This document shows positions 1-59,893 of a DNA stretch of 59,893 nt, in pieces. The stretch comes from a virus. Taxonomy: Duplodnaviria > Heunggongvirae > Uroviricota > Caudoviricetes. The translations under genes and the position numbers were made by a program. The stretch lies in the IMG/VR virus record IMGVR_UViG_3300011399_000001, positions 64,001-123,893 of that record; one strand, written 5' to 3'. Positions within the stretch are counted from its first letter, which is position 1. The number at the start of each line of letters is the position of its first letter. The notes below the pieces were generated by a model that was given only the letters and a program-made list of their open reading frames with translations, did no database searches and was not told the origin of the DNA.

Positions 1-2
1 GC

Positions 3-2192
3 CCTGGATGGTATTTAAGGGATGAGATAAAGAAATTCCCTAATAAAGAGAAGTGGGAAACTGCTGAATGGAAAGAACTTCATAAGAAGGAAAATTCTCC
101 AGCCCTAGATTTCTATAACTATATCAAAGAGAGAAACGAATTCTACCACTCAATAGGGTATATACATGGAGCTCAAGCAAGAGTGTTTCTCCCCTATGTA
201 AGAAAGGGACTTATTGAGAAAATTGTAACCACTGGACTTAGAGATGTTAGACTCGGAGAGCAATTTCTAAGGGATATTTCTATTGATGAGGGAGATATAG
301 GTTATGGAAAAACAGACCCTCTTACAGGACGTCTTATAGACACAGTCCCTATTTATTTTACAAAAGAAATAGATGGACCTTTAAGTGAAGACCTCTTTAG
401 AAACATGGCTTTATATAATGAAATGGCCATAAAATACAAATATTTGACAGACATTGAAGCTCAAGCTAGAGCTCTTATAAATGTTGAAAGAAATAAAAAA
501 GCCATTGCTACCTCTGTATTTGGTAAAACTGTATACAAGGACGGAAAGCTTGAATATACTCCAGATAACAACGAAAATACCAAGCTTTTAGAAGATATGG
601 TGAAAGGTATTGTATATGGACAAAGGTATATACAAAGTGAAACATTTGACCAAATGCTTGGAACATTAGGAAGTTTTGGTAAAAAAGCTAATGAAAAGCT
701 TGGGATGAAGATATTTCCTGAGGAGTTGGAGGGAAGACAACTATCTATAAACAAAGTGTTGACACAATTAAACAACACTTTTCAACTTAATGCTTTAGGA
801 CTCAACCCTCTTTCAGCTCTCTCTAACTTAATGGGAGGTAGTTTTCAATCCTCTATTAATGCAGGTGTATATTTCACAAAGACAGACTTTATAAAGACTG
901 AAATGTGGCTAGCTGCCAATAAAATGACAGGTAGAGATCAGAAGAAATACATTGGAGCATTAGAATACTTTCTTCCTTTAACAGATAGCTACAATAAGGA
1001 AATAGCTAAAAAGCTTACAATTTCAAAGCTTTCCCAAGAGAATATACAAGAATTCCTAATGATATTGATGAGGAAATCTGATTGGTTTGTACAAACAGCC
1101 AATTTCTATACATTTATTGATAATTCAATTGTAGAGGGAAATAAGGTGGTGAATGTTAGGCAATTTCTCAGAGAACAGCCTGAATTTCAGGATATGTTTC
1201 AGGGCTCCTCTAAAGATAGAGCTGATAGAAAGGATGACTTTGAGAAGCAAGTAAAATCTCTCCTTGAAGAGAAAGGGGTAATGAAGCTGGCTAAGATAGA
1301 AAACAATGAGTTTGTTATACCTGGAGTGGATAGAAAGTCAGAATCAGTTGTAGAATTAAGGAGAAAAATACAGCAAATAAGCAAGGATGCCTTAGGAAAC
1401 CTTTCAGAAGACGACTTAAGGACAATAAATATGAACATTTATGGAAAATCCTTTATGCTCTTCAAAAACTGGATTCCTAGACCTGTGGATGTAAGAATTG
1501 GTAATTTGAAGTATAATTCTGCCTCTGATGCTTATGAATGGGGAAGGATGAGGATGGTGTTTAGACTGTTATCAACAGACCTTATTTCTTCAATAGACAG
1601 TCTTAAAGCCTCTTTGTCAGGGGATGGGGAGAAATGGGTGGCACAGATGAAAAGTCTATATGAGGCCAAGAAAACAGAGTATGAGACAGAAACAGGGAAG
1701 GAATTGAATATGACAGAACCAGAATTCCTAAACCTTGTAACGAAGAATGTAAGGGCTCAGGTAATAGATTCATTGTTCATGCTTTCATTATTTGGCCTAT
1801 ATTTAGGACTTGTAGCCCTAGCTCCAGATGATGGAGAGGATGAGGGGGTGAAAAACTCCTATAGATATTTGCTTAGAGCTACAGATAAAATAAAGGATGA
1901 GTTATGGTTCTTCTATGATCCTACAAGTTTAATGTCCTTGGTTTCAACAGGTATATTCCCTTCTATGGCCTACCTTAACAATTTGAAAAGACTAATTATC
2001 AACTTTGGTAAGGAAAACTATGCCATTTTGACAGAAGATGAACAATTGCAAAAAGACACCTATGTCATAAAATACCTCTTAAAATCATTCCCTGTATCCT
2101 CACAAGCAGCAGGAATGCTCCCCATGTTCTACCCTGAGCTCTCTAAAGACCTAGGGATTAAAATGGGAACTCAGAGTAGAATGGGAAGGTAA
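3..2192 (+). CDS. Large virion/structural protein, C-terminal part (5'-partial, runs off window edge)
   Basis: Frame is open from nt 3 (PGWYLRDEIKKF...) into the track ORF at 183, so the GTG at 183 is internal. Long helical protein upstream of tail genes, typical of large crAss-like virion/ejection proteins (inference). Confidence 0.6.
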   Translation, partial: PGWYLRDEIKKFPNKEKWETAEWKELHKKENSPALDFYNYIKERNEFYHSIGYIHGAQARVFLPYVRKGLIEKIVTTGLRDVRLGEQFLRDISIDEGDIGYGKTDPLTGRLIDTVPIYFTKEIDGPLSEDLFRNMALYNEMAIKYKYLTDIEAQARALINVERNKKAIATSVFGKTVYKDGKLEYTPDNNENTKLLEDMVKGIVYGQRYIQSETFDQMLGTLGSFGKKANEKLGMKIFPEELEGRQLSINKVLTQLNNTFQLNALGLNPLSALSNLMGGSFQSSINAGVYFTKTDFIKTEMWLAANKMTGRDQKKYIGALEYFLPLTDSYNKEIAKKLTISKLSQENIQEFLMILMRKSDWFVQTANFYTFIDNSIVEGNKVVNVRQFLREQPEFQDMFQGSSKDRADRKDDFEKQVKSLLEEKGVMKLAKIENNEFVIPGVDRKSESVVELRRKIQQISKDALGNLSEDDLRTINMNIYGKSFMLFKNWIPRPVDVRIGNLKYNSASDAYEWGRMRMVFRLLSTDLISSIDSLKASLSGDGEKWVAQMKSLYEAKKTEYETETGKELNMTEPEFLNLVTKNVRAQVIDSLFMLSLFGLYLGLVALAPDDGEDEGVKNSYRYLLRATDKIKDELWFFYDPTSLMSLVSTGIFPSMAYLNNLKRLIINFGKENYAILTEDEQLQKDTYVIKYLLKSFPVSSQAAGMLPMFYPELSKDLGIKMGTQSRMGR

Positions 2193-2243
2193 AGAAATAT
2201 AGCCTTTATTGCTATATTATGTCTCAATTCTATTCCTAAGGGC

Positions 2244-2273
2244 TTGTATATCAATTAAAAAGAGTTAAATTTG
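2244..2273 (+). promoter_or_regulatory. Bacteroidota sigma70-type promoter
   Basis: TTG (2244-46), 19 nt spacer, TAAATTTG (2266-73); matches -33 TTTG / -7 TAnnTTTG. Confidence 0.6.
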
Positions 2274-2289
2274 TAATATTTTGTAAAAG

Positions 2290-2598
2290 ATGAGAGTTGC
2301 TGAAATTTGTCCAGATTGCGCCACATATATAAATGCGGCTTGTATTATTTATAATGGGGAATACCTCCCTGCTATAAATGTATCTCCTTTAGACTCCCTA
2401 GATGATATTCTTGAGAATATTAATGATGCTTATTCTGCATTAGAGGGGGAGGGGGAGCCTACTACAATTCCTCTATTTGTGGGGCAATTATATGTGGACA
2501 CTGAAAACCTCAATTTATACATAGGTCTTGGTACAGATAGTGTAAATTGGGGCTTAATTGGTCCTATTACAACTACTTCTACTACTACAACTTCTTAA
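2290..2598 (+). CDS. Small Cys-rich virion protein with Thr/Ser-rich C-terminal tail
   Basis: CPDCATYINAACIIYNGEYLP module shared with the next gene; ends ITTTSTTTTS. Confidence 0.6.
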   Translation: MRVAEICPDCATYINAACIIYNGEYLPAINVSPLDSLDDILENINDAYSALEGEGEPTTIPLFVGQLYVDTENLNLYIGLGTDSVNWGLIGPITTTSTTTTS

Positions 2599-2603
2599 AT
2601 AAC

Positions 2604-4238
2604 ATGCAGGTGGTTTGTACATCCGATAGCTGTGAATTTGTAATAAGTAGTAAATGCGTCTTCTATGAAGGGGCAGCATTGCCTTATACTGATATTGCCA
2701 CAAATGATACTGTGGAGACAGTAATTCAAAAACTTGATGAAGCTATTCAAAACGGCATAGGAGGGGGTAGTGTAACATCTGTCACTGCTTCTCTACCACT
2801 TGTTTCATCTGGAGGAGATACCCCTAATATATCAATGCCTGTAGCTACAGGAGCCACAAATGGTTATCTTTCTGCCACTAATTGGAACACTTTCAATAAT
2901 AAGCAAGATGTTATTTCTTTAACTACATTAGGAACTTCAGGAGTAGCTACGTTTGCAGGAAACATCTTAAACATCCCAAATTATCAAGTAAATAGTGATG
3001 ATTTCTGGAAAACGACAGGCACTTCTACTATTACAGATGGTACGATTATCACTATTCCATATACAGCAGCTCCTAATAGTTTTATATTAAAAGGAGCAGA
3101 AGGAATCAATCCCGATAGTCCTGTAGAACTTCACGTAGGGCATTTTGACGATGGACTTGATTATGGGCCATTTGTAACAATAATAGGATATAGTAGTCTT
3201 TTAAACAATGATTATGCTGAACTTAATGTACAAGCTAGTCAAGTTAGAATTACTTGTAATTCAAGTTCTACAGGACAAGGTTTAGAACTGATAGCTTCTG
3301 ATGGAGGAGGAGGAAATCCTACTATGGTTTTTAGTGATACTAGAACTGTTAAAGTAGGTGTTCAATATGCTGGAGATTATTCTGCGGATGTGACAGCTAG
3401 AACATTAATAGATAAGGGAACTGCTGATGGTTTGTATATTCAAACAGTATTAACAGCAAATACTAGTATTACAGGAGCTTTTAACTTTGAAATAGGTACT
3501 GCTGTAAGTGCTGTTAATAATATAAGATTAGATGCATCAAGCACTGTTGTAATAGATTCAGGGTCTTCTGTTACTATTTCTACTGTAAATGTTGTTCTTA
3601 CTACTTCTTCTCAAGTAGTTCTTGATACTAATAATGGAATTAGTATAAGAAATTCAGCAACACCTCCAGGTGTTGGAGCAGCAGGAGAAAATGTTGTATA
3701 TACAAAAGATGTAGCTTCTTCTTCTGAACTTTTTGTAATGAATGAAGCAGGTGTGGAAACAAAGCTTTCGGGAAATAAAGGTAATGCTGGAGGAACTTTA
3801 AATGTTGATACAACTACTGTTGGTAATACTGGTGGAGGAGAAGATGATTTGAAACTCTATAATGTACCTGCTAATACTTTATCTGTTGATGGACAATCGT
3901 TGATTGCTTATTGTGCCGGAACATACGCAGCAAATGTAAATAATAAGGTAATAAAATTATATCTTGGATCAACTGTCTTATTTAATAGCGGATCGGTGGC
4001 AGATTCAGGTCTATCGTGGTTAATTAGGGTAGAGATTATCAGGACAGGGGCTTCTTCTCAGAAATGTATTGTAGTATTTACACATGGAGCAACAACAGAT
4101 GCCATAGTCTATATCACCGCAGCAGAGACATTATCTGGTGCATTAGATTTAAAAATTACAGGAGAATCACTTGCTTCTGCCACAAATGATGTAGTTTCTG
4201 AAATGTTTACTGTTAGATGGGAGGCAGAAGAAATATAA
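2604..4238 (+). CDS. Tail fibre-like protein
   Basis: Likely start ATG 2604 (MQVVCTSDSC...). N-terminal Cys module paralogous to the upstream gene; Gly/Thr/Ser-rich beta-fibre composition (GGGSVTSVTA). Confidence 0.7.
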   Translation: MQVVCTSDSCEFVISSKCVFYEGAALPYTDIATNDTVETVIQKLDEAIQNGIGGGSVTSVTASLPLVSSGGDTPNISMPVATGATNGYLSATNWNTFNNKQDVISLTTLGTSGVATFAGNILNIPNYQVNSDDFWKTTGTSTITDGTIITIPYTAAPNSFILKGAEGINPDSPVELHVGHFDDGLDYGPFVTIIGYSSLLNNDYAELNVQASQVRITCNSSSTGQGLELIASDGGGGNPTMVFSDTRTVKVGVQYAGDYSADVTARTLIDKGTADGLYIQTVLTANTSITGAFNFEIGTAVSAVNNIRLDASSTVVIDSGSSVTISTVNVVLTTSSQVVLDTNNGISIRNSATPPGVGAAGENVVYTKDVASSSELFVMNEAGVETKLSGNKGNAGGTLNVDTTTVGNTGGGEDDLKLYNVPANTLSVDGQSLIAYCAGTYAANVNNKVIKLYLGSTVLFNSGSVADSGLSWLIRVEIIRTGASSQKCIVVFTHGATTDAIVYITAAETLSGALDLKITGESLASATNDVVSEMFTVRWEAEEI

Positions 4239-4243
4239 AAATA

Positions 4244-4275
4244 TTTGTAATTATATAATAAAATGTGTATATTTG
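4244..4275 (+). promoter_or_regulatory. Bacteroidota sigma70-type promoter
   Basis: TTTG (4244-47), 20 nt, TATATTTG (4268-75). Confidence 0.8.
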
Positions 4276-4295
4276 CGAAAAATTAAACCAATTAT

Positions 4296-4664
4296 ATGTT
4301 AGAATTTAAAAAATCAGAATTAGAGGCAGTCTTACTTACTATTGCTGCTTATTCTCCTCCAAAAGAAGGAGAGCAACAAAGAATGGTGAGTGGTCTTTTA
4401 AAAGAAAATATTACTCTAGGGACAAAAAGACGCCTTCAGAAAATTCATAAACTTACTCAGGAGAGTTATAAGGAGCTTATTGAAGATGTAAAAGAGGCTC
4501 AAAAAGAATGTGGAGAAGATAAAGAAAGACTTGAAAAAGAGCTTAAACTTCTATTGGAAGAAGTAGTTAAAGTTGATGCAGAACCTATTCAATTGTCTCA
4601 AATTGAAGGAATTTCCACAACAGAAAATTACAATTTTGAAATTATAGAGAAATTTGCAATCTAA
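4296..4664 (+). CDS. Hypothetical helical protein (possible tail assembly chaperone)
   Basis: Track ORF with A-rich leader, follows a tail fibre gene; function is positional inference only. Confidence 0.5.
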   Translation: MLEFKKSELEAVLLTIAAYSPPKEGEQQRMVSGLLKENITLGTKRRLQKIHKLTQESYKELIEDVKEAQKECGEDKERLEKELKLLLEEVVKVDAEPIQLSQIEGISTTENYNFEIIEKFAI

Positions 4665-4999
4665 TGGAAGACATAACCACTTTAAAACAAGAACTCCAAT
4701 CTATGGAAAGCAGACTTACAGAAATGGAAGATAAAATAGATTCTATAGATGGTAAGCTTACACAAGTGGTAGATGCCATTTTAGGAAATCCTTTAACAAA
4801 ACAGGGGGGTTTTATTGCTGAAATTGAAGATTTAAAAAAACAAATTGCTTATTTAAAAGAAACTATCGAAACTCTACAAGAAAAACAGAGAAAAACTGAT
4901 AAGTTTAAAGATAGGGTAATTTGGGCATTAATGGTTATAGGAATATTGGCAGGGATAATTAAATTTCTTACCACTGTCTATGCAAATATAAATATATGA
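4664..4999 (+). CDS. Coiled-coil protein with C-terminal TM helix (holin/XhlA-like lysis protein)
   Basis: Heptad-rich N-terminus, C-terminal VIWALMVIGILAGIIKFL; lies within a membrane-protein cluster. Confidence 0.5.
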   Translation: MEDITTLKQELQSMESRLTEMEDKIDSIDGKLTQVVDAILGNPLTKQGGFIAEIEDLKKQIAYLKETIETLQEKQRKTDKFKDRVIWALMVIGILAGIIKFLTTVYANINI

Positions 5000-5364
5000 A
5001 CGAAAACTTTTTTGTAGTTCTGTCTATTATAGGAGCAATTATATTGTTCTTTACATTTAGAGCTATAAAAAGAGCTATTTTAAGACTTTTTGGAGGAAGT
5101 ATAGAACTTCCAGAAGCAGCAGGAGTGTTATTCGCAGGACTTTTTACATACATGGTGCTTAAGGAGGGACAGAGAACACACGAATGGCATTATTATAATG
5201 AACTTTATATATTCTTTACTGCTAGTGCTGCAATGATAGGACTTGGTTTAAAGCAAGTTTTAGAGACATATAAAGAAATAAGACTTGGAAATTCAGGTAA
5301 TTCCACAGTAACAAATACACAAACGCAGGAAAGAAAAGTGACAAATGAGCCAGATATACAATGA
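4996..5364 (+). CDS. Multi-TM membrane protein, putative holin
   Basis: Three hydrophobic segments and a charged C-terminus; ATGA-coupled. Confidence 0.5.
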   Translation: MNENFFVVLSIIGAIILFFTFRAIKRAILRLFGGSIELPEAAGVLFAGLFTYMVLKEGQRTHEWHYYNELYIFFTASAAMIGLGLKQVLETYKEIRLGNSGNSTVTNTQTQERKVTNEPDIQ

Positions 5365-5966
5365 AATTAAATTTAATCGCTTATATTACAATTGCTCTTC
5401 TTATTTGTGTAATTTTATTACAGAATAAGTGTTCTTCTCCTACTCCTCCTAAAGAAACAAGAGATACGGTGGTTGTTTATAAAACAATACATGATACTAT
5501 TCTTGGCGAAATTGTGTATTTAAAAGGAAAAACTGTCAAAGATACTGTATGGCTTACATCAGAAGAAAATAAACCTGATAGTACATATGAAGGACTTTTG
5601 AAACAATATAACTTCTTGGGAAATAAATATTACGAAAAAAGGGTTTTTAAGACAGATTTTCCAATAGCAGATTATGGCTCTGTGACAGTATATGATACAA
5701 TTAAAGCAAATTCTCTAATAGGAAGTTCTATAATTACTGATTTAAACATCCCAATCACTACAATCACTGTAACAAAAGAAGCTCCCATTAAAAGACAACT
5801 TTATGTAGGTTTTAGTTTAACAGGTAATTCTCCAGCCCCTATTAATGGAGTGTATGTAGATGTAATATTTAGAACAAAGAAAGACAGACTTTATGGTGTG
5901 TCTATGGGGTATAATGGAGAACCAATATATAAAATAAGCCTATTGTGGCCTTTGAAAATAAAATGA
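5361..5966 (+). CDS. Putative spanin-like envelope protein
   Basis: N-terminal hydrophobic anchor ending near a Cys, DTV/HDTI repeats, C-terminal alternating beta strands as in Bacteroidota phage spanin candidates. Confidence 0.5.
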   Translation: MKLNLIAYITIALLICVILLQNKCSSPTPPKETRDTVVVYKTIHDTILGEIVYLKGKTVKDTVWLTSEENKPDSTYEGLLKQYNFLGNKYYEKRVFKTDFPIADYGSVTVYDTIKANSLIGSSIITDLNIPITTITVTKEAPIKRQLYVGFSLTGNSPAPINGVYVDVIFRTKKDRLYGVSMGYNGEPIYKISLLWPLKIK

Positions 5967-6370
5967 ACGAAATAATAGCTTTAATAATTCTTTGTATTCC
6001 TCTTATTTGGGAACTTATAGATGACAAAAAAGGAGACCTCCACCCTAATAAAGATTGGGTAATAAGAGGAGGTTTAATGTTAATAACTTCTGCTCTTACA
6101 TTATTGTTTGTTGATAGAGGATTTTTACAAGCTTTTGGTATGTCTTTTGGTATATTCGTTCTCTTTTTCCCGTACCTCTATAATATTTTCAATAAGAAAA
6201 AACCCTGGTATAATTATTTAAGCCTTACCGCTTTTCCTGACAAATTGACAATATGGAGAATGACTCCTTGGTCAGTAAGAATGGGAATATTGGGAATTAT
6301 ATTTGGTATAGGGCTTTCGTTTTATTTTTGGGAAGAAATAATGGCAATTAATTACCCTTACGGACGTTAA
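5963..6370 (+). CDS. Membrane protein
   Basis: ATG 5963 (MNEIIALIILC) overlaps the previous stop; four hydrophobic segments. Confidence 0.55.
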   Translation: MNEIIALIILCIPLIWELIDDKKGDLHPNKDWVIRGGLMLITSALTLLFVDRGFLQAFGMSFGIFVLFFPYLYNIFNKKKPWYNYLSLTAFPDKLTIWRMTPWSVRMGILGIIFGIGLSFYFWEEIMAINYPYGR

Positions 6371-6371
6371 A

Positions 6372-6503
6372 ATGGCAAAATCAACAAAATCTAATAAGCA
6401 AGTAGGTAAATTGTCTTTTGGGAAGAAAAAAATAGGTGTTCATAAAAAACATAAAGGTCCAAAAGAGAAAAATGTAAAGAAATATCAGGGCCAAGGCCGT
6501 TAA
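6372..6503 (+). CDS. Small basic protein (43 aa) ending KKYQGQGR
   Basis: Read manually, not in track: MAKSTKSNKQVGKLSFGKKKIGVHKKHKGPKEKNVKKYQGQGR. Confidence 0.65.
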   Translation: MAKSTKSNKQVGKLSFGKKKIGVHKKHKGPKEKNVKKYQGQGR

Positions 6504-6515
6504 AATAATAAAAAT

Positions 6516-7619
6516 ATGAGTGTTCCAAATAGACGAATAGGACAACCTTCAAGCGTAGAAGCTCTACTTTTACACGATATATTGAAGCAAATAGAAAGAC
6601 TTATACAGGTTGCTTCTGCTGGAGGGGGTGGAGGCTCTGGTACTGTCACTTCTGTATCAGTAGTGTCGGCCAATGGTTTTGCTGGTTCTGTAGCCACAGC
6701 TACCACTACTCCAGCTATCACTATCTCCACATCTGTTACAGGAATAATAAAAGGAGATGGAACAGCAATAAGTGCTGCTGTTGCAGGAACAGATTATTTA
6801 GCTCCAAATGGTAGTGGGGCAGCCCTTACAGGTGTATATTTATTAGCATCAGGAGGTACATTAACAGGAAATAATACAATTGTACAAGCAGGTTTTAATA
6901 CTACACATACAGGTATAGGAAGAGTTACTTTTTCTCCTACAACAGGAGGAGGTTCGGTTGCAGGTTTAAATGTTGGAACCGTTGCTGGCAATCCTGCAAC
7001 TGGAACAGATGGAGATATATGGCATAATAGTGCTTCTGGTTTCTTTATAAGAAACCTAGGTACAACTAGATTATTAAGTTATTATGCCTCTGGAGGAGGA
7101 ACAATTGGTAGAATACCTATATGTAATGGTACATCAACAGGTTTATTAGTAGATACTGCTAATCTTACATTTAGTACAAATAGACTTTTAGGAACTGTCT
7201 TATATTTAACATTGAGTGCTGGTACTGCTACTGCTGGAACAGCTCCTTTAAAATTAACCTCAGGTACTGTTTTAACTACACCTGAAACTGGATCGATAGA
7301 ATACGATGGTACTAATTATTTTGGTTCTGTATCAACAACTAGATATACATTTGCTAAAACACTTACAAATACAGCTACTTTGGATTTTGGTTCCACAGCA
7401 GCAAGCTCTTCTACAGATTTAACAATGACTGTAACAGGTGCTGCTGACGGTGATCCTGTAATAGTTACACCTCCAAATGGTTCTACTTTTGCAAATAGTA
7501 TATATACCGCTTGGGTTAGTGCTGCTAATACAATAACTGTAAGGTTTAGTAATCTTGATTTAGTAACTACGAGAGACCCTGCAAGTGGAACTTTTCGTGC
7601 AGTGGTATTTAAATATTAA
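6516..7619 (+). CDS. Tail fibre-like protein
   Basis: GGGGSGTVTSVSVVSANGFAG fibre motif; C-terminal TATLDFGS...TVRFSN...DPASGTF tip-like domain. Confidence 0.75.
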   Translation: MSVPNRRIGQPSSVEALLLHDILKQIERLIQVASAGGGGGSGTVTSVSVVSANGFAGSVATATTTPAITISTSVTGIIKGDGTAISAAVAGTDYLAPNGSGAALTGVYLLASGGTLTGNNTIVQAGFNTTHTGIGRVTFSPTTGGGSVAGLNVGTVAGNPATGTDGDIWHNSASGFFIRNLGTTRLLSYYASGGGTIGRIPICNGTSTGLLVDTANLTFSTNRLLGTVLYLTLSAGTATAGTAPLKLTSGTVLTTPETGSIEYDGTNYFGSVSTTRYTFAKTLTNTATLDFGSTAASSSTDLTMTVTGAADGDPVIVTPPNGSTFANSIYTAWVSAANTITVRFSNLDLVTTRDPASGTFRAVVFKY

Positions 7620-7640
7620 TAACATAAAACAATAAATAAA

Positions 7641-8282
7641 ATGGCACTAAAAAACGATTTAAATGCTCAATTTAAGAGCGATTTAGTTAATTATAACGGG
7701 GCTTCGGATGCTCAAGCTTATATTTTACTTGGTGAGACAGTAGTGGGTGATACTCCTGTTAGAATATATCATTATGATGCTAGTTCAACAGCTACTCCAG
7801 ATGGTGAAAATGTATTAAATGCTGTAGGTATGGGAGTTGGGAGATTTATTAAAGATTTCTTACAAGAATTCAATCCCGGATTAGCCACTGTAGCTTCTAC
7901 AGGAGATTATGATGATTTATTAAATAAACCTACTATTCCTGGCCAAGTAAATAGTGATTGGAATAGTGCATCAGGTGTTTCTGAAATATTAAATAAACCT
8001 GTTATTAAAAGACAGGAAACTTATTCTGGAACTAGTAACTCTTCTGGAGTATATACCGTAACATTTAGTACTTCTTTTTCGGTAGCTCCTAATATACAAG
8101 CTAATATCATTAATCAATCTAGTACAGATCAATTTTTAAGAATTACTAACGTCAGTGCTACAGGATTTACTATTAATATATTTGAAAGGGCGCCGGTTAC
8201 TCTTTTAGGAATAAGTTTATTGCCAGGAAATGTGAATAATGTAAATGGAGCATCTATAGATGTTCTTATAACCGAAAAATAA
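7641..8282 (+). CDS. Tail fibre-like protein with LNKP repeats
   Basis: TGDYDDLLNKPTIP / SDWNSASGVSEILNKP repeats; C-terminal VTFSTSFSVAPNI...VSATGFTI domain. Confidence 0.7.
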   Translation: MALKNDLNAQFKSDLVNYNGASDAQAYILLGETVVGDTPVRIYHYDASSTATPDGENVLNAVGMGVGRFIKDFLQEFNPGLATVASTGDYDDLLNKPTIPGQVNSDWNSASGVSEILNKPVIKRQETYSGTSNSSGVYTVTFSTSFSVAPNIQANIINQSSTDQFLRITNVSATGFTINIFERAPVTLLGISLLPGNVNNVNGASIDVLITEK

Positions 8283-8283
8283 T

Positions 8284-8385
8284 ATGGCAATTAGAACAAA
8301 ACAAAGTGGATGGTCAACAAAAGAAAAACTTTTGTGGGAAATTTCCAAAAAATTGGAACAATTAATTAAAGTAATAAGTCAATAA
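8284..8385 (+). CDS. 33-aa stand-alone module paralogous to the N-terminus of the 6516 fibre
   Basis: Read manually: MAIRTKQSGWSTKEKLLWEISKKLEQLIKVISQ versus MSVPNRRIGQPSSVEALLLHDILKQIERLIQV. Confidence 0.6.
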   Translation: MAIRTKQSGWSTKEKLLWEISKKLEQLIKVISQ

Positions 8386-8387
8386 TT

Positions 8388-8801
8388 ATGTCATATTTCA
8401 TAAAAACAGGTTTTTGGGAAAAAGCCGCAAAAGGATATAAAGGATGGTTGAATTTAGAGGATGCTTTAAATCAAGACTTTGTAGCTGTATCTAATAGTGA
8501 TGTAGCATTAACAGATGCTGCAACAATGGATATATCTTCTACAAAACAAACTCTAACCTCTTCTTCTGCTACAAGAACATTTACAATTTCATATGTAGGA
8601 GATGATAGTACAATAGAGGTAATATTAAACACTACATCAGCCACATATACATTTCCTGCTACAGCATTATGTGTATCAGAAGGAGTGGCTTCAGGAGACA
8701 ATTTACTTGTATTAGCAGGAGTTTCAGGAGACAAATATATAATTGGTATTAAAAAAATAGGTTCGGCATATTATGTTGTAGCCAAAAATTTTGGACAATA
8801 A
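8388..8801 (+). CDS. Virion/tail-associated protein
   Basis: Track ORF; Ser/Thr-rich beta composition within the tail cluster. Confidence 0.55.
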   Translation: MSYFIKTGFWEKAAKGYKGWLNLEDALNQDFVAVSNSDVALTDAATMDISSTKQTLTSSSATRTFTISYVGDDSTIEVILNTTSATYTFPATALCVSEGVASGDNLLVLAGVSGDKYIIGIKKIGSAYYVVAKNFGQ

Positions 8802-9877
8802 TGAGTTTTTTTCATAGTTTACTTTGTAGTTCTTCTGATAGACTTAGTCTTATTGGAGTTAATAATATGATTGCTGGAGGAGATTCATATACAGAAGGAT
8901 TATATGCAACAAGTACAGCAAATAGATATATCAATATATTCCAGACAACAAAAGGAATTTCTACATTAACTAATGTAGGACAAAATGGAGCAGGTGCTGT
9001 TGAACAAATAAATGCCATTAAAAATCTCAGTTATACTTCGTCTTCTACATTATTAACAGCAATGTTAGGACTTAATGAAATTAGAAGAGGAGGTTCAGGA
9101 GCTAAAACTTTAAAACAAATTGAGGCAGGATTTTTGTATTATATTAATAAGCATATAGGAACGAATAGAGTTGCTTCAGGGTCATCTTCTGTTACTAGAA
9201 CTGGTACATTTCTTAGTACTGATGCAACTGCAAATGGAGCTGTTTATGGAGCAGGTGCTTTTCCTGGCAATGTTTCATCTTATACAACAACTCAAAATTC
9301 TCAATGGGAATATTCATTTTCAGGAACAAAAATTGGATTTGTTACTTTTGGTGATGACGGTACATTTAATTATGGACGTATTGATATTTATATTGATAAT
9401 ATACTTCAGGAAACTATGGATTTGTCAAGTTGGGCATCTGGATTAGAAACTCCTGCAACTTTCTTTAATAGAGTGATTCCAGTTTCTAAAATGATTTTTG
9501 GATTAACAGATACATCACATACACTCAAGATAGTGGCTAAGGATGTGGGAAAAATTGTATTCGTAGATTATTTCTTCACTCCTGCTTCTCCTGTTAATAC
9601 TGGACCTATATTATTCGGAGAAATACCATATTTGACAACTGCTGGCTATGCTACTTTTTCACCAACTTATAATAGCGGCTCAGTTGCAGCAAGTGATTCT
9701 GCAAGTGCAATTATACAATCTCTTGTCGCAACGTATAAATTGCTCGGTTACAAAATAGCATACGTTCCTATAAATAATTTTCTTGATTTGACAACAAGTT
9801 TAGACCCTGATTTGGTTCACAGAAATGATATTGGTCATGCTCAAATGGCAACAGCATTCTTATCTAAAGTTACATAA
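8801..9877 (+). CDS. SGNH/GDSL-type hydrolase with inserted beta-sandwich domain
   Basis: Block I GGDSYTEG, block II GQNGAG, block III MLGLNE, block V DLVHRNDIGH. Confidence 0.75.
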   Translation: MSFFHSLLCSSSDRLSLIGVNNMIAGGDSYTEGLYATSTANRYINIFQTTKGISTLTNVGQNGAGAVEQINAIKNLSYTSSSTLLTAMLGLNEIRRGGSGAKTLKQIEAGFLYYINKHIGTNRVASGSSSVTRTGTFLSTDATANGAVYGAGAFPGNVSSYTTTQNSQWEYSFSGTKIGFVTFGDDGTFNYGRIDIYIDNILQETMDLSSWASGLETPATFFNRVIPVSKMIFGLTDTSHTLKIVAKDVGKIVFVDYFFTPASPVNTGPILFGEIPYLTTAGYATFSPTYNSGSVAASDSASAIIQSLVATYKLLGYKIAYVPINNFLDLTTSLDPDLVHRNDIGHAQMATAFLSKVT

Positions 9878-9896
9878 TATATTAAAAACCAACTAA

Positions 9897-10916
9897 ATGA
9901 GAGAATTAAAATTTTTATGCGTCCAACCAGATGACGATTATTATATCTGGCAGGTACATTTATGGCTAAATAGTCTAAAAACAATAGGACATATTGAAAA
10001 AGCCATTGTTTTAATATTCACTCCTGATTTCAGAGAATTAAATGTTAAATGGAAAGACCTAGAGATTTTATTCCCTGAAGCAGAGTTTACCTATTATAAA
10101 GACGAACATAAGCTTTCCAAATTATTAGGACTTTACATTCCTATTCTACGTCCTTATACTTTAATGAGATATTTTAAGGATAAGTCAAAAATGTCTGAAA
10201 AGGCTATTTTCTATTGTGATTGTGACATTCTGTTTACAGAGAAATTTGATATTTCTTCATTTATACAAGATGAAGTTTGCTATCTTTCTAACACTCTCTC
10301 ATATATAAATGCTACATATTTTGATAGCAAAATCAAGGATGTAAAACCTGAAATGTTGGAAGAATATAAAACAAAGGATATTTTACAAGAAGTTACAGAA
10401 ATGGTTGGTATTAACAGGGAGATGGCTGAAAAATGGAATTTACATTCTGGAGGAGCTCAATATTTGTTAAAAAACGTAGACTATAAGTTCTGGGACAAGG
10501 TGATAACTGATTGTATTAAAATCAGAACCTATCTACAAAGAATAAACAAACAATTCTTTGAAAACGAAAATAAAGGTTTTCAAAGTTGGTGTGCTGATAT
10601 GTGGGCTGTTTTATGGAATCTTTGGCTGTTAGACAAAGAGACCAAGGTGGTGAAGGAAATGGATTTTGCATGGGCTTCAGACCCTATTTCTAAGCTAGAA
10701 AATGTAGGAATATTACATAATGCAGGTATTACCTCTTCTTTACAGGGAGATATTCCTGTATTCTATAAAGGAACCTATCATCAAGGAAAGTCTCCCCTCT
10801 CTGACCCCTATTTAGAAGAGGTATTAAATAACGAAAAAAGTAAAACTCTCAGTAGTTGGTATTATGCTGATAAACTTTCAAAATTAAAAGATATACATAA
10901 TTTATATGGAAAATAA
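9897..10916 (+). CDS. GT-A-fold glycosyltransferase (DxD)
   Basis: FYCDCDILF DxD motif, GGAQYLLK, WCADMWAVLWN, ILHNAG. Confidence 0.65.
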   Translation: MRELKFLCVQPDDDYYIWQVHLWLNSLKTIGHIEKAIVLIFTPDFRELNVKWKDLEILFPEAEFTYYKDEHKLSKLLGLYIPILRPYTLMRYFKDKSKMSEKAIFYCDCDILFTEKFDISSFIQDEVCYLSNTLSYINATYFDSKIKDVKPEMLEEYKTKDILQEVTEMVGINREMAEKWNLHSGGAQYLLKNVDYKFWDKVITDCIKIRTYLQRINKQFFENENKGFQSWCADMWAVLWNLWLLDKETKVVKEMDFAWASDPISKLENVGILHNAGITSSLQGDIPVFYKGTYHQGKSPLSDPYLEEVLNNEKSKTLSSWYYADKLSKLKDIHNLYGK

Positions 10917-11757
10917 TAAAAAAGACCTAAAATCATTTATGCGAGTTGATGGTCAAGGTCGTGTAATAGCTGGTTCAAATATTCTTAGGAAAAATAAACC
11001 TAAGGTTGGTAATTGGATACAAATTCAAGCATATGCTTGTTGTGACCCAGATTTCCCACTTACTCCTGGGGGGGGAGCCACTCCTGATTTTGTAGAAGAA
11101 GTACTTGGTGTTGGAAATAGTCCATTTGTTTGTGATACTTTAGGAACGGCTGAAGATTTTGCCGTATTATCTGATCAAGCAATTAGTAATACAGGAAATA
11201 CCGTAATTACTGGTGATTTAGGACTTCACCCTGGAACAGCAGTAACAGGTTTCCCACCTGGACTAGTAGTAGGAGAACAACATATTACAGATGCTGTTGC
11301 ACAACAAGCACAAATAGATGCTACAGCAGCATTTACTTGTTTAAACGATTTAACTGTAACTGATAGTGTTGGTGCAGATATTGGAGGAGAAACATTAGTA
11401 GCAGGAGTATATTCTGTTGGAAGTTCTTTAGGTATAACCGGAGAATTAACATTGGATGGTGCTAGTAATCCAGATAGTGTATGGGTATTTAAAATTCCAT
11501 CAACGTTGATTACAGCCACAGATGCTCTTGTGACATTAATTAATGGAGCCAGTGCATGTAATGTATATTGGTTAGTAGGAAGTTCTGCTACATTAGGTAC
11601 AAATACAGAAATGGTTGGTAATATTATAGCTGTAACATCTATTACATTAACTACTGGAGCAACTCTAACAGGTAGAGCAATAGCTCTTGGAGGTGCTGTT
11701 ACTTTAGACAGTAATGAAATTACATCTTGTGAATGTACTGTTAACCCTTGTTCTTAA
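10906..11757 (+). CDS. DUF3494 ice-binding-like protein with N-terminal phage module
   Basis: FAVLSDQAISNTGNTVITGDLGLHPGTAVTGFPPG ... LTLDGASNPDSVWVFKIPSTL ... ACNVYWLVGSSATLGT ... GRAIALGGAVTLDSN closely follows the DUF3494 consensus. Confidence 0.9.
   Translation: MENNKKDLKSFMRVDGQGRVIAGSNILRKNKPKVGNWIQIQAYACCDPDFPLTPGGGATPDFVEEVLGVGNSPFVCDTLGTAEDFAVLSDQAISNTGNTVITGDLGLHPGTAVTGFPPGLVVGEQHITDAVAQQAQIDATAAFTCLNDLTVTDSVGADIGGETLVAGVYSVGSSLGITGELTLDGASNPDSVWVFKIPSTLITATDALVTLINGASACNVYWLVGSSATLGTNTEMVGNIIAVTSITLTTGATLTGRAIALGGAVTLDSNEITSCECTVNPCS
11068..11075 (+). repeat. G8 homopolymer in the linker of the ice-binding protein gene
   Basis: cctGGGGGGGGagcc, encoding PGGGA between the two domains. 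Confidence 0.9.
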
Positions 11758-11769
11758 ATAAAAAATATT

Positions 11770-11949
11770 ATGGCAAATAATCAAAAAATGAAAGCTTTTG
11801 TAAGATATGATGAAACAGGAAGAATTATTCCTGGAAGTCTCATATTAAGAAGAAATAAACCTACAGAAAAAGGGTGGGTGCAAGCACAAGCTTATGAGTG
11901 CTGTGATCCTTTTTTACAAACAACTTCCACTACTACTACAGCACCTTAA
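11770..11949 (+). CDS. 59-aa stand-alone module paralogous to the IBP N-terminus, with Thr-rich tail
   Basis: Read manually: MANNQKMKAFVRYDETGRIIPGSLILRRNKPTEKGWVQAQAYECCDPFLQTTSTTTTAP. Confidence 0.75.
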   Translation: MANNQKMKAFVRYDETGRIIPGSLILRRNKPTEKGWVQAQAYECCDPFLQTTSTTTTAP

Positions 11950-11969
11950 CTCGTATATAAAACCAACAT

Positions 11970-12623
11970 ATGAGAATAATAGTAGCTGTTGTAGTACACA
12001 ATAGGTTTAAAAATATTGAAGAATGGGTGAGATGCTGGAATCTTTGTGAAAAGGAAAACACAGAATTCATTGTTATTCATAATTTCAAAACTGAAGAGGA
12101 CAAGCAAACATATGAGGAATTATGTAAAAATAACAATATTACATATATTCCCCGTAAGAATATAGGGATGGATATTGGTGCTCTACAGGATGTCTGTAGA
12201 GGTCGTCTGGAAGGATTTCCCAATCAATGGGACTATCTTTTATGGTGTACAGATGATGTCATCCCAATGTCCAAGAAGTTTATTTCTTATTATATGAGAG
12301 AAATACAACGTCCTAATGTAGGGGTTGTATGTTTAGAAGTGTCTAAAGAAGTTAAACTACATATTAGAACAACAGGGTTTATAATGAGTCAGGAAACAGC
12401 AAGCAGAATATCATTTCCTGTAGAAACTATCACTACTAAAGACCATTGTTATGAATTTGAACATAGAAGCAGGAATGCTTTTTATGAACAAATTAAAAGG
12501 CAAGGAAAAACCGTTAAACAAGCACATTCCAATTTTAAACATGATGTTTTATGGGATATTCATATAAGACATGCATTAGATAGATGGGAAGAACATTATA
12601 AAGAATTTCCTCTTGCAAAATAA
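11970..12623 (+). CDS. RgpF-like/GT-A glycosyltransferase, paralogue 1
   Basis: RKNIGMDIG motif, WCTDDV acidic motif; aligns end to end with 13278..13922. Confidence 0.55.
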   Translation: MRIIVAVVVHNRFKNIEEWVRCWNLCEKENTEFIVIHNFKTEEDKQTYEELCKNNNITYIPRKNIGMDIGALQDVCRGRLEGFPNQWDYLLWCTDDVIPMSKKFISYYMREIQRPNVGVVCLEVSKEVKLHIRTTGFIMSQETASRISFPVETITTKDHCYEFEHRSRNAFYEQIKRQGKTVKQAHSNFKHDVLWDIHIRHALDRWEEHYKEFPLAK

Positions 12624-13269
12624 CATCACTATAATATCCCCTATTTATAATACATTTCCTGAAATTATAGGAAGTATGATAAATCAGACATATAGTAATT
12701 GGACTCTATTATTGATACATGATGGGCCTAATTCTACTAATTTACAGGCTTTAATTGATGTTATTAATGATCCTCGTATTAAATATATTGTCACTCCTGA
12801 GAGAAAGAATATTTGGGGTCATCCTATAAGGAAGTGGGCAATAGATAATATAGACGAATTAGCTCCAAATACAGAATATATTGTAATTACAAATCCTGAT
12901 AACCATCATACACCTCATTATCTTGAATATCTTTTAAAGGGATTTAAAAATCCTTCTATTGTAGCAAGTTATTGTTCTCAGTTTGTTCATGCATACGAAT
13001 CATGGCAAAAAACTACAATAGTAGAAAATATGACAAAATCAACAGATAAAATTGATTGGGAAGTATATAAATATGGTATAATAGATACAAGACTCAAACT
13101 TGGTTATCTAGATGCTGGTTGTGTTATGGTTAAGAAAAATGTAGCTAAAGAAATAGGATGGAATTCATTAAATCATGAAGCAGATTGGGATTTCTTTAAT
13201 ACAATAATAACTAAATATGGAGAAGATAAATGGCAAATAGTACGCGGTTGCTTATTTATACATAATTAG
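12613..13269 (+). CDS. Family 2 glycosyltransferase
   Basis: ITIISPIYN...SMINQTYSNWTLLLIHDG GT2 N-terminal signature; TTG start. Confidence 0.8.
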   Translation: MQNNITIISPIYNTFPEIIGSMINQTYSNWTLLLIHDGPNSTNLQALIDVINDPRIKYIVTPERKNIWGHPIRKWAIDNIDELAPNTEYIVITNPDNHHTPHYLEYLLKGFKNPSIVASYCSQFVHAYESWQKTTIVENMTKSTDKIDWEVYKYGIIDTRLKLGYLDAGCVMVKKNVAKEIGWNSLNHEADWDFFNTIITKYGEDKWQIVRGCLFIHN

Positions 13270-13277
13270 CCTGAAAA

Positions 13278-13922
13278 ATGAATATAATTATAGTTGTCTG
13301 TATATATGATAGGTATGAAAATCTTAGAAAATGGCTACATGCTTGGCAACAATGTGAACAATTAGAAGCCAAATTAATTTTTGTGAATAACATTCCTGAA
13401 GGAGCTACAGATGTGGTTTTTTGGAGGGAATTTTGTGAAAATAAGGGGGCTGAATATATAGAAAGAGAGAATATAGGCTTTGAAACAGGAGTTATACAGG
13501 ATGTTATAACAGGTAAAATAGAGAAAGAATGGGATATTTTATTCTTTTTTACTGATGATACTTTACCTATTACAAAAAATTTCCTACCTTTGTATATTGA
13601 AGAGCTTAAAAAGCCAGATGTGGGGGTGGTATGTATGGAGATTTCAGGGAGATATACTCCTCATGTACGTACTACAGGATGGTGTATAAAAAAAGAGGAG
13701 GCTGATAAATTAAAGTTTGTTAGTTCTTCTATAACAAAGAAAGAAGAATGTTATGATTTTGAACATACAGGAGGTGAAAATACCTTAATGTCTCAAATTC
13801 TTAATATGAACAAAATGGTGATACAACAGTCAAATATTGAAAATAGTGCAGTTTGGGACACACATAATAGTAAAATAAACAGATGGAAAGAATGGCATGA
13901 CACCTTTCCAGGATATAAATAA
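13278..13922 (+). CDS. RgpF-like/GT-A glycosyltransferase, paralogue 2
   Basis: RENIGFETG, FFTDDT, VGVVCME, HVRTTG, CYDFEH shared with paralogue 1. Confidence 0.55.
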   Translation: MNIIIVVCIYDRYENLRKWLHAWQQCEQLEAKLIFVNNIPEGATDVVFWREFCENKGAEYIERENIGFETGVIQDVITGKIEKEWDILFFFTDDTLPITKNFLPLYIEELKKPDVGVVCMEISGRYTPHVRTTGWCIKKEEADKLKFVSSSITKKEECYDFEHTGGENTLMSQILNMNKMVIQQSNIENSAVWDTHNSKINRWKEWHDTFPGYK

Positions 13923-13928
13923 ACCAAT

Positions 13929-15854
13929 ATGAAAATCGTATTATTCGGAGTTTCTGGAACATTAGGAAAAGAGCTCAAAAAACTAAATCCTGAATTAATT
14001 TGTCCTACACATTCTCATGTAGATATTACATTGGGGGGGAGGGTGATGGAATACATTAGAATGCATAAACCAGATGTGGTAATTAATGCTGCTGCTATTC
14101 TAAACAATTCTCCTTCTGAAAAAGCAATAGATGTTAATATTGTAGGGGCTGCTAATTTGGCAATGGCATGTATAAAGAATAAAGCAAGACTTGTATATAT
14201 TTCTTCAGATTATGTCTATAAAGGAGATAGGGGAAACTATTCAGAAGAGGATGAACTCCTCCCTTTTAATTTTTATGCATGGACTAAATTAGGAGGTGAA
14301 TGTTCTGCAAAAGGTGTTGAAAATCACCTTATTATTCGTACTTCCTTTGGTGCATCAGAATTCCCCTACCCACAAGCTTTTAGTGATAAATTCTCCTCTA
14401 AAGATTATGTAGATGTGATAGCTCCTTTAATATTAGAAGCAGCTTTAAGTGATTTAACAGGTGTTTTAAATATAGGGACAGATAAAAAGACATTGTACGA
14501 ATATGCTAAAAAACGTACTCCAAATGTATTCTCTATAGAAATATCACAGAGTCCCTTCTCCTCCCCTTTAGATACTTCTCTTAATTTACAGAAATGGACA
14601 GATTATAAGACAAATTCCTCTGTAAAACTTCATAATAAATGCCGTTGTTGTAATTCCTATCGCTTCACTAAGTATTTAGACTTAGGGGCGCTTCCGCTTG
14701 TTAACAATTTAGCTAATACAAAAGAAGAGGCCCTCTCCAAAGATAGATTCCCTCTTCAAATCATGTTTTGTGAGGAATGTGGACTTTCACAGCTATCGGT
14801 GGTTGTATCTCCTGAAAAACTCTTCTCTTATTATACATACAGAAGTGGTATAAATGGAGGGTATGTGAAACATTGTAGGAAAATGGCTAAAACGCTAAAA
14901 GATAAATACAATTTAAGTGAAAAGTCGTTTATAATAGATATAGCAGGAAATGATGGAAGTCTTTTAAAACAGTTTAAAGAGGAGATAGGATGTGATGTTC
15001 TAAATATTGATCCTGCAACAAATCTTGCAGAAATAGCGAGAAGTAATGGAATACCTACTTGGCCTGTTTTTTGGGAATATGAAGTTGCTCAAACGTTACG
15101 CTTGAAAGGAGATTATGCAGACATGATTGTAGGCACAAATGTATTCGCCCACGTAGATGATATAAAGGAGTTTTTAGAAGGGGTTAAAATAGTCTTAAAA
15201 CATAAGGGGGTGCTGGTGCTTGAATTTCCCTATTTAATTGACTTTATAGAGAACTTAGAATTTGACACCACTTACCATGAACATCTTAGTTATATGAGCC
15301 TACAACCTCTATATAAGCTCTGTAGCACTCTTAATTTAGACATCATTGATGTAGAGAAGCAGGACATTCATGGAGGTACTGTGAGGGTTATAATAGGCCA
15401 TAAAGGGGTTCTCCCAATAACCCCTAATGTACATCATTTTCTACAGGAGGAAAAGAATGCTGGTTTTGGTGAAATAGAGAGGTATAAGGATTGGGAGCTC
15501 TCTGTTAATAGTTTAATTCATGAGCTAACTTTTTCTCTTCGTCATATAAAGGCCAAAAATCACAAAGTTGCAGCATTTGCAGCTTCAGCTAAAGGAAATA
15601 CTCTTCTAAATTCAGCTAAAATAACCTTTGATACAATTGATTATATTGTAGATCAGACACCTGAGAAAGTGGGGAAATTTAGTCCTGGAACAGGAATCCC
15701 TATTGTTGATATAGACGAATTAATTAAAAATCCTCCAGACTATCTCATTATTTTAGCTTGGAATTTTAAAAACGAGATAATGGAAAAATGTAGAAAATTG
15801 GGCTACAAAGGGAAATTTATAATTCCCATCCCTAAATTTGAAATTATAAATTAA
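13929..15854 (+). CDS. Fusion of RmlD-like NDP-4-keto-sugar reductase and NDP-hexose C-methyltransferase
   Basis: N-half GVSGTLG, YISSDYVY, YAWTK (YxxxK). C-half CRCC/CEEC Zn site, DIAGNDG, NVFAHV, YHEHLSY, HGGTVR, ASAKGNTLL, KVGKFSPGTGIPI. Confidence 0.9.
   Translation: MKIVLFGVSGTLGKELKKLNPELICPTHSHVDITLGGRVMEYIRMHKPDVVINAAAILNNSPSEKAIDVNIVGAANLAMACIKNKARLVYISSDYVYKGDRGNYSEEDELLPFNFYAWTKLGGECSAKGVENHLIIRTSFGASEFPYPQAFSDKFSSKDYVDVIAPLILEAALSDLTGVLNIGTDKKTLYEYAKKRTPNVFSIEISQSPFSSPLDTSLNLQKWTDYKTNSSVKLHNKCRCCNSYRFTKYLDLGALPLVNNLANTKEEALSKDRFPLQIMFCEECGLSQLSVVVSPEKLFSYYTYRSGINGGYVKHCRKMAKTLKDKYNLSEKSFIIDIAGNDGSLLKQFKEEIGCDVLNIDPATNLAEIARSNGIPTWPVFWEYEVAQTLRLKGDYADMIVGTNVFAHVDDIKEFLEGVKIVLKHKGVLVLEFPYLIDFIENLEFDTTYHEHLSYMSLQPLYKLCSTLNLDIIDVEKQDIHGGTVRVIIGHKGVLPITPNVHHFLQEEKNAGFGEIERYKDWELSVNSLIHELTFSLRHIKAKNHKVAAFAASAKGNTLLNSAKITFDTIDYIVDQTPEKVGKFSPGTGIPIVDIDELIKNPPDYLIILAWNFKNEIMEKCRKLGYKGKFIIPIPKFEIIN
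14033..14039 (+). repeat. G7 homopolymer near the 5' end of the RmlD-methyltransferase gene
   Basis: ttGGGGGGGagggtg. Confidence 0.85.
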
Positions 15855-15861
15855 ATATATT

Positions 15862-16257
15862 ATGGCTGAATTATTATTCTCAACAGAAACAACTTTTTCA
15901 TTAGAAACAGTGGCTGGTAAATTGACATATTTTCATGAACAATTACATTTATTACATTGGCAGACAACAAGTTATGCTGAACATCAAGCTCTTGGAAGTT
16001 TGTATGAATATGTTCATGGTTTTAAAGATGGGGTGGTTGAAAAACTTATGGGATATTTAGGAAGGCGTCCAAAAGCATTTAAAATACCTCTGATAGTAGA
16101 TAATATCACTCCTATAATGGTGGTGGATAATTTGTGTGATTTTGCATATGATTTATATCTTTGGGCAGGAAAAAATGACTATTGTGATGTAGAGAATTTA
16201 GCTCAAGAGTTGAGCGGAGAGGGTGCAAAAACTAAATATTTGTTAACTTTGTCATAA
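15862..16257 (+). CDS. Ferritin/Dps-like four-helix protein (DUF5856-like)
   Basis: QLHLLHWQTTSYAEHQALGSLYE...D..VE motif. Confidence 0.7.
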   Translation: MAELLFSTETTFSLETVAGKLTYFHEQLHLLHWQTTSYAEHQALGSLYEYVHGFKDGVVEKLMGYLGRRPKAFKIPLIVDNITPIMVVDNLCDFAYDLYLWAGKNDYCDVENLAQELSGEGAKTKYLLTLS

Positions 16258-16286
16258 ATGTCTAATAAAATTAGTATATTTATATT

Positions 16287-17069
16287 ATGATTTGTATTTA
16301 TAAAATTACTTCTCCTACTAACAAAATTTATATTGGTCAAAGTTGGGATTGGGTAAAAAGAAAAAGTGTTTATAAAAGAAGTGCTTGTCCTAATCAATTG
16401 TATTTATATAATTCTCTTAAAAAATATGGATGGGAAGCTCACAAAATAGAAATATTATTAATTTTTACAAATAAAATATCTCAAGAATCTCTTGATTTTT
16501 ATGAAACTTATTGGTGGAAATTTTATAAAAAATTAGGATTTAAAATGTTAAATATTAAAAAACCTGGAAGTAATGGTAAATTATCTGAAGAAACTAAAAA
16601 GAAGTTAAGTAAAGCGTTAAAAGGAAGAAAGTTGTCTCAGGAATGGAAAGATAATATAGGAAAAGGATTAAAGGGTAGAACTGTTTCAGAAGAAACTAGA
16701 ATAAAGATAGGATTAGGTAATAAAGGTAAAATTATATCAGAAGTATCTAGAGAAAAAATTAGGAATAAATTAACTGGTAAAAAACTTTCAAAAGATATAA
16801 TTGAAAAAATAAGAATATCTCATATTGGTAAGAAATGTTCTGAAAATACAAAATTAAAAATATCGAAAGCTAATACTGGTGTTAAAAATGGTATGTTCGG
16901 TAGAACTGGACTTTTAAATAAAGGTTCTAAAAAAGTAATAGATATTGCTACTGGTACTATTTTTCATTCTATTTCAGAAGCAGAAAAAACTTTAAACATT
17001 AATAAAGGAGTATTAGTTAATAAACTGAACGGTAGAACTAAAAATAACACTTCTTTGCAATATGTGTAA
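16287..17069 (+). mobile_element. GIY-YIG homing endonuclease with NUMOD3 repeats
   Basis: CIYKITSPTNKIYIGQS; repeated SEETKKKLSKALKG motifs. Confidence 0.9.
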
Positions 17070-17358
17070 AATACTACTAAAATATTTTCCAGAAACTATC
17101 TATGATAATGATATAATATATTTTAAACATTTGGAAGCAATTATAGATTCTGTTGATGAATTATCTTCTTTACAGATAACGAAGTCAAACTATAGTCTAC
17201 TTTTCAGACTAGCGCCTTCTCTTCCTAAATATAACAATATGCTTATAAAAGAAATATTGAAACTACATAATTTATATAATATACATTTAGACATGAGTAA
17301 ATCAATAAAAACAAGTGCTACAATAAATTTCAAAATAAATTTGGAAGAGAATAAATAA
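17062..17358 (+). CDS. Hypothetical protein
   Basis: Track ORF overlapping the upstream stop. Confidence 0.6.
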   Translation: MCKILLKYFPETIYDNDIIYFKHLEAIIDSVDELSSLQITKSNYSLLFRLAPSLPKYNNMLIKEILKLHNLYNIHLDMSKSIKTSATINFKINLEENK

Positions 17359-17371
17359 TTTTGTATTTTTG
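17340..17371 (+). promoter_or_regulatory. Bacteroidota sigma70-type promoter
   Basis: TTTG (17340-43), 20 nt, TATTTTTG (17364-71). Confidence 0.7.
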
Positions 17372-17388
17372 TACCCTAAATCAATAAT

Positions 17389-17535
17389 ATGTTAACAAAG
17401 AAACAAATGGAAGATTTACCAAAAGGAACATATACAAATATGGAACTTATGGTTAAATTTCCTACACAAGGTAAAGGAAAATCCTTTTATGACCCTAAAA
17501 AATTAAAAGCTTTAAAAGCTGTTAAAACCAATTAA
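17389..17535 (+). CDS. Small hypothetical protein (48 aa)
   Basis: Read manually: MLTKKQMEDLPKGTYTNMELMVKFPTQGKGKSFYDPKKLKALKAVKTN; directly after the promoter. Confidence 0.5.
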   Translation: MLTKKQMEDLPKGTYTNMELMVKFPTQGKGKSFYDPKKLKALKAVKTN

Positions 17536-17536
17536 T

Positions 17537-17806
17537 ATGGAAGATGTTAAAAAACCTACAAAGTATGATCCTAATAAGAATTATAAGTGGACACCTACTA
17601 CACAATTTGTTCTTAATGGAGATGAGTTTGGTGCTACCATTAATGCTTTACGCAAAATAATGGCTTCCCCTGAAGCACAAGCAATACTTGCTGCTGAAAG
17701 AGCTCATTTTATGCTAGATGATGCACTGGCAAGAGCTGTTGAAAAAGACGATGCTATAGAATCAATACCAATAATACCCCCAACACCAAAAAAGGAGCCT
17801 AACTAG
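17537..17806 (+). CDS. Hypothetical protein
   Basis: Track ORF; last gene of the + module. Confidence 0.6.
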   Translation: MEDVKKPTKYDPNKNYKWTPTTQFVLNGDEFGATINALRKIMASPEAQAILAAERAHFMLDDALARAVEKDDAIESIPIIPPTPKKEPN

Positions 17807-17817
17807 CTCCTTTTTTT
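17788..17817. terminator. Bidirectional intrinsic terminator at the module convergence
   Basis: AAAAAAGGAGC-ctaacta-GCTCCTTTTTTT. Confidence 0.85.
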
Positions 17818-17825
17818 ATTGAATT

Positions 17826-18548
17826 TTATAAATGAATATAACTGGTATTGTTTAGAACTGACCCATTCAATTTTGCTCTAAAAGTACTATATTTAATATT
17901 TGCTGAGATATTTGCTTCAAGAACAGAATCGTAATAAATACCATTTTCTAAATTTAGGACAGGAGTTCTTATTCTTTCAAGTGTTTCTTGTTTATGCTTC
18001 TTTCCATAAAACCCATTCTTTTTACCTGTCATTTTATCTTTTAATGATTTTGATATTTTTTCTCTTGTTTCTTTAGAATGTCTTTTTCCATAAAATGGGT
18101 TTTTATCACCTCTAGAAGCATTCCCTATTTTATTTTTAGATTCTTCAGAATGATTCCATCCTTTTCTATTCATAGCTTTTCTTACATGTTCAGGTCTTGG
18201 TTTATCTTTATATTTATTTCTTAAATATTCTTTAGTTTTTTCTGAAACAATATGACCATGACCTCCGTCTCAACCATCTGTCATATTAGCTAAAATACCA
18301 GTCTTTTTGTCTATTCTTCCATATAATTTGATGAACTCTATTTCTTTTTGTAAAGCTTCTTCTGGTGTTAAATCATCTAAAACTATCTCTATTTCAAAAA
18401 GAGATTTGTTTATTATTCTATTCCAAATAATATTTCTACCATGTTTAAATTCTGATCTTTCATAGTTATCAAATTCTTCTAATCCTCCTACTCCTATATA
18501 AAAAGGTTCATTTTTATCATTTCTAATATGTCTGTAAAGATATGCCAT
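17826..18548 (-). pseudogene. GIY-YIG/NUMOD3 homing endonuclease interrupted by one in-frame TGA
   Basis: AYLYRHIRNDKNEPFYIGVG...NMTDG*DGG...HSEESKNKIG; the two track ORFs are in one frame, separated by TGA at 18270-72. Confidence 0.85.
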
Positions 18549-19294
18549 TATTTTTTAACAAAATCTTCTAACATTTTTTGGTAGTCTAAATCCCAATGTG
18601 GTTTTAATTCAACAATTCCCGTAGGTATAAATCCTTTTAAACGCAGATTCTCTACATGTAGAGAATGTCTTTGTATTATATTTGGTCTATCAGGAGTATC
18701 AAAAGATTGGCCCGACTGATGATAAACTCCTCCATTTTGAGGCATGTGCCATCTATAAAACCAACTAACCTCTGTATCAGGAGGATGAGCATTAACAATA
18801 TACTGAGACCCTAAATCATGTATTTTATTCCTAAGGATAGAATCACCACAAGCATTTATTTGTGGAGACTTACCGATAGCTTCCCAAGCCTTTTTACTAT
18901 GTACCATACCAGAATTCCCAACATAACACAATTTGGTTATTTTAGGAGTATTATAATATGCCCCATTTGCCCAATGGAGAATGTTAGTATCATCTTTCCA
19001 ATATTTTTTAATATTCTTCAAATGCCAAGGTAAGAATACATCATCGTCATCGGCAGTAGCAATAAGGTCTCCATTACATTTTTCAATAGTGAAGTTTTCT
19101 TTTTCTCCTATAAGTGAAAACGTTTCCTTTAAATTAAAAATTCTCACTTGAGGATGATCAAATATTAATGTCTGTAAAGGATAATCATTGACGATTACCA
19201 ACTCGGCATCATTTTCCTCTTGTAAGAGGAAGCTCTGTAAAGCTTCCTCTAAAAAAGCCACTCTACCATATGTCAAACATTTAAAACTAACCAT
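18548..19294 (-). CDS. Family 2 glycosyltransferase
   Basis: CLTYGRVAFLEEALQSFLLQ...VIVND...ADDDDVFLPWHL. Confidence 0.75.
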   Translation of the reverse strand: MVSFKCLTYGRVAFLEEALQSFLLQEENDAELVIVNDYPLQTLIFDHPQVRIFNLKETFSLIGEKENFTIEKCNGDLIATADDDDVFLPWHLKNIKKYWKDDTNILHWANGAYYNTPKITKLCYVGNSGMVHSKKAWEAIGKSPQINACGDSILRNKIHDLGSQYIVNAHPPDTEVSWFYRWHMPQNGGVYHQSGQSFDTPDRPNIIQRHSLHVENLRLKGFIPTGIVELKPHWDLDYQKMLEDFVKK

Positions 19295-19613
19295 TTTTCT
19301 TCTTTAATACTTCATCTAAATCAACTCCTACAAGTTTAGCAACTTGTTTAAGAAATTCCATTTTTTGATCTATTTCACAATCTTTTTCTCCATTTTTCTC
19401 ATCGTATTCTTTTGATTTTTTCAATAGTTCTCTAAGTAATTCAACCTCTCTTTTAAGGTCATCAAAATCCTTTTGTGTTGGTCCTGTAGAAGGAAATATA
19501 AAAGGAGATGGATTAGTCGTAGGAGCTGGAATATAAGGAGTTGGAGGAATAAATGGACCCCAAGGTTTCCATCTATCTCCAAAATAATCTCCGGTCATTG
19601 ATACTACACACAT
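19287..19613 (-). CDS. Hypothetical protein (Pro-rich middle, coiled-coil end)
   Basis: Track ORF in a coupled operon. Confidence 0.6.
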   Translation of the reverse strand: MCVVSMTGDYFGDRWKPWGPFIPPTPYIPAPTTNPSPFIFPSTGPTQKDFDDLKREVELLRELLKKSKEYDEKNGEKDCEIDQKMEFLKQVAKLVGVDLDEVLKKKNG

Positions 19614-19614
19614 A

Positions 19615-19917
19615 TTATAATTCGGTTAATTTCCTAAATCTTTTAGCATCCTCTTCCAGGAGATGGATTTCGCTTTGAAATGTATCATCTTGATTTTTAA
19701 ATCCTGTATGTTTTCCTTGTTTATTGAAAATAGGAACCTGTTGCTTTCTTGTGTGAATATCATTTAAAAGCACTACAAGGCCCTTTTTATCATCCTCTAC
19801 AGTCCTAATAACAAAATCAGGATTAAAAGAGTCTGTAAATTCATTAAATTTCTTTTCTTGCCCCTCTACTTGTACAGGAGCTTCTACTAAACGTTTGTAA
19901 AAAAATTGGTTTTTCAT
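19615..19917 (-). CDS. Hypothetical protein
   Basis: Track ORF in a coupled operon. Confidence 0.6.
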   Translation of the reverse strand: MKNQFFYKRLVEAPVQVEGQEKKFNEFTDSFNPDFVIRTVEDDKKGLVVLLNDIHTRKQQVPIFNKQGKHTGFKNQDDTFQSEIHLLEEDAKRFRKLTEL

Positions 19918-19921
19918 ATTT

Positions 19922-20140
19922 TTAATTTATTTTATAATTCCATTGTTTTGTACTCTTTTCTAAAAGAACTCCTTCTATAGGAAGCCAATCACGCTGGCAG
20001 ACATCATGAGTACCACCTGAATAATCTCCTTCTAATTCTATTTCAGTTTTTCTAATTCCTGTTATTTTCATTTTTTCTCTTCCTTGGTATATATCCTCAT
20101 GATATATTTCTCGGTCAATATATAGATTTTTATAAATCAT
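19922..20140 (-). CDS. Hypothetical protein
   Basis: Track ORF in a coupled operon. Confidence 0.55.
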   Translation of the reverse strand: MIYKNLYIDREIYHEDIYQGREKMKITGIRKTEIELEGDYSGGTHDVCQRDWLPIEGVLLEKSTKQWNYKIN

Positions 20141-20447
20141 ATTTAATTTTTAATTTTTCTCTTCTTTTGTTAATTTCTTCATAATAATACATATCTAATT
20201 CCACTTGATCATGTTCTTGCCATGTAAGGAGAATTATATTTTCTTCGTCCCATTCAGCTTCTGGATATTTCTTCTTAGGAAGAATATGATGGAAAAATAC
20301 AGTAAGTGCCTGCCATCCTAAATGTTCTCCAGAAACCTCAGAAAAATGCTTTCTTTTTCCCCAAATTGAGCCAAAAAACGTGTTTCTTTTACGAAGTTCT
20401 TCTTGTTGTTTAGCTATTTCTTCAGAAGATTTTTTCCTTCTTTTCAT
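20130..20447 (-). CDS. HNH/NinG-like small nuclease
   Basis: SEVSGEHL...FFHHILPKKKYPE...ENIILLT..EHDQ resembles a beta-beta-alpha-metal motif. Confidence 0.5.
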   Translation of the reverse strand: MKRRKKSSEEIAKQQEELRKRNTFFGSIWGKRKHFSEVSGEHLGWQALTVFFHHILPKKKYPEAEWDEENIILLTWQEHDQVELDMYYYEEINKRREKLKIKYDL

Positions 20448-20676
20448 TGAAGAACCATTTTAATCTTTGCCAAAATGATGGTTTTGCAGTTCCAATGTTA
20501 ACAAAAGCCGATCCATAATACATAATCCCATTAATTTTGATAAATTGAAATCCTGTATATTCTAGAGAATTTTTATGTGCTTCTTCTATCATATAAACAT
20601 CTTCAAATTCCCCAGGAAAATGATTTTTCATTTCGTCTGTAGCTTTAACTACATCTCCTTTTATATGTTTTCTCAT
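20422..20676 (-). CDS. Hypothetical protein
   Basis: Track ORF. Confidence 0.5.
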   Translation of the reverse strand: MRKHIKGDVVKATDEMKNHFPGEFEDVYMIEEAHKNSLEYTGFQFIKINGIMYYGSAFVNIGTAKPSFWQRLKWFFNEKKEKIF

Positions 20677-20864
20677 TTAATTAATTTAAAGGCTGCAAAG
20701 TTAGCAACTTCGTTATATTTTTCATAGAGAAAGTTAACTTTTTCTTTCCACTCATTATATTCCTTTGTTCTTTTATCTGGAATATTGCCCTCTAATTTGA
20801 ATATTTCGAGGGCAATAGCTCCAGCATTTTCCCATTCTTTGGTTTTTAGTTCTTCTAAGTCCAT
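20673..20864 (-). CDS. Hypothetical protein
   Basis: Track ORF. Confidence 0.55.
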   Translation of the reverse strand: MDLEELKTKEWENAGAIALEIFKLEGNIPDKRTKEYNEWKEKVNFLYEKYNEVANFAAFKLIK

Positions 20865-21226
20865 TATCTATTGTCTCCACTACCTTTTAATACACCTCTT
20901 TCTTTACGAGAATTGAGTTTTTCTACATTAGCATCTACAACATCTTGTAATGTGAATCCTAAATCATCAGCTAATGAAGTAATATACCATAGAGGATCAC
21001 CTAATTCTTTCAAAAGAGCAGCAGTATCGTATATTCCATTTAATTTTACTTGCTTTTCACCTTCCCCTATATCCCCTCTTAGGCTTTTTTTGATTTTTTC
21101 AGCAATCTCACCTGCTTCACCAGCAAGTCCTAATGCTGGATATATAACAGCATGTTTCTCAGGGTATACCTTCATGCTTTTTACAAATTCTGTATATTCG
21201 TTAAAATTTTCCATATTATTCTTCAA
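20864..21226 (-). CDS. mazG: MazG-like NTP pyrophosphohydrolase
   Basis: YPALGLAGEAGEIAEKIKK...KELGDPLWY...N.EKL.SR...G.L.GSGDNR. Confidence 0.9.
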   Translation of the reverse strand: MKNNMENFNEYTEFVKSMKVYPEKHAVIYPALGLAGEAGEIAEKIKKSLRGDIGEGEKQVKLNGIYDTAALLKELGDPLWYITSLADDLGFTLQDVVDANVEKLNSRKERGVLKGSGDNR

Positions 21227-22247
21227 TTGTTTCTTCTACAGGCAATTCTACCTGATTAATTTTTTCTACTATTTCTTTTTTTAAATCTTTAAAAACTGTG
21301 TATTTTGGATCAATTAACATGTTTTTAAATTCTTCTTCGGTATATTTTGTTACACCCCAGGTAATACTCTTACCCCATTTTTTGATGATTTCAAAATCAG
21401 AAGCAAGTTGCATAATTTCTCCTAATCTATCAATTCCCTTCCCATATACAACCTCAAATGTTGCAAGTCTATAAGGAGGTGACATTTTGTTTTTTGTGGC
21501 TTTAACTTTAGTTAAATTACCTACATTTACATCTCCCTCTTTTGTAAGGCTTCTGCTCACCTCAATTCTGCAATCAGAATAGAACTTTAAAGCATGACCT
21601 CCTTGTGTAGTTGTAGGATTTCCAAACATGACCCCTATTTTCTCTCTATATTGGGAGACTACTATTAAACATGTATTCTTCTCTGATAGAGCAGACTTAA
21701 GCTTTGGATAAGCATTACTATTCAAACGTGCCTTCTTTCCAATAGAACTCTCCCCTACATCTCCATCTAATACAGCTTTAGGAATTAAGGAGCTATCGCT
21801 GTCTACAATAATAAGGTCTACTTCACCGCTATTTATTAATTCCATAGCTATTTGGAAGCCCTCCTCTCCACATGAGGGTTGAGCAATTAGCATTTCTTCT
21901 GTATTCACTCCTAAGGCTTGAAAATACTTCTTATCGACAGCATGTTCTCCGTCAATATAAGCCACTTTCCCTCCATTCTTTTGACATTCAGCAGCAGCAT
22001 GTCCACATATAGTGGATTTACCAGTACCTTCCCAACCCATAAGTTCATACATTTTTCCCTTAACAAAGCCTCCAACACCTAGAGCAATATAATCAAAGCC
22101 TATACTACCACTACTGATGACATCATAATCACCTGTAGTTTTACTATCTAGGCTTAAAATGGTGCCAACACCATATTGCTTATTTAATTTGTCCAAAGCT
22201 TCTTGTAATTTTGATTTGCCCTCAGGCTCTTTTTCTTTTTTCGCCAT
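21216..22247 (-). CDS. recA: RecA-family recombinase
   Basis: Walker A GWEGTGKST, YIDGEHAVD, LIIVDS, SQYREKIGVMFGNPTTTQGGHALKFYSD. Confidence 0.97.
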   Translation of the reverse strand: MAKKEKEPEGKSKLQEALDKLNKQYGVGTILSLDSKTTGDYDVISSGSIGFDYIALGVGGFVKGKMYELMGWEGTGKSTICGHAAAECQKNGGKVAYIDGEHAVDKKYFQALGVNTEEMLIAQPSCGEEGFQIAMELINSGEVDLIIVDSDSSLIPKAVLDGDVGESSIGKKARLNSNAYPKLKSALSEKNTCLIVVSQYREKIGVMFGNPTTTQGGHALKFYSDCRIEVSRSLTKEGDVNVGNLTKVKATKNKMSPPYRLATFEVVYGKGIDRLGEIMQLASDFEIIKKWGKSITWGVTKYTEEEFKNMLIDPKYTVFKDLKKEIVEKINQVELPVEETIEE

Positions 22248-22261
22248 AATTTAATTTTTTA

Positions 22262-22293
22262 CAAATTTAATAAAAAAGCATGAGGAAAACAAA
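22262..22293 (-). promoter_or_regulatory. Bacteroidota-type promoter for recA
   Basis: Minus strand TTTG, 20 nt, TAAATTTG. Confidence 0.75.
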
Positions 22294-22305
22294 TTCCCCA
22301 TGCTT
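22272..22305 (-). terminator. Intrinsic terminator after the RNR gene
   Basis: Minus strand AAGCATGGGGAA-tttgtt-TTCCTCATGCTT, continuing into TTTTATT; 12-bp stem with one G-U. Confidence 0.8.
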
Positions 22306-22329
22306 AAAATTAAAAACAAAACAATTATT

Positions 22330-24078
22330 TTATACACCACAGGTTCCTCCATGATTTAATTCACATACATCAAAGAATTCTTCTTTGAATTCTTGTCCCT
22401 CTTGTTCTAAAGCTTCCTTATAATCAACTATTGTTAAAGGTTGACCTCCTCTACTACCATCAGGGTAGCAGGTAAAACCTCTCAATCTGACAGCATATTT
22501 ACCCAAAACATGAGCAAAATCCTCTACTTTAGAGTCATTGTTCAACGGAGTGCCCCATTTAGGTAGATTGATGGTACTGGAAATAGACATATCTACATAA
22601 TCCTGTACATCAGCCTGGAATTTAATACGCCTCTCATAGTCATTTGCAAGGCTTAAGGCAGTTTCAATTTTATAGGGGTCTATACCGCACTCTCTAATGA
22701 GAAGCTTTGCTGTACCGTCTATAACGTATTGATAATGCCATTCTTTCTGTCCTTTCAAATAACGCCTTTTATAGGCTACAGCAAATAAGGGCTCTATACC
22801 TGTTGTAGTTCCAGCCATTATTCCTATTGTACCCGTAGGAGCAATTGCTCTATAAGCAACAGGTTTATTTATCCCTAATTCCTCTGCAAGTTCATTTGCC
22901 CCAATTTCACTCTGGTCTCTATAAACAGCTAACCAATCATGTAATTCAGGCACTACTTCATATTTATAACCTCTTTGCAGGAGCCATTCATGCACCCCCA
23001 TAAGTCCCATTCCTAGTCTCCTATTCTTCTTCCTTACCTCATAAACCTTCTCATAAGGCAACATGGCCACCATAGTTCCACATAATAGAAACTTTCCTAG
23101 CAAATACACTACCCTCTCCATACGTTCAATAGAAGAGATTCTAGACATATTTACAGAGGCCAAATTACAAACATCACTATCGTCCTCTGAAGTAACCTCT
23201 GTACAGGCATTTCTAAGGGTTTCAAACACTTTCTCAAAGAAATTGAATGAAAAACCTGGTTCTCCTGTCTTTAAAGCTTGACGACAATTCTCTAAGAAAG
23301 TCATTGGAATTTTAGCTATTTCTAAATCAAATACAGCCTTTTTACCACCCTCCTTATACAAAGTCAACAGTTTTTCGAAAGGTATTCCATAAAGTTCCTC
23401 TAAAAACTCATTATCGTAATTTAATGAAACATTGGTCATATCCAAAGGAGCAGGGAAATTGAAGTCTTTTTCCTTCAAATCGGCAACTGTGAGTTGATTT
23501 CCTTCCTCATCATAAGCTCCTGCAACAGGAATAGCTGCCCAATCCTTACAATGTAAGAATTCTCCAGCATCTCCGTGTCTCCAATTTAAAGAGGCGTATA
23601 TAGCACTTCTCCTACTTCCTCCCTGCATCACTTCTCTGCCTATTTCATTAATCATTTTCATCTTAGAGACAGGTCCTGAAGATTGACCTCCAGTTTTAGA
23701 CAGCCTTTTTCCCTTTTCTCTATAAATGGAATAATCATTTCCAATACCTCCTCCTGTCATTAAGCAGCTTTCTGCTTTCCATGACAAATTAGCCCAATCT
23801 TCCCTACTATCTTCTAAACTCTTTAAAAGGTAGCAATTATTAAAAAACTTGTTTGTTCTCCCTGCATAATATAAATATCTCCCTCCAGCAATAATCTCCA
23901 TATTTGTATGCATTTCCACTAATTCCTCTATTTCTTCCTTTGGAATGTAATTTCTGCACACGTCCTCTATTAATGTTCTACTTAAAGCTCCCCAATCTTC
24001 GCAATTTTCATGCTTATATTTAAAATTGAAGATGTCTTCTGAGAATTTACTCCTGAAACTTGTTTTTACGTCCATCAT
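22330..24078 (-). CDS. nrdJ: Ribonucleotide reductase, class II (NrdJ-like)
   Basis: NNCY, TGEPG, RNACTE, CNLASVN, APTGTI, C-terminal Cys pair; no ATP cone and no beta subunit in the window. Confidence 0.8.
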   Translation of the reverse strand: MMDVKTSFRSKFSEDIFNFKYKHENCEDWGALSRTLIEDVCRNYIPKEEIEELVEMHTNMEIIAGGRYLYYAGRTNKFFNNCYLLKSLEDSREDWANLSWKAESCLMTGGGIGNDYSIYREKGKRLSKTGGQSSGPVSKMKMINEIGREVMQGGSRRSAIYASLNWRHGDAGEFLHCKDWAAIPVAGAYDEEGNQLTVADLKEKDFNFPAPLDMTNVSLNYDNEFLEELYGIPFEKLLTLYKEGGKKAVFDLEIAKIPMTFLENCRQALKTGEPGFSFNFFEKVFETLRNACTEVTSEDDSDVCNLASVNMSRISSIERMERVVYLLGKFLLCGTMVAMLPYEKVYEVRKKNRRLGMGLMGVHEWLLQRGYKYEVVPELHDWLAVYRDQSEIGANELAEELGINKPVAYRAIAPTGTIGIMAGTTTGIEPLFAVAYKRRYLKGQKEWHYQYVIDGTAKLLIRECGIDPYKIETALSLANDYERRIKFQADVQDYVDMSISSTINLPKWGTPLNNDSKVEDFAHVLGKYAVRLRGFTCYPDGSRGGQPLTIVDYKEALEQEGQEFKEEFFDVCELNHGGTCGV

Positions 24079-24106
24079 ATTGTATTAATTGTTAACGGTT
24101 ACTAAA

Positions 24107-24139
24107 TAGAAAAAGGAGGTAAAAGTACCACCTTTTCTA
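24107..24139 (-). terminator. Possible intrinsic terminator
   Basis: Imperfect stem AAAAGGTGGT-actttt-ACCTCCTTTT, followed by TCTATTT. Confidence 0.45.
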
Positions 24140-24173
24140 TAAATAACCAATTTATTTTCCTTAATTTTTCTAG

Positions 24174-24998
24174 TTATACTAATTCTTTTAGTGAATGAAT
24201 CCTTTTATGTCCAACTTCATATTTCTGATTGTGTGGAGCATCAAATAAGAAGCAACAAATACCAGCATTATTCAACTCCACAAAATTTTCATATCTGTCA
24301 TCTACAAATATATCAATTCCTGAATCTTTAGCAACTTCTACTTTAGAAGCTCCAAATGGAATACTATACACTTTCTTTGTAGGAAATCCGTTATTTTGAA
24401 GCCATCTTTCTGTCCATTCCACAGGAATACTCCTAGAGGTAATGTAACAATGTGGTTCAAAAGGTATTTCTCCTCCTTGAAATTTTGGTTTTAACGATAA
24501 ATAGAATTTCTCTGTTTTAATAGCTTCTTCTAAATGTTCTCCTGTTTTATAATGAGAATACCAATGTTTACATTCTTCGACACCAAACTTTTCACAATAA
24601 CCTCCTAAGAAATCACAAACTACATCATCTATATCAAGTCCTATTTTTGGTCTATTAAGGTATGGAAGTCTTCTATTATCAAATTCTGGCCTATGTTTAT
24701 AATAACTGACAATAGCCATTGCATTCCAAGCTACATGTGCCATGTGCAATAACGATGACTCCTTATCAAAATCATCCCCTTTCTTGAATTCTGCCAAATG
24801 TCTCTCTAAAGAAGCTATTACATCCATCCAAGGAAGTCCTTTCAACCAATTATTAGGAGCATATTTTTTACTCCCCATAGTGAATATTTTCACTAATTGT
24901 TCTATTGCATACGGTTCCAATAAATCGTAACGAAGTTTTCCATCGTTAAAACGTTGCCCTTGTTCTTTTGGTTTATACGCTTGTTCTTGTAAATTCAT
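24174..24998 (-). CDS. dATP/dGTP diphosphohydrolase (DUF5664-like) fused to HAD 5'-nucleotidase-like domain
   Basis: GQRFNDGKLRYDLL...GSKKYAPNNW.KG...SL.RHL...D.ES.LLH.AH.AWNA; then KIGLDIDDV and IFVDDRYEN HAD motifs. Confidence 0.85.
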   Translation of the reverse strand: MNLQEQAYKPKEQGQRFNDGKLRYDLLEPYAIEQLVKIFTMGSKKYAPNNWLKGLPWMDVIASLERHLAEFKKGDDFDKESSLLHMAHVAWNAMAIVSYYKHRPEFDNRRLPYLNRPKIGLDIDDVVCDFLGGYCEKFGVEECKHWYSHYKTGEHLEEAIKTEKFYLSLKPKFQGGEIPFEPHCYITSRSIPVEWTERWLQNNGFPTKKVYSIPFGASKVEVAKDSGIDIFVDDRYENFVELNNAGICCFLFDAPHNQKYEVGHKRIHSLKELV

Positions 24999-25684
24999 AA
25001 ATTTAATGCTTTTGATGTCATAGGAAATTGCTCTTTAAATATACCTTCAATCAATACAGCTACATCCCTATGCTCTTTTTGAGCATGTGTAGAAGTACGT
25101 TGTTCTAAATAATGTATCCAACTTCTAACAGAGCCATTTAAATACAAAGTTGTGCTTGTAGCCATAGGAAGTAGCATTCTAGCACATTCTTTAGCTACAC
25201 CTGCTTTTAGAAGCTCTTTATAAACATCTTCAATTATTAAAACTACTCTATTTACCATTTCACTAGCTTTTATTGGTAATCCTTCGGATAATCCGTAATT
25301 ATCATTAATTATTGGATCAAACACCTCATCTCCTACCTGTCTATTTGTAGCTCCTTGTTTTCTAAGTTCAATTGGTTCAATATCCACTACTTCAGCATAT
25401 CTTTGTGAAAATTCTTGTGGTTTGATACTCCAATGACGAAGAATTTGTATTCCTACAGCTTTAGAAGTGATTACTTCGATTCCCATGTTAACTTGATCAA
25501 AAATTGACCAATGTTTATTCTTGATACAATAATTTATCAATTTATCTGCTGTATCTACATTTAATTGATTGTTAGGATTGCTAACTCTTGCACAAAAGAC
25601 AATTAATTCTTCTGCTGTCAAAAATCTGCTACCATCTTCGGTTTTAATTTCCGGTTTTGTAATTGAAACTAATTTTACATTCAT
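24995..25684 (-). CDS. thyX: FAD-dependent thymidylate synthase
   Basis: HWSIFDQ, QILRHWS...QEFSQRY, ECARMLLP, SW.HY..QR...AQKEHR. Confidence 0.92.
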   Translation of the reverse strand: MNVKLVSITKPEIKTEDGSRFLTAEELIVFCARVSNPNNQLNVDTADKLINYCIKNKHWSIFDQVNMGIEVITSKAVGIQILRHWSIKPQEFSQRYAEVVDIEPIELRKQGATNRQVGDEVFDPIINDNYGLSEGLPIKASEMVNRVVLIIEDVYKELLKAGVAKECARMLLPMATSTTLYLNGSVRSWIHYLEQRTSTHAQKEHRDVAVLIEGIFKEQFPMTSKALNL

Positions 25685-26004
25685 ATATGTCCTATATATT
25701 TATTTTCTTCATAAAAACCTCTAAATTTATTCAATTTAGCATCAATTCTATTCTCGACAGCCTCAGGTCCCATTAGTTTCTTTAAAACGTTAATTCTTAT
25801 TTGAACATCTCCTATTTCGTCAATAACATCTTGTGCTGTAGCTCCATGATCACCTTTGAGTTTTCTTTTCATTAAAGCTTCTATAAGCTCTGAAAGTTCC
25901 TCTATAGCCTTATCAATATTATATTCAATAGAATTAGTTACCACCATTTTATTGATTATCTCTTCATTTGGAGACATTTGTATTACCATCCAATTTTCAC
26001 TCAT
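25681..26004 (-). CDS. Second MazG-like all-alpha NTP pyrophosphatase
   Basis: KAIEELSELIEAL.K...IDEIGDV. Confidence 0.7.
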   Translation of the reverse strand: MSENWMVIQMSPNEEIINKMVVTNSIEYNIDKAIEELSELIEALMKRKLKGDHGATAQDVIDEIGDVQIRINVLKKLMGPEAVENRIDAKLNKFRGFYEENKYIGHI

Positions 26005-26369
26005 AGTTTCTCATTTAACAGTTTAAATGCTTTTTCTACGGCAGCCTTTTCAGCTTCTTTTCTATTTTTGAAAATTTCTGAATATCTAAAAACAGGACCT
26101 ATTAATAAGTCATTTATTTGATATTTAAATGATGCTGGCGCAAATACTCCAATACTAATATAAATTCCATTTTCATCAAATACATCAAATACCATCCTAG
26201 GTGCTTCTCCAACAATTTTAGCCAGCACTTCATCTGTTATTCCTTGTTCTCTTACATGTTCTCTAAAATCCTCTGGTAATGTTGCATCCAGAGATTCTAT
26301 TAGCTTTTCAAGGTAGTATTGCTTTACCACCTTTGCTGCTTTTGGAAACTTTTCTAATAATTCTAACAT
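26001..26369 (-). CDS. Hypothetical protein
   Basis: Track ORF, ATGA-coupled. Confidence 0.6.
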   Translation of the reverse strand: MLELLEKFPKAAKVVKQYYLEKLIESLDATLPEDFREHVREQGITDEVLAKIVGEAPRMVFDVFDENGIYISIGVFAPASFKYQINDLLIGPVFRYSEIFKNRKEAEKAAVEKAFKLLNEKL

Positions 26370-26905
26370 ACTTTTATTTTATCTAATTCTAATATTTCTT
26401 TATCATTCTCCCAACCTCTCCAAACCTCCATTTTATGGTCAAAATCAACACCAATTCTTTTTTCCCAATATTCAATCATATCTTCTGTTTTATTGAAAAT
26501 TCTATGTTGTAAAGACATTTTTTCTATACTTTTCTTTCCTTCCACTACTATTACACTCTTTGGGAATATTTCTTGGAATTCTTCTGAGGTTTTGGAATAT
26601 TGCCCTCTTTTTATAAGTTCAAAGTCCTTTCTAAATCTAGAATTTAGTTTATAAACTACAACAATAAACCCTCCTTCATAATCATAATCATCTATAAGGT
26701 CAGGTGTACGTTCATATTCATAGTCTAGGAAGTCCTTGAACTTATCAAGGTTTGTAGGCTTAAATAAGAGGTAAACCGAATTTTCATACTGTATGTCTCT
26801 CCTCTCATCCTTTATATATCCATTTAAAAAGTTATTATTTTTTAACCCTTCTTTACTAATCCCTAATGTAGGCACCATAAAGAGGCTTGTTATTGTCGCT
26901 TTCAT
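26363..26905 (-). CDS. Hypothetical phage protein
   Basis: Track ORF. Confidence 0.6.
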   Translation of the reverse strand: MKATITSLFMVPTLGISKEGLKNNNFLNGYIKDERRDIQYENSVYLLFKPTNLDKFKDFLDYEYERTPDLIDDYDYEGGFIVVVYKLNSRFRKDFELIKRGQYSKTSEEFQEIFPKSVIVVEGKKSIEKMSLQHRIFNKTEDMIEYWEKRIGVDFDHKMEVWRGWENDKEILELDKIKVC

Positions 26906-26906
26906 T

Positions 26907-27041
26907 TCAGTCTTTAAATTTTAAAATCACTCCCATCATTGGTATTGGAAAGAAATATAACCATTTTTTCTTATTATTCCAGAAGAATCCTATCCATATA
27001 TCATACCAAACAAATAAAAATTCTATTTTAACTTTCTCCAT
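26907..27041 (-). CDS. Small aromatic-rich protein (44 aa)
   Basis: Read manually: MEKVKIEFLFVWYDIWIGFFWNNKKKWLYFFPIPMMGVILKFKD. Confidence 0.55.
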   Translation of the reverse strand: MEKVKIEFLFVWYDIWIGFFWNNKKKWLYFFPIPMMGVILKFKD

Positions 27042-27064
27042 TTTTTTATGTTTACTATTTTATT

Positions 27065-27808
27065 TTATACTAATATTTCGTTTCTATTATTTCCATATTT
27101 CCAATAATAATTTTTATATGTTTTTCTAGTACCATTTATAGCTCTCCATATACTTGCTTGGGAACCTTTTATATATTCTGCTGCTATTGTGGGGCTATCG
27201 AATTTTTTTAATATAATTTGATTTTCATCCATCATCAATACATTATTCTTTCTTCTCTGTATTTTTACAGAATAATCTTTTTCAGGAATGTAGTCATTCT
27301 CATAAACAAATACATAACCTTTATTGTGTGCATATTTATCCCCTCTAGCACAAGCTGCTATCATACTGGCATTTAGAATAAGCTCTAATGAAGCATCTTT
27401 TACACTCCTAAATCTCTTTATAAATTTTCCATTTGTAGATAATGTAATAACAGGTTTCATTCTTTTTAGTGCAGATTTTTCCAGACTTATTTTGGCCATA
27501 GAGGGATTACCGTTTGGGTTTGTGGGTCTTATGTTGTATCCATATTTAGGATTGTGTGTATCTAACATATTACACCAATAGTTTTCCTCTGATAAGAGAT
27601 ATTTTTTCTTGCACTTTAATAATTTTTCGTATATAAAATTATTTTCACCATAAAGATTGAAGTCATCTTGTAAATTTTTACACGAATGTGTATTATATTT
27701 TAGTCTTGAAAAATGATTAAATTTTCTCATCCTTAAATCTTCTGTTTCTCCTACATATATTTTGTTATTTATCTTACAAGTGATTGTATAAATTCCTGAT
27801 TTACCCAT
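27065..27808 (-). mobile_element. GIY-YIG homing endonuclease with NUMOD1-like C-terminal repeats
   Basis: SGIYTITCKINNKIYVGET; F.S...A...L repeats. Confidence 0.9.
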
Positions 27809-27938
27809 TATTCACCTCCTTGATTAAAATAGATCTTATATATGAAGAAAGGCTAAATCCAAGTAATTTAGCCCTTTTTTGTAAATCTTCTTTAAATTCT
27901 TTGGTTACGCGAATTACAATATCTTTTTCTTTTATCAT
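27801..27938 (-). CDS. Ribbon-helix-helix DNA-binding protein (45 aa)
   Basis: Read manually: MIKEKDIVIRVTKEFKEDLQKRAKLLGFSLSSYIRSILIKEVNNG; beta strand-helix-G.S.S.YIR pattern. Confidence 0.7.
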   Translation of the reverse strand: MIKEKDIVIRVTKEFKEDLQKRAKLLGFSLSSYIRSILIKEVNNG

Positions 27939-27962
27939 AAGTTTATAATTTTAAATTTACTA

Positions 27963-27994
27963 CAAATATACTACGTTATTCTGGCATTTCCAAA
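27963..27994 (-). promoter_or_regulatory. Bacteroidota-type promoter for the RHH and GIY-YIG genes
   Basis: Minus strand TTTG, 20 nt, TATATTTG. Confidence 0.8.
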
Positions 27995-28007
27995 TTTTTA
28001 TGACTAT

Positions 28008-29057
28008 TTATTTTATTAAAGGTACGACTCCATTGTTAAGATAATTTTTCTTACTTATATTCCAAATATTATTATCTTTTGCAAATTTCAAGGCTTCTAT
28101 TGTGTCTTTTATTCCAGGATATTCTTTTCCATTGTATATAAATCCATTATAAAAATCATTCATATTATCAGAATTTAATGTATATATTAATGGAGAATAA
28201 TAATTTATAGAATCACATACGATAAATTTTGGATTTTCTACATTATAATATTCTAATTTTTCTCTTAACTTTAATTCTCTACATGCTTCTTTATACAAGT
28301 AAGCTTGAAAGTATGCTCTTCGATACATGAAGTACTCATTTACAAAATTTTCTACACTCCAAGTACACTTCAAATCATATACTTGAATACTCTTTTCTTT
28401 ATGATCTATAATTACAATATCCATCATACTTTTAAAAGGTAGTCCATCTATTTCATATCCCTCAACTTGATGTTGAATAAGTATATTATATCTATCACTG
28501 TTTACAAGATTTAAAATAGGAGCTGTAAATTCATTGGTTTTAAGCTCTTGTACAACCTTTTCAGCATTTGTAACATCATCAATTGTTACCACTGTAAGTC
28601 CTTTACTCCTAACCTCTCTTATTTCTTTATAGAAAATTTCAGCATCACTTCCTATAAATTTACCTAAAACAGCCTCTAATTTGATTTTAAATCCACTATC
28701 TATATAAGCCTGTTTTGCAATTTCTGCAAATTCCACATTAACATTCCCATTCTCATCAGTAGCTTCTGTAGTACGCTTATATAAAGCCTCCACAAAATCT
28801 CCCATAAGTCCTGTTGGAGCTTTAGTAACAGAAGACATATAAAATTTATCATCAAATTTATCCTTTTCCCATAATAGGAGCTCTACAAGCTGTCCTACAA
28901 CACTGGCTTTTGATTGTTCCTCATCCTCTACTTTTATTCCATCAATATAACGTTTTTTATATTTACGCCTATCCAGTGAAAATTCCTTCAATGAACTAGA
29001 GGAGTCCATGTCTACAGCTCTATATTGAGCTTCTGTTTTTGTTTTTCCTTCAATCAT
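28008..29057 (-). CDS. PD-(D/E)XK exonuclease
   Basis: FKSMMDIVIIDH...YDLKCT...YFQAYLY. Confidence 0.75.
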   Translation of the reverse strand: MIEGKTKTEAQYRAVDMDSSSSLKEFSLDRRKYKKRYIDGIKVEDEEQSKASVVGQLVELLLWEKDKFDDKFYMSSVTKAPTGLMGDFVEALYKRTTEATDENGNVNVEFAEIAKQAYIDSGFKIKLEAVLGKFIGSDAEIFYKEIREVRSKGLTVVTIDDVTNAEKVVQELKTNEFTAPILNLVNSDRYNILIQHQVEGYEIDGLPFKSMMDIVIIDHKEKSIQVYDLKCTWSVENFVNEYFMYRRAYFQAYLYKEACRELKLREKLEYYNVENPKFIVCDSINYYSPLIYTLNSDNMNDFYNGFIYNGKEYPGIKDTIEALKFAKDNNIWNISKKNYLNNGVVPLIK

Positions 29058-29215
29058 TTCTTTAGTTTTTTTAATGTGGCATCAATTTCACTAGCTAAAT
29101 CGTAACTATTATGAAAATCCAATGTTTTATACTTCTTATTAGGTACTTGATTTATGAAATAAACAGCATTTTCAAGAAGATTTATAATAACTTTATTTAA
29201 ATCTTTTTCGTCCAT
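29054..29215 (-). CDS. Small hypothetical protein (53 aa)
   Basis: Read manually: MDEKDLNKVIINLLENAVYF...LKKLKK; ATGA-coupled to the exonuclease. Confidence 0.5.
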   Translation of the reverse strand: MDEKDLNKVIINLLENAVYFINQVPNKKYKTLDFHNSYDLASEIDATLKKLKK

Positions 29216-29381
29216 ATTCTTTTACTTTATTTAATAAATCTTCTGTAAGGTTGATTTGAGCATTAAATCCATCTTTTCCCTCATCTGTACAACAGTCCCA
29301 TCTTCCATCTAATGCCATTTCAGCATCTTCTATAATCATTTCTAAATGACTAATAATTTCATCTACTAGTTTTTGTGTCAT
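29193..29381 (-). CDS. Hypothetical protein
   Basis: Track ORF. Confidence 0.5.
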   Translation of the reverse strand: MTQKLVDEIISHLEMIIEDAEMALDGRWDCCTDEGKDGFNAQINLTEDLLNKVKEYGRKRFK

Positions 29382-29382
29382 A

Positions 29383-29640
29383 TTAAAACTTTATATCTTT
29401 TAAATGCTCTTTTAAGAGGATTTCAGCACTAGAAAGAGGAAATCCTCTATTTTCCTTTTCTACTAATTTAAATGCTTCTCCTTCTTTAAAAAGAGCATCC
29501 ACTGTATATTCATATACTTGATCTTCTTCATCATTGTCATAATCATTTACGACAATATTTAAGGGGATATTTGATCCTATTGATTGAATCATTCCTCCTT
29601 CTAACACTATTAACACTTTAGGCTTTCCCATAATTTTCAA
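29383..29640 (-). CDS. Hypothetical protein
   Basis: Track ORF. Confidence 0.55.
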   Translation of the reverse strand: MKIMGKPKVLIVLEGGMIQSIGSNIPLNIVVNDYDNDEEDQVYEYTVDALFKEGEAFKLVEKENRGFPLSSAEILLKEHLKDIKF

Positions 29641-30103
29641 TAATTTTTTGATTTTCTAATTTTTCATGTTCAACATCATGGCAACTTTTTTTACCATTTC
29701 TGCTTATATTACACACCAACATTAATTTGTCCGAATCACAGAATAAATTTCTGACGAAATCTGCTAAATCTTCAAATCTAGTGAGTGTACCTGCTGGTAT
29801 TTTATGATGGACAGCCACTTCTGTACCCATAAAATGACCTTTGCACCCTTCACATACATATGTCCATTTTCTAAGCTTATTTGGTCCTATATAAGGTATT
29901 CTAGCTCTATTTCTACATGTAGCTATTGGCTTCCAATACATTGTTCTTTTTCTAAGAGCACTTCTTATCATTCCAAAGAATCCTACAGATGACATTGTTC
30001 CATCAGCAAAAGGTTTAATTTTAGCCTTTTTATTTGTTTTTACAGCTTTTTTTCTTTTTTTAGTAGGCCGTTTCACTACTTTTCTTCTATTTTTTCTTCC
30101 CAT
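29618..30103 (-). CDS. Zn-binding HNH endonuclease
   Basis: CEGC...VAVHHKIPAG...NLFC...L..VC...CH. Confidence 0.8.
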   Translation of the reverse strand: MGRKNRRKVVKRPTKKRKKAVKTNKKAKIKPFADGTMSSVGFFGMIRSALRKRTMYWKPIATCRNRARIPYIGPNKLRKWTYVCEGCKGHFMGTEVAVHHKIPAGTLTRFEDLADFVRNLFCDSDKLMLVCNISRNGKKSCHDVEHEKLENQKIIENYGKA

Positions 30104-30109
30104 AATAAT

Positions 30110-30153
30110 TAAAACTTGGACGCAAATATACGCCCAAGTTTTATAATAATCAA
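30110..30153 (-). promoter_or_regulatory. Promoter whose -7 element is the loop of an inverted repeat (also terminator-like after rIIB)
   Basis: Minus strand TTG, 20 nt, TATATTTG; AAAACTTGGGCG-TATATTTG-CGTCCAAGTTTT. Confidence 0.75.
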
Positions 30154-31535
30154 TCTAAAACAGCAATTCTTTTAGAGATAGTCTCTTTCATTTTCTCCAA
30201 ATCCCTGACAATATCTGTTATTTCATTAGAGGAGATATTAGACAAAGTAAATGTATGTCTTTTCACTTCTTCAGAAAACCCTCTTTTTACATGTTCTTCT
30301 AAATTTATAAGACATTGTTCTTCAAATACATCTCCTAGCTCTGAAACATCAAAATCCTCATCATCTAGAATGAATTGTTCATCTTCAGGAAGAGTCATTG
30401 CAAAGAACCATCTACATGTTCTTAACTTACCAACCTCATTTTTCGGAACTGCCAAAACATCCATTGGATTAATAATTACAAGAATAGGTGTATCACCAAA
30501 TCCACTATAATCATATTCCTTAGAAGCAGCATGATAACCTTTTGAGCAACTAATTCCATTATTATCATCTCCATCATTCCTAGGCATAGATTCTGTCTTT
30601 CCTACACGATAATCTTCATTTCCTGTATGAGCAGATGTATATGTGTTCTCTTGCATATTAGGAAGATTTAAGTATAATTCTTGTAAATTTCCATAACTTG
30701 TAGCAGCTTCTTCACCTTCTAATACAGGTTGACCTTTAGAAAATAAAAATTCTCCTGAGTCAAATGGAGATTTTTTCCACACTGTATAATCAGATGGCTT
30801 CTTTTTCCAAACAGCCTTCACTTTATTATAAGCATTACTAATGAATTCTACTAATTCTTTGTTTTTACCTCCCTTACTAACCACTCTTCTGTAAGCATAA
30901 AAATTCCCATGTTTATCAATTTTGAATTGGTGATATGTTAAGAACTCATACAAATCTTCAGCAGATTGAGCATTGGGGTTTAGACAACACTTTAACCAAA
31001 ACTTCTTAAGTGATTGATATTCAGTAGATTGAATATTTTCTGCTTTTCCTATAACTTCAGCAAATTTCTCTACTAAAAGCTTAGGAATACTCCTTTTAAC
31101 TCCCTTAAGATAAATAGAACCATTTATTTCCTGAAAATCAGCTACAGATTTTAAAATTTCAATTCCTTTAATGACGTTTTTTATTTTCTCATCTTCTGAC
31201 TCTTTTGCTTTTACTTCTTTTTGTCCTTCAGAAGAAGGGGCTATTTTCAGTAATTCCTCTTCTGTTTTAGCTTGTCTGGCTTTTTGAAAATCTGCTTCTG
31301 TAGCACTTGGTCTGGAAATCACACTTCCGTCATTTAAGACAATTGTTAGAACATTGTTCACAAACTTCAGTTTTACATAAGGTTTTTGTTCTACTTGTAT
31401 AAAAGGTGTTAGAAAAGGACGTTCTTCTAAACATTGTTTCTGAAATTTTATTTCATTCTCTATTTTTAGAGCGTCTAGCTCTTTTTCTTTTTCTGATTTA
31501 AATACATCTTTAAACCATTTTAATGATATTCCCAT
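30150..31535 (-). CDS. rIIB-like protein
   Basis: LYEFL...F.I...GNFYAYR.V...D.N..ISCS.GYH...INPMDV.AVP...KLR.C motifs; downstream of the rIIA-like gene. Confidence 0.8.
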   Translation of the reverse strand: MGISLKWFKDVFKSEKEKELDALKIENEIKFQKQCLEERPFLTPFIQVEQKPYVKLKFVNNVLTIVLNDGSVISRPSATEADFQKARQAKTEEELLKIAPSSEGQKEVKAKESEDEKIKNVIKGIEILKSVADFQEINGSIYLKGVKRSIPKLLVEKFAEVIGKAENIQSTEYQSLKKFWLKCCLNPNAQSAEDLYEFLTYHQFKIDKHGNFYAYRRVVSKGGKNKELVEFISNAYNKVKAVWKKKPSDYTVWKKSPFDSGEFLFSKGQPVLEGEEAATSYGNLQELYLNLPNMQENTYTSAHTGNEDYRVGKTESMPRNDGDDNNGISCSKGYHAASKEYDYSGFGDTPILVIINPMDVLAVPKNEVGKLRTCRWFFAMTLPEDEQFILDDEDFDVSELGDVFEEQCLINLEEHVKRGFSEEVKRHTFTLSNISSNEITDIVRDLEKMKETISKRIAVLD

Positions 31536-31539
31536 AATT

Positions 31540-33807
31540 TTATATTTTTTCTTCGTTTATCGGTAGGCTGTAATTTTTCCAGTCTATCCTTTGTTTATAA
31601 TATTTACATAAATCCTTAATTGCATTCACTGTAGCAGGTTCTAAATCAGTAGAATAATACCCAAATTTAAGCAAAGGATTCAAGAAAGTCAACTTATCTA
31701 GGATAAATTTTACCTCTTTATACTTATAATGTGGAATGGGATCAAATAGCTCTTTTTCTTTAGCAAGTTCAATAATCCCCTTCCATAACTCTTCATCTCC
31801 CTCTAAATAATACTCGTTCTTGTACTTTTTAAGAGCTTGTAATTTATCAAATAAAGGAGTAGAAATCTGTGCTATTACGTCTATTTTATCAAATACATTG
31901 GGAAACTCCTCCTTTAGTTCATTTATTAAATAAGCTGTAGCAGCCCTCCTAACGATTTTATGCTTTCCTTTTGAAAACTCTTCCATATGTAACCAATTGT
32001 GTAATTCTACGTCTTTTAATCTTTTTAGATCTCTTTCAGAAAACATCACAAACCTCACCTTGTTTTTATTGAATATTGTGAAATATTTGTCAAATGTTTC
32101 ATTTAGTTCCATTCCTCCATATACAGTGAATATTTTGTCTTTATGAGCATCCTTCATTTGAAAGACTGTAGCCTCAAATTTACAATTTTGATCCCTGACA
32201 TACCTTTCAAGGGTTTTAGCCATTTTACCCGTCACCTCTCCTACAAGTTTCTTTCTTCTTGTCTTGGGAGTTAAAGTACCTGTTTGTAGCTTTGTCTTCT
32301 TTTTCCCATCCACCCATGTTTGAGGGATAACCAGTTTGTCTAAATCAATGAATTTTGATGTCAATAGTTGTTGCACATGTTGAAATTCTTTAATTCTCTG
32401 TCTCCATTCACTTTTAGGGAATTTAGGAAGTTGTAAAATACTAATGTAGTCATCTGGTTTTCTTGATGCATAATTGAGCATTTTCCCTAATTTCAGTTCC
32501 CTCTCCTTTCTTACAAAATAGAGGTCTTCTGTTCTAGTATCTCTAATATAATCCTTTTGTTGCTTCTTTATATCGCTGAAAACATATATTTTGGTATTCT
32601 TAGATTGATCATAAGTGAATATTCTATACCAATTACTTTTATCCATAGCTTTAAACCTAGAGCTATATCTCCTTACCTCATATTTCTTATCATATTCTGA
32701 TAATAAATTATCTTTCATATGATATAAACGCTGTAAATCAATAAGGTCCACCCCCTTCAATTTAGGAGAAGCTAATTTTATATTAGAATATGGCAACAAA
32801 TTATTGACATCCCAACCATTTCCATCATAACCTGTTATATACCTTGCACTACTTCTGAAATAGCCAAAAATAGCCTCCAAATCATCACTATCTTTTACCC
32901 CTTCATTGTATTTCTCAATAAAATAATCAGACACCTTTTTGATTTTATCAAGGATGATTTTCTTTGCATCAGGAGTATATTTTATAGTTTCTCTATTTGG
33001 TAGAGGAAATACTCCATCTGATAATGAAAATCTTAAGCCAATAGGAAAATATATGCTTCCTATCCCCAATTTATTAAAATCAATGGGATAATAGACATTA
33101 TCCAGACATATATGCATATATTGATTGTTACATATGGGACTCCATTGGAAATCAGTATGTCTTACAATTGTAAAATCATTTTTAACTTCTGGTCCACAAT
33201 CAAAATAGACACTCTCAAAATAAGCTAATTGTTCCTTAATTTTCTGAATAAAGGAGTTTCTATCAGCCCATTTAACAGGAACAATGATTTTTACACCATT
33301 TCTCTCTGTTGTCTTGGTTTCATGCAGAAGGTCAATTTTATTCTGTTCTTCCTCAGCTTCATAAAGCATCCATTTTCTCTCAACCCCTCCTTTTCTTCCT
33401 ATAAAATAGAAAGAGGAAGTATAAGCCAAGGGACTCTTAAAACCTAAACCAAAGGCTCCTAATTGATTTACTGATTGTCTTTTTGTAGATTTTCCATACT
33501 TTTTAATGACATTCTCTACGTCCTGGTCATCCATTCCACAACCAAAATCTTCTACAGAAAATTCATAATTCCCATCTTTATTCTGTTTGAATGCTACAAC
33601 TATAGGGTCTGTCACCCCACATTCTCTATGGGAGTCTAGGGCATTAGAAGCAGTTTCTCGTATTAAGCTCCCTATAGCATCCGCATAGAACTTACTAAGC
33701 ATTCTCATGAGAAAAATATGGCTTTCAGCATCAATTTCCATATTTGTGCTACCCTTAACTTCTCCTTCCTCCAGTACTACTCCTTCACTTTGTGTCTCAA
33801 GAATCAT
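31540..33807 (-). CDS. rIIA-like protein (GHKL/HSP90-like ATPase N-domain)
   Basis: IRETASNALDSH, VEDFGCGM, KYGKSTK, LGAFGLGFKSPLAY. Confidence 0.85.
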   Translation of the reverse strand: MILETQSEGVVLEEGEVKGSTNMEIDAESHIFLMRMLSKFYADAIGSLIRETASNALDSHRECGVTDPIVVAFKQNKDGNYEFSVEDFGCGMDDQDVENVIKKYGKSTKRQSVNQLGAFGLGFKSPLAYTSSFYFIGRKGGVERKWMLYEAEEEQNKIDLLHETKTTERNGVKIIVPVKWADRNSFIQKIKEQLAYFESVYFDCGPEVKNDFTIVRHTDFQWSPICNNQYMHICLDNVYYPIDFNKLGIGSIYFPIGLRFSLSDGVFPLPNRETIKYTPDAKKIILDKIKKVSDYFIEKYNEGVKDSDDLEAIFGYFRSSARYITGYDGNGWDVNNLLPYSNIKLASPKLKGVDLIDLQRLYHMKDNLLSEYDKKYEVRRYSSRFKAMDKSNWYRIFTYDQSKNTKIYVFSDIKKQQKDYIRDTRTEDLYFVRKERELKLGKMLNYASRKPDDYISILQLPKFPKSEWRQRIKEFQHVQQLLTSKFIDLDKLVIPQTWVDGKKKTKLQTGTLTPKTRRKKLVGEVTGKMAKTLERYVRDQNCKFEATVFQMKDAHKDKIFTVYGGMELNETFDKYFTIFNKNKVRFVMFSERDLKRLKDVELHNWLHMEEFSKGKHKIVRRAATAYLINELKEEFPNVFDKIDVIAQISTPLFDKLQALKKYKNEYYLEGDEELWKGIIELAKEKELFDPIPHYKYKEVKFILDKLTFLNPLLKFGYYSTDLEPATVNAIKDLCKYYKQRIDWKNYSLPINEEKI

Positions 33808-33985
33808 ATTTTTCTAATTGTTTAACCAAATCTGATATAATATCCATTGCTGTTGAGGTTTCTAAAGCTTCGTTTCTTCCTTGTACCATCCAATATTTAC
33901 ATTCTTCTACAATACTATCTACATCAAATAGCAGAGAAGGATGTTCCTCTTTTGTTTTGTTTGCTAATTTTAATAATTCTTCCAT
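33797..33985 (-). CDS. Hypothetical protein
   Basis: Track ORF. Confidence 0.5.
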   Translation of the reverse strand: MEELLKLANKTKEEHPSLLFDVDSIVEECKYWMVQGRNEALETSTAMDIISDLVKQLEKYDS

Positions 33986-34134
33986 TTTATTTAAATATTT
34001 TTTCCATTACATTTTTAAACCCATAATTATGATTATAATCTGGTGTTATAGGCCATATTTGTAAATATACAGTAATTCCTAAACATATACATATCCACCA
34101 GATAGCAAGGACGTATAATAATCTATCGAAACTT

Positions 34135-34476
34135 TTAGACTCTTTGCTCCATTCTATGTTCTTCGTAATGATCTTTTTCGGTTTTAACTTCCAAATTCCA
34201 CCAGTAATTATTCCGTCTATCTCTATCTTTATGATGAACATCCATATTAAAGCAATCAGCCACGAAAGCGTAAGCAACCATTCTGTGTACCCAGGCATAA
34301 TATTCTTGTTTATTTTTATACATTCTACATCTGAGATATTTATCTCTAGAAGGCTTTAAATTAAGCCTTTTTCCTCTTTTATTGTACAAAGAACCATCGT
34401 CACAAATAATTCTATTTGGGTATTTATCTAGTGTTTTAAATCTCCATTCTGTTGTCATATGAAATGTTGAGGACAA
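34135..34476 (-). mobile_element. HNH homing endonuclease
   Basis: VHRMVAYAF...VHHKDRDRRNN...NLE. Confidence 0.85.
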
Positions 34477-34646
34477 GCATCATCCTTCCAATTAATCTTA
34501 TTTTCTGGCTTTTTATAAACTCTATATCTGTATCTATGCTCTTTTCCGCATAAAACACAAGCATAAATGTCTTCTACATACCAGTATGTTTGTTTAGAAG
34601 GGAGCTTCTTCTTCAATTTCTTCAACCCATTTGATTGTATATTCAT
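34455..34646 (-). CDS. Small Cys-containing hypothetical protein
   Basis: CVLCG...C; true start uncertain. Confidence 0.4.
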   Translation of the reverse strand: MNIQSNGLKKLKKKLPSKQTYWYVEDIYACVLCGKEHRYRYRVYKKPENKINWKDDACPQHFI

Positions 34647-35328
34647 TGTTTTCCTTGATTATTTGATTAACCTTCTTAAATACACCTTTTGTATCCCAGT
34701 CTTGTGTAATTCTAGCAGCATAAGCAGGGTGATCTAAGACAAATGAATGTGTAAATGGTGTTACATACCTTTGAAATTTGCCAGCTTCTTTTCCTAAAAA
34801 CACAATAGGAATCCCTGTATACCCCAAAACTTCCTCTATTACATATTTTGTAAAAGGTTCCCAAATTTCTAAATGCGAGCCTGCTTTCCCAAATTCTGTT
34901 GTAAGGGCTGCATTGAATAACAGCACTCCTTGTTTAGCCAAATATGACAAATCAGGTGTTCTTTTTAGGTTTAAGTTAAGTCCATTATACAGTTCATTTT
35001 CTAGTCCCTCATAGAATTTCTCTAATGAGGGCTGTAAACTACCAGAAATACTGCAAGATAAGGCCAAACCGTCTGCTATCAGAATGCCACTCTTTGCAGA
35101 ATGGTAGGGACATAAGCCCATTATTACCACTTTACATTCGTCTAACGGAGTCTCTAGAAATGCCCTATAAGTAAGAGAGGAGATAGGGGCAATTTTCTTA
35201 CCCCTTCTTCCTTCAGCTTTTAAAAAGTCATAAATAGCATCACATTCCTTGCTCTCTATAAATGGCTTCATTTTCCCCCACCATGAGGGATGGAAATTAT
35301 TCTTGAACTTCTCCCACTGCATTTTCAA
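34594..35328 (-). CDS. ung: Uracil-DNA glycosylase family 1-like protein with atypical active site
   Basis: KVVIMGLCPYH (canonical GQDPYH), ADGLALS, PSL, LAKQGVLLFNAALT, HL.IWEPFT, HP. Confidence 0.85.
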   Translation of the reverse strand: MKMQWEKFKNNFHPSWWGKMKPFIESKECDAIYDFLKAEGRRGKKIAPISSLTYRAFLETPLDECKVVIMGLCPYHSAKSGILIADGLALSCSISGSLQPSLEKFYEGLENELYNGLNLNLKRTPDLSYLAKQGVLLFNAALTTEFGKAGSHLEIWEPFTKYVIEEVLGYTGIPIVFLGKEAGKFQRYVTPFTHSFVLDHPAYAARITQDWDTKGVFKKVNQIIKENNEYTIKWVEEIEEEAPF

Positions 35329-36097
35329 ATATTTCAGCTTGTGGATGACTTCCTGGAGTAGGCACTTTTATTTCCCCATTTGGCAGCAATATTCCACTTT
35401 CGTTCACAAAGAATTTATGAGCTTTCATGTGATTTTCCATCCATAATGTAGGGTGAATATCTTTCATTGCTTGTGTACAAAATTGATATAATTCCCACAT
35501 ACTATTTGGACACCCATAATCAAATTCAGGAGAGTACAATTGTCTGCTTATTATATTCAATTGTGTAGTGGTGATAAACTCCTCCTCTATAACAGCTCTT
35601 CCTATAAGTTCAGCTTTTGTTCTCTTAGATACTTCCACTTGTTTCATAGCTTCTTTTTCCTTCACCATTTGTGTAAATACATCTCCTGCTCTTTTAATAT
35701 ATTCTATAATAGCTGTAGGGGTGAATTCTTGTACATCTCCTTGGTGCTTACGTTTAAAAGCCCCCATATCCCCATACACCATCCCGTTTTCACAAACAAA
35801 CACTCTAGCTCCAATAGCGAATTTTAAGCTAATTTGTTTATTGTATGAGTTTTGGAAGGCTATTTGGAGCTCCATATCACTATCTGCTACACTCTTAATG
35901 GTGAATTTTCCATTAGAAATCTGTCCATCCCTAGCAGATGAATATTTCTCTACCCCTAGTTTAAAACCTGCCCCTACAATGGAATTTAAGGTTAGGTCTA
36001 TTAATTGTTCATTTGAAATTGCTTTATAAGTTCGTGTACTCGCTGGTACAGGTGTGTCTATTAAGCTTTGTTTTGTTGTAATATATGTTGTTGTCAT
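35297..36097 (-). CDS. DUF932-like domain protein
   Basis: QNSYNKQISLKFAIGARVFVCENGM...H.G...SMWELYQ.CT. Confidence 0.75.
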   Translation of the reverse strand: MTTTYITTKQSLIDTPVPASTRTYKAISNEQLIDLTLNSIVGAGFKLGVEKYSSARDGQISNGKFTIKSVADSDMELQIAFQNSYNKQISLKFAIGARVFVCENGMVYGDMGAFKRKHQGDVQEFTPTAIIEYIKRAGDVFTQMVKEKEAMKQVEVSKRTKAELIGRAVIEEEFITTTQLNIISRQLYSPEFDYGCPNSMWELYQFCTQAMKDIHPTLWMENHMKAHKFFVNESGILLPNGEIKVPTPGSHPQAEIFENAVGEVQE

Positions 36098-36354
36098 AAT
36101 TTTAATTTTAATATCTCTTCTTGATAATTATCTTCATGAGCTTCTCCGTCTGTTTCTGAAAAGTATTCTATTACTCTATCAGCACTACTTTCTATACCTA
36201 AGTTAAATGCACTAATTAAAGTATTCATGAAAATTTCAGATGATATACTCTTCTTTTCGTTTTTCAATGCTGGATCAGCCATTCTCTCTGAGAAAGACAT
36301 AAATCCTGGATAAAAATGATTAAATATTTTTTCTATTTCATCTTTTTGTGTCAT
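36094..36354 (-). CDS. Hypothetical protein
   Basis: Track ORF. Confidence 0.5.
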   Translation of the reverse strand: MTQKDEIEKIFNHFYPGFMSFSERMADPALKNEKKSISSEIFMNTLISAFNLGIESSADRVIEYFSETDGEAHEDNYQEEILKLKL

Positions 36355-37349
36355 ATAATTCCTTTAATTTTTAAATGTTCTTCTACAGCTCCAAGTCCTT
36401 CTAATTTAGCCCAATCAGCCCAATCTTTTGTCTCTGGTAATAATCTATCTGGAGGATTTACATGTTTGAAACCGAATTTCTCTGTAATAGAATAACTTGC
36501 TTTCTTACCTGGAACATCTGAATCACCACCGTAGTAAACACAAGATGATTTAGTTTTGATTTGTTCTACAAATTCGTCTGAAAAAGCATCTACCCCTTCC
36601 TTTTGCACACTACATATATGAGGGTATATTTTTCTTAATACTATGTAGTCCTTACGACTTTTAGTTACAATTGAACATTTTTCTTTATCGAGATTTTCTA
36701 CACCCCAAGATGTTTGATTTGGTACATTGTTAGGCACCCACTTCTTCTTCTTTTCCCTATTAGGAAAATAACACTTCCAAAATCCGTTATAAAAATACCC
36801 AAATCTTAATTCGTTATCATTAATAGGAAATCTCTGTCTGTTCAGATATAGAGTTTTTATTGAATAAATATTATTATCGAGTAAATCCTGAATATCTATA
36901 TGATAGGCAGCCCAATATGCTAATTCTTCTTTTGTGAATTTTCTTGTTACTATTTGTATAAAAGCAGTTCTCTTATTTACCTCTTGTTTCTTGTTTATAA
37001 CACTTAGAGGAGCAGTTATTGGTTCTGAGCCACTTTGTATCCCTAGTCCCATAGAGCTATCTATAAGTCTTAAAACGGCATCTAAATTAGAGAGATTATG
37101 TAATTGTTTGACAAAATTGAAACAATCTCCTCTATATTCAGGAGCACCCCAATCAATATAGGAAATATACCCCATTTTATTACCAATGACTAGTGAAGGA
37201 TTTTTATCCTCTCTAAATACACTGTTTGTGGCACAATTTAGCTCCCAGTTTTTATTAGGCATAAAATGTGTAAATATTGCTAAATCACTAGTTCTAGCTA
37301 ATACACTATCCATTGTGAGTTCATGTTTCTTTTTCCCTGTAATTGGCAT
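36351..37349 (-). CDS. DnaG-like/TOPRIM DNA primase
   Basis: SVFREDKNPSL...GDCFNFV N-domain; IVTKSRKD and GDSDVPG TOPRIM-like motifs. Confidence 0.75.
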   Translation of the reverse strand: MPITGKKKHELTMDSVLARTSDLAIFTHFMPNKNWELNCATNSVFREDKNPSLVIGNKMGYISYIDWGAPEYRGDCFNFVKQLHNLSNLDAVLRLIDSSMGLGIQSGSEPITAPLSVINKKQEVNKRTAFIQIVTRKFTKEELAYWAAYHIDIQDLLDNNIYSIKTLYLNRQRFPINDNELRFGYFYNGFWKCYFPNREKKKKWVPNNVPNQTSWGVENLDKEKCSIVTKSRKDYIVLRKIYPHICSVQKEGVDAFSDEFVEQIKTKSSCVYYGGDSDVPGKKASYSITEKFGFKHVNPPDRLLPETKDWADWAKLEGLGAVEEHLKIKGII

Positions 37350-37350
37350 A

Positions 37351-37584
37351 TCAAATTGTGTCTAGTATTTTCAATATTTGTGTCCATACCTCTTTAGTCT
37401 TATAGGAGGTTTCTATTACATTTTCTCCTTTGAGGTAAATGTCTATTCGATAAAGAAATTCGTCATCCTTAAAAGCATAATGTCCCAAATAGTCAATTTG
37501 GTTGAAGGACAGGAATAACATGTTGTCTATATACACCTTATATCTGCCATTTTTGGTTATTATTCTATATTTATGCTTTTTCAT
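37351..37584 (-). CDS. Hypothetical protein
   Basis: Track ORF. Confidence 0.55.
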   Translation of the reverse strand: MKKHKYRIITKNGRYKVYIDNMLFLSFNQIDYLGHYAFKDDEFLYRIDIYLKGENVIETSYKTKEVWTQILKILDTI

Positions 37585-37588
37585 AAAT

Positions 37589-37617
37589 AAAAAAGGGCTA
37601 GAGAAATTCCCTAGCCC
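37589..37617 (-). terminator. Intrinsic terminator
   Basis: Minus strand GGGCTAG-ggaatttct-CTAGCCC, then TTTTTTATT. Confidence 0.85.
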
Positions 37618-37637
37618 AAAGTTAATAAATTTATTTG

Positions 37638-38510
37638 TTAATAGCTATCATCTGCCTCTAATATTGGCTTATTTGAAGCCACAACATTATCAGCAGGATC
37701 ATAGTCTTTAAGGTCTTTAAGAATGTAGAAATCTTTGCACCCGTAATCCGAAATAACATTTAATACAAACCTCTCATGGGGCTTTAAATCGCTTGATTTA
37801 ATGGCTTTTAGCTTTGCTTGTATCTCTGGTTTAGAATAATCTGTAGTTCTGAAATATTTCAGGCTATATTCAGGCAAAAATGCCTTATTGAATACTCCTT
37901 GGTATTCTTTAGCATCTGTCTCTTCCCCTACAGTTTTCACTGTTGCTAAAGAAACAAATGATGTACAATATTCTCCACCAATTTGAGCTTTAATTTCAGA
38001 AACATTCCCTTTCATAAGCTTTTTCCAGTCAATTTGGAAAACTGTTTCAGCATCTTTAAAATCTAAAGTTCCTAACCAAGTTCTCATAAAGCCATAAAGC
38101 TCTTCTTCCCCTACATATGCCTCTCTATAATCACGCTCCTTAAACCATTTAGGGAGGTTATTAGGGTCATCTGCCCAAGAACATACACCAATGTTATTGA
38201 TATATTGCTTCTTTGTCCCCTCCTTATTAGCCTTTATTTTGTTCTCAAGGAAGAATGTTATAGGGTAGAATTGCTTGTTTTTAGCCTCCTCCACCCATAC
38301 GTTTACCCTCAAGGTTGTATTCTGATCTTTGCTTTCTCCAAGGTATTCAGTAGCTTTACTTCCTTCCTGAAGAGTAATTCCAAGGACCTCCTTGTACTCC
38401 TCTTCATTAGGGTTTACAGCTACTACTTTTCCTAACATCAATCCTATTTTTTTTCCGAAATCCTTAACATCTCTTTTTTTACCACCAATACCTGTTTTTG
38501 TTTCACTCAT
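37638..38510 (-). CDS. Putative single-stranded DNA-binding protein
   Basis: KVVAVNP N-terminus, acidic C-terminus (EADDSY), position between ATPase and primase; function inferred. Confidence 0.5.
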   Translation of the reverse strand: MSETKTGIGGKKRDVKDFGKKIGLMLGKVVAVNPNEEEYKEVLGITLQEGSKATEYLGESKDQNTTLRVNVWVEEAKNKQFYPITFFLENKIKANKEGTKKQYINNIGVCSWADDPNNLPKWFKERDYREAYVGEEELYGFMRTWLGTLDFKDAETVFQIDWKKLMKGNVSEIKAQIGGEYCTSFVSLATVKTVGEETDAKEYQGVFNKAFLPEYSLKYFRTTDYSKPEIQAKLKAIKSSDLKPHERFVLNVISDYGCKDFYILKDLKDYDPADNVVASNKPILEADDSY

Positions 38511-38527
38511 ATTATTTATTGTTTAAA

Positions 38528-38824
38528 TTACTCGTATACTGTTATTGTTTTTTCTTTAGGTGTTACTTCTTTAACAGATTCCCAACCTTCAAAATCTGTT
38601 CCATGATGAGATTGATAATATCCCTGTATTTGTAAATATACATTATGGTCTGTAAAATGAAACACTCTTCGCCAATCAGAACCTCTATCTTCACCTCCTG
38701 ATGAAAAAACTTGTTTATTAGGGCCAGCCACTTCTATAATAGGTCCATAAGCAAAATCACCAATATCATCACCATATAATTCTTTTGCTTTCTCTATAAT
38801 TTCTTTTCCTGTTAGTTTATTCAT
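38528..38824 (-). CDS. Small protein, tandem family member 1
   Basis: GYYQSHHGT...KEVTPKEKTITVYE. Confidence 0.65.
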   Translation of the reverse strand: MNKLTGKEIIEKAKELYGDDIGDFAYGPIIEVAGPNKQVFSSGGEDRGSDWRRVFHFTDHNVYLQIQGYYQSHHGTDFEGWESVKEVTPKEKTITVYE

Positions 38825-39137
38825 ATGTATTTACTGTTTTATATGTTGGTTTTACTTCTTTCATATCACTCCATGAAGTTCCTGAATAAGATTGATTTCT
38901 CCCCTCAAAACATATATAAATATCAAAAGTAGGGAAATAGAATATTCTTTTTAGTTTTTCGTCTGTATAATTATAACTATCAGATATATCTTCGTCCAAA
39001 TTTTCTTTTAATTCAGCATTTATAAAGGGGTTAGTTGACTCATCGCCAAATTTGTCTATAAATTCCTCAATATTCCCAAAAATATTAAGGAATTGGTCTT
39101 TAAATACTTCAAATGTTATCATATTAAATTGGTTCAA
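38817..39137 (-). CDS. Small protein, tandem family member 2
   Basis: GRNQSYSGT...KEVKPTYKTVNTYE; alternative start at 39122. Confidence 0.65.
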   Translation of the reverse strand: MNQFNMITFEVFKDQFLNIFGNIEEFIDKFGDESTNPFINAELKENLDEDISDSYNYTDEKLKRIFYFPTFDIYICFEGRNQSYSGTSWSDMKEVKPTYKTVNTYE

Positions 39138-39423
39138 ATACTGTAATTACCTTTTCTTTTCCTTTTACAAATTCAATAGTCTGAATGCTTTCATTGCTCC
39201 CATAACTATCAGTATGCCACGTTTCCTTCATAAATACCCCTTATGGTAATCCAGGATGTTTATAAAATCTAAAAGTTTCATTATATTCTCCTTGATTTCC
39301 CTCATAATCTTCAGGCACACCAAAATGTCCTGTTATTTCATTTTGAAAATATTTATTCTTGTTTAGAAATAAATCTTGAAGGTCTTTTAATAATATTGTT
39401 TCCTTGTTCATTAATTTTCTCAT
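39124..39423 (-). pseudogene. Small protein, tandem family member 3, with in-frame TAA at 39241-43
   Basis: HPGLP*GVFMKETWHTDSYGSNESIQTIEFVKGKEKVITVFEPI continues in frame past the stop. Confidence 0.7.
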
Positions 39424-40138
39424 TTAAATGTTTAATAAAATTGTATTCTGCTCTACAGAGCTTTTTGTAATTCTCTAATATCCAAATAGCTTCCCAAATA
39501 GGGGCATGTGAAAGTATGAATTTCTTAAGCATTCTTCCATAAGCATGTCTGTAGTCTATATTAGGCCATCTTTCAAAAGCCATTACATAAACTTCTTCTC
39601 TTACAAGGGCTTCTTTCTCTTCTTCTGTTAGGAGGTTAAATTTCTCTTCTCCCACTTCCACCTCACCAATCAACACTTTCTCATATGTAGGGAAAGGGTT
39701 AATTAATGTATGAAGCCAATCATGTGAATATTCACATTTTAAAGCGTTATCAAAGAAATCAGCAGATGACATTTTAAGGTCACTGCGCTTGTTTTCTCCA
39801 TGTAATACATTAAAAAACTTGTATAGTTCATCAAAAAGAGGTCTTATTAATACACAACCTTTTTCTCTAAGCCATGTAGCATCCCATTCATGTTTCTCCC
39901 AATTTACATCCCAAAATAAATGGGACATTTTCATTGTATAAAGATTGTTTGGTATACAAATGGGAAAGCCATAATTATATTTAAACAATATAGGGTTCCA
40001 AAGATATTCTATTTTTCCTTCATCTTTTTTAAGCTCAAAACCCTTTTTATTGTCCTCAAATACATAATCTGTATCTTTTGGTTCTCTGGGAAAATCAGGA
40101 AACCAATGTTTTGTTGCTTTGCTTCCTGTTAATATCAT
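39353..40138 (-). CDS. Putative Pol-beta-like nucleotidyltransferase
   Basis: LTGS.A...EPKDTDY matches hGS-x(n)-DxD. Confidence 0.55.
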   Translation of the reverse strand: MILTGSKATKHWFPDFPREPKDTDYVFEDNKKGFELKKDEGKIEYLWNPILFKYNYGFPICIPNNLYTMKMSHLFWDVNWEKHEWDATWLREKGCVLIRPLFDELYKFFNVLHGENKRSDLKMSSADFFDNALKCEYSHDWLHTLINPFPTYEKVLIGEVEVGEEKFNLLTEEEKEALVREEVYVMAFERWPNIDYRHAYGRMLKKFILSHAPIWEAIWILENYKKLCRAEYNFIKHLNEKINEQGNNIIKRPSRFISKQE

Positions 40139-40139
40139 A

Positions 40140-40805
40140 TTATTTATAGTATTCGTTTACTGTATCTATTACTTTTTTGAGGTTATTTTCCATTTTTAAT
40201 TCAGGAAACATACCTAAAGGGCTTTTTGCAGGGTATTTCTTATATTTATTAGTAATAAAGAAGAAGTCTGTCTTATCCCCTTTAGTTTCCGTAATGGCAT
40301 ATAGAACAACTGTGAAAAGTCCTTCTAGTTTGATTTGGTTATCAATCATTTTACCAGCAGTTTTCATTTTATAAGAGACAATATCTCCACTATCCTCCAC
40401 TTCCTCCTGATGTGAGAAATATATGATATTAAGATCATCTCTTAGCTTTTTAGCCCCCTGGACTAAATTTACCATATCTCTAGCCATTACCGAAAATTTG
40501 GTATATCCAACTTCTGTAGCCTTATTTACCAAATTGAACCCCATTACATAATTTCCGTCCTCAATAATCACCTGTTTTATATGGGGAGCAGTTTCTGATA
40601 AAGTTTTTAAAAGGGAGGTAATTTCTGTTGCTTCAGAAACCTCCTTATAATTCTTGTTTTCCCTGTTATAAAGCTTCTGACTTCCCTTAAAAGGGAGCTC
40701 CTTTCCAGCCACATTTATAATGTATGTCTCTTTGGGGTCTAAAAACTGAATACTATGGGATTTCCCATTTCCTGTGTCTCCTACAATTGCTGTTAATTTA
40801 CTCAT
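40140..40805 (-). CDS. AAA ATPase (Sak4-like recombination ATPase)
   Basis: IVGDTGNGKS, VIIEDGNY, FSHQEE, KLEGLFTVVL, AKSPLGMF. Confidence 0.8.
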   Translation of the reverse strand: MSKLTAIVGDTGNGKSHSIQFLDPKETYIINVAGKELPFKGSQKLYNRENKNYKEVSEATEITSLLKTLSETAPHIKQVIIEDGNYVMGFNLVNKATEVGYTKFSVMARDMVNLVQGAKKLRDDLNIIYFSHQEEVEDSGDIVSYKMKTAGKMIDNQIKLEGLFTVVLYAITETKGDKTDFFFITNKYKKYPAKSPLGMFPELKMENNLKKVIDTVNEYYK

Positions 40806-40826
40806 ATTTTTTTGTTTATTTTTCTA

Positions 40827-40857
40827 CAAATATACGAAATTTATTGAATAATTGCAA
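40827..40857 (-). promoter_or_regulatory. Bacteroidota-type promoter
   Basis: Minus strand TTG, 20 nt, TATATTTG, preceded by TTTCG. Confidence 0.75.
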
Positions 40858-40864
40858 CATTTTC

Positions 40865-41140
40865 CTACTTTTTGAACCATTTAAGCTTTTCTAATATATT
40901 CATTGATAACCAATGCATTCCTATACTTCCTATAACAGCAGCTATTGTATATGTTATTCCTAGGTATAATGTATCAAGGTTATCTTGTATCACTTGACGA
41001 ACAACAATGAACCATATTCCATTCGATAATACACTTGCAAATCCATGAAATAATATAGAATTTGAATTTCTAGCTCTACTTACTAAAGTAAAGCTTGCAT
41101 TTTGCAAAATTGTTGCAAAAAACAATAATATATAACCCAT
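40865..41140 (-). CDS. Small membrane protein
   Basis: Three hydrophobic helices; QNASFTLVSRARNS. Confidence 0.6.
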   Translation of the reverse strand: MGYILLFFATILQNASFTLVSRARNSNSILFHGFASVLSNGIWFIVVRQVIQDNLDTLYLGITYTIAAVIGSIGMHWLSMNILEKLKWFKK

Positions 41141-41142
41141 AA

Positions 41143-41478
41143 TTATACTCCTATAGTTGTTTTACGAATATATTTGGCTATATCTTTGAAAGAAAATTTT
41201 GAGTCATTCATATTTGCCAATTTTAAAGCATAGCTTCTTGGTCCTCTTCCTAATAAACATTTAGGAAACTTTTCTCTATTTTCTTCGTCCAAATAATAAG
41301 GATAATTGTTTGTTAAAAGTACATAATCTTCTACTTTTAAGACCTTTCCTGCCACTCCTAAACAGCAATAACCTCCTTTTGATGTTTTTAATTTATTTTG
41401 TCCTTGAGGTATTTTACCTCCTTCTAGTGCTTCTAACCAATTTCTTCTGAATTGCTTTGGTAATTTAAATTTTCTCAT
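41143..41478 (-). CDS. Hypothetical protein
   Basis: W.EAL...Q.Q..L...GYCCLGV...L...ND...F..IA motif seen in phage accessory proteins. Confidence 0.6.
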   Translation of the reverse strand: MRKFKLPKQFRRNWLEALEGGKIPQGQNKLKTSKGGYCCLGVAGKVLKVEDYVLLTNNYPYYLDEENREKFPKCLLGRGPRSYALKLANMNDSKFSFKDIAKYIRKTTIGV

Positions 41479-41496
41479 ATATATTTTATTTTGGTT

Positions 41497-41718
41497 TTAT
41501 TTATATCCAGAGGATTTTACCTCTTTAAAACTAGGGATACTTACTCTTACTTTCTCTATTTTACTCATTTTAACAAGTATTTCATTTTCAAATGCATAAG
41601 GTAATATGTCCTTTAATTGTTTGATTATTTTATCTTCTGTTAGTTCAAATCCATCTTCTATCCAGTTATCTGTAATTAATATAGTAGTAGTGAATTTGAA
41701 CTTATTTACTCTTGTCAT
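41497..41718 (-). CDS. Hypothetical protein
   Basis: Track ORF. Confidence 0.55.
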   Translation of the reverse strand: MTRVNKFKFTTTILITDNWIEDGFELTEDKIIKQLKDILPYAFENEILVKMSKIEKVRVSIPSFKEVKSSGYK

Positions 41719-42794
41719 ACATATTTGATTTTTTTAGGGTCTAACATTGATAGGGATTCTTTTATTTTCTTCATTTCTGGTTTCTCCCTTAGACATAGAA
41801 TATGTAAATCGGCTATTTTTCCTTTATAATCAAGTTTTATAGCTCTATTCAAGATTTGTGAGCTCTCTTCAGCATTATATGTAAAATTCACTAATATTAC
41901 ACTATCAAGATTGGGGTATGTTACTCCTACTTTTCCCATAGCTGCTAAAGAGAGTTGATTGATTTTCTCTGCCTGAAAGTTTAAGAAATTGATATTAGAG
42001 GTAGATTTTGAATGATAGGAGGGGATTCCTATATCATCTGCTACCTTGGCTAGTCCTGTAAATACCACCATCCTCTTATCAGATAGTTTTGTTAATAGCT
42101 GTCTAAGGTAATTCATTTTTTCTATAGAAGACAAGGATAGACGATTCCTAGCTAATGCTAAAAACATTGTAGACTCTCCTTGTTCTCTTTTCCTGTCTAT
42201 AACAAATGACAAATTGTCATATTTCTGCTTTTCTGTCAGAAGTTTTCCCTTCTTATTAGGAGTTTTTATAACATTATCTAAACTAATAAGATGAACAGTG
42301 ATTTTGTAATCAGCGAGAATGCCATCCTGAATTCCTTCATCTGTTGAATATGAGGCTATTTCTTTAAGTCCCCATTCTTCTTTTGTCTCTTTACTAACAG
42401 TACCAGATAATGCCAGAGTCTTTGTATCTGGAGAATTTGTCATTATTTGATGACAAAGGTCTCTTTCATTATCTGAAGCAGCATGAAATTCATCAATAAT
42501 AATAAATTCTGGAGCACAATCCTTCCATTTATGTAAAGAAGAAAAATTACAATAAAATATTATAGACTGTGTAACTCCCCACTTTACCTCTTCTTCTATC
42601 CATACATCCTTTATTTTATTATCAGGATAGGCTAATAATACTACAGGTGGAGGTTCTGGTAACTTTTTCAATATTTCTATTGCTATACGACATTTCCCCA
42701 CCCTCATAGCCACATTAAAATAGCCTTGTTTCTCTGTTTTAAAGAAATCAAGGCCCTTTTGTATTAATTCCTCTTGTATTTGGTTTTGTGTCAT
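41715..42794 (-). CDS. Superfamily 2 (DExH) helicase-like protein
   Basis: AMRVGKC, IIIDEFH, LALSGT, GVTYPNLD, QILNRA. Confidence 0.75.
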   Translation of the reverse strand: MTQNQIQEELIQKGLDFFKTEKQGYFNVAMRVGKCRIAIEILKKLPEPPPVVLLAYPDNKIKDVWIEEEVKWGVTQSIIFYCNFSSLHKWKDCAPEFIIIDEFHAASDNERDLCHQIMTNSPDTKTLALSGTVSKETKEEWGLKEIASYSTDEGIQDGILADYKITVHLISLDNVIKTPNKKGKLLTEKQKYDNLSFVIDRKREQGESTMFLALARNRLSLSSIEKMNYLRQLLTKLSDKRMVVFTGLAKVADDIGIPSYHSKSTSNINFLNFQAEKINQLSLAAMGKVGVTYPNLDSVILVNFTYNAEESSQILNRAIKLDYKGKIADLHILCLREKPEMKKIKESLSMLDPKKIKYV

Positions 42795-42916
42795 TTTATT
42801 AAATCTAATAATTTTTCACCTATAAATTTGCCGAGTTCATAAAATGCAGCAAAAATTAATGCTAATATAATCATTTGATAAATGTTTCCTTCTATATTAA
42901 TTTTATACTTTCTCAT
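42791..42916 (-). CDS. Small single-TM protein (41 aa)
   Basis: Read manually: MRKYKINIEGNIYQMIILALIFAAFYELGKFIGEKLLDLIK. Confidence 0.45.
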   Translation of the reverse strand: MRKYKINIEGNIYQMIILALIFAAFYELGKFIGEKLLDLIK

Positions 42917-43131
42917 TTTATATTACTTAAAGAATATGCATTTAAAATAGAAGACTTTTTTACATCATATCCATCTTCTTTCCATTTAGGATATTCTACT
43001 TCAGCTTTCTCACTAGCAGCTTTTAAAGCAGCTTCTACATGAAATTGAGCAAATTCTATCATTGCTCCTTTTATATCTCCTGTCCAAGGTTCATTTTCTT
43101 CATCGCCTTTTAAAAATTCTTCTGCTGTCAT
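42913..43131 (-). CDS. Hypothetical protein
   Basis: MIEFAQFHVEAALKAASEKA motif. Confidence 0.6.
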   Translation of the reverse strand: MTAEEFLKGDEENEPWTGDIKGAMIEFAQFHVEAALKAASEKAEVEYPKWKEDGYDVKKSSILNAYSLSNIK

Positions 43132-43133
43132 TT

Positions 43134-43421
43134 TTAGTAATATTTAATAATATTTCCTGTCCTCAGGTCCTCAACTTTAAACACTTCAAATTTAATGTCA
43201 TAAGCAGACATTATATTGTTATATACTTGTTGTGCTTCTGGCCACATTTTGAAGAAATTAGCAAATTCCTCAAAATTTAACATAAATTTATGTTTTTGCT
43301 TCTCCCACATTTCTACATAATATTCATATATAGGCTCTAGGGAGTTTCTGTTTCTTTGTTGAATATATTCCTCTCTTGTCATATTTTTCTCATTTGATAA
43401 ACTATTTGTAATTGCGCCCAC
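43134..43421 (-). CDS. Hypothetical protein
   Basis: Track ORF; likely true start is MTREEY. Confidence 0.55.
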   Translation of the reverse strand: MGAITNSLSNEKNMTREEYIQQRNRNSLEPIYEYYVEMWEKQKHKFMLNFEEFANFFKMWPEAQQVYNNIMSAYDIKFEVFKVEDLRTGNIIKYY

Positions 43422-43768
43422 CTAATATAAATGTGGAAAATGTAAGTGTCTATTCTCTCCACCTCAATTGTACACCTCTCCCCAAATAAATCAATACAAT
43501 CAAATGTCATTATATTTGTTGTACTATCTATTCTCACTTCACTAATAGGTATATATTGCTGTTCTGGTTCTGTGTAAATATTGATTTTCTCTTCAGAAAG
43601 GTTGAAAACAATAATGATGTTACAAGACTCCCATTTTCCCCATTCTGTATATTGGTTATTAACATGAGAATATAGCCTTGTAGCTACAGCTTCTGCCTTA
43701 AAGGTGATTACTTGGGCATTGCAAAGAATGTTTATAAATAGAAAAATTGATAAGAATAGAGTTTTCAT
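43379..43768 (-). CDS. Exported beta-rich protein
   Basis: Signal peptide MKTLFLSIFLFINILCNA followed by Q, as common in Bacteroidota exported proteins. Confidence 0.6.
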   Translation of the reverse strand: MKTLFLSIFLFINILCNAQVITFKAEAVATRLYSHVNNQYTEWGKWESCNIIIVFNLSEEKINIYTEPEQQYIPISEVRIDSTTNIMTFDCIDLFGERCTIEVERIDTYIFHIYIRWAQLQIVYQMRKI

Positions 43769-43790
43769 AATATTTAGGGTAAATTTTCCC

Positions 43791-43822
43791 CAAAGTTACG
43801 AAATATTTCATCAAATTTCAAA
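43791..43822 (-). promoter_or_regulatory. Bacteroidota-type promoter
   Basis: Minus strand TTTG, 20 nt, TAACTTTG. Confidence 0.75.
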
Positions 43823-44485
43823 TACTATCCCATTAGAAACAAGTCCTTTGTCAAATCTTCCATCTTCTACAGCAGAAACATTCATAAATCTTGTAGGGTG
43901 ATTAATATATTGAAATTCCCCTTGATTTCTACAAGATTTGAAATTATGAATATGTCCAAATATGTGGAGTTTAGGCTTCTTTTCCATAACTCTCTTATAT
44001 AATGAAAGGTCTCCTACTTGTTCTAGTTGATAATCTCTTCCTTCAGTAAGGTCTAATATTCCAAATGGAGGCCCATGAGTAATTAGAATATCAATATCAT
44101 TATCTAAATGTCTCCAATATTCATCTAATTTACCCCTATCTTTCATGAAATACCAAGTTCCAAATGTTGGGGTTAATGGACTACCATATACTTTAATTCT
44201 CTCTAAATCGTAATATTCATTTTCCAGATATATAATTCCTGCTTCTTTTATTTTATCTCTACAATAAGCTTTTGTTGCCCAAGCATCATGATTTCCAGGG
44301 ATGATAATTTTATATTTTATATTTAAATTAATCAACCAATCTTCAAAATCATAGAATTCTTCTGTGTTTCTCTTTAAATCATACCAATTTGTACTATCTC
44401 CTCCATGTATGATACAATCTATATTGTCAGGAACAATAGCTTGTCTATGCATTCCATGTGTGTCACTTATTGCCCATATTTTCAT
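43811..44485 (-). CDS. Calcineurin-like metallophosphoesterase
   Basis: ISDTHG, HGGDS, PGNHD, THGPP, FGHIH. Confidence 0.92.
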   Translation of the reverse strand: MKIWAISDTHGMHRQAIVPDNIDCIIHGGDSTNWYDLKRNTEEFYDFEDWLINLNIKYKIIIPGNHDAWATKAYCRDKIKEAGIIYLENEYYDLERIKVYGSPLTPTFGTWYFMKDRGKLDEYWRHLDNDIDILITHGPPFGILDLTEGRDYQLEQVGDLSLYKRVMEKKPKLHIFGHIHNFKSCRNQGEFQYINHPTRFMNVSAVEDGRFDKGLVSNGIVFEI

Positions 44486-45099
44486 AATTCTTCAAATAAA
44501 GTATAATCCCATCTCTTATAGCCTGCTAAAACACTCTTATCCCTCAATTCTATCAATTTCTTGAATGTTTGAGGGTTTTTAACCACTTGACAACCTGCCG
44601 AATAAGGTCCTACAAGCTCAACAATTTTCCATGCTGAGGCCCTATGGAGCTTTGTATTATTCACTCCCCAGAATATAGAGGTTTTGGCTTTTTTAGGGTC
44701 CCTGTATAGAGAAAAATCTAATAAAGTGTCCTTGTTATTATCTCTAACATAAGCCATATTTCCTAGTTGTCTAAAGCATTCATAACTGTTGTTATGCTTT
44801 CCCACACCAAACACCTCTTTATACTGCCCAGGAACCATTATAATCGTTCCCTCTGACTTCATAGGGGTAAGGAGCCAGTGCTTTCCAGGGTCTGTTGTAA
44901 GCCAAAAGAATTGAATCTGAGGCATATTATTCTCATCTGTCCATGCACACCAACCAAGATCATCAAATGTATCTGATTGGCTATTTTTGCTCCTCATAGC
45001 TCCTAAATTTAGGGCCATTTTACCCTCTCTAAATTGATAGTTTTTTGAGGTATAAAGCTTCTTTACATCCTCATAGTTTTTTATTTCTGTTAATTTCAT
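44482..45099 (-). CDS. L,D-transpeptidase (YkuD)-fold peptidoglycan enzyme, putative endolysin
   Basis: TTDPG...LHRAS...YSAGCQV matches Hx(n)SxGC; likely start 45099 (MKLTEIK). Confidence 0.6.
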   Translation of the reverse strand: MKLTEIKNYEDVKKLYTSKNYQFREGKMALNLGAMRSKNSQSDTFDDLGWCAWTDENNMPQIQFFWLTTDPGKHWLLTPMKSEGTIIMVPGQYKEVFGVGKHNNSYECFRQLGNMAYVRDNNKDTLLDFSLYRDPKKAKTSIFWGVNNTKLHRASAWKIVELVGPYSAGCQVVKNPQTFKKLIELRDKSVLAGYKRWDYTLFEEL

Positions 45100-45100
45100 A

Positions 45101-46162
45101 TTATTGTAGAAAAAAACTTTTATCAAGAATTGAATCATAATCTGAATCAGTCATGTCTTTCATTTTTTTCAATTCCTTGAACATACCTACTTGACCGAAG
45201 AATCCTAATCCTACTCTTAAATCATCTGAATCAAAAGAGTTCTTAATGAGTCTTAATGATCTATAATATTTTGAACCATCATCTCCTTTTAATTTATTTA
45301 AATCGTATCCTGATACATCTTCTACTCTATATCGCATTGGATCAAAAAGAGCTAATATGACTTCTGCGTCATCTTGAGTTTGAGAACTTTCTTTAAAGTC
45401 TTCTAAATTAGGTTCTACATCTCCATTTTTAATTCTCATAGGATTTGAAATGTCTCTATTAAATTGACTTATCGCTACAGGTGTATAACCATATAAATCC
45501 CTAGCATAGCTTAATTCGTCAGAAAGCTTATCTATAACTTGTTTTTTGGTATTTAATTCTTTTGTTAGTTTCAATTTCCCTATATGATCTATAATAATTA
45601 TGGTTATTTCATTTTCATTATTAGGAATATATCTTCTGTTATATTTATCAATTTGCTCTATAGTACCATTTTCTTCTGCGTAAGTCCTAATATCTTTAGC
45701 TATTCCTATAGGGTTTTCTGCTCCATCTATAATAGTGACAACCTCTTGCATTTCTTTGAAATAATCTTCATACATTAGAAATAAGTCATGTTCGTCTTTA
45801 TTCATTTTATCATTCCATCCTAAAAGTTTGTTAATTGGTATAATTATTCCCTGTTCTATGAATATTTTTCTAGAAGTCCATTTAGCTAGTTTATATATCT
45901 TACTTCTTTCCATAGAACGATATATAATTTTGAGCTTTATTTTTTTAGTATTTTGTTTAGATATAGAGAAATCATAAGGATTTAATACAAAAGCATCATC
46001 AACAAAACTTGTCTTACCACTCCCTGTAAGTCCTCCTATAAGAAAATATATTGATTTTCTAATTCCTATATATTTGTTTAATCTTGGAAAGCCTATTGGA
46101 ATACCTGTGTTTCGGCCTTCCATTCCTTTAGCTACTTCTTGTTTCAGTAATTCAAAACTCAT
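45101..46162 (-). CDS. DnaB-like SF4 replicative helicase
   Basis: GGLTGSGKTS, SME, IIIDH, ISQFNR, FKESSQ..DDA. Confidence 0.85.
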   Translation of the reverse strand: MSFELLKQEVAKGMEGRNTGIPIGFPRLNKYIGIRKSIYFLIGGLTGSGKTSFVDDAFVLNPYDFSISKQNTKKIKLKIIYRSMERSKIYKLAKWTSRKIFIEQGIIIPINKLLGWNDKMNKDEHDLFLMYEDYFKEMQEVVTIIDGAENPIGIAKDIRTYAEENGTIEQIDKYNRRYIPNNENEITIIIIDHIGKLKLTKELNTKKQVIDKLSDELSYARDLYGYTPVAISQFNRDISNPMRIKNGDVEPNLEDFKESSQTQDDAEVILALFDPMRYRVEDVSGYDLNKLKGDDGSKYYRSLRLIKNSFDSDDLRVGLGFFGQVGMFKELKKMKDMTDSDYDSILDKSFFLQ

Positions 46163-46928
46163 ATGTTATATTTGTATATTTTCTTATTTAATTTATATTT
46201 CATAGATTCTATCATATAAGGCTCTATTAAGGTTTCAAATATATTTGCACTTTTAACAGAAATATACAATATATAATACATTCCATTATTCTTTTTATTT
46301 GGCCTTTTATGAATAGTAACTTTAAGATTAAATTTATTTGATAATATTGGAATTATTTCATCTAATTCTTCTTTTAAGAAAGAATTTGTAAATATATTAT
46401 AACCCCCAGATGCCAATTTGCTACCATCATCCATATACCATACTGCTAATCCCAATGGTTCTAATTGTTCAATTACTTCTTTTTTTATATGTTTCTTTTT
46501 GTTAATATCATAAAATAACTCATAAATGTAATTTAAACATAGATGTGTATTAATATTAGCTTCATATCTAATCTGTCCTCCATAAGCAGTTTTTTTAAAG
46601 GAGTCACTAATCTATTTAATTCTTTTATTTTCCATTTTATATATTCTTCTTGTTTTGGACCATGTACAATAGTTCCTGAAGTACCACATCTTTTACTATA
46701 CGAGCCTTTTTTAAGATGACCATCACCTAATATATGTCCTAATATAATTTGTTCTTCTTTTGGAGTTAAAGATTTAATTAATGTACTTTTTTTATTTTCT
46801 ACTAATCCTATCTTTCTTCTTTTGATTGAAATCCATTGATTAGGTACATTAAAAAATTCTGATAATTCTTTATCTGTCAATCCTTCAATATGTTTCTGTA
46901 GAAGCAAATCATTGTTAACTTTTCCCAT
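46159..46928 (-). pseudogene. Two-motif LAGLIDADG homing endonuclease split by a single-base frameshift
   Basis: ILGHILGDG in the 5' ORF, LAVWYMDDG in the 3' ORF; joined by a -1 shift at TTTAAAAAAA (46590-99). Confidence 0.85.
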
Positions 46929-46945
46929 AATATTTAATAATTTAA

Positions 46946-46977
46946 CAAATATATAAATAAAATGGTGGAAAACCTAA
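46946..46977 (-). promoter_or_regulatory. Bacteroidota-type promoter upstream of the LAGLIDADG gene
   Basis: TATATTTG (46946-53); -33 position reads TTAG at 20 nt spacing. Confidence 0.6.
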
Positions 46978-46995
46978 TAATTTACGGATATTTTT

Positions 46996-47646
46996 CTAAA
47001 TATCTGTAGCGTTAGGTGATTTAACATAACTAATTTGATTATTTTTACTTATTTCAACAAAATTTTCGAAAGTTCTTTGATTTAGATAAGTTAAACTATT
47101 TTGCATATAAGAAAGTTTATTCTGTCCTTCTTTTATAGACTTTTGTATTTTTAGGTCAATTTCATATTTTAATGCTCTGATCAGGTCTTCTGCTGTATAT
47201 TCACCTTCTGACAATATTTTATTAAATTTTATTCTGCAATCTTCTTTGTTTACTTTTAATCCTCTGGAGCCACTAAATAATACAGATTTGTCATTAATGT
47301 TACCTGTTTTTTCTTTTAATAAAATAATATCATTTGATCTGTAGGATTTCCACCATTCAATAAAGTGGTCTTCTACAGGCTTATTTCTAACAAGCTTAAT
47401 CCCCTCTTCCGTGGAAAGGAAAGCCAATAACACTTTCCCTTCCAATGTCAATTGTCCAGCATCAGATACTAAGCCTTTTCTGTTAACAGTTTGTATTAAT
47501 GAGGATATTTTTGCACTTTCTTCACTCAAGGCCTCTTCAATCACATACCCCTCTTCTATCATTTTAAGGATGAATACAACATCTAATGAGTACCCTTTTT
47601 TAATGATTTGTGCAAATTTGTTAGGTGTTAACTGTAGACTTATCAT
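46996..47646 (-). CDS. Hypothetical replication-associated protein
   Basis: N-terminal winged-helix-like part; F..WW..Y...YMQNS.TYLNQ..F.NF C-terminus; adjacent to helicase and polymerase (inference). Confidence 0.5.
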   Translation of the reverse strand: MISLQLTPNKFAQIIKKGYSLDVVFILKMIEEGYVIEEALSEESAKISSLIQTVNRKGLVSDAGQLTLEGKVLLAFLSTEEGIKLVRNKPVEDHFIEWWKSYRSNDIILLKEKTGNINDKSVLFSGSRGLKVNKEDCRIKFNKILSEGEYTAEDLIRALKYEIDLKIQKSIKEGQNKLSYMQNSLTYLNQRTFENFVEISKNNQISYVKSPNATDI

Positions 47647-47779
47647 GTTTAATTTCTGTTAATAATTCCACCCTTGCAGGTTTTTGTTTTTTTAGCTCTT
47701 CTTCATACTGCCACCAATTCTCAATATCCTTTTCAGCCTGCAAATAAGCAAGCTCTCTGTAATACTCCTCTTCTTCCAT
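47621..47779 (-). CDS. Small acidic protein (52 aa)
   Basis: Read manually: MEEEEYYRELAYLQAEKDIENWWQYEEELKKQKPARVELL... Confidence 0.5.
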   Translation of the reverse strand: MEEEEYYRELAYLQAEKDIENWWQYEEELKKQKPARVELLTEIKHDKSTVNT

Positions 47780-47788
47780 ACAAATTTA

Positions 47789-48046
47789 TTAATTTTCCAC
47801 CCTAAGTCCAAATTGTTGTATAAATTTATCTAAAGCTACCTGTGCTTTCTGTTTAGAACACTTTAATGTCTTCTTTATTAAGGGAATAGCATATTGTTTA
47901 AATTTTTCCTGTTGTTTTTTTGTAATAGTCCATTTTTCCCTCCATTTGTGCTCAAAAAAGGCATCTAACATTGTCAACTCTATTAAATTAAATTGCTTCT
48001 CTATTAAATGGAGCTCTATATTCTCTCTTTTTATTTTCTTAGACAT
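47789..48046 (-). CDS. Hypothetical protein
   Basis: Track ORF. Confidence 0.55.
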   Translation of the reverse strand: MSKKIKRENIELHLIEKQFNLIELTMLDAFFEHKWREKWTITKKQQEKFKQYAIPLIKKTLKCSKQKAQVALDKFIQQFGLRVEN

Positions 48047-48287
48047 TTTCTAATATTTGTGTCATTACATCATCATATTTTTCAGGAGATATAAAATCTG
48101 TTCCATTACAGTGAATAGCTGTATACATTTTATCGTTCTCTTTATATGGGGCTATAGCAGCAATATTTATAAACAGCATTTTTCTAATACTACAATCTTC
48201 TATAGGAATATCATCATCAAGCCCCAATTCCATCATTTTCATTTGTTCTTTCTCATAAAAGAATATCTCTACTTCTATTGGTTTCAT
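48039..48287 (-). CDS. Hypothetical protein
   Basis: Track ORF. Confidence 0.55.
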   Translation of the reverse strand: MKPIEVEIFFYEKEQMKMMELGLDDDIPIEDCSIRKMLFINIAAIAPYKENDKMYTAIHCNGTDFISPEKYDDVMTQILENV

Positions 48288-48288
48288 A

Positions 48289-50406
48289 TTAAAACATTGA
48301 AAGTTGATTTTTATCTGTATTTATTTTCCTTTTCTTACCTCCTAGGGCCACTTTATCAATAATTCTCTGACATCTCTCTATATAATAAGAGAAGTCAATG
48401 TTATCAAGGGGATGGTCTTTTGGAAGTTTATTACAAACTGTTGCCAGCCAATCTCCAGCCTCTACTTGTGCTACATCTACAGCATTTGTTGTACATGAAG
48501 GGTTTTTGATCTTTAAGAGTTTTTCACCCGTTTTTGATATATAATAGCGTATTAATTTATTATATATAGATTTAGGTTGTTTTTCAAGGAGTTTCTTTTT
48601 TATCTCTCCATATACTTCAGCAAGAGGTCTTTTGTCTGTAGGGTGGTCCCATCTTCCATCTTCATGTTCAAACCATCCTAATGATTCTAAAGTTCCTTTA
48701 GGAACATCAACTCCTTTTACGTTTCTAATTCCTTCATAATGAAAATCTTTAGAGGCTTTCTGTCTTAGGGTAAAATCATATATATTCTTGTGGTTTTGTA
48801 TAGTTTCCTCAATTGGTATACCTTCCACATAATACTTTTCAAGAGCTATAGGACATATTCTAGCTGATTTGTTCTTATGAAGTTCAAAATCCTTCATGAA
48901 ATCCCCTTTGAATTTAACACTATCCTCTGTCTTTTCCCCCTCCTTTATGGCTATATAATCATTTACAGTAGAAAACACCATTTTCTTGTATTTTACCTCC
49001 TCAAGTTCATATGTTAGCTTATTAGTGGTTTTTTCAAGCCACTCCTTCTTAATTTTGGCAAAATATTCTCCCTTTGTCTTAGGAACTATAAATGTAGCTC
49101 CATCTGTATTAGCCATAATACATCTAAAACCCTGTAGCTCACATTCCTCTATAAACATTAGCAATGACAGCTCCCCTGTAATACAGGTTGCTAGGGTCAT
49201 TTGTTTATCATATAGCCAGCTTTGCATATCAGATGACTTCCCATAGGGGCAATTACCAGCCTCCTTTAAACCGCCTACAATCCCTTTTATACGCTTATCT
49301 TTCTTAGCCAGGGGTTTAAGCTCTATTCTCCTCAAATACACCTTTGTATACCCCACTAAAAACTCCTTTCCTAAATGGAAGGGGTAATAGGAATTGTTAA
49401 TAATAATGGCAGGATAAAAGCCACTTACATCTATGTCTATAATGTCATTTTCTACATCAGATTCATATATCTTGCCATTTATGACATTATGCAGTCCTCC
49501 TTTAGCAAATGTATATGTTTGTCCATAAAATACAACACTCTCTATAAAATCCTCTGTAATTGCAATGTCCAAGCCCTTTATCCTCCTTAAAAAGTCCTGT
49601 AATTGCTTAGTTTTAAAAGAAATTTGTTTAGGAATACAATACTTTAGAGCAATTGATTTTCTAAAAAACCCCTTTTTAGGGAGATTTTGATATTTTATTC
49701 CCTTTGTTTCACAATAATACTTTTTAATAATCTCATCGCCAATTTTCGCATTACTAAAGTTCCTACAGGGAATTTTGAATTCTGCTTCAATATCCTGTCT
49801 AAGCTGAATTTGGTTATTTCCTTTATATAGGGGGTGATTTGTCTCCCCTATTAGTATAAGGTAGAATTGATAAGTGGCGTATACGTCATTACCTCCATAA
49901 TCACAAATTGTTTCTATTTCCTCTAAAGTTAAATCTTTTTTATTAAAAGGAATGGGAAGCTCTTCAATTAGTTCTAAGTCCATTTCAAACATCAATCTCT
50001 TCAAAGAAACCATTCGATTCTTATTGTCGAAATGTGAGACTTTCATTAAATCTATATGTTTGAAAGATAATTCATACTCTCTATATTCTGGAAAAATATC
50101 ATAATTTGAATCATCTATTACATCTTGAGCTTTTTGACATATTTTTGAACATATTTCCAATCTTGAAAGTTCATTCCAATTTTCATAATTTCTATATATC
50201 CATTCTAATATAATAGCATCAAATCGAAGGTTGTTATAACCTACTAGATGATAATCTTTATGATTTTCTAAAAATCTAAATAATCCATCTAATTGATTTT
50301 CCCATCTACTAACTTTAAACTGATCCCACTTATTTATTTCTGGATTATAAAATTTTATTAAAAACAGTTCTAGATAAGTCTCTTCATCAAAACAAAGTAT
50401 CTTCAT
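48289..50406 (-). CDS. polB: Family B DNA polymerase with 3'-5' exonuclease domain
   Basis: ExoI DEE, ExoII GYNNLRFD, ExoIII YGGND; motif A DVSGFYP, motif B KEAGNCPYGK, motif C NTDG. Confidence 0.93.
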   Translation of the reverse strand: MKILCFDEETYLELFLIKFYNPEINKWDQFKVSRWENQLDGLFRFLENHKDYHLVGYNNLRFDAIILEWIYRNYENWNELSRLEICSKICQKAQDVIDDSNYDIFPEYREYELSFKHIDLMKVSHFDNKNRMVSLKRLMFEMDLELIEELPIPFNKKDLTLEEIETICDYGGNDVYATYQFYLILIGETNHPLYKGNNQIQLRQDIEAEFKIPCRNFSNAKIGDEIIKKYYCETKGIKYQNLPKKGFFRKSIALKYCIPKQISFKTKQLQDFLRRIKGLDIAITEDFIESVVFYGQTYTFAKGGLHNVINGKIYESDVENDIIDIDVSGFYPAIIINNSYYPFHLGKEFLVGYTKVYLRRIELKPLAKKDKRIKGIVGGLKEAGNCPYGKSSDMQSWLYDKQMTLATCITGELSLLMFIEECELQGFRCIMANTDGATFIVPKTKGEYFAKIKKEWLEKTTNKLTYELEEVKYKKMVFSTVNDYIAIKEGEKTEDSVKFKGDFMKDFELHKNKSARICPIALEKYYVEGIPIEETIQNHKNIYDFTLRQKASKDFHYEGIRNVKGVDVPKGTLESLGWFEHEDGRWDHPTDKRPLAEVYGEIKKKLLEKQPKSIYNKLIRYYISKTGEKLLKIKNPSCTTNAVDVAQVEAGDWLATVCNKLPKDHPLDNIDFSYYIERCQRIIDKVALGGKKRKINTDKNQLSMF

Positions 50407-50512
50407 AAATTTTTATTTATATTATGTGCTACTAAGAGATCAATATTGTCTTGTATTTTGAATATTTCTATCAACATTAGATACGATCTATATTTTCTAA
50501 ATAAACAGTAAT

Positions 50513-50959
50513 CTAGATATTTTCTGTTATAGCCTCTAGCTTATCTAAATCCTCTTTATCTACATCAATAAGCCATCTTTTGTCTATTTCTGAATGATAC
50601 TCACCACATACAGATGTATAAGCTTTGTGTAAAGAATAAAAGTCATCATTTGACATACAATTGGCTATTTTCTGGAGCATATGAAAACCTGCTTTTCTAT
50701 AATTCCTGGGGTTAAGATTTATCATCACCCTAGCATTAAATAATTCTGCCAATTTAGTCATCTCCTCCCATTGCACCTCTAATTTATCAATAGAAGAGAT
50801 GAAATACCCCTTGATTAGACGACTATTGTTACTTGAGCCACCTAATCTTATACCTTTATGATCTACCTTCCTCTGAATCACCTGTACGAAATAGAATATA
50901 TCTTTGTGTGGAAATTGAAGTAACGGAATTATTAATTTTTTGTTATTTACCATTACCAA
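50513..50959 (-). pseudogene. Apparently C-terminally truncated phage protein (AEP-like family)
   Basis: FYFVQVIQRK...NAR..I..N.R...KRWLIDVD, then a stop soon after; the expected downstream His motif is absent in all three frames (family recalled, not searched). Confidence 0.45.
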
Positions 50960-51300
50960 TCATTTTCAAATGAATATATAAACTTGCTCAGAAAATATTC
51001 TTTAAAGTCAATTTCTTCTTTAGACCCTTGTTTAATAATATCATTTTCAATAGCTGTTTCTAACATATCATCCACTTTTAAAACAGCATATTTATCTGTA
51101 TGAAAATCATCATATAGAGTATATTTATTCCAATTAATTCCTTTGGGTTCTTCATAATATGAGCTATGATCGCCCAATTCTGATAGTATAAATACATTCC
51201 ACCTCTCTTCTAAAGGAATTTTCTTATCTTTTACATATCCTTTAACTTCTTTTTTAAGAGACTTCTTCTCTTCATTAAAGATTTCAATTTTTTCTTTCAT
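50953..51300 (-). CDS. Hypothetical protein
   Basis: Track ORF. Confidence 0.55.
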   Translation of the reverse strand: MKEKIEIFNEEKKSLKKEVKGYVKDKKIPLEERWNVFILSELGDHSSYYEEPKGINWNKYTLYDDFHTDKYAVLKVDDMLETAIENDIIKQGSKEEIDFKEYFLSKFIYSFENDW

Positions 51301-51470
51301 TATCTTAAATTTTAATATATATCTTCATAACGTAAATAAATAAAACATTTTCCTATTATATCCCCATGTGTAACATATATAAACATCCTTGTTTCTTGTT
51401 AATTGAAGAGAAGGGGATAGTTTTCTCCAAATTAAGAACAAAATTACGAAAATTAATACATATAACATAC

Positions 51471-51773
51471 TTATTTTTCTTTTTCGAGTCTTTTTATTGT
51501 CCTATTAATATTTGCTATACGAGGAGCTATTTTATATTTACTGTACCAAAACATATCAATTGAATTTCTTGGTCTTTTGAGCCCTACATCCTCTGGACTA
51601 TATTCATCAGCAAGTAGTTTTTGATAATGATATAAATTGTGTAAAACAGCACAAAAACCAGGTTTCATCATTTCCCCTTTATTAAGAGGGTCTTTATTCT
51701 CTAATATAAACTTCTTTACTAATTTAAGTACCCTAATTTTGCTTCTAGGGGTGTTAGCTCTTATTGGTTTCAT
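51471..51773 (-). CDS. Hypothetical protein
   Basis: Track ORF. Confidence 0.5.
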   Translation of the reverse strand: MKPIRANTPRSKIRVLKLVKKFILENKDPLNKGEMMKPGFCAVLHNLYHYQKLLADEYSPEDVGLKRPRNSIDMFWYSKYKIAPRIANINRTIKRLEKEK

Positions 51774-51784
51774 ATTTTCGTTGT

Positions 51785-51922
51785 TTAATACCCCAATTTC
51801 TCCAATAGCTGTGTATCAGCTATAATGTATATTACTCCCTGTAAAATGTAAAGTTCATATAATGCCTTAAATATCTTTTGGAAGTTTTGCCACTCCCGCG
51901 CAGTAAGGTTTATAGTTTTCAT
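51785..51922 (-). CDS. Small hypothetical protein (45 aa)
   Basis: Read manually: MKTINLTAREWQNFQKIFKALYELYILQGVIYIIADTQLLEKLGY. Confidence 0.5.
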   Translation of the reverse strand: MKTINLTAREWQNFQKIFKALYELYILQGVIYIIADTQLLEKLGY

Positions 51923-52506
51923 TGATATTTATTTAATAGGTATAGATATTTACAACCAGGAGATTTCATTTTTTTCAATACAGTTAAACAAATATCTGCT
52001 AAAAGCGTTAAATATTTGTCAGTTGACATTTTATTAAAGAGGCATTGGTTGTTAACTAAATCATCATAAGAAAAGTTTTCAATTTCATAAAAATTCTCCT
52101 TAATTTCTGATATTTTATTAAGTATTGAAAGTTTCTTATTGTTTACTATTTTATCAAATTTCTTTCTAAAAGCTAATTGAGTAAATTCTTCAACTATCAA
52201 TTCTTCAAATTTGTCTTGATTAAGTTTGTTTGAACCTAATTGAGCAATAGCAATTTTGATCATTCCTTTTGCTCTTGCTTTATTAGAGCTCCAATTTCCA
52301 TCATTAAGATTTATTTTGAAGTTCCTTACACTACCTCCTACACATGGAGGAGAATCATCATGTTCTAGTCCACATGCATAATTTACTGCTGCTTCAACAC
52401 ACATTTTTCCAGGAGTAGGATCACCTAGTCCATTACATAGTCCAGGAGTAACCACATCAATTACTTTCTGTGCTAGTTTTTTATCAACTTTTATCTTTTT
52501 GCTCAT
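51919..52506 (-). CDS. Hypothetical protein
   Basis: True start likely MSKKIK (52506); GL..GLG.P.PG.MCVEAAV..A.G..H.D.PPCV motif. Confidence 0.65.
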   Translation of the reverse strand: MSKKIKVDKKLAQKVIDVVTPGLCNGLGDPTPGKMCVEAAVNYACGLEHDDSPPCVGGSVRNFKINLNDGNWSSNKARAKGMIKIAIAQLGSNKLNQDKFEELIVEEFTQLAFRKKFDKIVNNKKLSILNKISEIKENFYEIENFSYDDLVNNQCLFNKMSTDKYLTLLADICLTVLKKMKSPGCKYLYLLNKYQ

Positions 52507-52523
52507 ATATTTTTTGTTTAAAT

Positions 52524-52553
52524 AAAAAAGGGGCAAACATTTCTGCCTGCCCC
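52524..52553 (-). terminator. Intrinsic terminator with GAAA tetraloop
   Basis: Minus strand GGGGCAGGCA-GAAA-TGTTTGCCCC, then TTTTTTATT. Confidence 0.9.
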
Positions 52554-52573
52554 TCACAACCCAATCACTAAAA

Positions 52574-52884
52574 TTAGTCTAGGAAAGCTTCTTTTTCAGC
52601 TTCAAGAGCCTTCTGAGCAGCTTTTAAACCATCAACTTCTGTTTGAATATTGATAAGTTTCTGGATGTAGGAAGAGAGATTACCCTCCACTTTAGCAGCA
52701 GCTACAAGAGCCTCACGGGCAGTTGTTTGTTCTGCTTCCTTCCCCAATAATTGTTCTTCTAAGCTATCAGCAGCAGAAGAAAATGCACGTTCTACTCGTT
52801 TTACAACGAAAGGACGTTTTACAGCTTCGATTGCTCCATCAAGAATACGTGATAGGATTGATTGTTTTTTGTTGCAGTTTCCAT
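52574..52884 (-). pseudogene. Ala/Glu-rich coiled-coil protein (about 103 aa) split by a -1 frameshift at codon 6-7
   Basis: ATG GAA ACT GCA ACA AAA AAC; the -1 frame gives QSILSRILDGAIEAVKRPFVVKRVERAFSSAADSLEEQLL...EAEKEAFLD with no start codon of its own; missed by the track. Confidence 0.75.
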
Positions 52885-52890
52885 AATTTG

Positions 52891-53673
52891 TTAGTTAATT
52901 TTAATTGTTTGTTTTGTTTTTACTAAAATATTTACTTCTTTTTCTGTATTTTTAAGTGTTACAGAAGCACTTTTTCTTGGTAATTTGATATTTGTTACTT
53001 CAGCATCTATATACACCCAAAATTCACCTTTTTTAGGCATTTCTTTCATAATTTTTGGCTTATTTTGAGCCTCAAATTCTGCCTTGGTACAAACCTCGTA
53101 TTGAGTCAAAGTTGCATATTTCCCTTGTTCATCCTGTACAAGTTTATATTCTTGTTTTGTTCTTAATACCTTAAAGATTTTACCTATAAGCTCTTTATTA
53201 CCTTCGTGACAATTTCCTATGTTATAATCAACTTCTGGAAAGACAGTGCTAGCCCATTGATATGTTTTACATTTTACATATTCTTCCATTTGTATAGATT
53301 TTAAAGCCTTCTCTTTAGGGATGAATTTGTTAGCCTTTATACAAACATCAAGCCATTTGATTTCATCTAATGTAGCAGGTCTAGCCTTTCTATCATCATA
53401 TTCAAAACAACATCCTGAATCTAATTCTAATGTAAGATTCCCTAAAGCATTATTGAAATCACCAATTAGAGGTCCATAACAACGTGTTGCTTCCCAATCA
53501 GTCCTATAATTAGCTAGTATTATTTTACCCTTCAAACTATCACTTTTCCCTTCTACAAGAAAATAGTCACCTTTTTTAGGTCTATAAATAGTTTCAATCT
53601 TATCAACATGTCCATCTGGGAGATCTTCATTATTTTTATTTGTATTCATAATTTGTGTGATTAGGTGATTCAT
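52891..53673 (-). CDS. Hypothetical protein
   Basis: Track ORF; R.AT.DEIKWLD.CI motif. Confidence 0.6.
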   Translation of the reverse strand: MNHLITQIMNTNKNNEDLPDGHVDKIETIYRPKKGDYFLVEGKSDSLKGKIILANYRTDWEATRCYGPLIGDFNNALGNLTLELDSGCCFEYDDRKARPATLDEIKWLDVCIKANKFIPKEKALKSIQMEEYVKCKTYQWASTVFPEVDYNIGNCHEGNKELIGKIFKVLRTKQEYKLVQDEQGKYATLTQYEVCTKAEFEAQNKPKIMKEMPKKGEFWVYIDAEVTNIKLPRKSASVTLKNTEKEVNILVKTKQTIKIN

Positions 53674-54316
53674 TATTTAACATTCTTCTAAAATGACGAG
53701 AGGAAAAACTAAAGGATTCACTATTATATGCTTTCGTTGCTGAAACAAATACAACATTTGTTAGCTTATTTAATATCTTCTTAGAAGTATTTCTTCTACC
53801 AGTATTCAAATCTTTCAATATTTGCTGCTTTCTTTCTTTAGATATTACTCTATTTTTAGCTGCTTTAGATATAATTTGTTTGTTTTGTTCAGATAATTTT
53901 CTTCCTTTATTTTTTAGAGATATTTTATTTTTAGACTCTGTTGAATGATGACTTCCTTTAAATTTAGAAGGTTTACCTTTAAGTCTATCTGACATATTTT
54001 TAACAGTTTCTTTTGTATGTTTGAAACCTAATATTCCATCTCCTCCATTTGTACAATTTAACCCTTTTTCCTTTGAATTAAATAATTTTATGTAATAAAT
54101 TTCTTTATTATTTAAATCTTTTAATTCAATAGAATCAAATTTTTCAATTATTTCAAATATATGATTTTCTGTACCATACTTCTTGAAACTTCTATATAAC
54201 TTAGGTTGTTCTTTACATAGTAATTTCTTATATCTTTTAAATCTATTAATGATATTGAAACTCTTACCTATATAAATTTTATTACTGGGAGAAGTTATTT
54301 TATAAATACCTATCAT
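53636..54316 (-). mobile_element. GIY-YIG homing endonuclease with NUMOD3 repeats
   Basis: IGIYKITSPSNKIYIGKS, NCTNGGDG, HSTESKNKIS. Confidence 0.92.
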
Positions 54317-54320
54317 AATA

Positions 54321-54336
54321 CAAATATACGAAATTT
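54321..54336 (-). promoter_or_regulatory. -7 promoter element upstream of the GIY-YIG gene
   Basis: AAATTTCGTATATTTG(T), identical to the element at 40826-42; no clear -33. Confidence 0.65.
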
Positions 54337-54407
54337 ATGTCTTTATTTGTTTAACGAATCTCCAAAACCCCTTGTCTGTTATTCTCTCAGACAGCTTCTG
54401 TCTAAAA

Positions 54408-54443
54408 GAAAAAGGCTGCCCTTTTATGTAGGACAGCCTTTTT
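54408..54443 (-). terminator. Intrinsic terminator (A/T flanks on both sides)
   Basis: Minus strand AAAAGGCTGTCC-tacataaaa-GGGCAGCCTTTT, then TCTTTT. Confidence 0.8.
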
Positions 54444-54509
54444 GTTAGCTCTGATAAACTCATGGGATGAACACTCCTCCGTTTTTGAGAGCATTTTTTA
54501 CAATAGCTT

Positions 54510-54806
54510 TCATACGTGTAAGGGGTTTTTCGTATTTTCAAAAAAATAATAACGACAATTCCCCCTTTCTTCCCAAGTAAGAGAATATTCATGAAACCTT
54601 CCTTCAAATGCATGTTCCATAAGTCTTTGCTGATGTACAGGGAATAACTCATCAAGGTATCTGCTATGGCTAGTTTTATCATCTTCATTTTCAGTAGCTA
54701 TACCTAACAAACATTGAGGATTGTTCGAATTTGAAGTCCAGTTTTTAATTTCTAAATTATTGTCCTTCCATACAGAAGCAAACAATAAAGCTCCTCTTTG
54801 ACACAC
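54510..54806 (-). CDS. Hypothetical protein
   Basis: Track ORF with GTG start. Confidence 0.45.
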   Translation of the reverse strand: MCQRGALLFASVWKDNNLEIKNWTSNSNNPQCLLGIATENEDDKTSHSRYLDELFPVHQQRLMEHAFEGRFHEYSLTWEERGNCRYYFFENTKNPLHV

Positions 54807-54807
54807 C

Positions 54808-54996
54808 TTACAAGGTTTCTTTTTTCTTGCTGTATTTCTTTAAAATACGTTGTAAATCTCCTGTTTCAAGGAATGGGACATCGTATGCTAACATTACTAA
54901 ATTTTCGGCCTTTATTCTCTTAGCTTCTATATGCTTAAGAACATCCTTTAAGATTTCAATTCTCTTTTGTTCAATTGTTTTTTCTTTGGTTTTCAT
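54808..54996 (-). CDS. Hypothetical protein
   Basis: Track ORF. Confidence 0.5.
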   Translation of the reverse strand: MKTKEKTIEQKRIEILKDVLKHIEAKRIKAENLVMLAYDVPFLETGDLQRILKKYSKKKETL

Positions 54997-55002
54997 TGTT
55001 TT

Positions 55003-55608
55003 CTATGTTTTAGTTCTCCAACTCCAATGTTTTTCTTTTACAAATTCATATATATTTTTAACATCAGGACGATATTCCCAATGCCACCTCTCTTTTTTCA
55101 CAGTTCTAACAAATCCATAATGAATAGCGTTATTTTTAAGCCATTTAAACACCTCTTCATCATAAGTGTTAAAATCAAATGCTATTCCTTTTTGATGTGC
55201 ACTAAAGCCTGGTTTTGCTGTAATTGGTCTAAACCATTTACTATCAGCATGTAATAGGAAAGCACTATCATATTCCTTATTCTTTCTACGTATATTCTTA
55301 GCTCTTATATCAAGCTGTTCTTCAAATGTCCTGTAGGAAGAGTTTATTTTAATCTCCACACTATCAGACATTGCTGAGTCCAACATCATTATTAAAATTG
55401 TATACATTTCATGTGTCACTTTGACATCTCCTTCGAATATGTATACAGTTGTTGAATCTACTACCAGCCCATTATCATACAGGGGATAATATTGCTGTTT
55501 AGGGGGTGTAAATTCGTTGTAAAATTCGAAATTTGCCTCTAACAGAGGACTTTTTGCTATACTAACCGTGGTTAGAAATAAAATACATAACATCCATAGT
55601 TTTTTCAT
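55003..55608 (-). CDS. Peptidase M15 (VanY/D,D-carboxypeptidase-like) with signal peptide
   Basis: INSSYRTFEEQ, AKPGFSAHQKGIAFDF (SxHxxGxAxD), ERWHWEY (ExWH); N-terminal MKKLWMLCILFLTTVSIA. Confidence 0.88.
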   Translation of the reverse strand: MKKLWMLCILFLTTVSIAKSPLLEANFEFYNEFTPPKQQYYPLYDNGLVVDSTTVYIFEGDVKVTHEMYTILIMMLDSAMSDSVEIKINSSYRTFEEQLDIRAKNIRRKNKEYDSAFLLHADSKWFRPITAKPGFSAHQKGIAFDFNTYDEEVFKWLKNNAIHYGFVRTVKKERWHWEYRPDVKNIYEFVKEKHWSWRTKT

Positions 55609-55738
55609 ATGAGTTTATTTGGTGAAACATAGGAGCAAATAGAAGGTAAAGGTACGAAATAAATTTCTCTATTCCAAACTCCTTACCTCCTACAAAACCT
55701 TCAAATTGCTCCATTTAAGTGCATTCTAATGAGGACAG

Positions 55739-55996
55739 TTATAAACTTATAAGCTCCTCAACTTCCTCTTCTATTGTTTTCTCAGGCTCTGGTATTCTAA
55801 ACCTTCTAGCTGCAAAGTATTGATAGGGGAGTTCATCAGCCCCCAACTCAATTTCAGCCAGTTTAAAGCCTAAAAGTCCTCCTTGAGGATTGCATTTAAT
55901 GACCTCCAGCACTGTATACTCATTCTCTTCAATTAGCCATTTAGAGAGAGGTATTATATTTGGTCGATCTTTGGCATCTATACATATAACAGTTAT
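55739..55996 (-). CDS. 85-aa phage protein with ATA at the start position
   Basis: taATA ACT GTT ATA TGT ATA GAT = (M)TVICIDAKDRPNIIP...PYQYFAARRF; missed by the track. Confidence 0.6.
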   Translation of the reverse strand: MTVICIDAKDRPNIIPLSKWLIEENEYTVLEVIKCNPQGGLLGFKLAEIELGADELPYQYFAARRFRIPEPEKTIEEEVEELISL

Positions 55997-56905
55997 TAGT
56001 TTCCTCTTTTATTAAGGTCTAGTGATAGGTCTTTGGCTGCTTTCATAGACATCATTTCCATAAATTGTAATGCGTTTGAACCACTTCCAGAGCTGTTACC
56101 TGTTTGAATTTGAGGTACTAAATTATCTTGAAATTTACCAAATGCTTCCCATTGGTATTGTTGTGAAGTAGTCCAAGCTTTTAATTTTTGTTCTAAAGCA
56201 CCATCTGCTAATAAAACCGTCTTCTTCTTATAAGCATCAGCATCTGCCAAAATTCTTGTTCTTTGTGCTTCCAATCCAGCAGATTCTACATTTATTTTCT
56301 GCTCTAGTTTATTTTGCTCTGCTACAGCTACTTTGGTTTGAGCAGCTACCACTTGTTTAGTTTGTTCTTGTTTTTGTTGATACTCAATCTCTACTAGAGC
56401 TTGTTCTCCCTTAGCCTTAGCTGTTAGTGTCTGTTGTTGTGCTGTCATCAGCTCTTGCTTAGAAATTGAGCTTTTTGTCACAGCATCAATAATTTTAACA
56501 AGTTTTTCATCAACTTTGTCTTCATAGTCAACATCTGTAATAGCGGCATCAGCAACGGTAATACCGTATTCTTTGATAGAGGAGGTTTTGCGCTTGGGGA
56601 TTTTAGTTTTAGGGTCTAGTTGAATTTCTGTTTGATATACTCTCTTCCTTTCTTTTTCTAAAGAGTCGTATATTAAATTTTCTTCTGTAGCTAATAGAAA
56701 CACCCCTCTTTAAGTTGATCTAAAAAATCCTGTGCCATTTGGGCTGTACAATTTGTTCTCCATTTGGTCTTTATACTACTGTACGATTACCTGCATCATT
56801 CCATGAGAAGGGATTTACAAATGAAAAAGCTATTAGAGCCACTACAACTAGAATAGCTATAATTCCATACTTCTTTAATTTTGGTGTAATTTCAACGTTT
56901 TCCAT
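55996..56905 (-). pseudogene. SPFH/band-7/flotillin-like membrane protein with several lesions
   Basis: N-terminal TM (MENVEITPKLKKYGIIAILVVV...), TAA at 56771-73, frame change and probable internal deletion, G4 frameshift at 56703-06, then YGITVADAAITDVDY plus an Ala/Gln coiled coil. Confidence 0.75.
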
Positions 56906-57008
56906 GTTTTTTAGTTTTTGTTTGTTTTAAATCTTTTACTACATATATTATACCTGCTACAATAGCAACCACTATTAATATACGTACAATTATTATAATT
57001 AGTACCAT
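56892..57008 (-). CDS. Small single-TM protein (38 aa)
   Basis: Read manually: MVLIIIIVRILIVVAIVAGIIYVVKDLKQTKTKKHGKR. Confidence 0.5.
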   Translation of the reverse strand: MVLIIIIVRILIVVAIVAGIIYVVKDLKQTKTKKHGKR

Positions 57009-57014
57009 TTTGTA

Positions 57015-57254
57015 TTATTTTGATGTTAACATTAATATAAAATTAGCTCCTATTCCTACCATTGACAACCATCCTAACAATATATGTATATTGAAAGAGG
57101 AAATAATACATATTACCCCCATAGATACAGCAGCAGCAAAATAGCTTAATTGTGTAGAATGTGTTTCATATAAGGTGGTATCGGGAGAATATTGCATAAA
57201 CATTATATCAAAGCATACAAATCCAAGAGCCGATATTACAAATATTGTTATCAT
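57015..57254 (-). CDS. Small membrane protein
   Basis: Hydrophobic track ORF. Confidence 0.5.
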   Translation of the reverse strand: MITIFVISALGFVCFDIMFMQYSPDTTLYETHSTQLSYFAAAVSMGVICIISSFNIHILLGWLSMVGIGANFILMLTSK

Positions 57255-57454
57255 TTTATTGTATCTCCTAAATGGTAATAATTCAAGCTTGTAGTATAAA
57301 ATGTAAAGGATTGATTATTTTGATTTTCTACAAATATTCTTTCTCTTTTTGAATTTGCCTCAATCGTTATTACTTTACAAGGACATTCCACACCATAATA
57401 TGTACAAGAACATAACATCATTCCTATAATCAAAGTTATTATTTTAGTTTTCAT
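57251..57454 (-). CDS. Small lipoprotein
   Basis: True start MKTKIITLIIGMMLCSC (lipobox). Confidence 0.55.
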   Translation of the reverse strand: MKTKIITLIIGMMLCSCTYYGVECPCKVITIEANSKRERIFVENQNNQSFTFYTTSLNYYHLGDTIK

Positions 57455-57878
57455 TTTCAATTGTTGTAAATTTATGTGTTTCCAAGGGTTCTGGAAGATT
57501 GTTGTTAAATGCCTCCATTTTCCATTCTTCATATTCATCATAACCAAAAGGAATTTCATACACCCTTAGTTCAATTTCTCCCCAAGAACGTCTTTCATCC
57601 TCTGCTTTTTCTACTTGTTCTATAATTGCTCCTCCATCCAATAACTGCTCCTCTGCATTCATGGGAGTGGCTCCCTTTATTCCTAATAGAGTTTTCATAA
57701 AAGAAGTGCCTGCTTTGTTAAGCTCTAATTTTACATTCTTTTTGATAGTTTCTACTTGTGAAGGAGAATAGCCATAGATCTTGGGATGTTTTAATGAAAG
57801 TGTGCCAAAAGTGTCAGCTCTAAATCCTTTAAGTTCTCCATTTACAAATGTAGCAAATACACACTTCTTGTCTTCCAT
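57444..57878 (-). CDS. Hypothetical protein
   Basis: Track ORF. Confidence 0.6.
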   Translation of the reverse strand: MEDKKCVFATFVNGELKGFRADTFGTLSLKHPKIYGYSPSQVETIKKNVKLELNKAGTSFMKTLLGIKGATPMNAEEQLLDGGAIIEQVEKAEDERRSWGEIELRVYEIPFGYDEYEEWKMEAFNNNLPEPLETHKFTTIENEN

Positions 57879-57880
57879 AT

Positions 57881-58009
57881 TTAGCGTTTACCTGTAAAAT
57901 CATGTACCATTATTTGCTCCTTAAAAGGGGCTTTAGGAAGTCTATTTATCATAAACTTCACTCTGTAGTCATTTCTTCCTATGACTTTGTAAAAATCTTT
58001 CTTTGCCAT
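57881..58009 (-). CDS. Small hypothetical protein (42 aa)
   Basis: Read manually: MAKKDFYKVIGRNDYRVKFMINRLPKAPFKEQIMVHDFTGKR. Confidence 0.4.
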   Translation of the reverse strand: MAKKDFYKVIGRNDYRVKFMINRLPKAPFKEQIMVHDFTGKR

Positions 58010-58015
58010 AATTGT

Positions 58016-58273
58016 TTAGTCATCATCGTCTTCAATATTTCCTTTAATTATTCCTTTTCTCCTTAAATATGTGAATATTGCTGCTAATAGCAGGAATATT
58101 ATAAATATTAATGTATAATTATTCATAAAAAGATGGCTGGTGTTCTCGTTTGGTTTTATTTCTATTATACAGGGAGCCCCCTGCTTATATAGGCCATTTG
58201 CCCCACACCAAAGGATAAGGCTTTTTGGATTATCATACTTATAACAAAATCCTAACATTATAAGCTTTACCAC
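58016..58273 (-). CDS. Hypothetical protein with C-terminal TM
   Basis: Track ORF; start ambiguous (see findings). Confidence 0.4.
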   Translation of the reverse strand: MVKLIMLGFCYKYDNPKSLILWCGANGLYKQGAPCIIEIKPNENTSHLFMNNYTLIFIIFLLLAAIFTYLRRKGIIKGNIEDDDD

Positions 58274-58283
58274 CTCTTTTTCA

Positions 58284-58625
58284 TTAAATATGTACTAATT
58301 CAAGGGTTTTGCTTTCACTTAACACTCTGTATGCTTCTCTAATTCCTATTTTCTCTATAATACTCATAGGAATATCAATTTCAAATGAAATAGGGGTAAT
58401 AATATGTCTTTTGTCAAATTTATTTGCTAACAAACGAGCTTCTTCAGGAAGAGCTATTTTGAAATTTTTCCATTGCATTGTAAAACAGTTAGTATCCGTA
58501 CCATATACCATACAGCTCTCAAATATTTCCTGGCAAGCTCTAGCTATTAAACATGAGGTCACTTGAAGTTCACATCCTTTAGATGCATTAATTGTTTCTT
58601 GTGTGATTTTTACGAGAATTTTCAT
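58284..58625 (-). CDS. Hypothetical protein
   Basis: I.V.ITQE.I...C..ARA...LPEEA...FD motif. Confidence 0.6.
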   Translation of the reverse strand: MKILVKITQETINASKGCELQVTSCLIARACQEIFESCMVYGTDTNCFTMQWKNFKIALPEEARLLANKFDKRHIITPISFEIDIPMSIIEKIGIREAYRVLSESKTLELVHI

Positions 58626-58637
58626 AATTTTAATTGT

Positions 58638-58850
58638 TTAGTCCTCTAAAACAGAGAATGTTGGTGATAATTGGGCTTTTATACATAATACAGCCTCTTT
58701 AGCATTATCTCCATGAAGGTACATTATTCTATTTTTTCCAGAATAGGAGGTGGTACATCCATAATAATTGGCTAAAGCAATAACATCCTTTTTCATTGTC
58801 TCAGGGGTTTTAAATTGTTTTGTCATATTAAATTGTCTCTTATTATACAA
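58638..58850 (-). CDS. Hypothetical protein
   Basis: Track ORF. Confidence 0.5.
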   Translation of the reverse strand: MYNKRQFNMTKQFKTPETMKKDVIALANYYGCTTSYSGKNRIMYLHGDNAKEAVLCIKAQLSPTFSVLED

Positions 58851-59155
58851 GCTAATTCATAATTCTCTTCATCCACAGCCTCCTTTAGAGAGCTATAGTC
58901 AATTTTGGCAAAATGTTTAGAATTTGTCCACATTAGTCCATTTGCATGATGTCTTTTTCCACAACTACATGCTATTTTACCAGAGCTATCTGGAGATACA
59001 GGATAACCTAAGTTAATCATTTGATGACCGTCTGTTGGACAATACCTTACATCCTTTACAACATATATCTCTCCCTTCTTCCTTGGTTGAGCTAATTCGT
59101 CTTTAGGAGAAGTAATAGCTACTACTTTCTCTCCAATTGAAAATCTATTTTCCAT
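58823..59155 (-). CDS. Hypothetical protein with C-terminal UVR-like motif
   Basis: F.IGEKVV...CP...CSCG...EAVDEENYELACIIRD. Confidence 0.55.
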   Translation of the reverse strand: MENRFSIGEKVVAITSPKDELAQPRKKGEIYVVKDVRYCPTDGHQMINLGYPVSPDSSGKIACSCGKRHHANGLMWTNSKHFAKIDYSSLKEAVDEENYELACIIRDNLI

Positions 59156-59156
59156 A

Positions 59157-59582
59157 TTAAAATCTGAATATCCTTTTTATCTTATCTATAAACGAAAGAG
59201 GAGCTTTTATAAATTTAACTAATTCTTCATTTAGTTCATAATTATTTTCTTTAGCATTTTTAGAAATAAATACCTCTATCGGGCTCCAATATGATAATTG
59301 TCTGTCCCCTTTATATTTTTTAGGAGGACCATTTAATTCAGCATTGTCACACAGTGCTTCTCCAGGCATAGCTTTATATACTTTACTACAAGAGTTTTCA
59401 ATGAGAAACTGAGCTCTCTCGGAAAAACAGTCACCTGTCATTTGTCCATAAACACAACCTGTTCTACTTTCTGAATATAGAACTCTGAACTCTAATCTAT
59501 TTATTTCTTCCTTTTTTGCATATTTTCTTAGATTTTTAGCTTCTTCTAATACAAGAGGTGGGAAAATTTTTTCTGGTTTCAT
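59157..59582 (-). CDS. Hypothetical protein
   Basis: Track ORF; CVYGQMTG.C motif. Confidence 0.6.
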   Translation of the reverse strand: MKPEKIFPPLVLEEAKNLRKYAKKEEINRLEFRVLYSESRTGCVYGQMTGDCFSERAQFLIENSCSKVYKAMPGEALCDNAELNGPPKKYKGDRQLSYWSPIEVFISKNAKENNYELNEELVKFIKAPLSFIDKIKRIFRF

Positions 59583-59893
59583 ATAATATGTGTTATAATT
59601 GAATAAACAATAACAAATAATGGGAATGGAACTAATAATAGTCCTAATATTCTATCTCTTTTCATGTCTTTTGTTGGTTTATATGTATCATTCTTACCAA
59701 ATGTTGTTTTAAATAAAGGGGAGCTTTTCCATTCTTTATTTCCTGTTTGTAGGCTCTTTTAGCCACCCTGAAGGCATGTGTATCTATTATTTTCATAATT
59801 CTTCATTTGGTTCGTTTGTATCAATTTTAGTTAATTCCACTTTAGAAGCTCTTCTTTCTTTACGTCTTTCAAAATAATGGTAATATTTTTCTC

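Follow-up and report, generated by a model that had tools for sequence, protein, structure and literature searches.

Why would a phage carry the same short protein module twice, once in a small gene and once at the head of a long one? This question is raised by the 59,893-nucleotide stretch of DNA analysed here (the window), in which an initial annotation had noticed three such modules, termed A, B and C below. It proposed that they are docking peptides of a plug-and-play display system, either empty or carrying exchangeable cargo. The window is part of the 124-kb genome of an aquatic, crassvirus-like phage of Bacteroidota. Gene 24937 of this genome matches the crassvirus major capsid protein profile (PF23898, 4.2e-27), and multiple ring proteins, portal, terminase, muzzle and giant cargo genes lie in crassvirus order (PF25702, 2.6e-15; phrog_6547 and phrog_6681); the giant cargo genes, of 1580, 3794 and 1627 aa, were named from their size and order. 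The capsid and portal proteins are only 22-28% identical to those of the nearest isolates. The operon that holds the module genes is late and lies downstream of the giant cargo genes. The features that bear on the question are as follows.

2290..2598, + strand: A1, module A (residues 3-50) followed by a beta domain of ~45 aa, of fibre type, and a Thr tail
2604..4238, + strand: A2, module A (residues 1-49) with long fibre-like cargo, 544 aa, ATG at 2604
6516..7619, + strand: long B gene, module B (residues 1-34, predicted amphipathic helix), Gly linker and fibre-like cargo (E 3.6e-7)
7641..8282, + strand: tail-fibre-like protein with none of the four modules (phrog_17509, 2.7e-23; phrog_9729 tail fibre, 1.4e-12)
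8284..8385, + strand: short B gene, 33 aa, no Thr tail (E 4.9e-15)
8388..8801, + strand: module D (residues 1-28) with a 110-aa cargo (E 9.5e-14)
8801..9877, + strand: SGNH/GDSL-like protein
9897..10916, + strand: candidate protein O-glycosyltransferase acting on Thr, phrog_4417 family, DxD motif
10906..11757, + strand: long C gene, module C (residues 1-48), Pro/Gly linker and DUF3494 ice-binding-like domain (residues 87-273)
11770..11949, + strand: short C gene, 59 aa, module C and a poly-Thr tail
11970..13922, + strand: three GT2 or GT2-like genes (11970, 12613, 13278), an addition that varies and is rare among relatives
13929..15854, + strand: fusion of RmlD-like and sugar C-methyltransferase parts, sugar-donor synthesis, rare in relatives
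15862..16257, + strand: DUF5856 gene, which accompanies the cassette and is conserved (144 loci)

The six genes of the three pairs had the coordinates and motifs originally described. Scored pairwise against 2000 shuffles, the two copies resembled each other with z=7.8 for A, z=7.3 for B and z=30 for C (58% identity across 48 aa, E 8e-16); within the genome the B pair alone was weak (E 0.11-0.16), and tblastn did not link the A pair. The decisive profiles were built from other genomes' sequences only, with the window's own left out. In this HMM check, the two copies that each of A, B and C has in the window were recovered at E 4e-7 to 3e-25 (5.8e-19 and 2.1e-16 for A, 3e-25 and 1.4e-23 for C), and this recovery settles the three pairs. 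A fourth module, D, which had not been among the three, was found at 8388. Pfam and PHROGs gave no name for any module, and nothing meaningful came from comparing modules A, B and C and the proteins of two further A genes, A3 and A4, with PDB sequences. Module C had no match among isolated phages and no Atlas neighbour; the best fold match of its model (pLDDT 80) was at Z 2.6. The N-terminus of the SGNH/GDSL-like protein recurs in L333 on two tandem genes and may be a fifth tag.

The proposal that cargo is swappable proved to be strongly supported, with alternative fusions abundant among homologues; the condition that the annotation had set for its refutation, homologues without such fusions, clearly does not hold. 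With module C or A1 as bait, about 160 related loci were collected. In these, modules B, C and D nearly always stand at the N-terminus, beginning at Met1 or at most 3 residues from it in about 129 of 130 (B), about 220 of 229 (C) and 26 of 26 (D) proteins. Behind them we found about 70 types of cargo (75 clusters), including collagen, LRR_5, DUF285, Fib_succ_major, Ice_binding, Peptidase_S74 and fibre domains and, in one case, an LCIB-like enzyme domain. An LbR_Ice_bind match was set aside as a probable artefact of Thr composition. Cargo has been swapped both within and between B, C and D: one is shared by B and C at 93% identity across 170 aa and another by B and D at 82% across 251 aa, and modules that are 100% identical carry different cargo. 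By family, the domain of the 10906 protein is ice-binding-like (PF11999, 8.4e-59, 199 bits vs a curated cut-off of 28.7, profile positions 1-208 covered), and it recurs on a D module with 37% identity across 108 aa. Long forms would originate when a module gene is duplicated and recombines directly after the module, and they would display adhesins, here an ice-binding-like domain. Collagen often follows the predicted amphipathic helix of B, and B, helical and bearing collagen and fibre cargo, is probably trimeric; C would be a small beta domain with globular cargo borne on Thr/Pro linkers.

The claim that short forms are empty held for the window's 33-aa B protein only. Among short B and C proteins, 123 of 135 end in poly-Thr; the 33-aa protein is the shortest of 61 short forms and the only one that lacks both a Thr tail and a mini-domain, and close relatives also have B frames of 40 aa. 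Short and long forms coexist in 28 of 42 loci for B and in 20 of 46 for C; since module C or A1 served as bait, such co-occurrence counts are biased, and they were taken across related, hence non-independent, genomes. Both modules are present in 5 of 5 complete genomes, some of which hold short forms alone, and short B occupies a fixed slot ahead of the enzyme gene (74 loci). Substitutions in the short genes fall at third more than first and first more than second codon positions, and the genes have an A at -3 in 88-94% of cases and Bacteroidota start signals. As judged from these signatures, the short B and short C genes code for protein, are conserved and are under purifying selection.

Module A follows a different pattern. 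The 102-aa protein, initially taken as stand-alone, is a two-domain protein, in which module A is followed by a conserved domain of ~45 aa and a Thr tail. Its orthologues are mostly 92-141 aa long, with some of 163-622 aa, and those of A2 (537-2523 aa) lie nearly always directly downstream. Two further A genes beyond the window, A3 and A4 (genome 30534 and 31666), bring the total to four copies, which form separate orthologue groups at fixed positions with signature starts. The family match begins at residue 1 in nearly all of the best 150 of 791 clusters, and the module ends in a helix. A3 homologues occur in 72 and A4 homologues in 66 of 80 hub-gene loci, and in mapped loci they lie directly behind hub-like genes. 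In the isolate Lbo-JY46, too, module A opens each of three tandem genes that lie behind the hub-like genes, and one of the three is annotated as a tail fibre. With four fixed paralogues, two directly behind tail-hub-like genes, A would be part of the tail-fibre system. A fold search with an A1 model gave only weak matches, in which residues 49-95 resembled small trimeric domains found in tailspikes, in Mtd and in collagen XV, at Z 3.5-3.9 and an rmsd of about 2.4 over some 44 residues; the module-A half of the model was of low confidence and was barely tested. A test of whether the second domain of A1 corresponds to the gp21 anchor gave no support. Complex prediction with hub-like proteins (2+1) and three A3 N-termini gave no answer (score 0.00) and is evidence neither way.

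The poly-Thr tails raise the question of the gene encoded between short B and short C. The 9897 protein matches phrog_4417 at 8.5e-53 over profile positions 1-272 of 293, and D108 and D110 of its DxD motif are invariant in the family. A homologue is present in 144 loci, with a C gene immediately downstream in 140. Poly-Thr tracts occur in 9 of 9 unrelated isolated phages that bear phrog_4417, on proteins of the capsid or tail tube or on neighbouring proteins, and in Lactobacillus phages whose tail proteins are 90-96% identical, phrog_4417 and Thr tails are both present or both absent; iLp84 and R9.1 have both, iLp1308 and CL2 neither. Such tails are also borne by the muzzle and tail-tube proteins and by the auxiliary capsid protein (69/70). 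Longer homologues are fusions to GT2, GT32-type and GT6 domains. No glycosyltransferase family matched the 9897 protein by HMM, PF23452 matched neither it nor 30 relatives nor 8 distant homologues, and its profile found nothing meaningful among PDB sequences; the link to HPAT came from language-model features (0.97), with the family present on 10% of that cluster. We regard 9897 as the likely gene of a protein O-glycosyltransferase; for sugar transfer to a peptide hydroxyl, the evidence is genomic, the co-occurrence of the gene with poly-Thr tails. Short B and C would be the default site occupants, their poly-Thr tails O-glycosylated by this enzyme, and the GT2 and sugar-synthesis neighbours would extend the glycan in the window strain. 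In the literature searched, no account was found of what phrog_4417 does or of virion proteins with poly-Thr tails.

The best explanation as a whole, to which we assign a probability of roughly 0.6, is that, in an aquatic clade of crassviruses, A-D are N-terminal attachment domains on the outer proteins of the virion. Tag reuse, cargo swaps and the Thr-run short forms with their enzyme suggest that the virion surface is modular and in part sugar-coated. Gene context and the example of crAss001 make virion display plausible; each module would bind one kind of repeated site, and B, C and D are most likely on the capsid rather than the tail, by analogy with gp21 and gp29. A true plug-and-play coat in a widespread clade, with several repeated capsid sites each served by one small anchor family, paralogues competing for these sites and each particle a mosaic of poly-Thr fillers glycosylated by the phrog_4417 enzyme and of copies with adhesins, an ice-binding domain among them, that recombination shuffles between anchors, is a tentative extension that we consider possible, though less likely than not. 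Somewhat unlikely, in our judgement, is that the paralogues are dedicated, each with its own site or role, short and long forms not competing and the cargo end alone varying as in an ordinary fibre. Module A, with its separate orthologue groups at fixed positions, fits this description, as does the short B slot before the enzyme gene. However, short and long B and C share modules that are at least 90% identical, their copies number between 1 and 3, and C is exclusively short or exclusively long in some complete genomes; module trees, poorly resolved at 33-48 columns, suggest 16 short/long switches for B and 38 for C.

It is improbable that the modules are instead oligomerisation domains, through which short and long forms join in mixed trimers or dimers, with the cargo thereby diluted and attachment to the particle indirect. 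The amphipathic helix of B with its frequent collagen, the terminal helix of A and the tandem C copies inside one ORF in 7 proteins would fit, but short-only genomes would then show just Thr tails, yet they retain the genes, and oligomerisation is compatible with the attachment reading rather than an alternative that excludes it. Host cryoprotection has been proposed for viral PF11999 genes (PMC11515562), and the proteins could lie outside the virion, with the modules as sorting or enzyme-recruitment tags on proteins that act in or on the infected cell and the ice-binding domain protecting the host from cold. Lysis-like membrane genes and genes for glycosylation surround them, which agrees with this, as does the LCIB-like enzyme cargo. 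We consider this reading quite unlikely, however, given that fibre, collagen and adhesin domains dominate the cargo, that the modules are charged, unlike signal peptides, and that the same Thr tails are on auxiliary capsid, muzzle and tail-tube proteins. That the short genes are decaying remnants of duplication is very improbable: the tailless 33-aa B would suit it, whereas the 40-aa frames of close relatives and the retention of short B and C in dozens of genomes, at a fixed position with coding-type substitutions and start signals, argue against it.

If A-D are attachment domains, they name, in a large uncultured aquatic clade, surface proteins predicted for other crassvirus groups (PMC10172136). 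Viral ice-binding genes, so far taken as aids to host cryoprotection, may be virion-displayed adhesins instead. The anchors are tied to a candidate protein O-glycosyltransferase family that is testable in cultured Lactobacillus, Lactococcus and Enterococcus phages, and, with 30-50 residues bearing cargo of up to 1300 aa, they would be natural display tags.

The closest known system is crAss001, of the same virus order, whose head fibres gp21 (trimer, anchor residues 1-38) and gp29 (dimer, anchor residues 1-58) likewise join a short N-terminal anchor to a separate C-terminal binding domain (Bayfield et al. 2023, PMC10172136). Two anchor types there serve two types of capsid pocket, and analogous uncharacterised proteins are expected in other groups (PMC10172136). 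HMM and hhalign comparisons of the modules with the gp21 and gp29 anchors were at chance level, with no sequence similarity, although domains this short may still be distant homologues. In contrast to the one gene per anchor of crAss001, the window clade has paralogue arrays with about 70 cargo types, and it has bare forms, poly-Thr forms and phrog_4417, all absent from crAss001. For module A, the parallel is with the tail hubs gp38 and gp39 and their fibre gp22, N-terminal residues 1-26 (PMC10172136). A hub-like gene with 33% identity to gp38 across 63 columns (pairwise E 0.0046) stands in the same gene order and is followed by two module-A genes; the THB assignment to gp39 is weak (E 0.024). 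The N-terminal 26 residues of gp22 showed no homology with the modules and are unlike the Cys-rich module A, and the gp22 gene sits behind the portal gene rather than the hub genes.

Phage virion glycosylation has been reported mainly from mycobacteriophages. There, O-glycosylation (Freeman et al. 2023, as described in PMC12619734 and PMC11256854) involves glycosyltransferases encoded by the phage, and capsid and tail-tube subunits carry the glycans at their C-termini. The likeness lies in these two features; the differences lie in the candidate initiating enzyme, phrog_4417, the putative acceptors, which are poly-Thr tails of small anchors, and the environmental Bacteroidota host. The candidate enzyme itself resembles the plant peptide O-glycosyltransferases HPAT (GT95, PF23452) and SGT1 (GT96) in language-model features and in a DxD motif as in GT-A enzymes, and its motif order is, we presume, similar to theirs; unlike them, it has no HMM match and a putative Thr acceptor.

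Conserved N-terminal attachment with exchangeable C-terminal parts is familiar from tail fibres, tailspikes and decoration proteins such as T4 Hoc. No description of these anchor families, of cross-anchor shuffling or of glycan-tag fillers was found in the literature searched. In contrast to fibre, tailspike or Hoc modularity, four parallel anchors here trade cargo, and cargo-less glycan-tag versions stand beside loaded ones. The anchor-plus-cargo principle was already known from the crAss001 head fibres; the survey of anchors and of their cargo exchange is the addition made here.

All six genes in which the initial annotation had placed three short N-terminal modules (A, B and C, each in two genes) were found in the window with the described motifs.

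Module genes and related features (window coordinates, plus strand, unless marked genome, which refers to the whole record)
2290..2598, +, A1, A gene of 102 aa
2604..4238, +, A2, fibre gene beginning with A
6516..7619, +, long B gene
8284..8385, +, B33, short B gene
8388..8801, +, D gene
9897..10916, +, phrog_4417 gene
10906..11757, +, long C gene with ice-binding-like domain
11770..11949, +, C59, short C gene
genome 30534, A3
genome 31666, A4
genome 28347-29507, auxiliary capsid protein with Thr run (loci L005, L006)
genome 36975-41717, muzzle-like protein with Thr run (same loci)
genome 41720-42253, next gene, with Thr run (same loci)

Compared with shuffled sequences, z was 7.8 for the A pair, 7.3 for the B pair and 30 for the C pair, and pairwise comparison alone was convincing for C only. 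We therefore gathered about 320 related loci and built module profiles without this genome's sequences. These profiles matched both window genes for A (5.8e-19, 2.1e-16), B (4.9e-15, 3.6e-7) and C (3e-25, 1.4e-23), confirming the modular architecture, and the profile search added one more to the three, module D, in the gene at 8388 (9.5e-14). A literature search found no description of modules A-D.

The source record is a complete virus of 123,893 bp with direct terminal repeats, the window being its second half. Marker matches (capsid PF23898, ring 2 PF25702, terminase and portal) and gene order identify it as a crassvirus-like phage, distant from isolated phages (22-28% identity). Start codons in the family are preceded by A at position -3 and by an A-rich stretch around -12, with no Shine-Dalgarno motif, which we take to be the Bacteroidota start pattern. 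The module genes lie at the end of a long plus-strand late region, 3' of giant cargo genes. Cassette companions include a DUF5856 gene (15862-16257; 144 loci) and a 98-aa gene (17062-17358; 129 loci). A lysine-rich 43-aa ORF (6372-6503) has homologues in 28 loci. In two relatives (L001:6900-9800, L003:5480-8570) the cassette is followed by runs of small, very lysine-rich genes with KKAQ-like starts; none was found at the corresponding place in the window.

The proposal that modules carry exchangeable cargo was borne out for B and C, and extends to D. Almost without exception these modules begin at or beside Met1. The cargo of 129 B, 221 C and 26 D proteins, pooled with the C-terminal parts of A proteins, formed 75 clusters, including collagen, LRR, DUF285, Fib_succ_major, ice-binding, Peptidase_S74 and LCIB-like domains. 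Cargo exchange was observed: identical modules carry different cargo, and common cargo occurs on different modules (B/C, 93% over 170 aa; B/D, 82% over 251 aa), the ice-binding domain being on C in the window and on D in the related locus L083. Short and long forms occur together in 28/42 loci for B and 20/46 for C. Among five complete genomes, B and C were present in all and D in three; because one of them has only short B, C and D frames, cargo is dispensable, whereas the anchor is retained. In relatives, D cargo spans 40-1320 aa, several genomes have two copies, and L202 has a 71-aa short form. One module-bearing A2 alignment member in the cargo survey matches the LCIB-type carbonic anhydrase PF18599 (6.6e-18), which is uncommon as cargo. 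Tandem C pairs within single proteins, in one case tandem B (L091, L143, L152, L065, L038, L043, L147), hint at paired binding sites. An MSFF.SLL start, possibly a fifth tag or a D partner, is common to the window SGNH-like protein (8801-9877) and two different tandem proteins 3' of a D gene in L333 (11626, 13817).

Differences among short forms at codon positions 3/1/2 numbered 7971/4750/2491 for B and 32260/13537/6902 for C (non-independent pairs), and the start context is conserved; by these sequence measures the short B and C forms are genuine genes under selection. The description of short forms as empty suits the tail-less window B33, but B33 is an exception: Thr runs end 59/61 short B and 64/74 short C forms, C59 being typical, and Thr makes up about 55% of the tails. 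In most tail-less short C genes (L089:6363-6596 and nine similar genes), a repeated acidic LLxED motif replaces the Thr tail as a minimal alternative cargo.

Terminal Thr runs are also present on the auxiliary capsid protein, in 69/70 homologues, and on the muzzle-like protein. Homologues of the gene at 9897 occur in 144 loci; a C gene lies immediately 3' in 140 of these and a short B immediately 5' in 74. The 9897 product belongs to phrog_4417, a family for which our literature search found no functional account; it has an invariant DxD, its likeness to HPAT peptide glycosyltransferases is confined to language-model features, and in longer homologues it is fused to GT2, GT32-type or GT6 domains. 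Homologues occur in 77 isolated-phage records, and all nine phages inspected (six host genera) have a poly-Thr tract, Thr/Gln in LP65, on a capsid, tail-tube or neighbouring protein. The control comparison of phages with and without the gene was clean. In phages iLp84 and R9.1 the gene is present, and capsid and tail proteins alike carry Thr tails. Gene and tails are both missing from iLp1308, CL2 and R24.2, whose tail proteins match those of iLp84 at 90-91% identity. In JNU_P10 neither the gene nor the tract on the tail protein is present; bIL285 and phiRg507T2_3 show a like contrast, and crAss001 (a cultured crassvirus) and Lbo-JY46 lack both gene and tails. This linkage of gene and tail is observed in a handful of independent comparisons, with no statistic attached. 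In Enterococcus phage nattely, an unannotated frame with about 60 residues of poly-Thr (L339:3746-4007), which may extend the capsid protein by frameshifting, lies immediately 3' of the capsid gene and ahead of the phrog_4417 gene. The window strain has additional GT2 genes and an RmlD-like/sugar C-methyltransferase fusion, rare in relatives; the fusion (13929-15854), also in L333, represents phage-borne branched-sugar synthesis.

The reading of A1 and A2 as an empty and a loaded form did not hold. The genome has four A genes, and a profile from A3 orthologues alone matched A2 (4e-5), A4 (5.5e-4) and A1 (0.014). A1 orthologues, mostly 92-141 aa, have a conserved second domain, confidently predicted as a small beta domain whose model weakly resembles trimeric tailspike domains. 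A2 orthologues, immediately 3' of A1, are fibres of 537-2523 aa, and A3 and A4 follow genes like the crAss001 tail hubs in gene order and, weakly, in sequence. In the isolate Lbo-JY46, three tandem genes at the corresponding place start with A, one annotated as tail fibre. The large A family (791 clusters at 50% identity) is N-terminally placed. On sequence evidence, then, module A is an N-terminal fibre domain shared by four dedicated paralogues. Lbo-JY46 (L167, PP438436), the closest isolate by capsid protein, carries module A in a genome whose genes follow the crassvirus order; it was deposited with a cyanobacterial host, an assignment that may merit a check. Between the two hub-like genes, a conserved Cys-rich peptide gene of 35-50 aa (genome 30147-30281; L005:14148-14282; 76/80 loci) possibly encodes a third hub component.

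The initial observation is thus real, partly as described. We give a probability of roughly 0.6 to a virion bearing anchors, exchanged cargo and glycosylated short fillers; full competitive plug-and-play is judged less likely than not. A would attach or assemble tail fibres, and B, C and D would attach to repeated capsid sites, as the two crAss001 head fibres do. Short B and C may occupy such sites with glycosylated Thr tails, whose glycan the GT2 genes and the RmlD-like fusion could lengthen in the window strain, and duplicated copies may gain adhesins by recombination immediately behind the anchor.

The anchor-plus-cargo principle is already familiar; what would be of interest to phage structural biology is four undescribed anchor families, cargo shuffled across anchors and a directly testable glycosylation link. 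In crAss001, two head fibres use N-terminal anchors of 38 and 58 residues in two hexon pockets (PMC10172136); its head and tail fibres share a similar working principle, but by sequence the present modules appear to lie outside those families. In fold searches, the model of C reached no match better than Z 2.6. Mycobacteriophage virion glycosylation (PMC12619734, PMC11256854) is alike in working, but the candidate enzyme here is a different one and has no name as yet. Viral PF11999 genes have been interpreted as host cryoprotectants (PMC11515562), whereas here the ice-binding domain lies behind a presumed virion anchor.

Follow-up and report, generated by a model that had tools for sequence, protein, structure and literature searches.

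Candidate particle-protein glycosylation genes in a crAss-like phage: a poly-Thr-linked glycosyltransferase family and a rare accessory cassette

The glycosylation genes of this phage raise the question of what they modify: the phage particle, the surface of the bacterial host or the phage DNA. The locus belongs to a complete 124-kb crAss-like phage and was analysed in a stretch of 59,893 nucleotides, hereafter the window, to which all positions refer. All ORFs from 9897 to 15854 were confirmed on the plus strand by an ORF check, and the glycosylation genes occupy the end of the late operon. An initial annotation, made from the sequence alone, had described them as embedded in the tail module; fibre-like genes do lie upstream, but the site is better described as a convergent late/early junction. 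A strong hairpin (17788..17816, no strand assigned), with an 11-bp stem and A- and T-runs on both sides, marks this junction of the plus- and minus-strand operons and is the only strong terminator between 1 and 20 kb. Cargo genes collect at the junction, which also holds the accessory cassette described below, and the phage is probably lytic.

The first gene of the set (9897..10916, plus strand), here called GTX, matches phrog_4417 at 8.5e-53 and its family comprises 748 representative sequence clusters. It had been read as a DxD glycosyltransferase, and this holds: the product carries a DCD motif and its AF2 model adopts a Rossmann-like GT-A fold (pLDDT 97). D108, D110 and H274 are invariant across 71 relatives, and this DxD with a downstream His would provide GT8-type metal ligands. 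GTX has no Pfam match at E≤0.1 and the 71 relatives have none at E≤0.01, the HPAT family PF23452 included; an HPAT label appears in only one language-model neighbour cluster, on 10% of its members. Elsewhere, GTX domains are fused to GT6, GT2, methyltransferase, protein O-fucosyltransferase and Skp1-type GlcNAc-transferase domains. A literature search found no published account of this enzyme family, nor any report of glycans on the phages that carry it.

Structural comparison places GTX near enzymes that glycosylate proteins. The top eight AlphaFold Swiss-Prot fold matches are GT95/GT96 enzymes, namely SGT1 (E 8.6e-10, TM 0.64) followed by seven HPAT/RDN/PLENTY entries (TM 0.60-0.63). These plant and algal enzymes, SGT1/SERGT1 (CAZy GT96) and HPAT1-3, RDN1/2, PLENTY and NOD3 (GT95), likewise have a GT-A fold with a DxD motif, and SGT1 and HPAT match the whole protein (residues 2-339, TM 0.60-0.64, E 1e-6 to 9e-10), although sequence identity is 10-13% and there is no Pfam HPAT match. 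SGT1 and HPAT initiate glycosylation by linking a sugar directly to the hydroxy-amino acids of repetitive, disordered tracts. The plant enzymes reside in the Golgi membrane and use Ser or Hyp as acceptors, whereas GTX has no predicted transmembrane segment or membrane anchor, appears soluble and would use Thr.

Against the PDB there were 193 matches at E≤1e-3, and among the matches listed all are GT-A transferases. The best are glycogenin (Z 14.4) and the Skp1 galactosyltransferase (Z 14.2), with UGGT, LgtC and GlyE also at the top. The GT8-type, retaining enzymes glycogenin, Skp1 AgtA, the UGGT catalytic domain and GlyE are thus the closest solved structures (Z 13-14.4 over 213-250 aligned residues) and share with GTX the DxD...H pattern of the GT8 metal site, but identity is about 10%, AlphaFold TM scores (0.40-0.48) fall behind those of the plant enzymes and there is no Glyco_transf_8 Pfam match. 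Pneumococcal GlyE glycosylates a serine-rich repeat protein. Chlorovirus PBCV-1 offers a viral parallel in A64R (PDB 2p6w, Z 10.9), a virus-encoded cytoplasmic GT-A enzyme in the glycosylation of its own capsid; it is a weaker structural match, from a virus of eukaryotic algae whose capsid glycans are N-linked.

Gene neighbourhoods bear on the question of the substrate. The initial annotation had suggested a synteny survey. Among 74 related contigs, 70 have a poly-Thr tract no more than 1.5 kb downstream of GTX, and in loci of about 20 kb, 251 of 279 tracts lie within 1 kb of GTX; the related contigs form a single clade, so their counts do not represent independent events. The adjacency recurs, with differing gene orders, in unrelated phage groups. 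In ten cultured phages of unrelated groups (phiFL1A, VPE25, 1706, iLp84, LP65, Iacchus, RQ1, FA88, bIL285 and MA9V-3), the GTX homologue is encoded among the head or tail genes, in genetic linkage with virion proteins. Thr-rich tails or repeats are present beside it in every case, on head or tail proteins or their neighbours, and often it is the major head or tail protein that bears them. In phiFL1A, a Thr-tailed tail protein goes with an inserted GTX gene, whereas its orthologues in Javan47, 315.6, cIP1 and phiJL-1 (50-60% identical) have neither in the stretches read. A six-frame count found 43 tracts in 116 kb of GTX-linked cultured-phage loci versus none in 94.8 kb of GTX-unlinked DNA.

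In this phage, only five ORFs genome-wide contain [TS]≥6 tracts, and all are on the virion-gene strand. Three of the proteins are encoded upstream of the window (386 aa, 177 aa and a 1580-aa virion structural protein), and one tract-bearing ORF matches the PHROG annotation 'virion structural protein' at 1.7e-101. The fourth is a small Cys-rich protein (2290..2598, plus strand; 102 aa) that ends ITTTSTTTTS, a tail written in mixed ACA/ACT/TCT codons, and is a candidate O-glycan acceptor. Its orthologue in the complete relative G001 ends STTTTTTTHP, and Thr tags are retained in two complete relatives. The fifth is a 59-aa anchor-module ORF (11770..11949, plus strand) that ends TTSTTTTAP, a further candidate acceptor.

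The 59-aa protein is 58% identical to the N-terminus of a DUF3494 protein (10906..11757, plus strand), in which the anchor module (residues 1-48) precedes an ice-binding-like beta-solenoid (PF11999, 8.4e-59); the product is likely a surface-displayed cargo protein. These two are the genes, one with a terminal Thr run, that had been noted as virion-type and interleaved with the glycosylation genes. Anchor-module homologues were found in 79 of 80 related loci, in most cases immediately 3' of GTX, and most copies terminate in long poly-Thr; in relatives the module also bears LRR_5, DUF285 or Lcl_C cargo. Since adhesin-type cargo sits on this module, the small anchor proteins would also be located on the virion.

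Several of the tracts, such as those of the 177-aa and 1580-aa proteins, are internal linkers and not tails, as might be expected if Thr runs were flexible spacers or low-complexity linkers, GTX acted elsewhere, for example on a host wall polymer or a receptor, and the adjacency reflected hitch-hiking. This reading is improbable: it sits poorly with the joint presence or joint absence of Thr tail and enzyme in orthologous tail proteins, with the recurrence of the adjacency, with the tract-free control DNA and with nearest folds that are peptide O-glycosyltransferases of repetitive hydroxy-amino-acid tracts. The proposal that the 9897 product initiates glycosylation of the phage's own particle gains comparative support from fold, contigs, cultured phages and orthologues alike. 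GTX is likely an initiating, protein-directed glycosyltransferase, proposed here as a peptidyl-Thr O-glycosyltransferase, with the Thr runs of particle proteins as probable acceptors; transfer to a peptide hydroxyl is suggested by the genomic linkage to poly-Thr tracts.

Downstream of this core lies an accessory cassette of three candidate glycosyltransferase genes (GTa1, GT2 and GTa2) and a fusion gene. The GT2 product (12613..13269, plus strand) is a soluble GT2 family glycosyltransferase, as annotated (PF00535 5.3e-9, 36.7 bits versus a cut-off of 23.3), with weak WcaA/TuaG-like matches. GTa1 (11970..12623, plus strand) and GTa2 (13278..13922, plus strand) are paralogues, as had been recognised (37% identity, E 5e-55), but the label 'RgpF-like' can be dropped, no RgpF match being obtained in Pfam at E≤0.1 or NCBIfam at E≤0.01. 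GTa1 belongs to a small, metagenome-only family of about 30 relatives, probably GT-A-like, in which T92-D93-D94 is invariant. Its PF00535 match (2.2e-4, 21.6 bits) is below the 23.3 cut-off, the family profile matches SpsA weakly among structures (E 0.063) and hhalign against the neighbouring GT2 is also weak (E 0.054). GTa2 has no Pfam match and its language-model neighbours include clusters carrying GT2. By sequence comparison, GT-A status is weakly indicated for both.

A second GT2 gene, GT2b (18548..19294, minus strand; PF00535 1.4e-9, 38.5 bits), lay outside the coordinates covered by the initial annotation and had been missed. Of 46 relatives with sufficient flanking sequence, 31 carry it, at 28-60% and mostly 48-60% identity. 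It closes an operon that holds RecA.

The fusion (13929..15854, plus strand) joins an RmlD-like NDP-4-ketohexose reductase to a TylC3/MtmC/TcaB9-type NDP-sugar 3-C-methyltransferase; the initial annotation had recognised a reductase-C-methyltransferase fusion. Residues 236-640 align with full-length MtmC (4rv9, 6.5e-76) and also with KijD1 and TcaB9, and the Zn-binding, SAM-binding and C-terminal domains are found by Pfam (PF08421 9e-16, PF13489 7e-11, PF08484 1e-45), with the Zn-finger cysteines and a YHEH motif aligned to MtmC. Residues 1-143 align with RmlD (3sc6, 6e-17), and GxxGxxG (GVSGTLG) and YxxxK (YAWTK) can be read from the translation. The reductase part is short, at about 230 aa and Pfam profile positions 1-176 of 287; TIGR01214 scores 6e-28, yet this is below its cut-off and covers only the N-terminal 140-176 profile positions. 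MtmC, KijD1, TcaB9, TylC3 and RmlD each match one half of the protein, whereas here both activities would reside in one polypeptide. The solved enzymes serve antibiotic biosynthesis, where the sugars they produce are mostly of the 2,6-dideoxy or amino type.

The suggestion that the phage makes a methyl-branched deoxysugar is consistent with the fusion and its intact motifs, but the pathway is incomplete. RmlA, RmlC and a separate dehydratase are absent from the genome (PF00483 and PF00908 give no match, and PF16363 matches nothing beyond the fusion), so that the 4-keto sugar would have to come from the host.

The cassette is rare, being found in one of 80 fetched loci and in five contigs overall, a count that includes the window and three others traced through GTa. 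This rarity, its place at an operon junction and, in one related locus (L107), its place in the opposite, non-structural operon, where GT2b adjoins it, are what might be expected of cargo from a host polysaccharide cluster. GTX would then tag the virion while GTa1, GT2, GTa2, the fusion and perhaps GT2b remodel the host surface, for example by adding or capping units of O-polysaccharide or capsule while these are carried on undecaprenyl at the membrane's inner face, and could thereby block superinfection or keep progeny from sticking to debris. At least 1764 proteins belong to the fusion family, one of which is 57% identical and lies in a bacterial O-antigen-type cluster with an ABC-2/Wzt transporter, WbsX, GT2, GT8 and epimerases that has neither GTX nor Thr tracts; another member lies in a phage stretch that also lacks both. 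None of the cassette proteins has a predicted transmembrane segment, and peripheral GT2 enzymes of this kind are normal in ABC-dependent O-polysaccharide synthesis.

Other features argue against this main rival. Pfam and transmembrane predictions gave no flippase, polymerase, bactoprenol transferase or membrane protein in or beside the accessory block. Every genome in which the block was seen belongs to this clade and carries GTX as well as Thr-tailed proteins, and in four of the five contigs a Thr-tailed gene immediately precedes the block. Furthermore, classic seroconversion would be less expected of a probably lytic phage. Host-surface remodelling is considered unlikely, and extension and capping of the GTX-initiated glycan by the cassette is plausible.

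The location of GT2b at the end of the RecA operon might instead point to DNA as a substrate, with some of the transferases acting on a hydroxylated pyrimidine to produce an anti-restriction hypermodification. Phages are known to glycosylate their DNA with sugars they make themselves, as in the arabinosyl-5-hydroxycytosine of RB69 and DLP3 (PMC13326640). The complete genome has no homologue of a ThyA-type hydroxymethylase or a hydroxylase, and GTX is tied to Thr tracts and not to nucleotide genes, which makes this reading highly improbable.

The evidence somewhat favours a two-tier system by which the phage would glycosylate its own particle proteins within the host cytoplasm. In the first tier, which is held to be quite probable, soluble, metal-dependent GTX would use a host nucleotide-sugar to place the initial sugar on Thr in the poly-Thr tracts of five structural-module proteins (ORFs 2290 and 11770 and the 386-aa, 1580-aa and 177-aa proteins), at or near their C-termini; this tier would be common to the clade and to many unrelated phages. 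In the second, lineage-specific tier, further sugars would be added to it one step at a time by GT2b, GTa1, GT2 and GTa2, and the fusion would turn host-made NDP-4-keto-6-deoxyhexose into NDP-3-C-methyl-6-deoxyhexose as one donor. Confidence that the second tier acts on the same glycan as the first falls just short of even. What the analysis shows directly is the gene content, the folds, the motifs and the statistics of co-occurrence; Thr as the acceptor, the donor sugars, the order of the steps and the placement of the small anchor proteins on the virion are inferred.

Mycobacteriophages offer a comparison. In Che8, Corndog and Myrna, virion proteins are reported to be decorated by glycosyltransferases that the phages encode, in some cases together with methyltransferases (Freeman et al. 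2023, Cell Host Microbe 31:1216, as cited in PMC12582341 and PMC13313380). That system concerns other hosts and another phage lineage, whereas the candidate initiating enzyme here belongs to the unannotated phrog_4417 family and is known from genomes alone.

The novelty of this locus is the accessory cassette beside the GTX/poly-Thr core. Tentatively, and with rather less than even confidence, poly-Thr may be a portable glycosylation tag read by one phage enzyme family, phrog_4417, from siphoviruses and myoviruses of Bacillota to crAss-like phages of Bacteroidota. The family would be a distant structural relative of the plant enzymes that glycosylate extensins, and in this lineage a plug-in cassette would have built the glycan up into a chain of several sugars, among them a 3-C-methyl-6-deoxyhexose. 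Cassette-bearing phages have the shortest tails, with 4-7 Thr/Ser versus a median of 14, and there may be a trade-off between tag length and glycan size.

The initial annotation placed a DxD glycosyltransferase at 9897-10916 (+), here GTX, and motif and fold both agree with it: D108, D110 and H274 are invariant among its relatives, a metal-site pattern of the GT8 type, and glycosyltransferase folds are the best structure matches. The family comprises 748 clusters at 50% identity and corresponds to phrog_4417 (function unknown); Pfam and NCBIfam hold no family for GTX, Pfam gave no match on 71 GTX relatives, and comparison of the sequence and the family profile with PDB sequences returned nothing useful. 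The GTX model, built from an alignment of 71 relatives, reached a pLDDT of 97. Arabidopsis peptidyl-serine alpha-galactosyltransferase heads the matches to GTX in the Swiss-Prot AlphaFold library (E 8.6e-10, TM 0.64) and the remaining seven of the best eight are hydroxyproline O-arabinosyltransferases (TM 0.60-0.63); all eight plant-type matches span the entire protein, with GT8 enzymes next at TM 0.40-0.48. Among solved structures glycogenin is nearest (Z 14.4), followed by Skp1 alpha-galactosyltransferase, UGGT, LgtC and GlyE, and the capsid-glycosylating enzyme A64R of PBCV-1 is also a structural match (Z 10.9). Longer GTX relatives have the domain fused to GT6, GT2, methyltransferase, protein O-fucosyltransferase or Skp1-type GlcNAc-transferase domains, which fits an enzyme of glycan assembly lines.

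The complete record, as rated, is 123,893 bp long with direct terminal repeats, and the window covers its bases 64001-123893. Every ORF listed in the initial annotation is present. Genes run on the + strand to ~17.8 kb of the window and on the - strand beyond, and a hairpin flanked on each side by A- and T-runs (17788-17816) sits where the operons converge. No other strong intrinsic terminator lies within the first 20 kb, and the glycosylation genes are therefore placed at the late operon's 3' end. Fibre-like genes lie upstream of them, ORF 7641 matching PHROG tail-fibre families. Directly upstream of GTX is a 358-aa gene (8801-9877) with a weak SGNH/GDSL hydrolase match (1.7e-4), and the equivalent neighbourhood of one relative encodes a Laminin_G_3 plus GDSL protein (L104:4677-6446); the product of 8801-9877 may be a tail protein of the glycan-esterase type. 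Towards the operon end, a Dps-like DUF5856 gene (15862-16257; phrog 'starvation-inducible regulator') is conserved downstream of the anchor-module genes in 74/80 relatives, and a NUMOD-type homing endonuclease (16287-17069, +), present in only 5/80, lies between it and ORF 17062. Two adjoining ORFs at 17826-18548 (-) match successive parts of one homing-endonuclease PHROG (profile positions 180-258 and 268-377), which suggests a copy that has split or is decaying. A homing-endonuclease fragment is also the sole match of the window DNA to deposited phages.

Tracts of at least six Thr/Ser residues occur in only five ORFs genome-wide, all on the virion strand: ORFs 2290 and 11770 in the window, a 386-aa protein (genome positions 28347-29507) whose C-terminal end is ITTTSTTTTVWPTTSTTSTLIP, a 1580-aa protein (36975-41717) matching a PHROG 'virion structural protein' (1.7e-101), and a 177-aa protein (41720-42253). 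These tags are kept in the orthologues of two complete relatives; the 386-aa protein has no match in PHROG, Pfam or deposited phages. Virion-type genes, one ending in a Thr run, had been described as interleaved with the transferases. One of the interleaved genes, 10906-11757, encodes an ice-binding-like DUF3494 protein; the other, 11770-11949, is a 59-aa ORF ending TTSTTTTAP. The two have in common a 48-residue N-terminal module (58% identity), here the anchor module, which in the larger protein is joined to the ice-binding domain by a linker whose coding stretch contains a G8 run (11067-11086), registered as no more than a weak hairpin when terminators were scanned for.

A synteny survey had been proposed, and 80 loci were retrieved and compared from 284 GTX relatives in IMG/VR. 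Anchor-module genes, one to four per locus and mostly directly after GTX, were found in 79/80 loci, and a tract lay within 1.5 kb downstream of GTX in 70/74, counts that come from one clade and are not independent events. Most of these genes terminate in long TTTTTTTAAPTTTTTTT-type tracts. Of the 279 tracts in the ~20-kb related loci, 251 are no more than 1 kb from GTX and none is in the minus-strand module. The cargo of the anchor module is an ice-binding fold in the window phage (ORF 10906) and BspA-type leucine-rich repeats, DUF285 or an Lcl C-terminal domain in relatives; since these are adhesin-type domains, interchangeable surface cargo is probably attached to the particle through the module.

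The association extends to cultured phages. GTX homologues are present in 77 deposited phage records, and ten loci were examined. The homologue in phiFL1A lies between the major tail protein and tail chaperone genes, the major tail protein having a 25-residue Thr/Ser run at its C-terminus and the major head protein ending TTTTTTT. Thr-rich tails or repeats also stand beside the homologue in VPE25, 1706, iLp84, LP65 and Iacchus, and the same flanking pattern is seen in Staphylococcus phage RQ1, Clostridium phage FA88, bIL285 and Chryseobacterium phage MA9V-3; the carriers in these nine phages are head, tail or neighbouring small proteins, LP65 being the exception in having TTTETQTQTQ-type repeats and no pure Thr runs. 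Javan47, 315.6, cIP1 and phiJL-1 encode orthologues, 50-60% identical to the phiFL1A tail protein, that end just short of the start of the tail, with the chaperone gene directly next. The three Streptococcus and Pediococcus phages compared come from groups with no GTX match in the deposited collection, and phiJL-1 is absent among the GTX matches listed. Against a six-frame background, 43 tracts were counted in 116 kb from the ten GTX-linked loci versus 0 in 94.8 kb of GTX-unlinked DNA. In three of the phages a poly-Thr coding stretch lies just past, or overlaps, the stop codon of the gene preceding GTX; it is in another frame and has no start context of its own. The preceding gene encodes the capsid in Enterococcus phage VPE25 (L088:3755-3880) and bIL285 (L084:5962-5979) and the major tail protein in RQ1 (L086:5620-5931). 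Programmed frameshifting could account for such stretches, placing the Thr tag on a fraction of subunits only.

The fold of GTX, its domain fusions, its adjacency to Thr tracts in many lineages and their joint presence and absence make it probable that GTX adds a sugar to the phage's own structural proteins at their Thr tracts. This is the best-supported part of the initial proposal that the phage glycosylates its own virion, the multi-sugar extension of the glycan being the thinly supported part. Glycosylation of DNA was rated low, with no ThyA homologue genome-wide, and the gene content shows no evident route to a hydroxylated DNA base.

Beyond ORF 11770 lies an accessory cassette of GTa1 (ORF 11970), GT2 (ORF 12613), GTa2 (ORF 13278) and a fusion protein (ORF 13929). 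GT2 has a Pfam GT2 match above cut-off, as annotated, and the predicted reductase-C-methyltransferase architecture of ORF 13929 is likewise recovered, RmlD_sub_bind at the N-terminus preceding Methyltransf_13, Methyltransf_23 and Methyltransf_14. Residues 236-640 align end to end with the solved 3-C-methyltransferases MtmC (4rv9, 6.5e-76), KijD1 and TcaB9, the zinc-finger cysteines and YHEH motif being in register with solved sugar 3-C-methyltransferases, and the N-terminal part has the SDR nucleotide-binding and catalytic motifs GVSGTLG and YAWTK together with RmlD structure matches. GTa1 and GTa2, previously called paralogous RgpF-like proteins, are indeed paralogues (37% identity, E 5e-55) and show no link to RgpF; their sole matches are weak GT2/SpsA-type similarities, and their family consists of ~30 metagenome-only sequences with an invariant TDD. 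Both are likely to adopt a GT-A fold. A fifth transferase absent from the initial annotation, GT2b (18548-19294, -), has a GT2 match and, being present in 31 of the 46 relatives whose flanks are long enough, is more widespread than the cassette.

The four cassette genes occur together in one of the 80 retrieved loci and, counting the window and three contigs found via the GTa family, in five contigs in total, each of which also encodes GTX and a Thr-tailed anchor protein. Their supposed embedding in the tail module is better put, for the window, as a position downstream of fibre-like genes at the point where the late and early operons converge. In L107 the cassette is on the opposite strand adjoining GT2b; it behaves as a mobile unit, not as a fixed part of the tail module. 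When the small-anchor Thr tails were compared (window 11770-11949 against L012, L104, L106, L107 and 76 other loci), the five cassette phages had the shortest, with 4-7 Thr/Ser versus a median of 14 (range 7-41) without the cassette, which could reflect a trade-off of site number against glycan size or shared ancestry alone.

The fusion has at least 1764 full-length relatives (56-70% identity). One copy (L108:9001-10941) lies inside a bacterial ABC-transporter O-polysaccharide cluster with sulfate-activation genes alongside, so the single polypeptide is widespread and not special to phages; further copies are in other phage-like contigs, and the 20-kb stretches around two outside copies (L108 and L109) contain neither GTX nor Thr tracts. 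Remodelling of a host polysaccharide by the cassette is a live rival. Nine proteins from the block and its surroundings were examined for membrane segments, among them every transferase, the fusion and the Thr-tailed proteins, and all lack one; O-antigen seroconversion of the Gtr type was rejected on that ground. It is a reasonable reading that the additional transferases and the C-methyl sugar enzyme extend the GTX glycan, given that the enzymes are soluble, are found as a block only with GTX and lie directly after the Thr-tailed gene, and we hold it tentatively, at slightly less than an even chance. The host would have to supply the 4-keto-6-deoxy sugar, since RmlA, RmlC and a separate dehydratase were not found genome-wide. 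LP65 orf42 (L090:8067-8864), an 'EPS sugar transferase'-like gene, lies ~3 kb downstream of the GTX homologue, and on this basis other GTX phages may carry extender enzymes too.

Virion glycosylation is experimentally established in mycobacteriophages and giant algal viruses. As such it was already known (Freeman et al. 2023, as cited in PMC12582341 and PMC13313380); in the literature searched, no published account of the GTX family, poly-Thr tags or HPAT-like glycosylation in phages was found, and the window adds the sugar-building cassette and the conserved second GT2. If the proposed role of GTX is correct, glycan-coated virions would be a common feature of phages that infect lactic acid bacteria, enterococci and staphylococci, and of crAss-like Bacteroidota phages, and a one-gene enzyme with a short peptide tag would be easily spotted in genomes and might serve to glyco-engineer phages. 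The idea is directly testable because the carriers include the well-studied cultured phages VPE25, phiFL1A, 1706, LP65 and iLp84. The cassette gives the orphan GTa family (~30 proteins) a candidate function and suggests that phages diversify their glycans with rare branched-chain sugars, and virion glycosylation of this kind would bear on phage stability, adherence to mucus or surfaces, the masking of receptors and, in phage therapy, recognition by antibodies.
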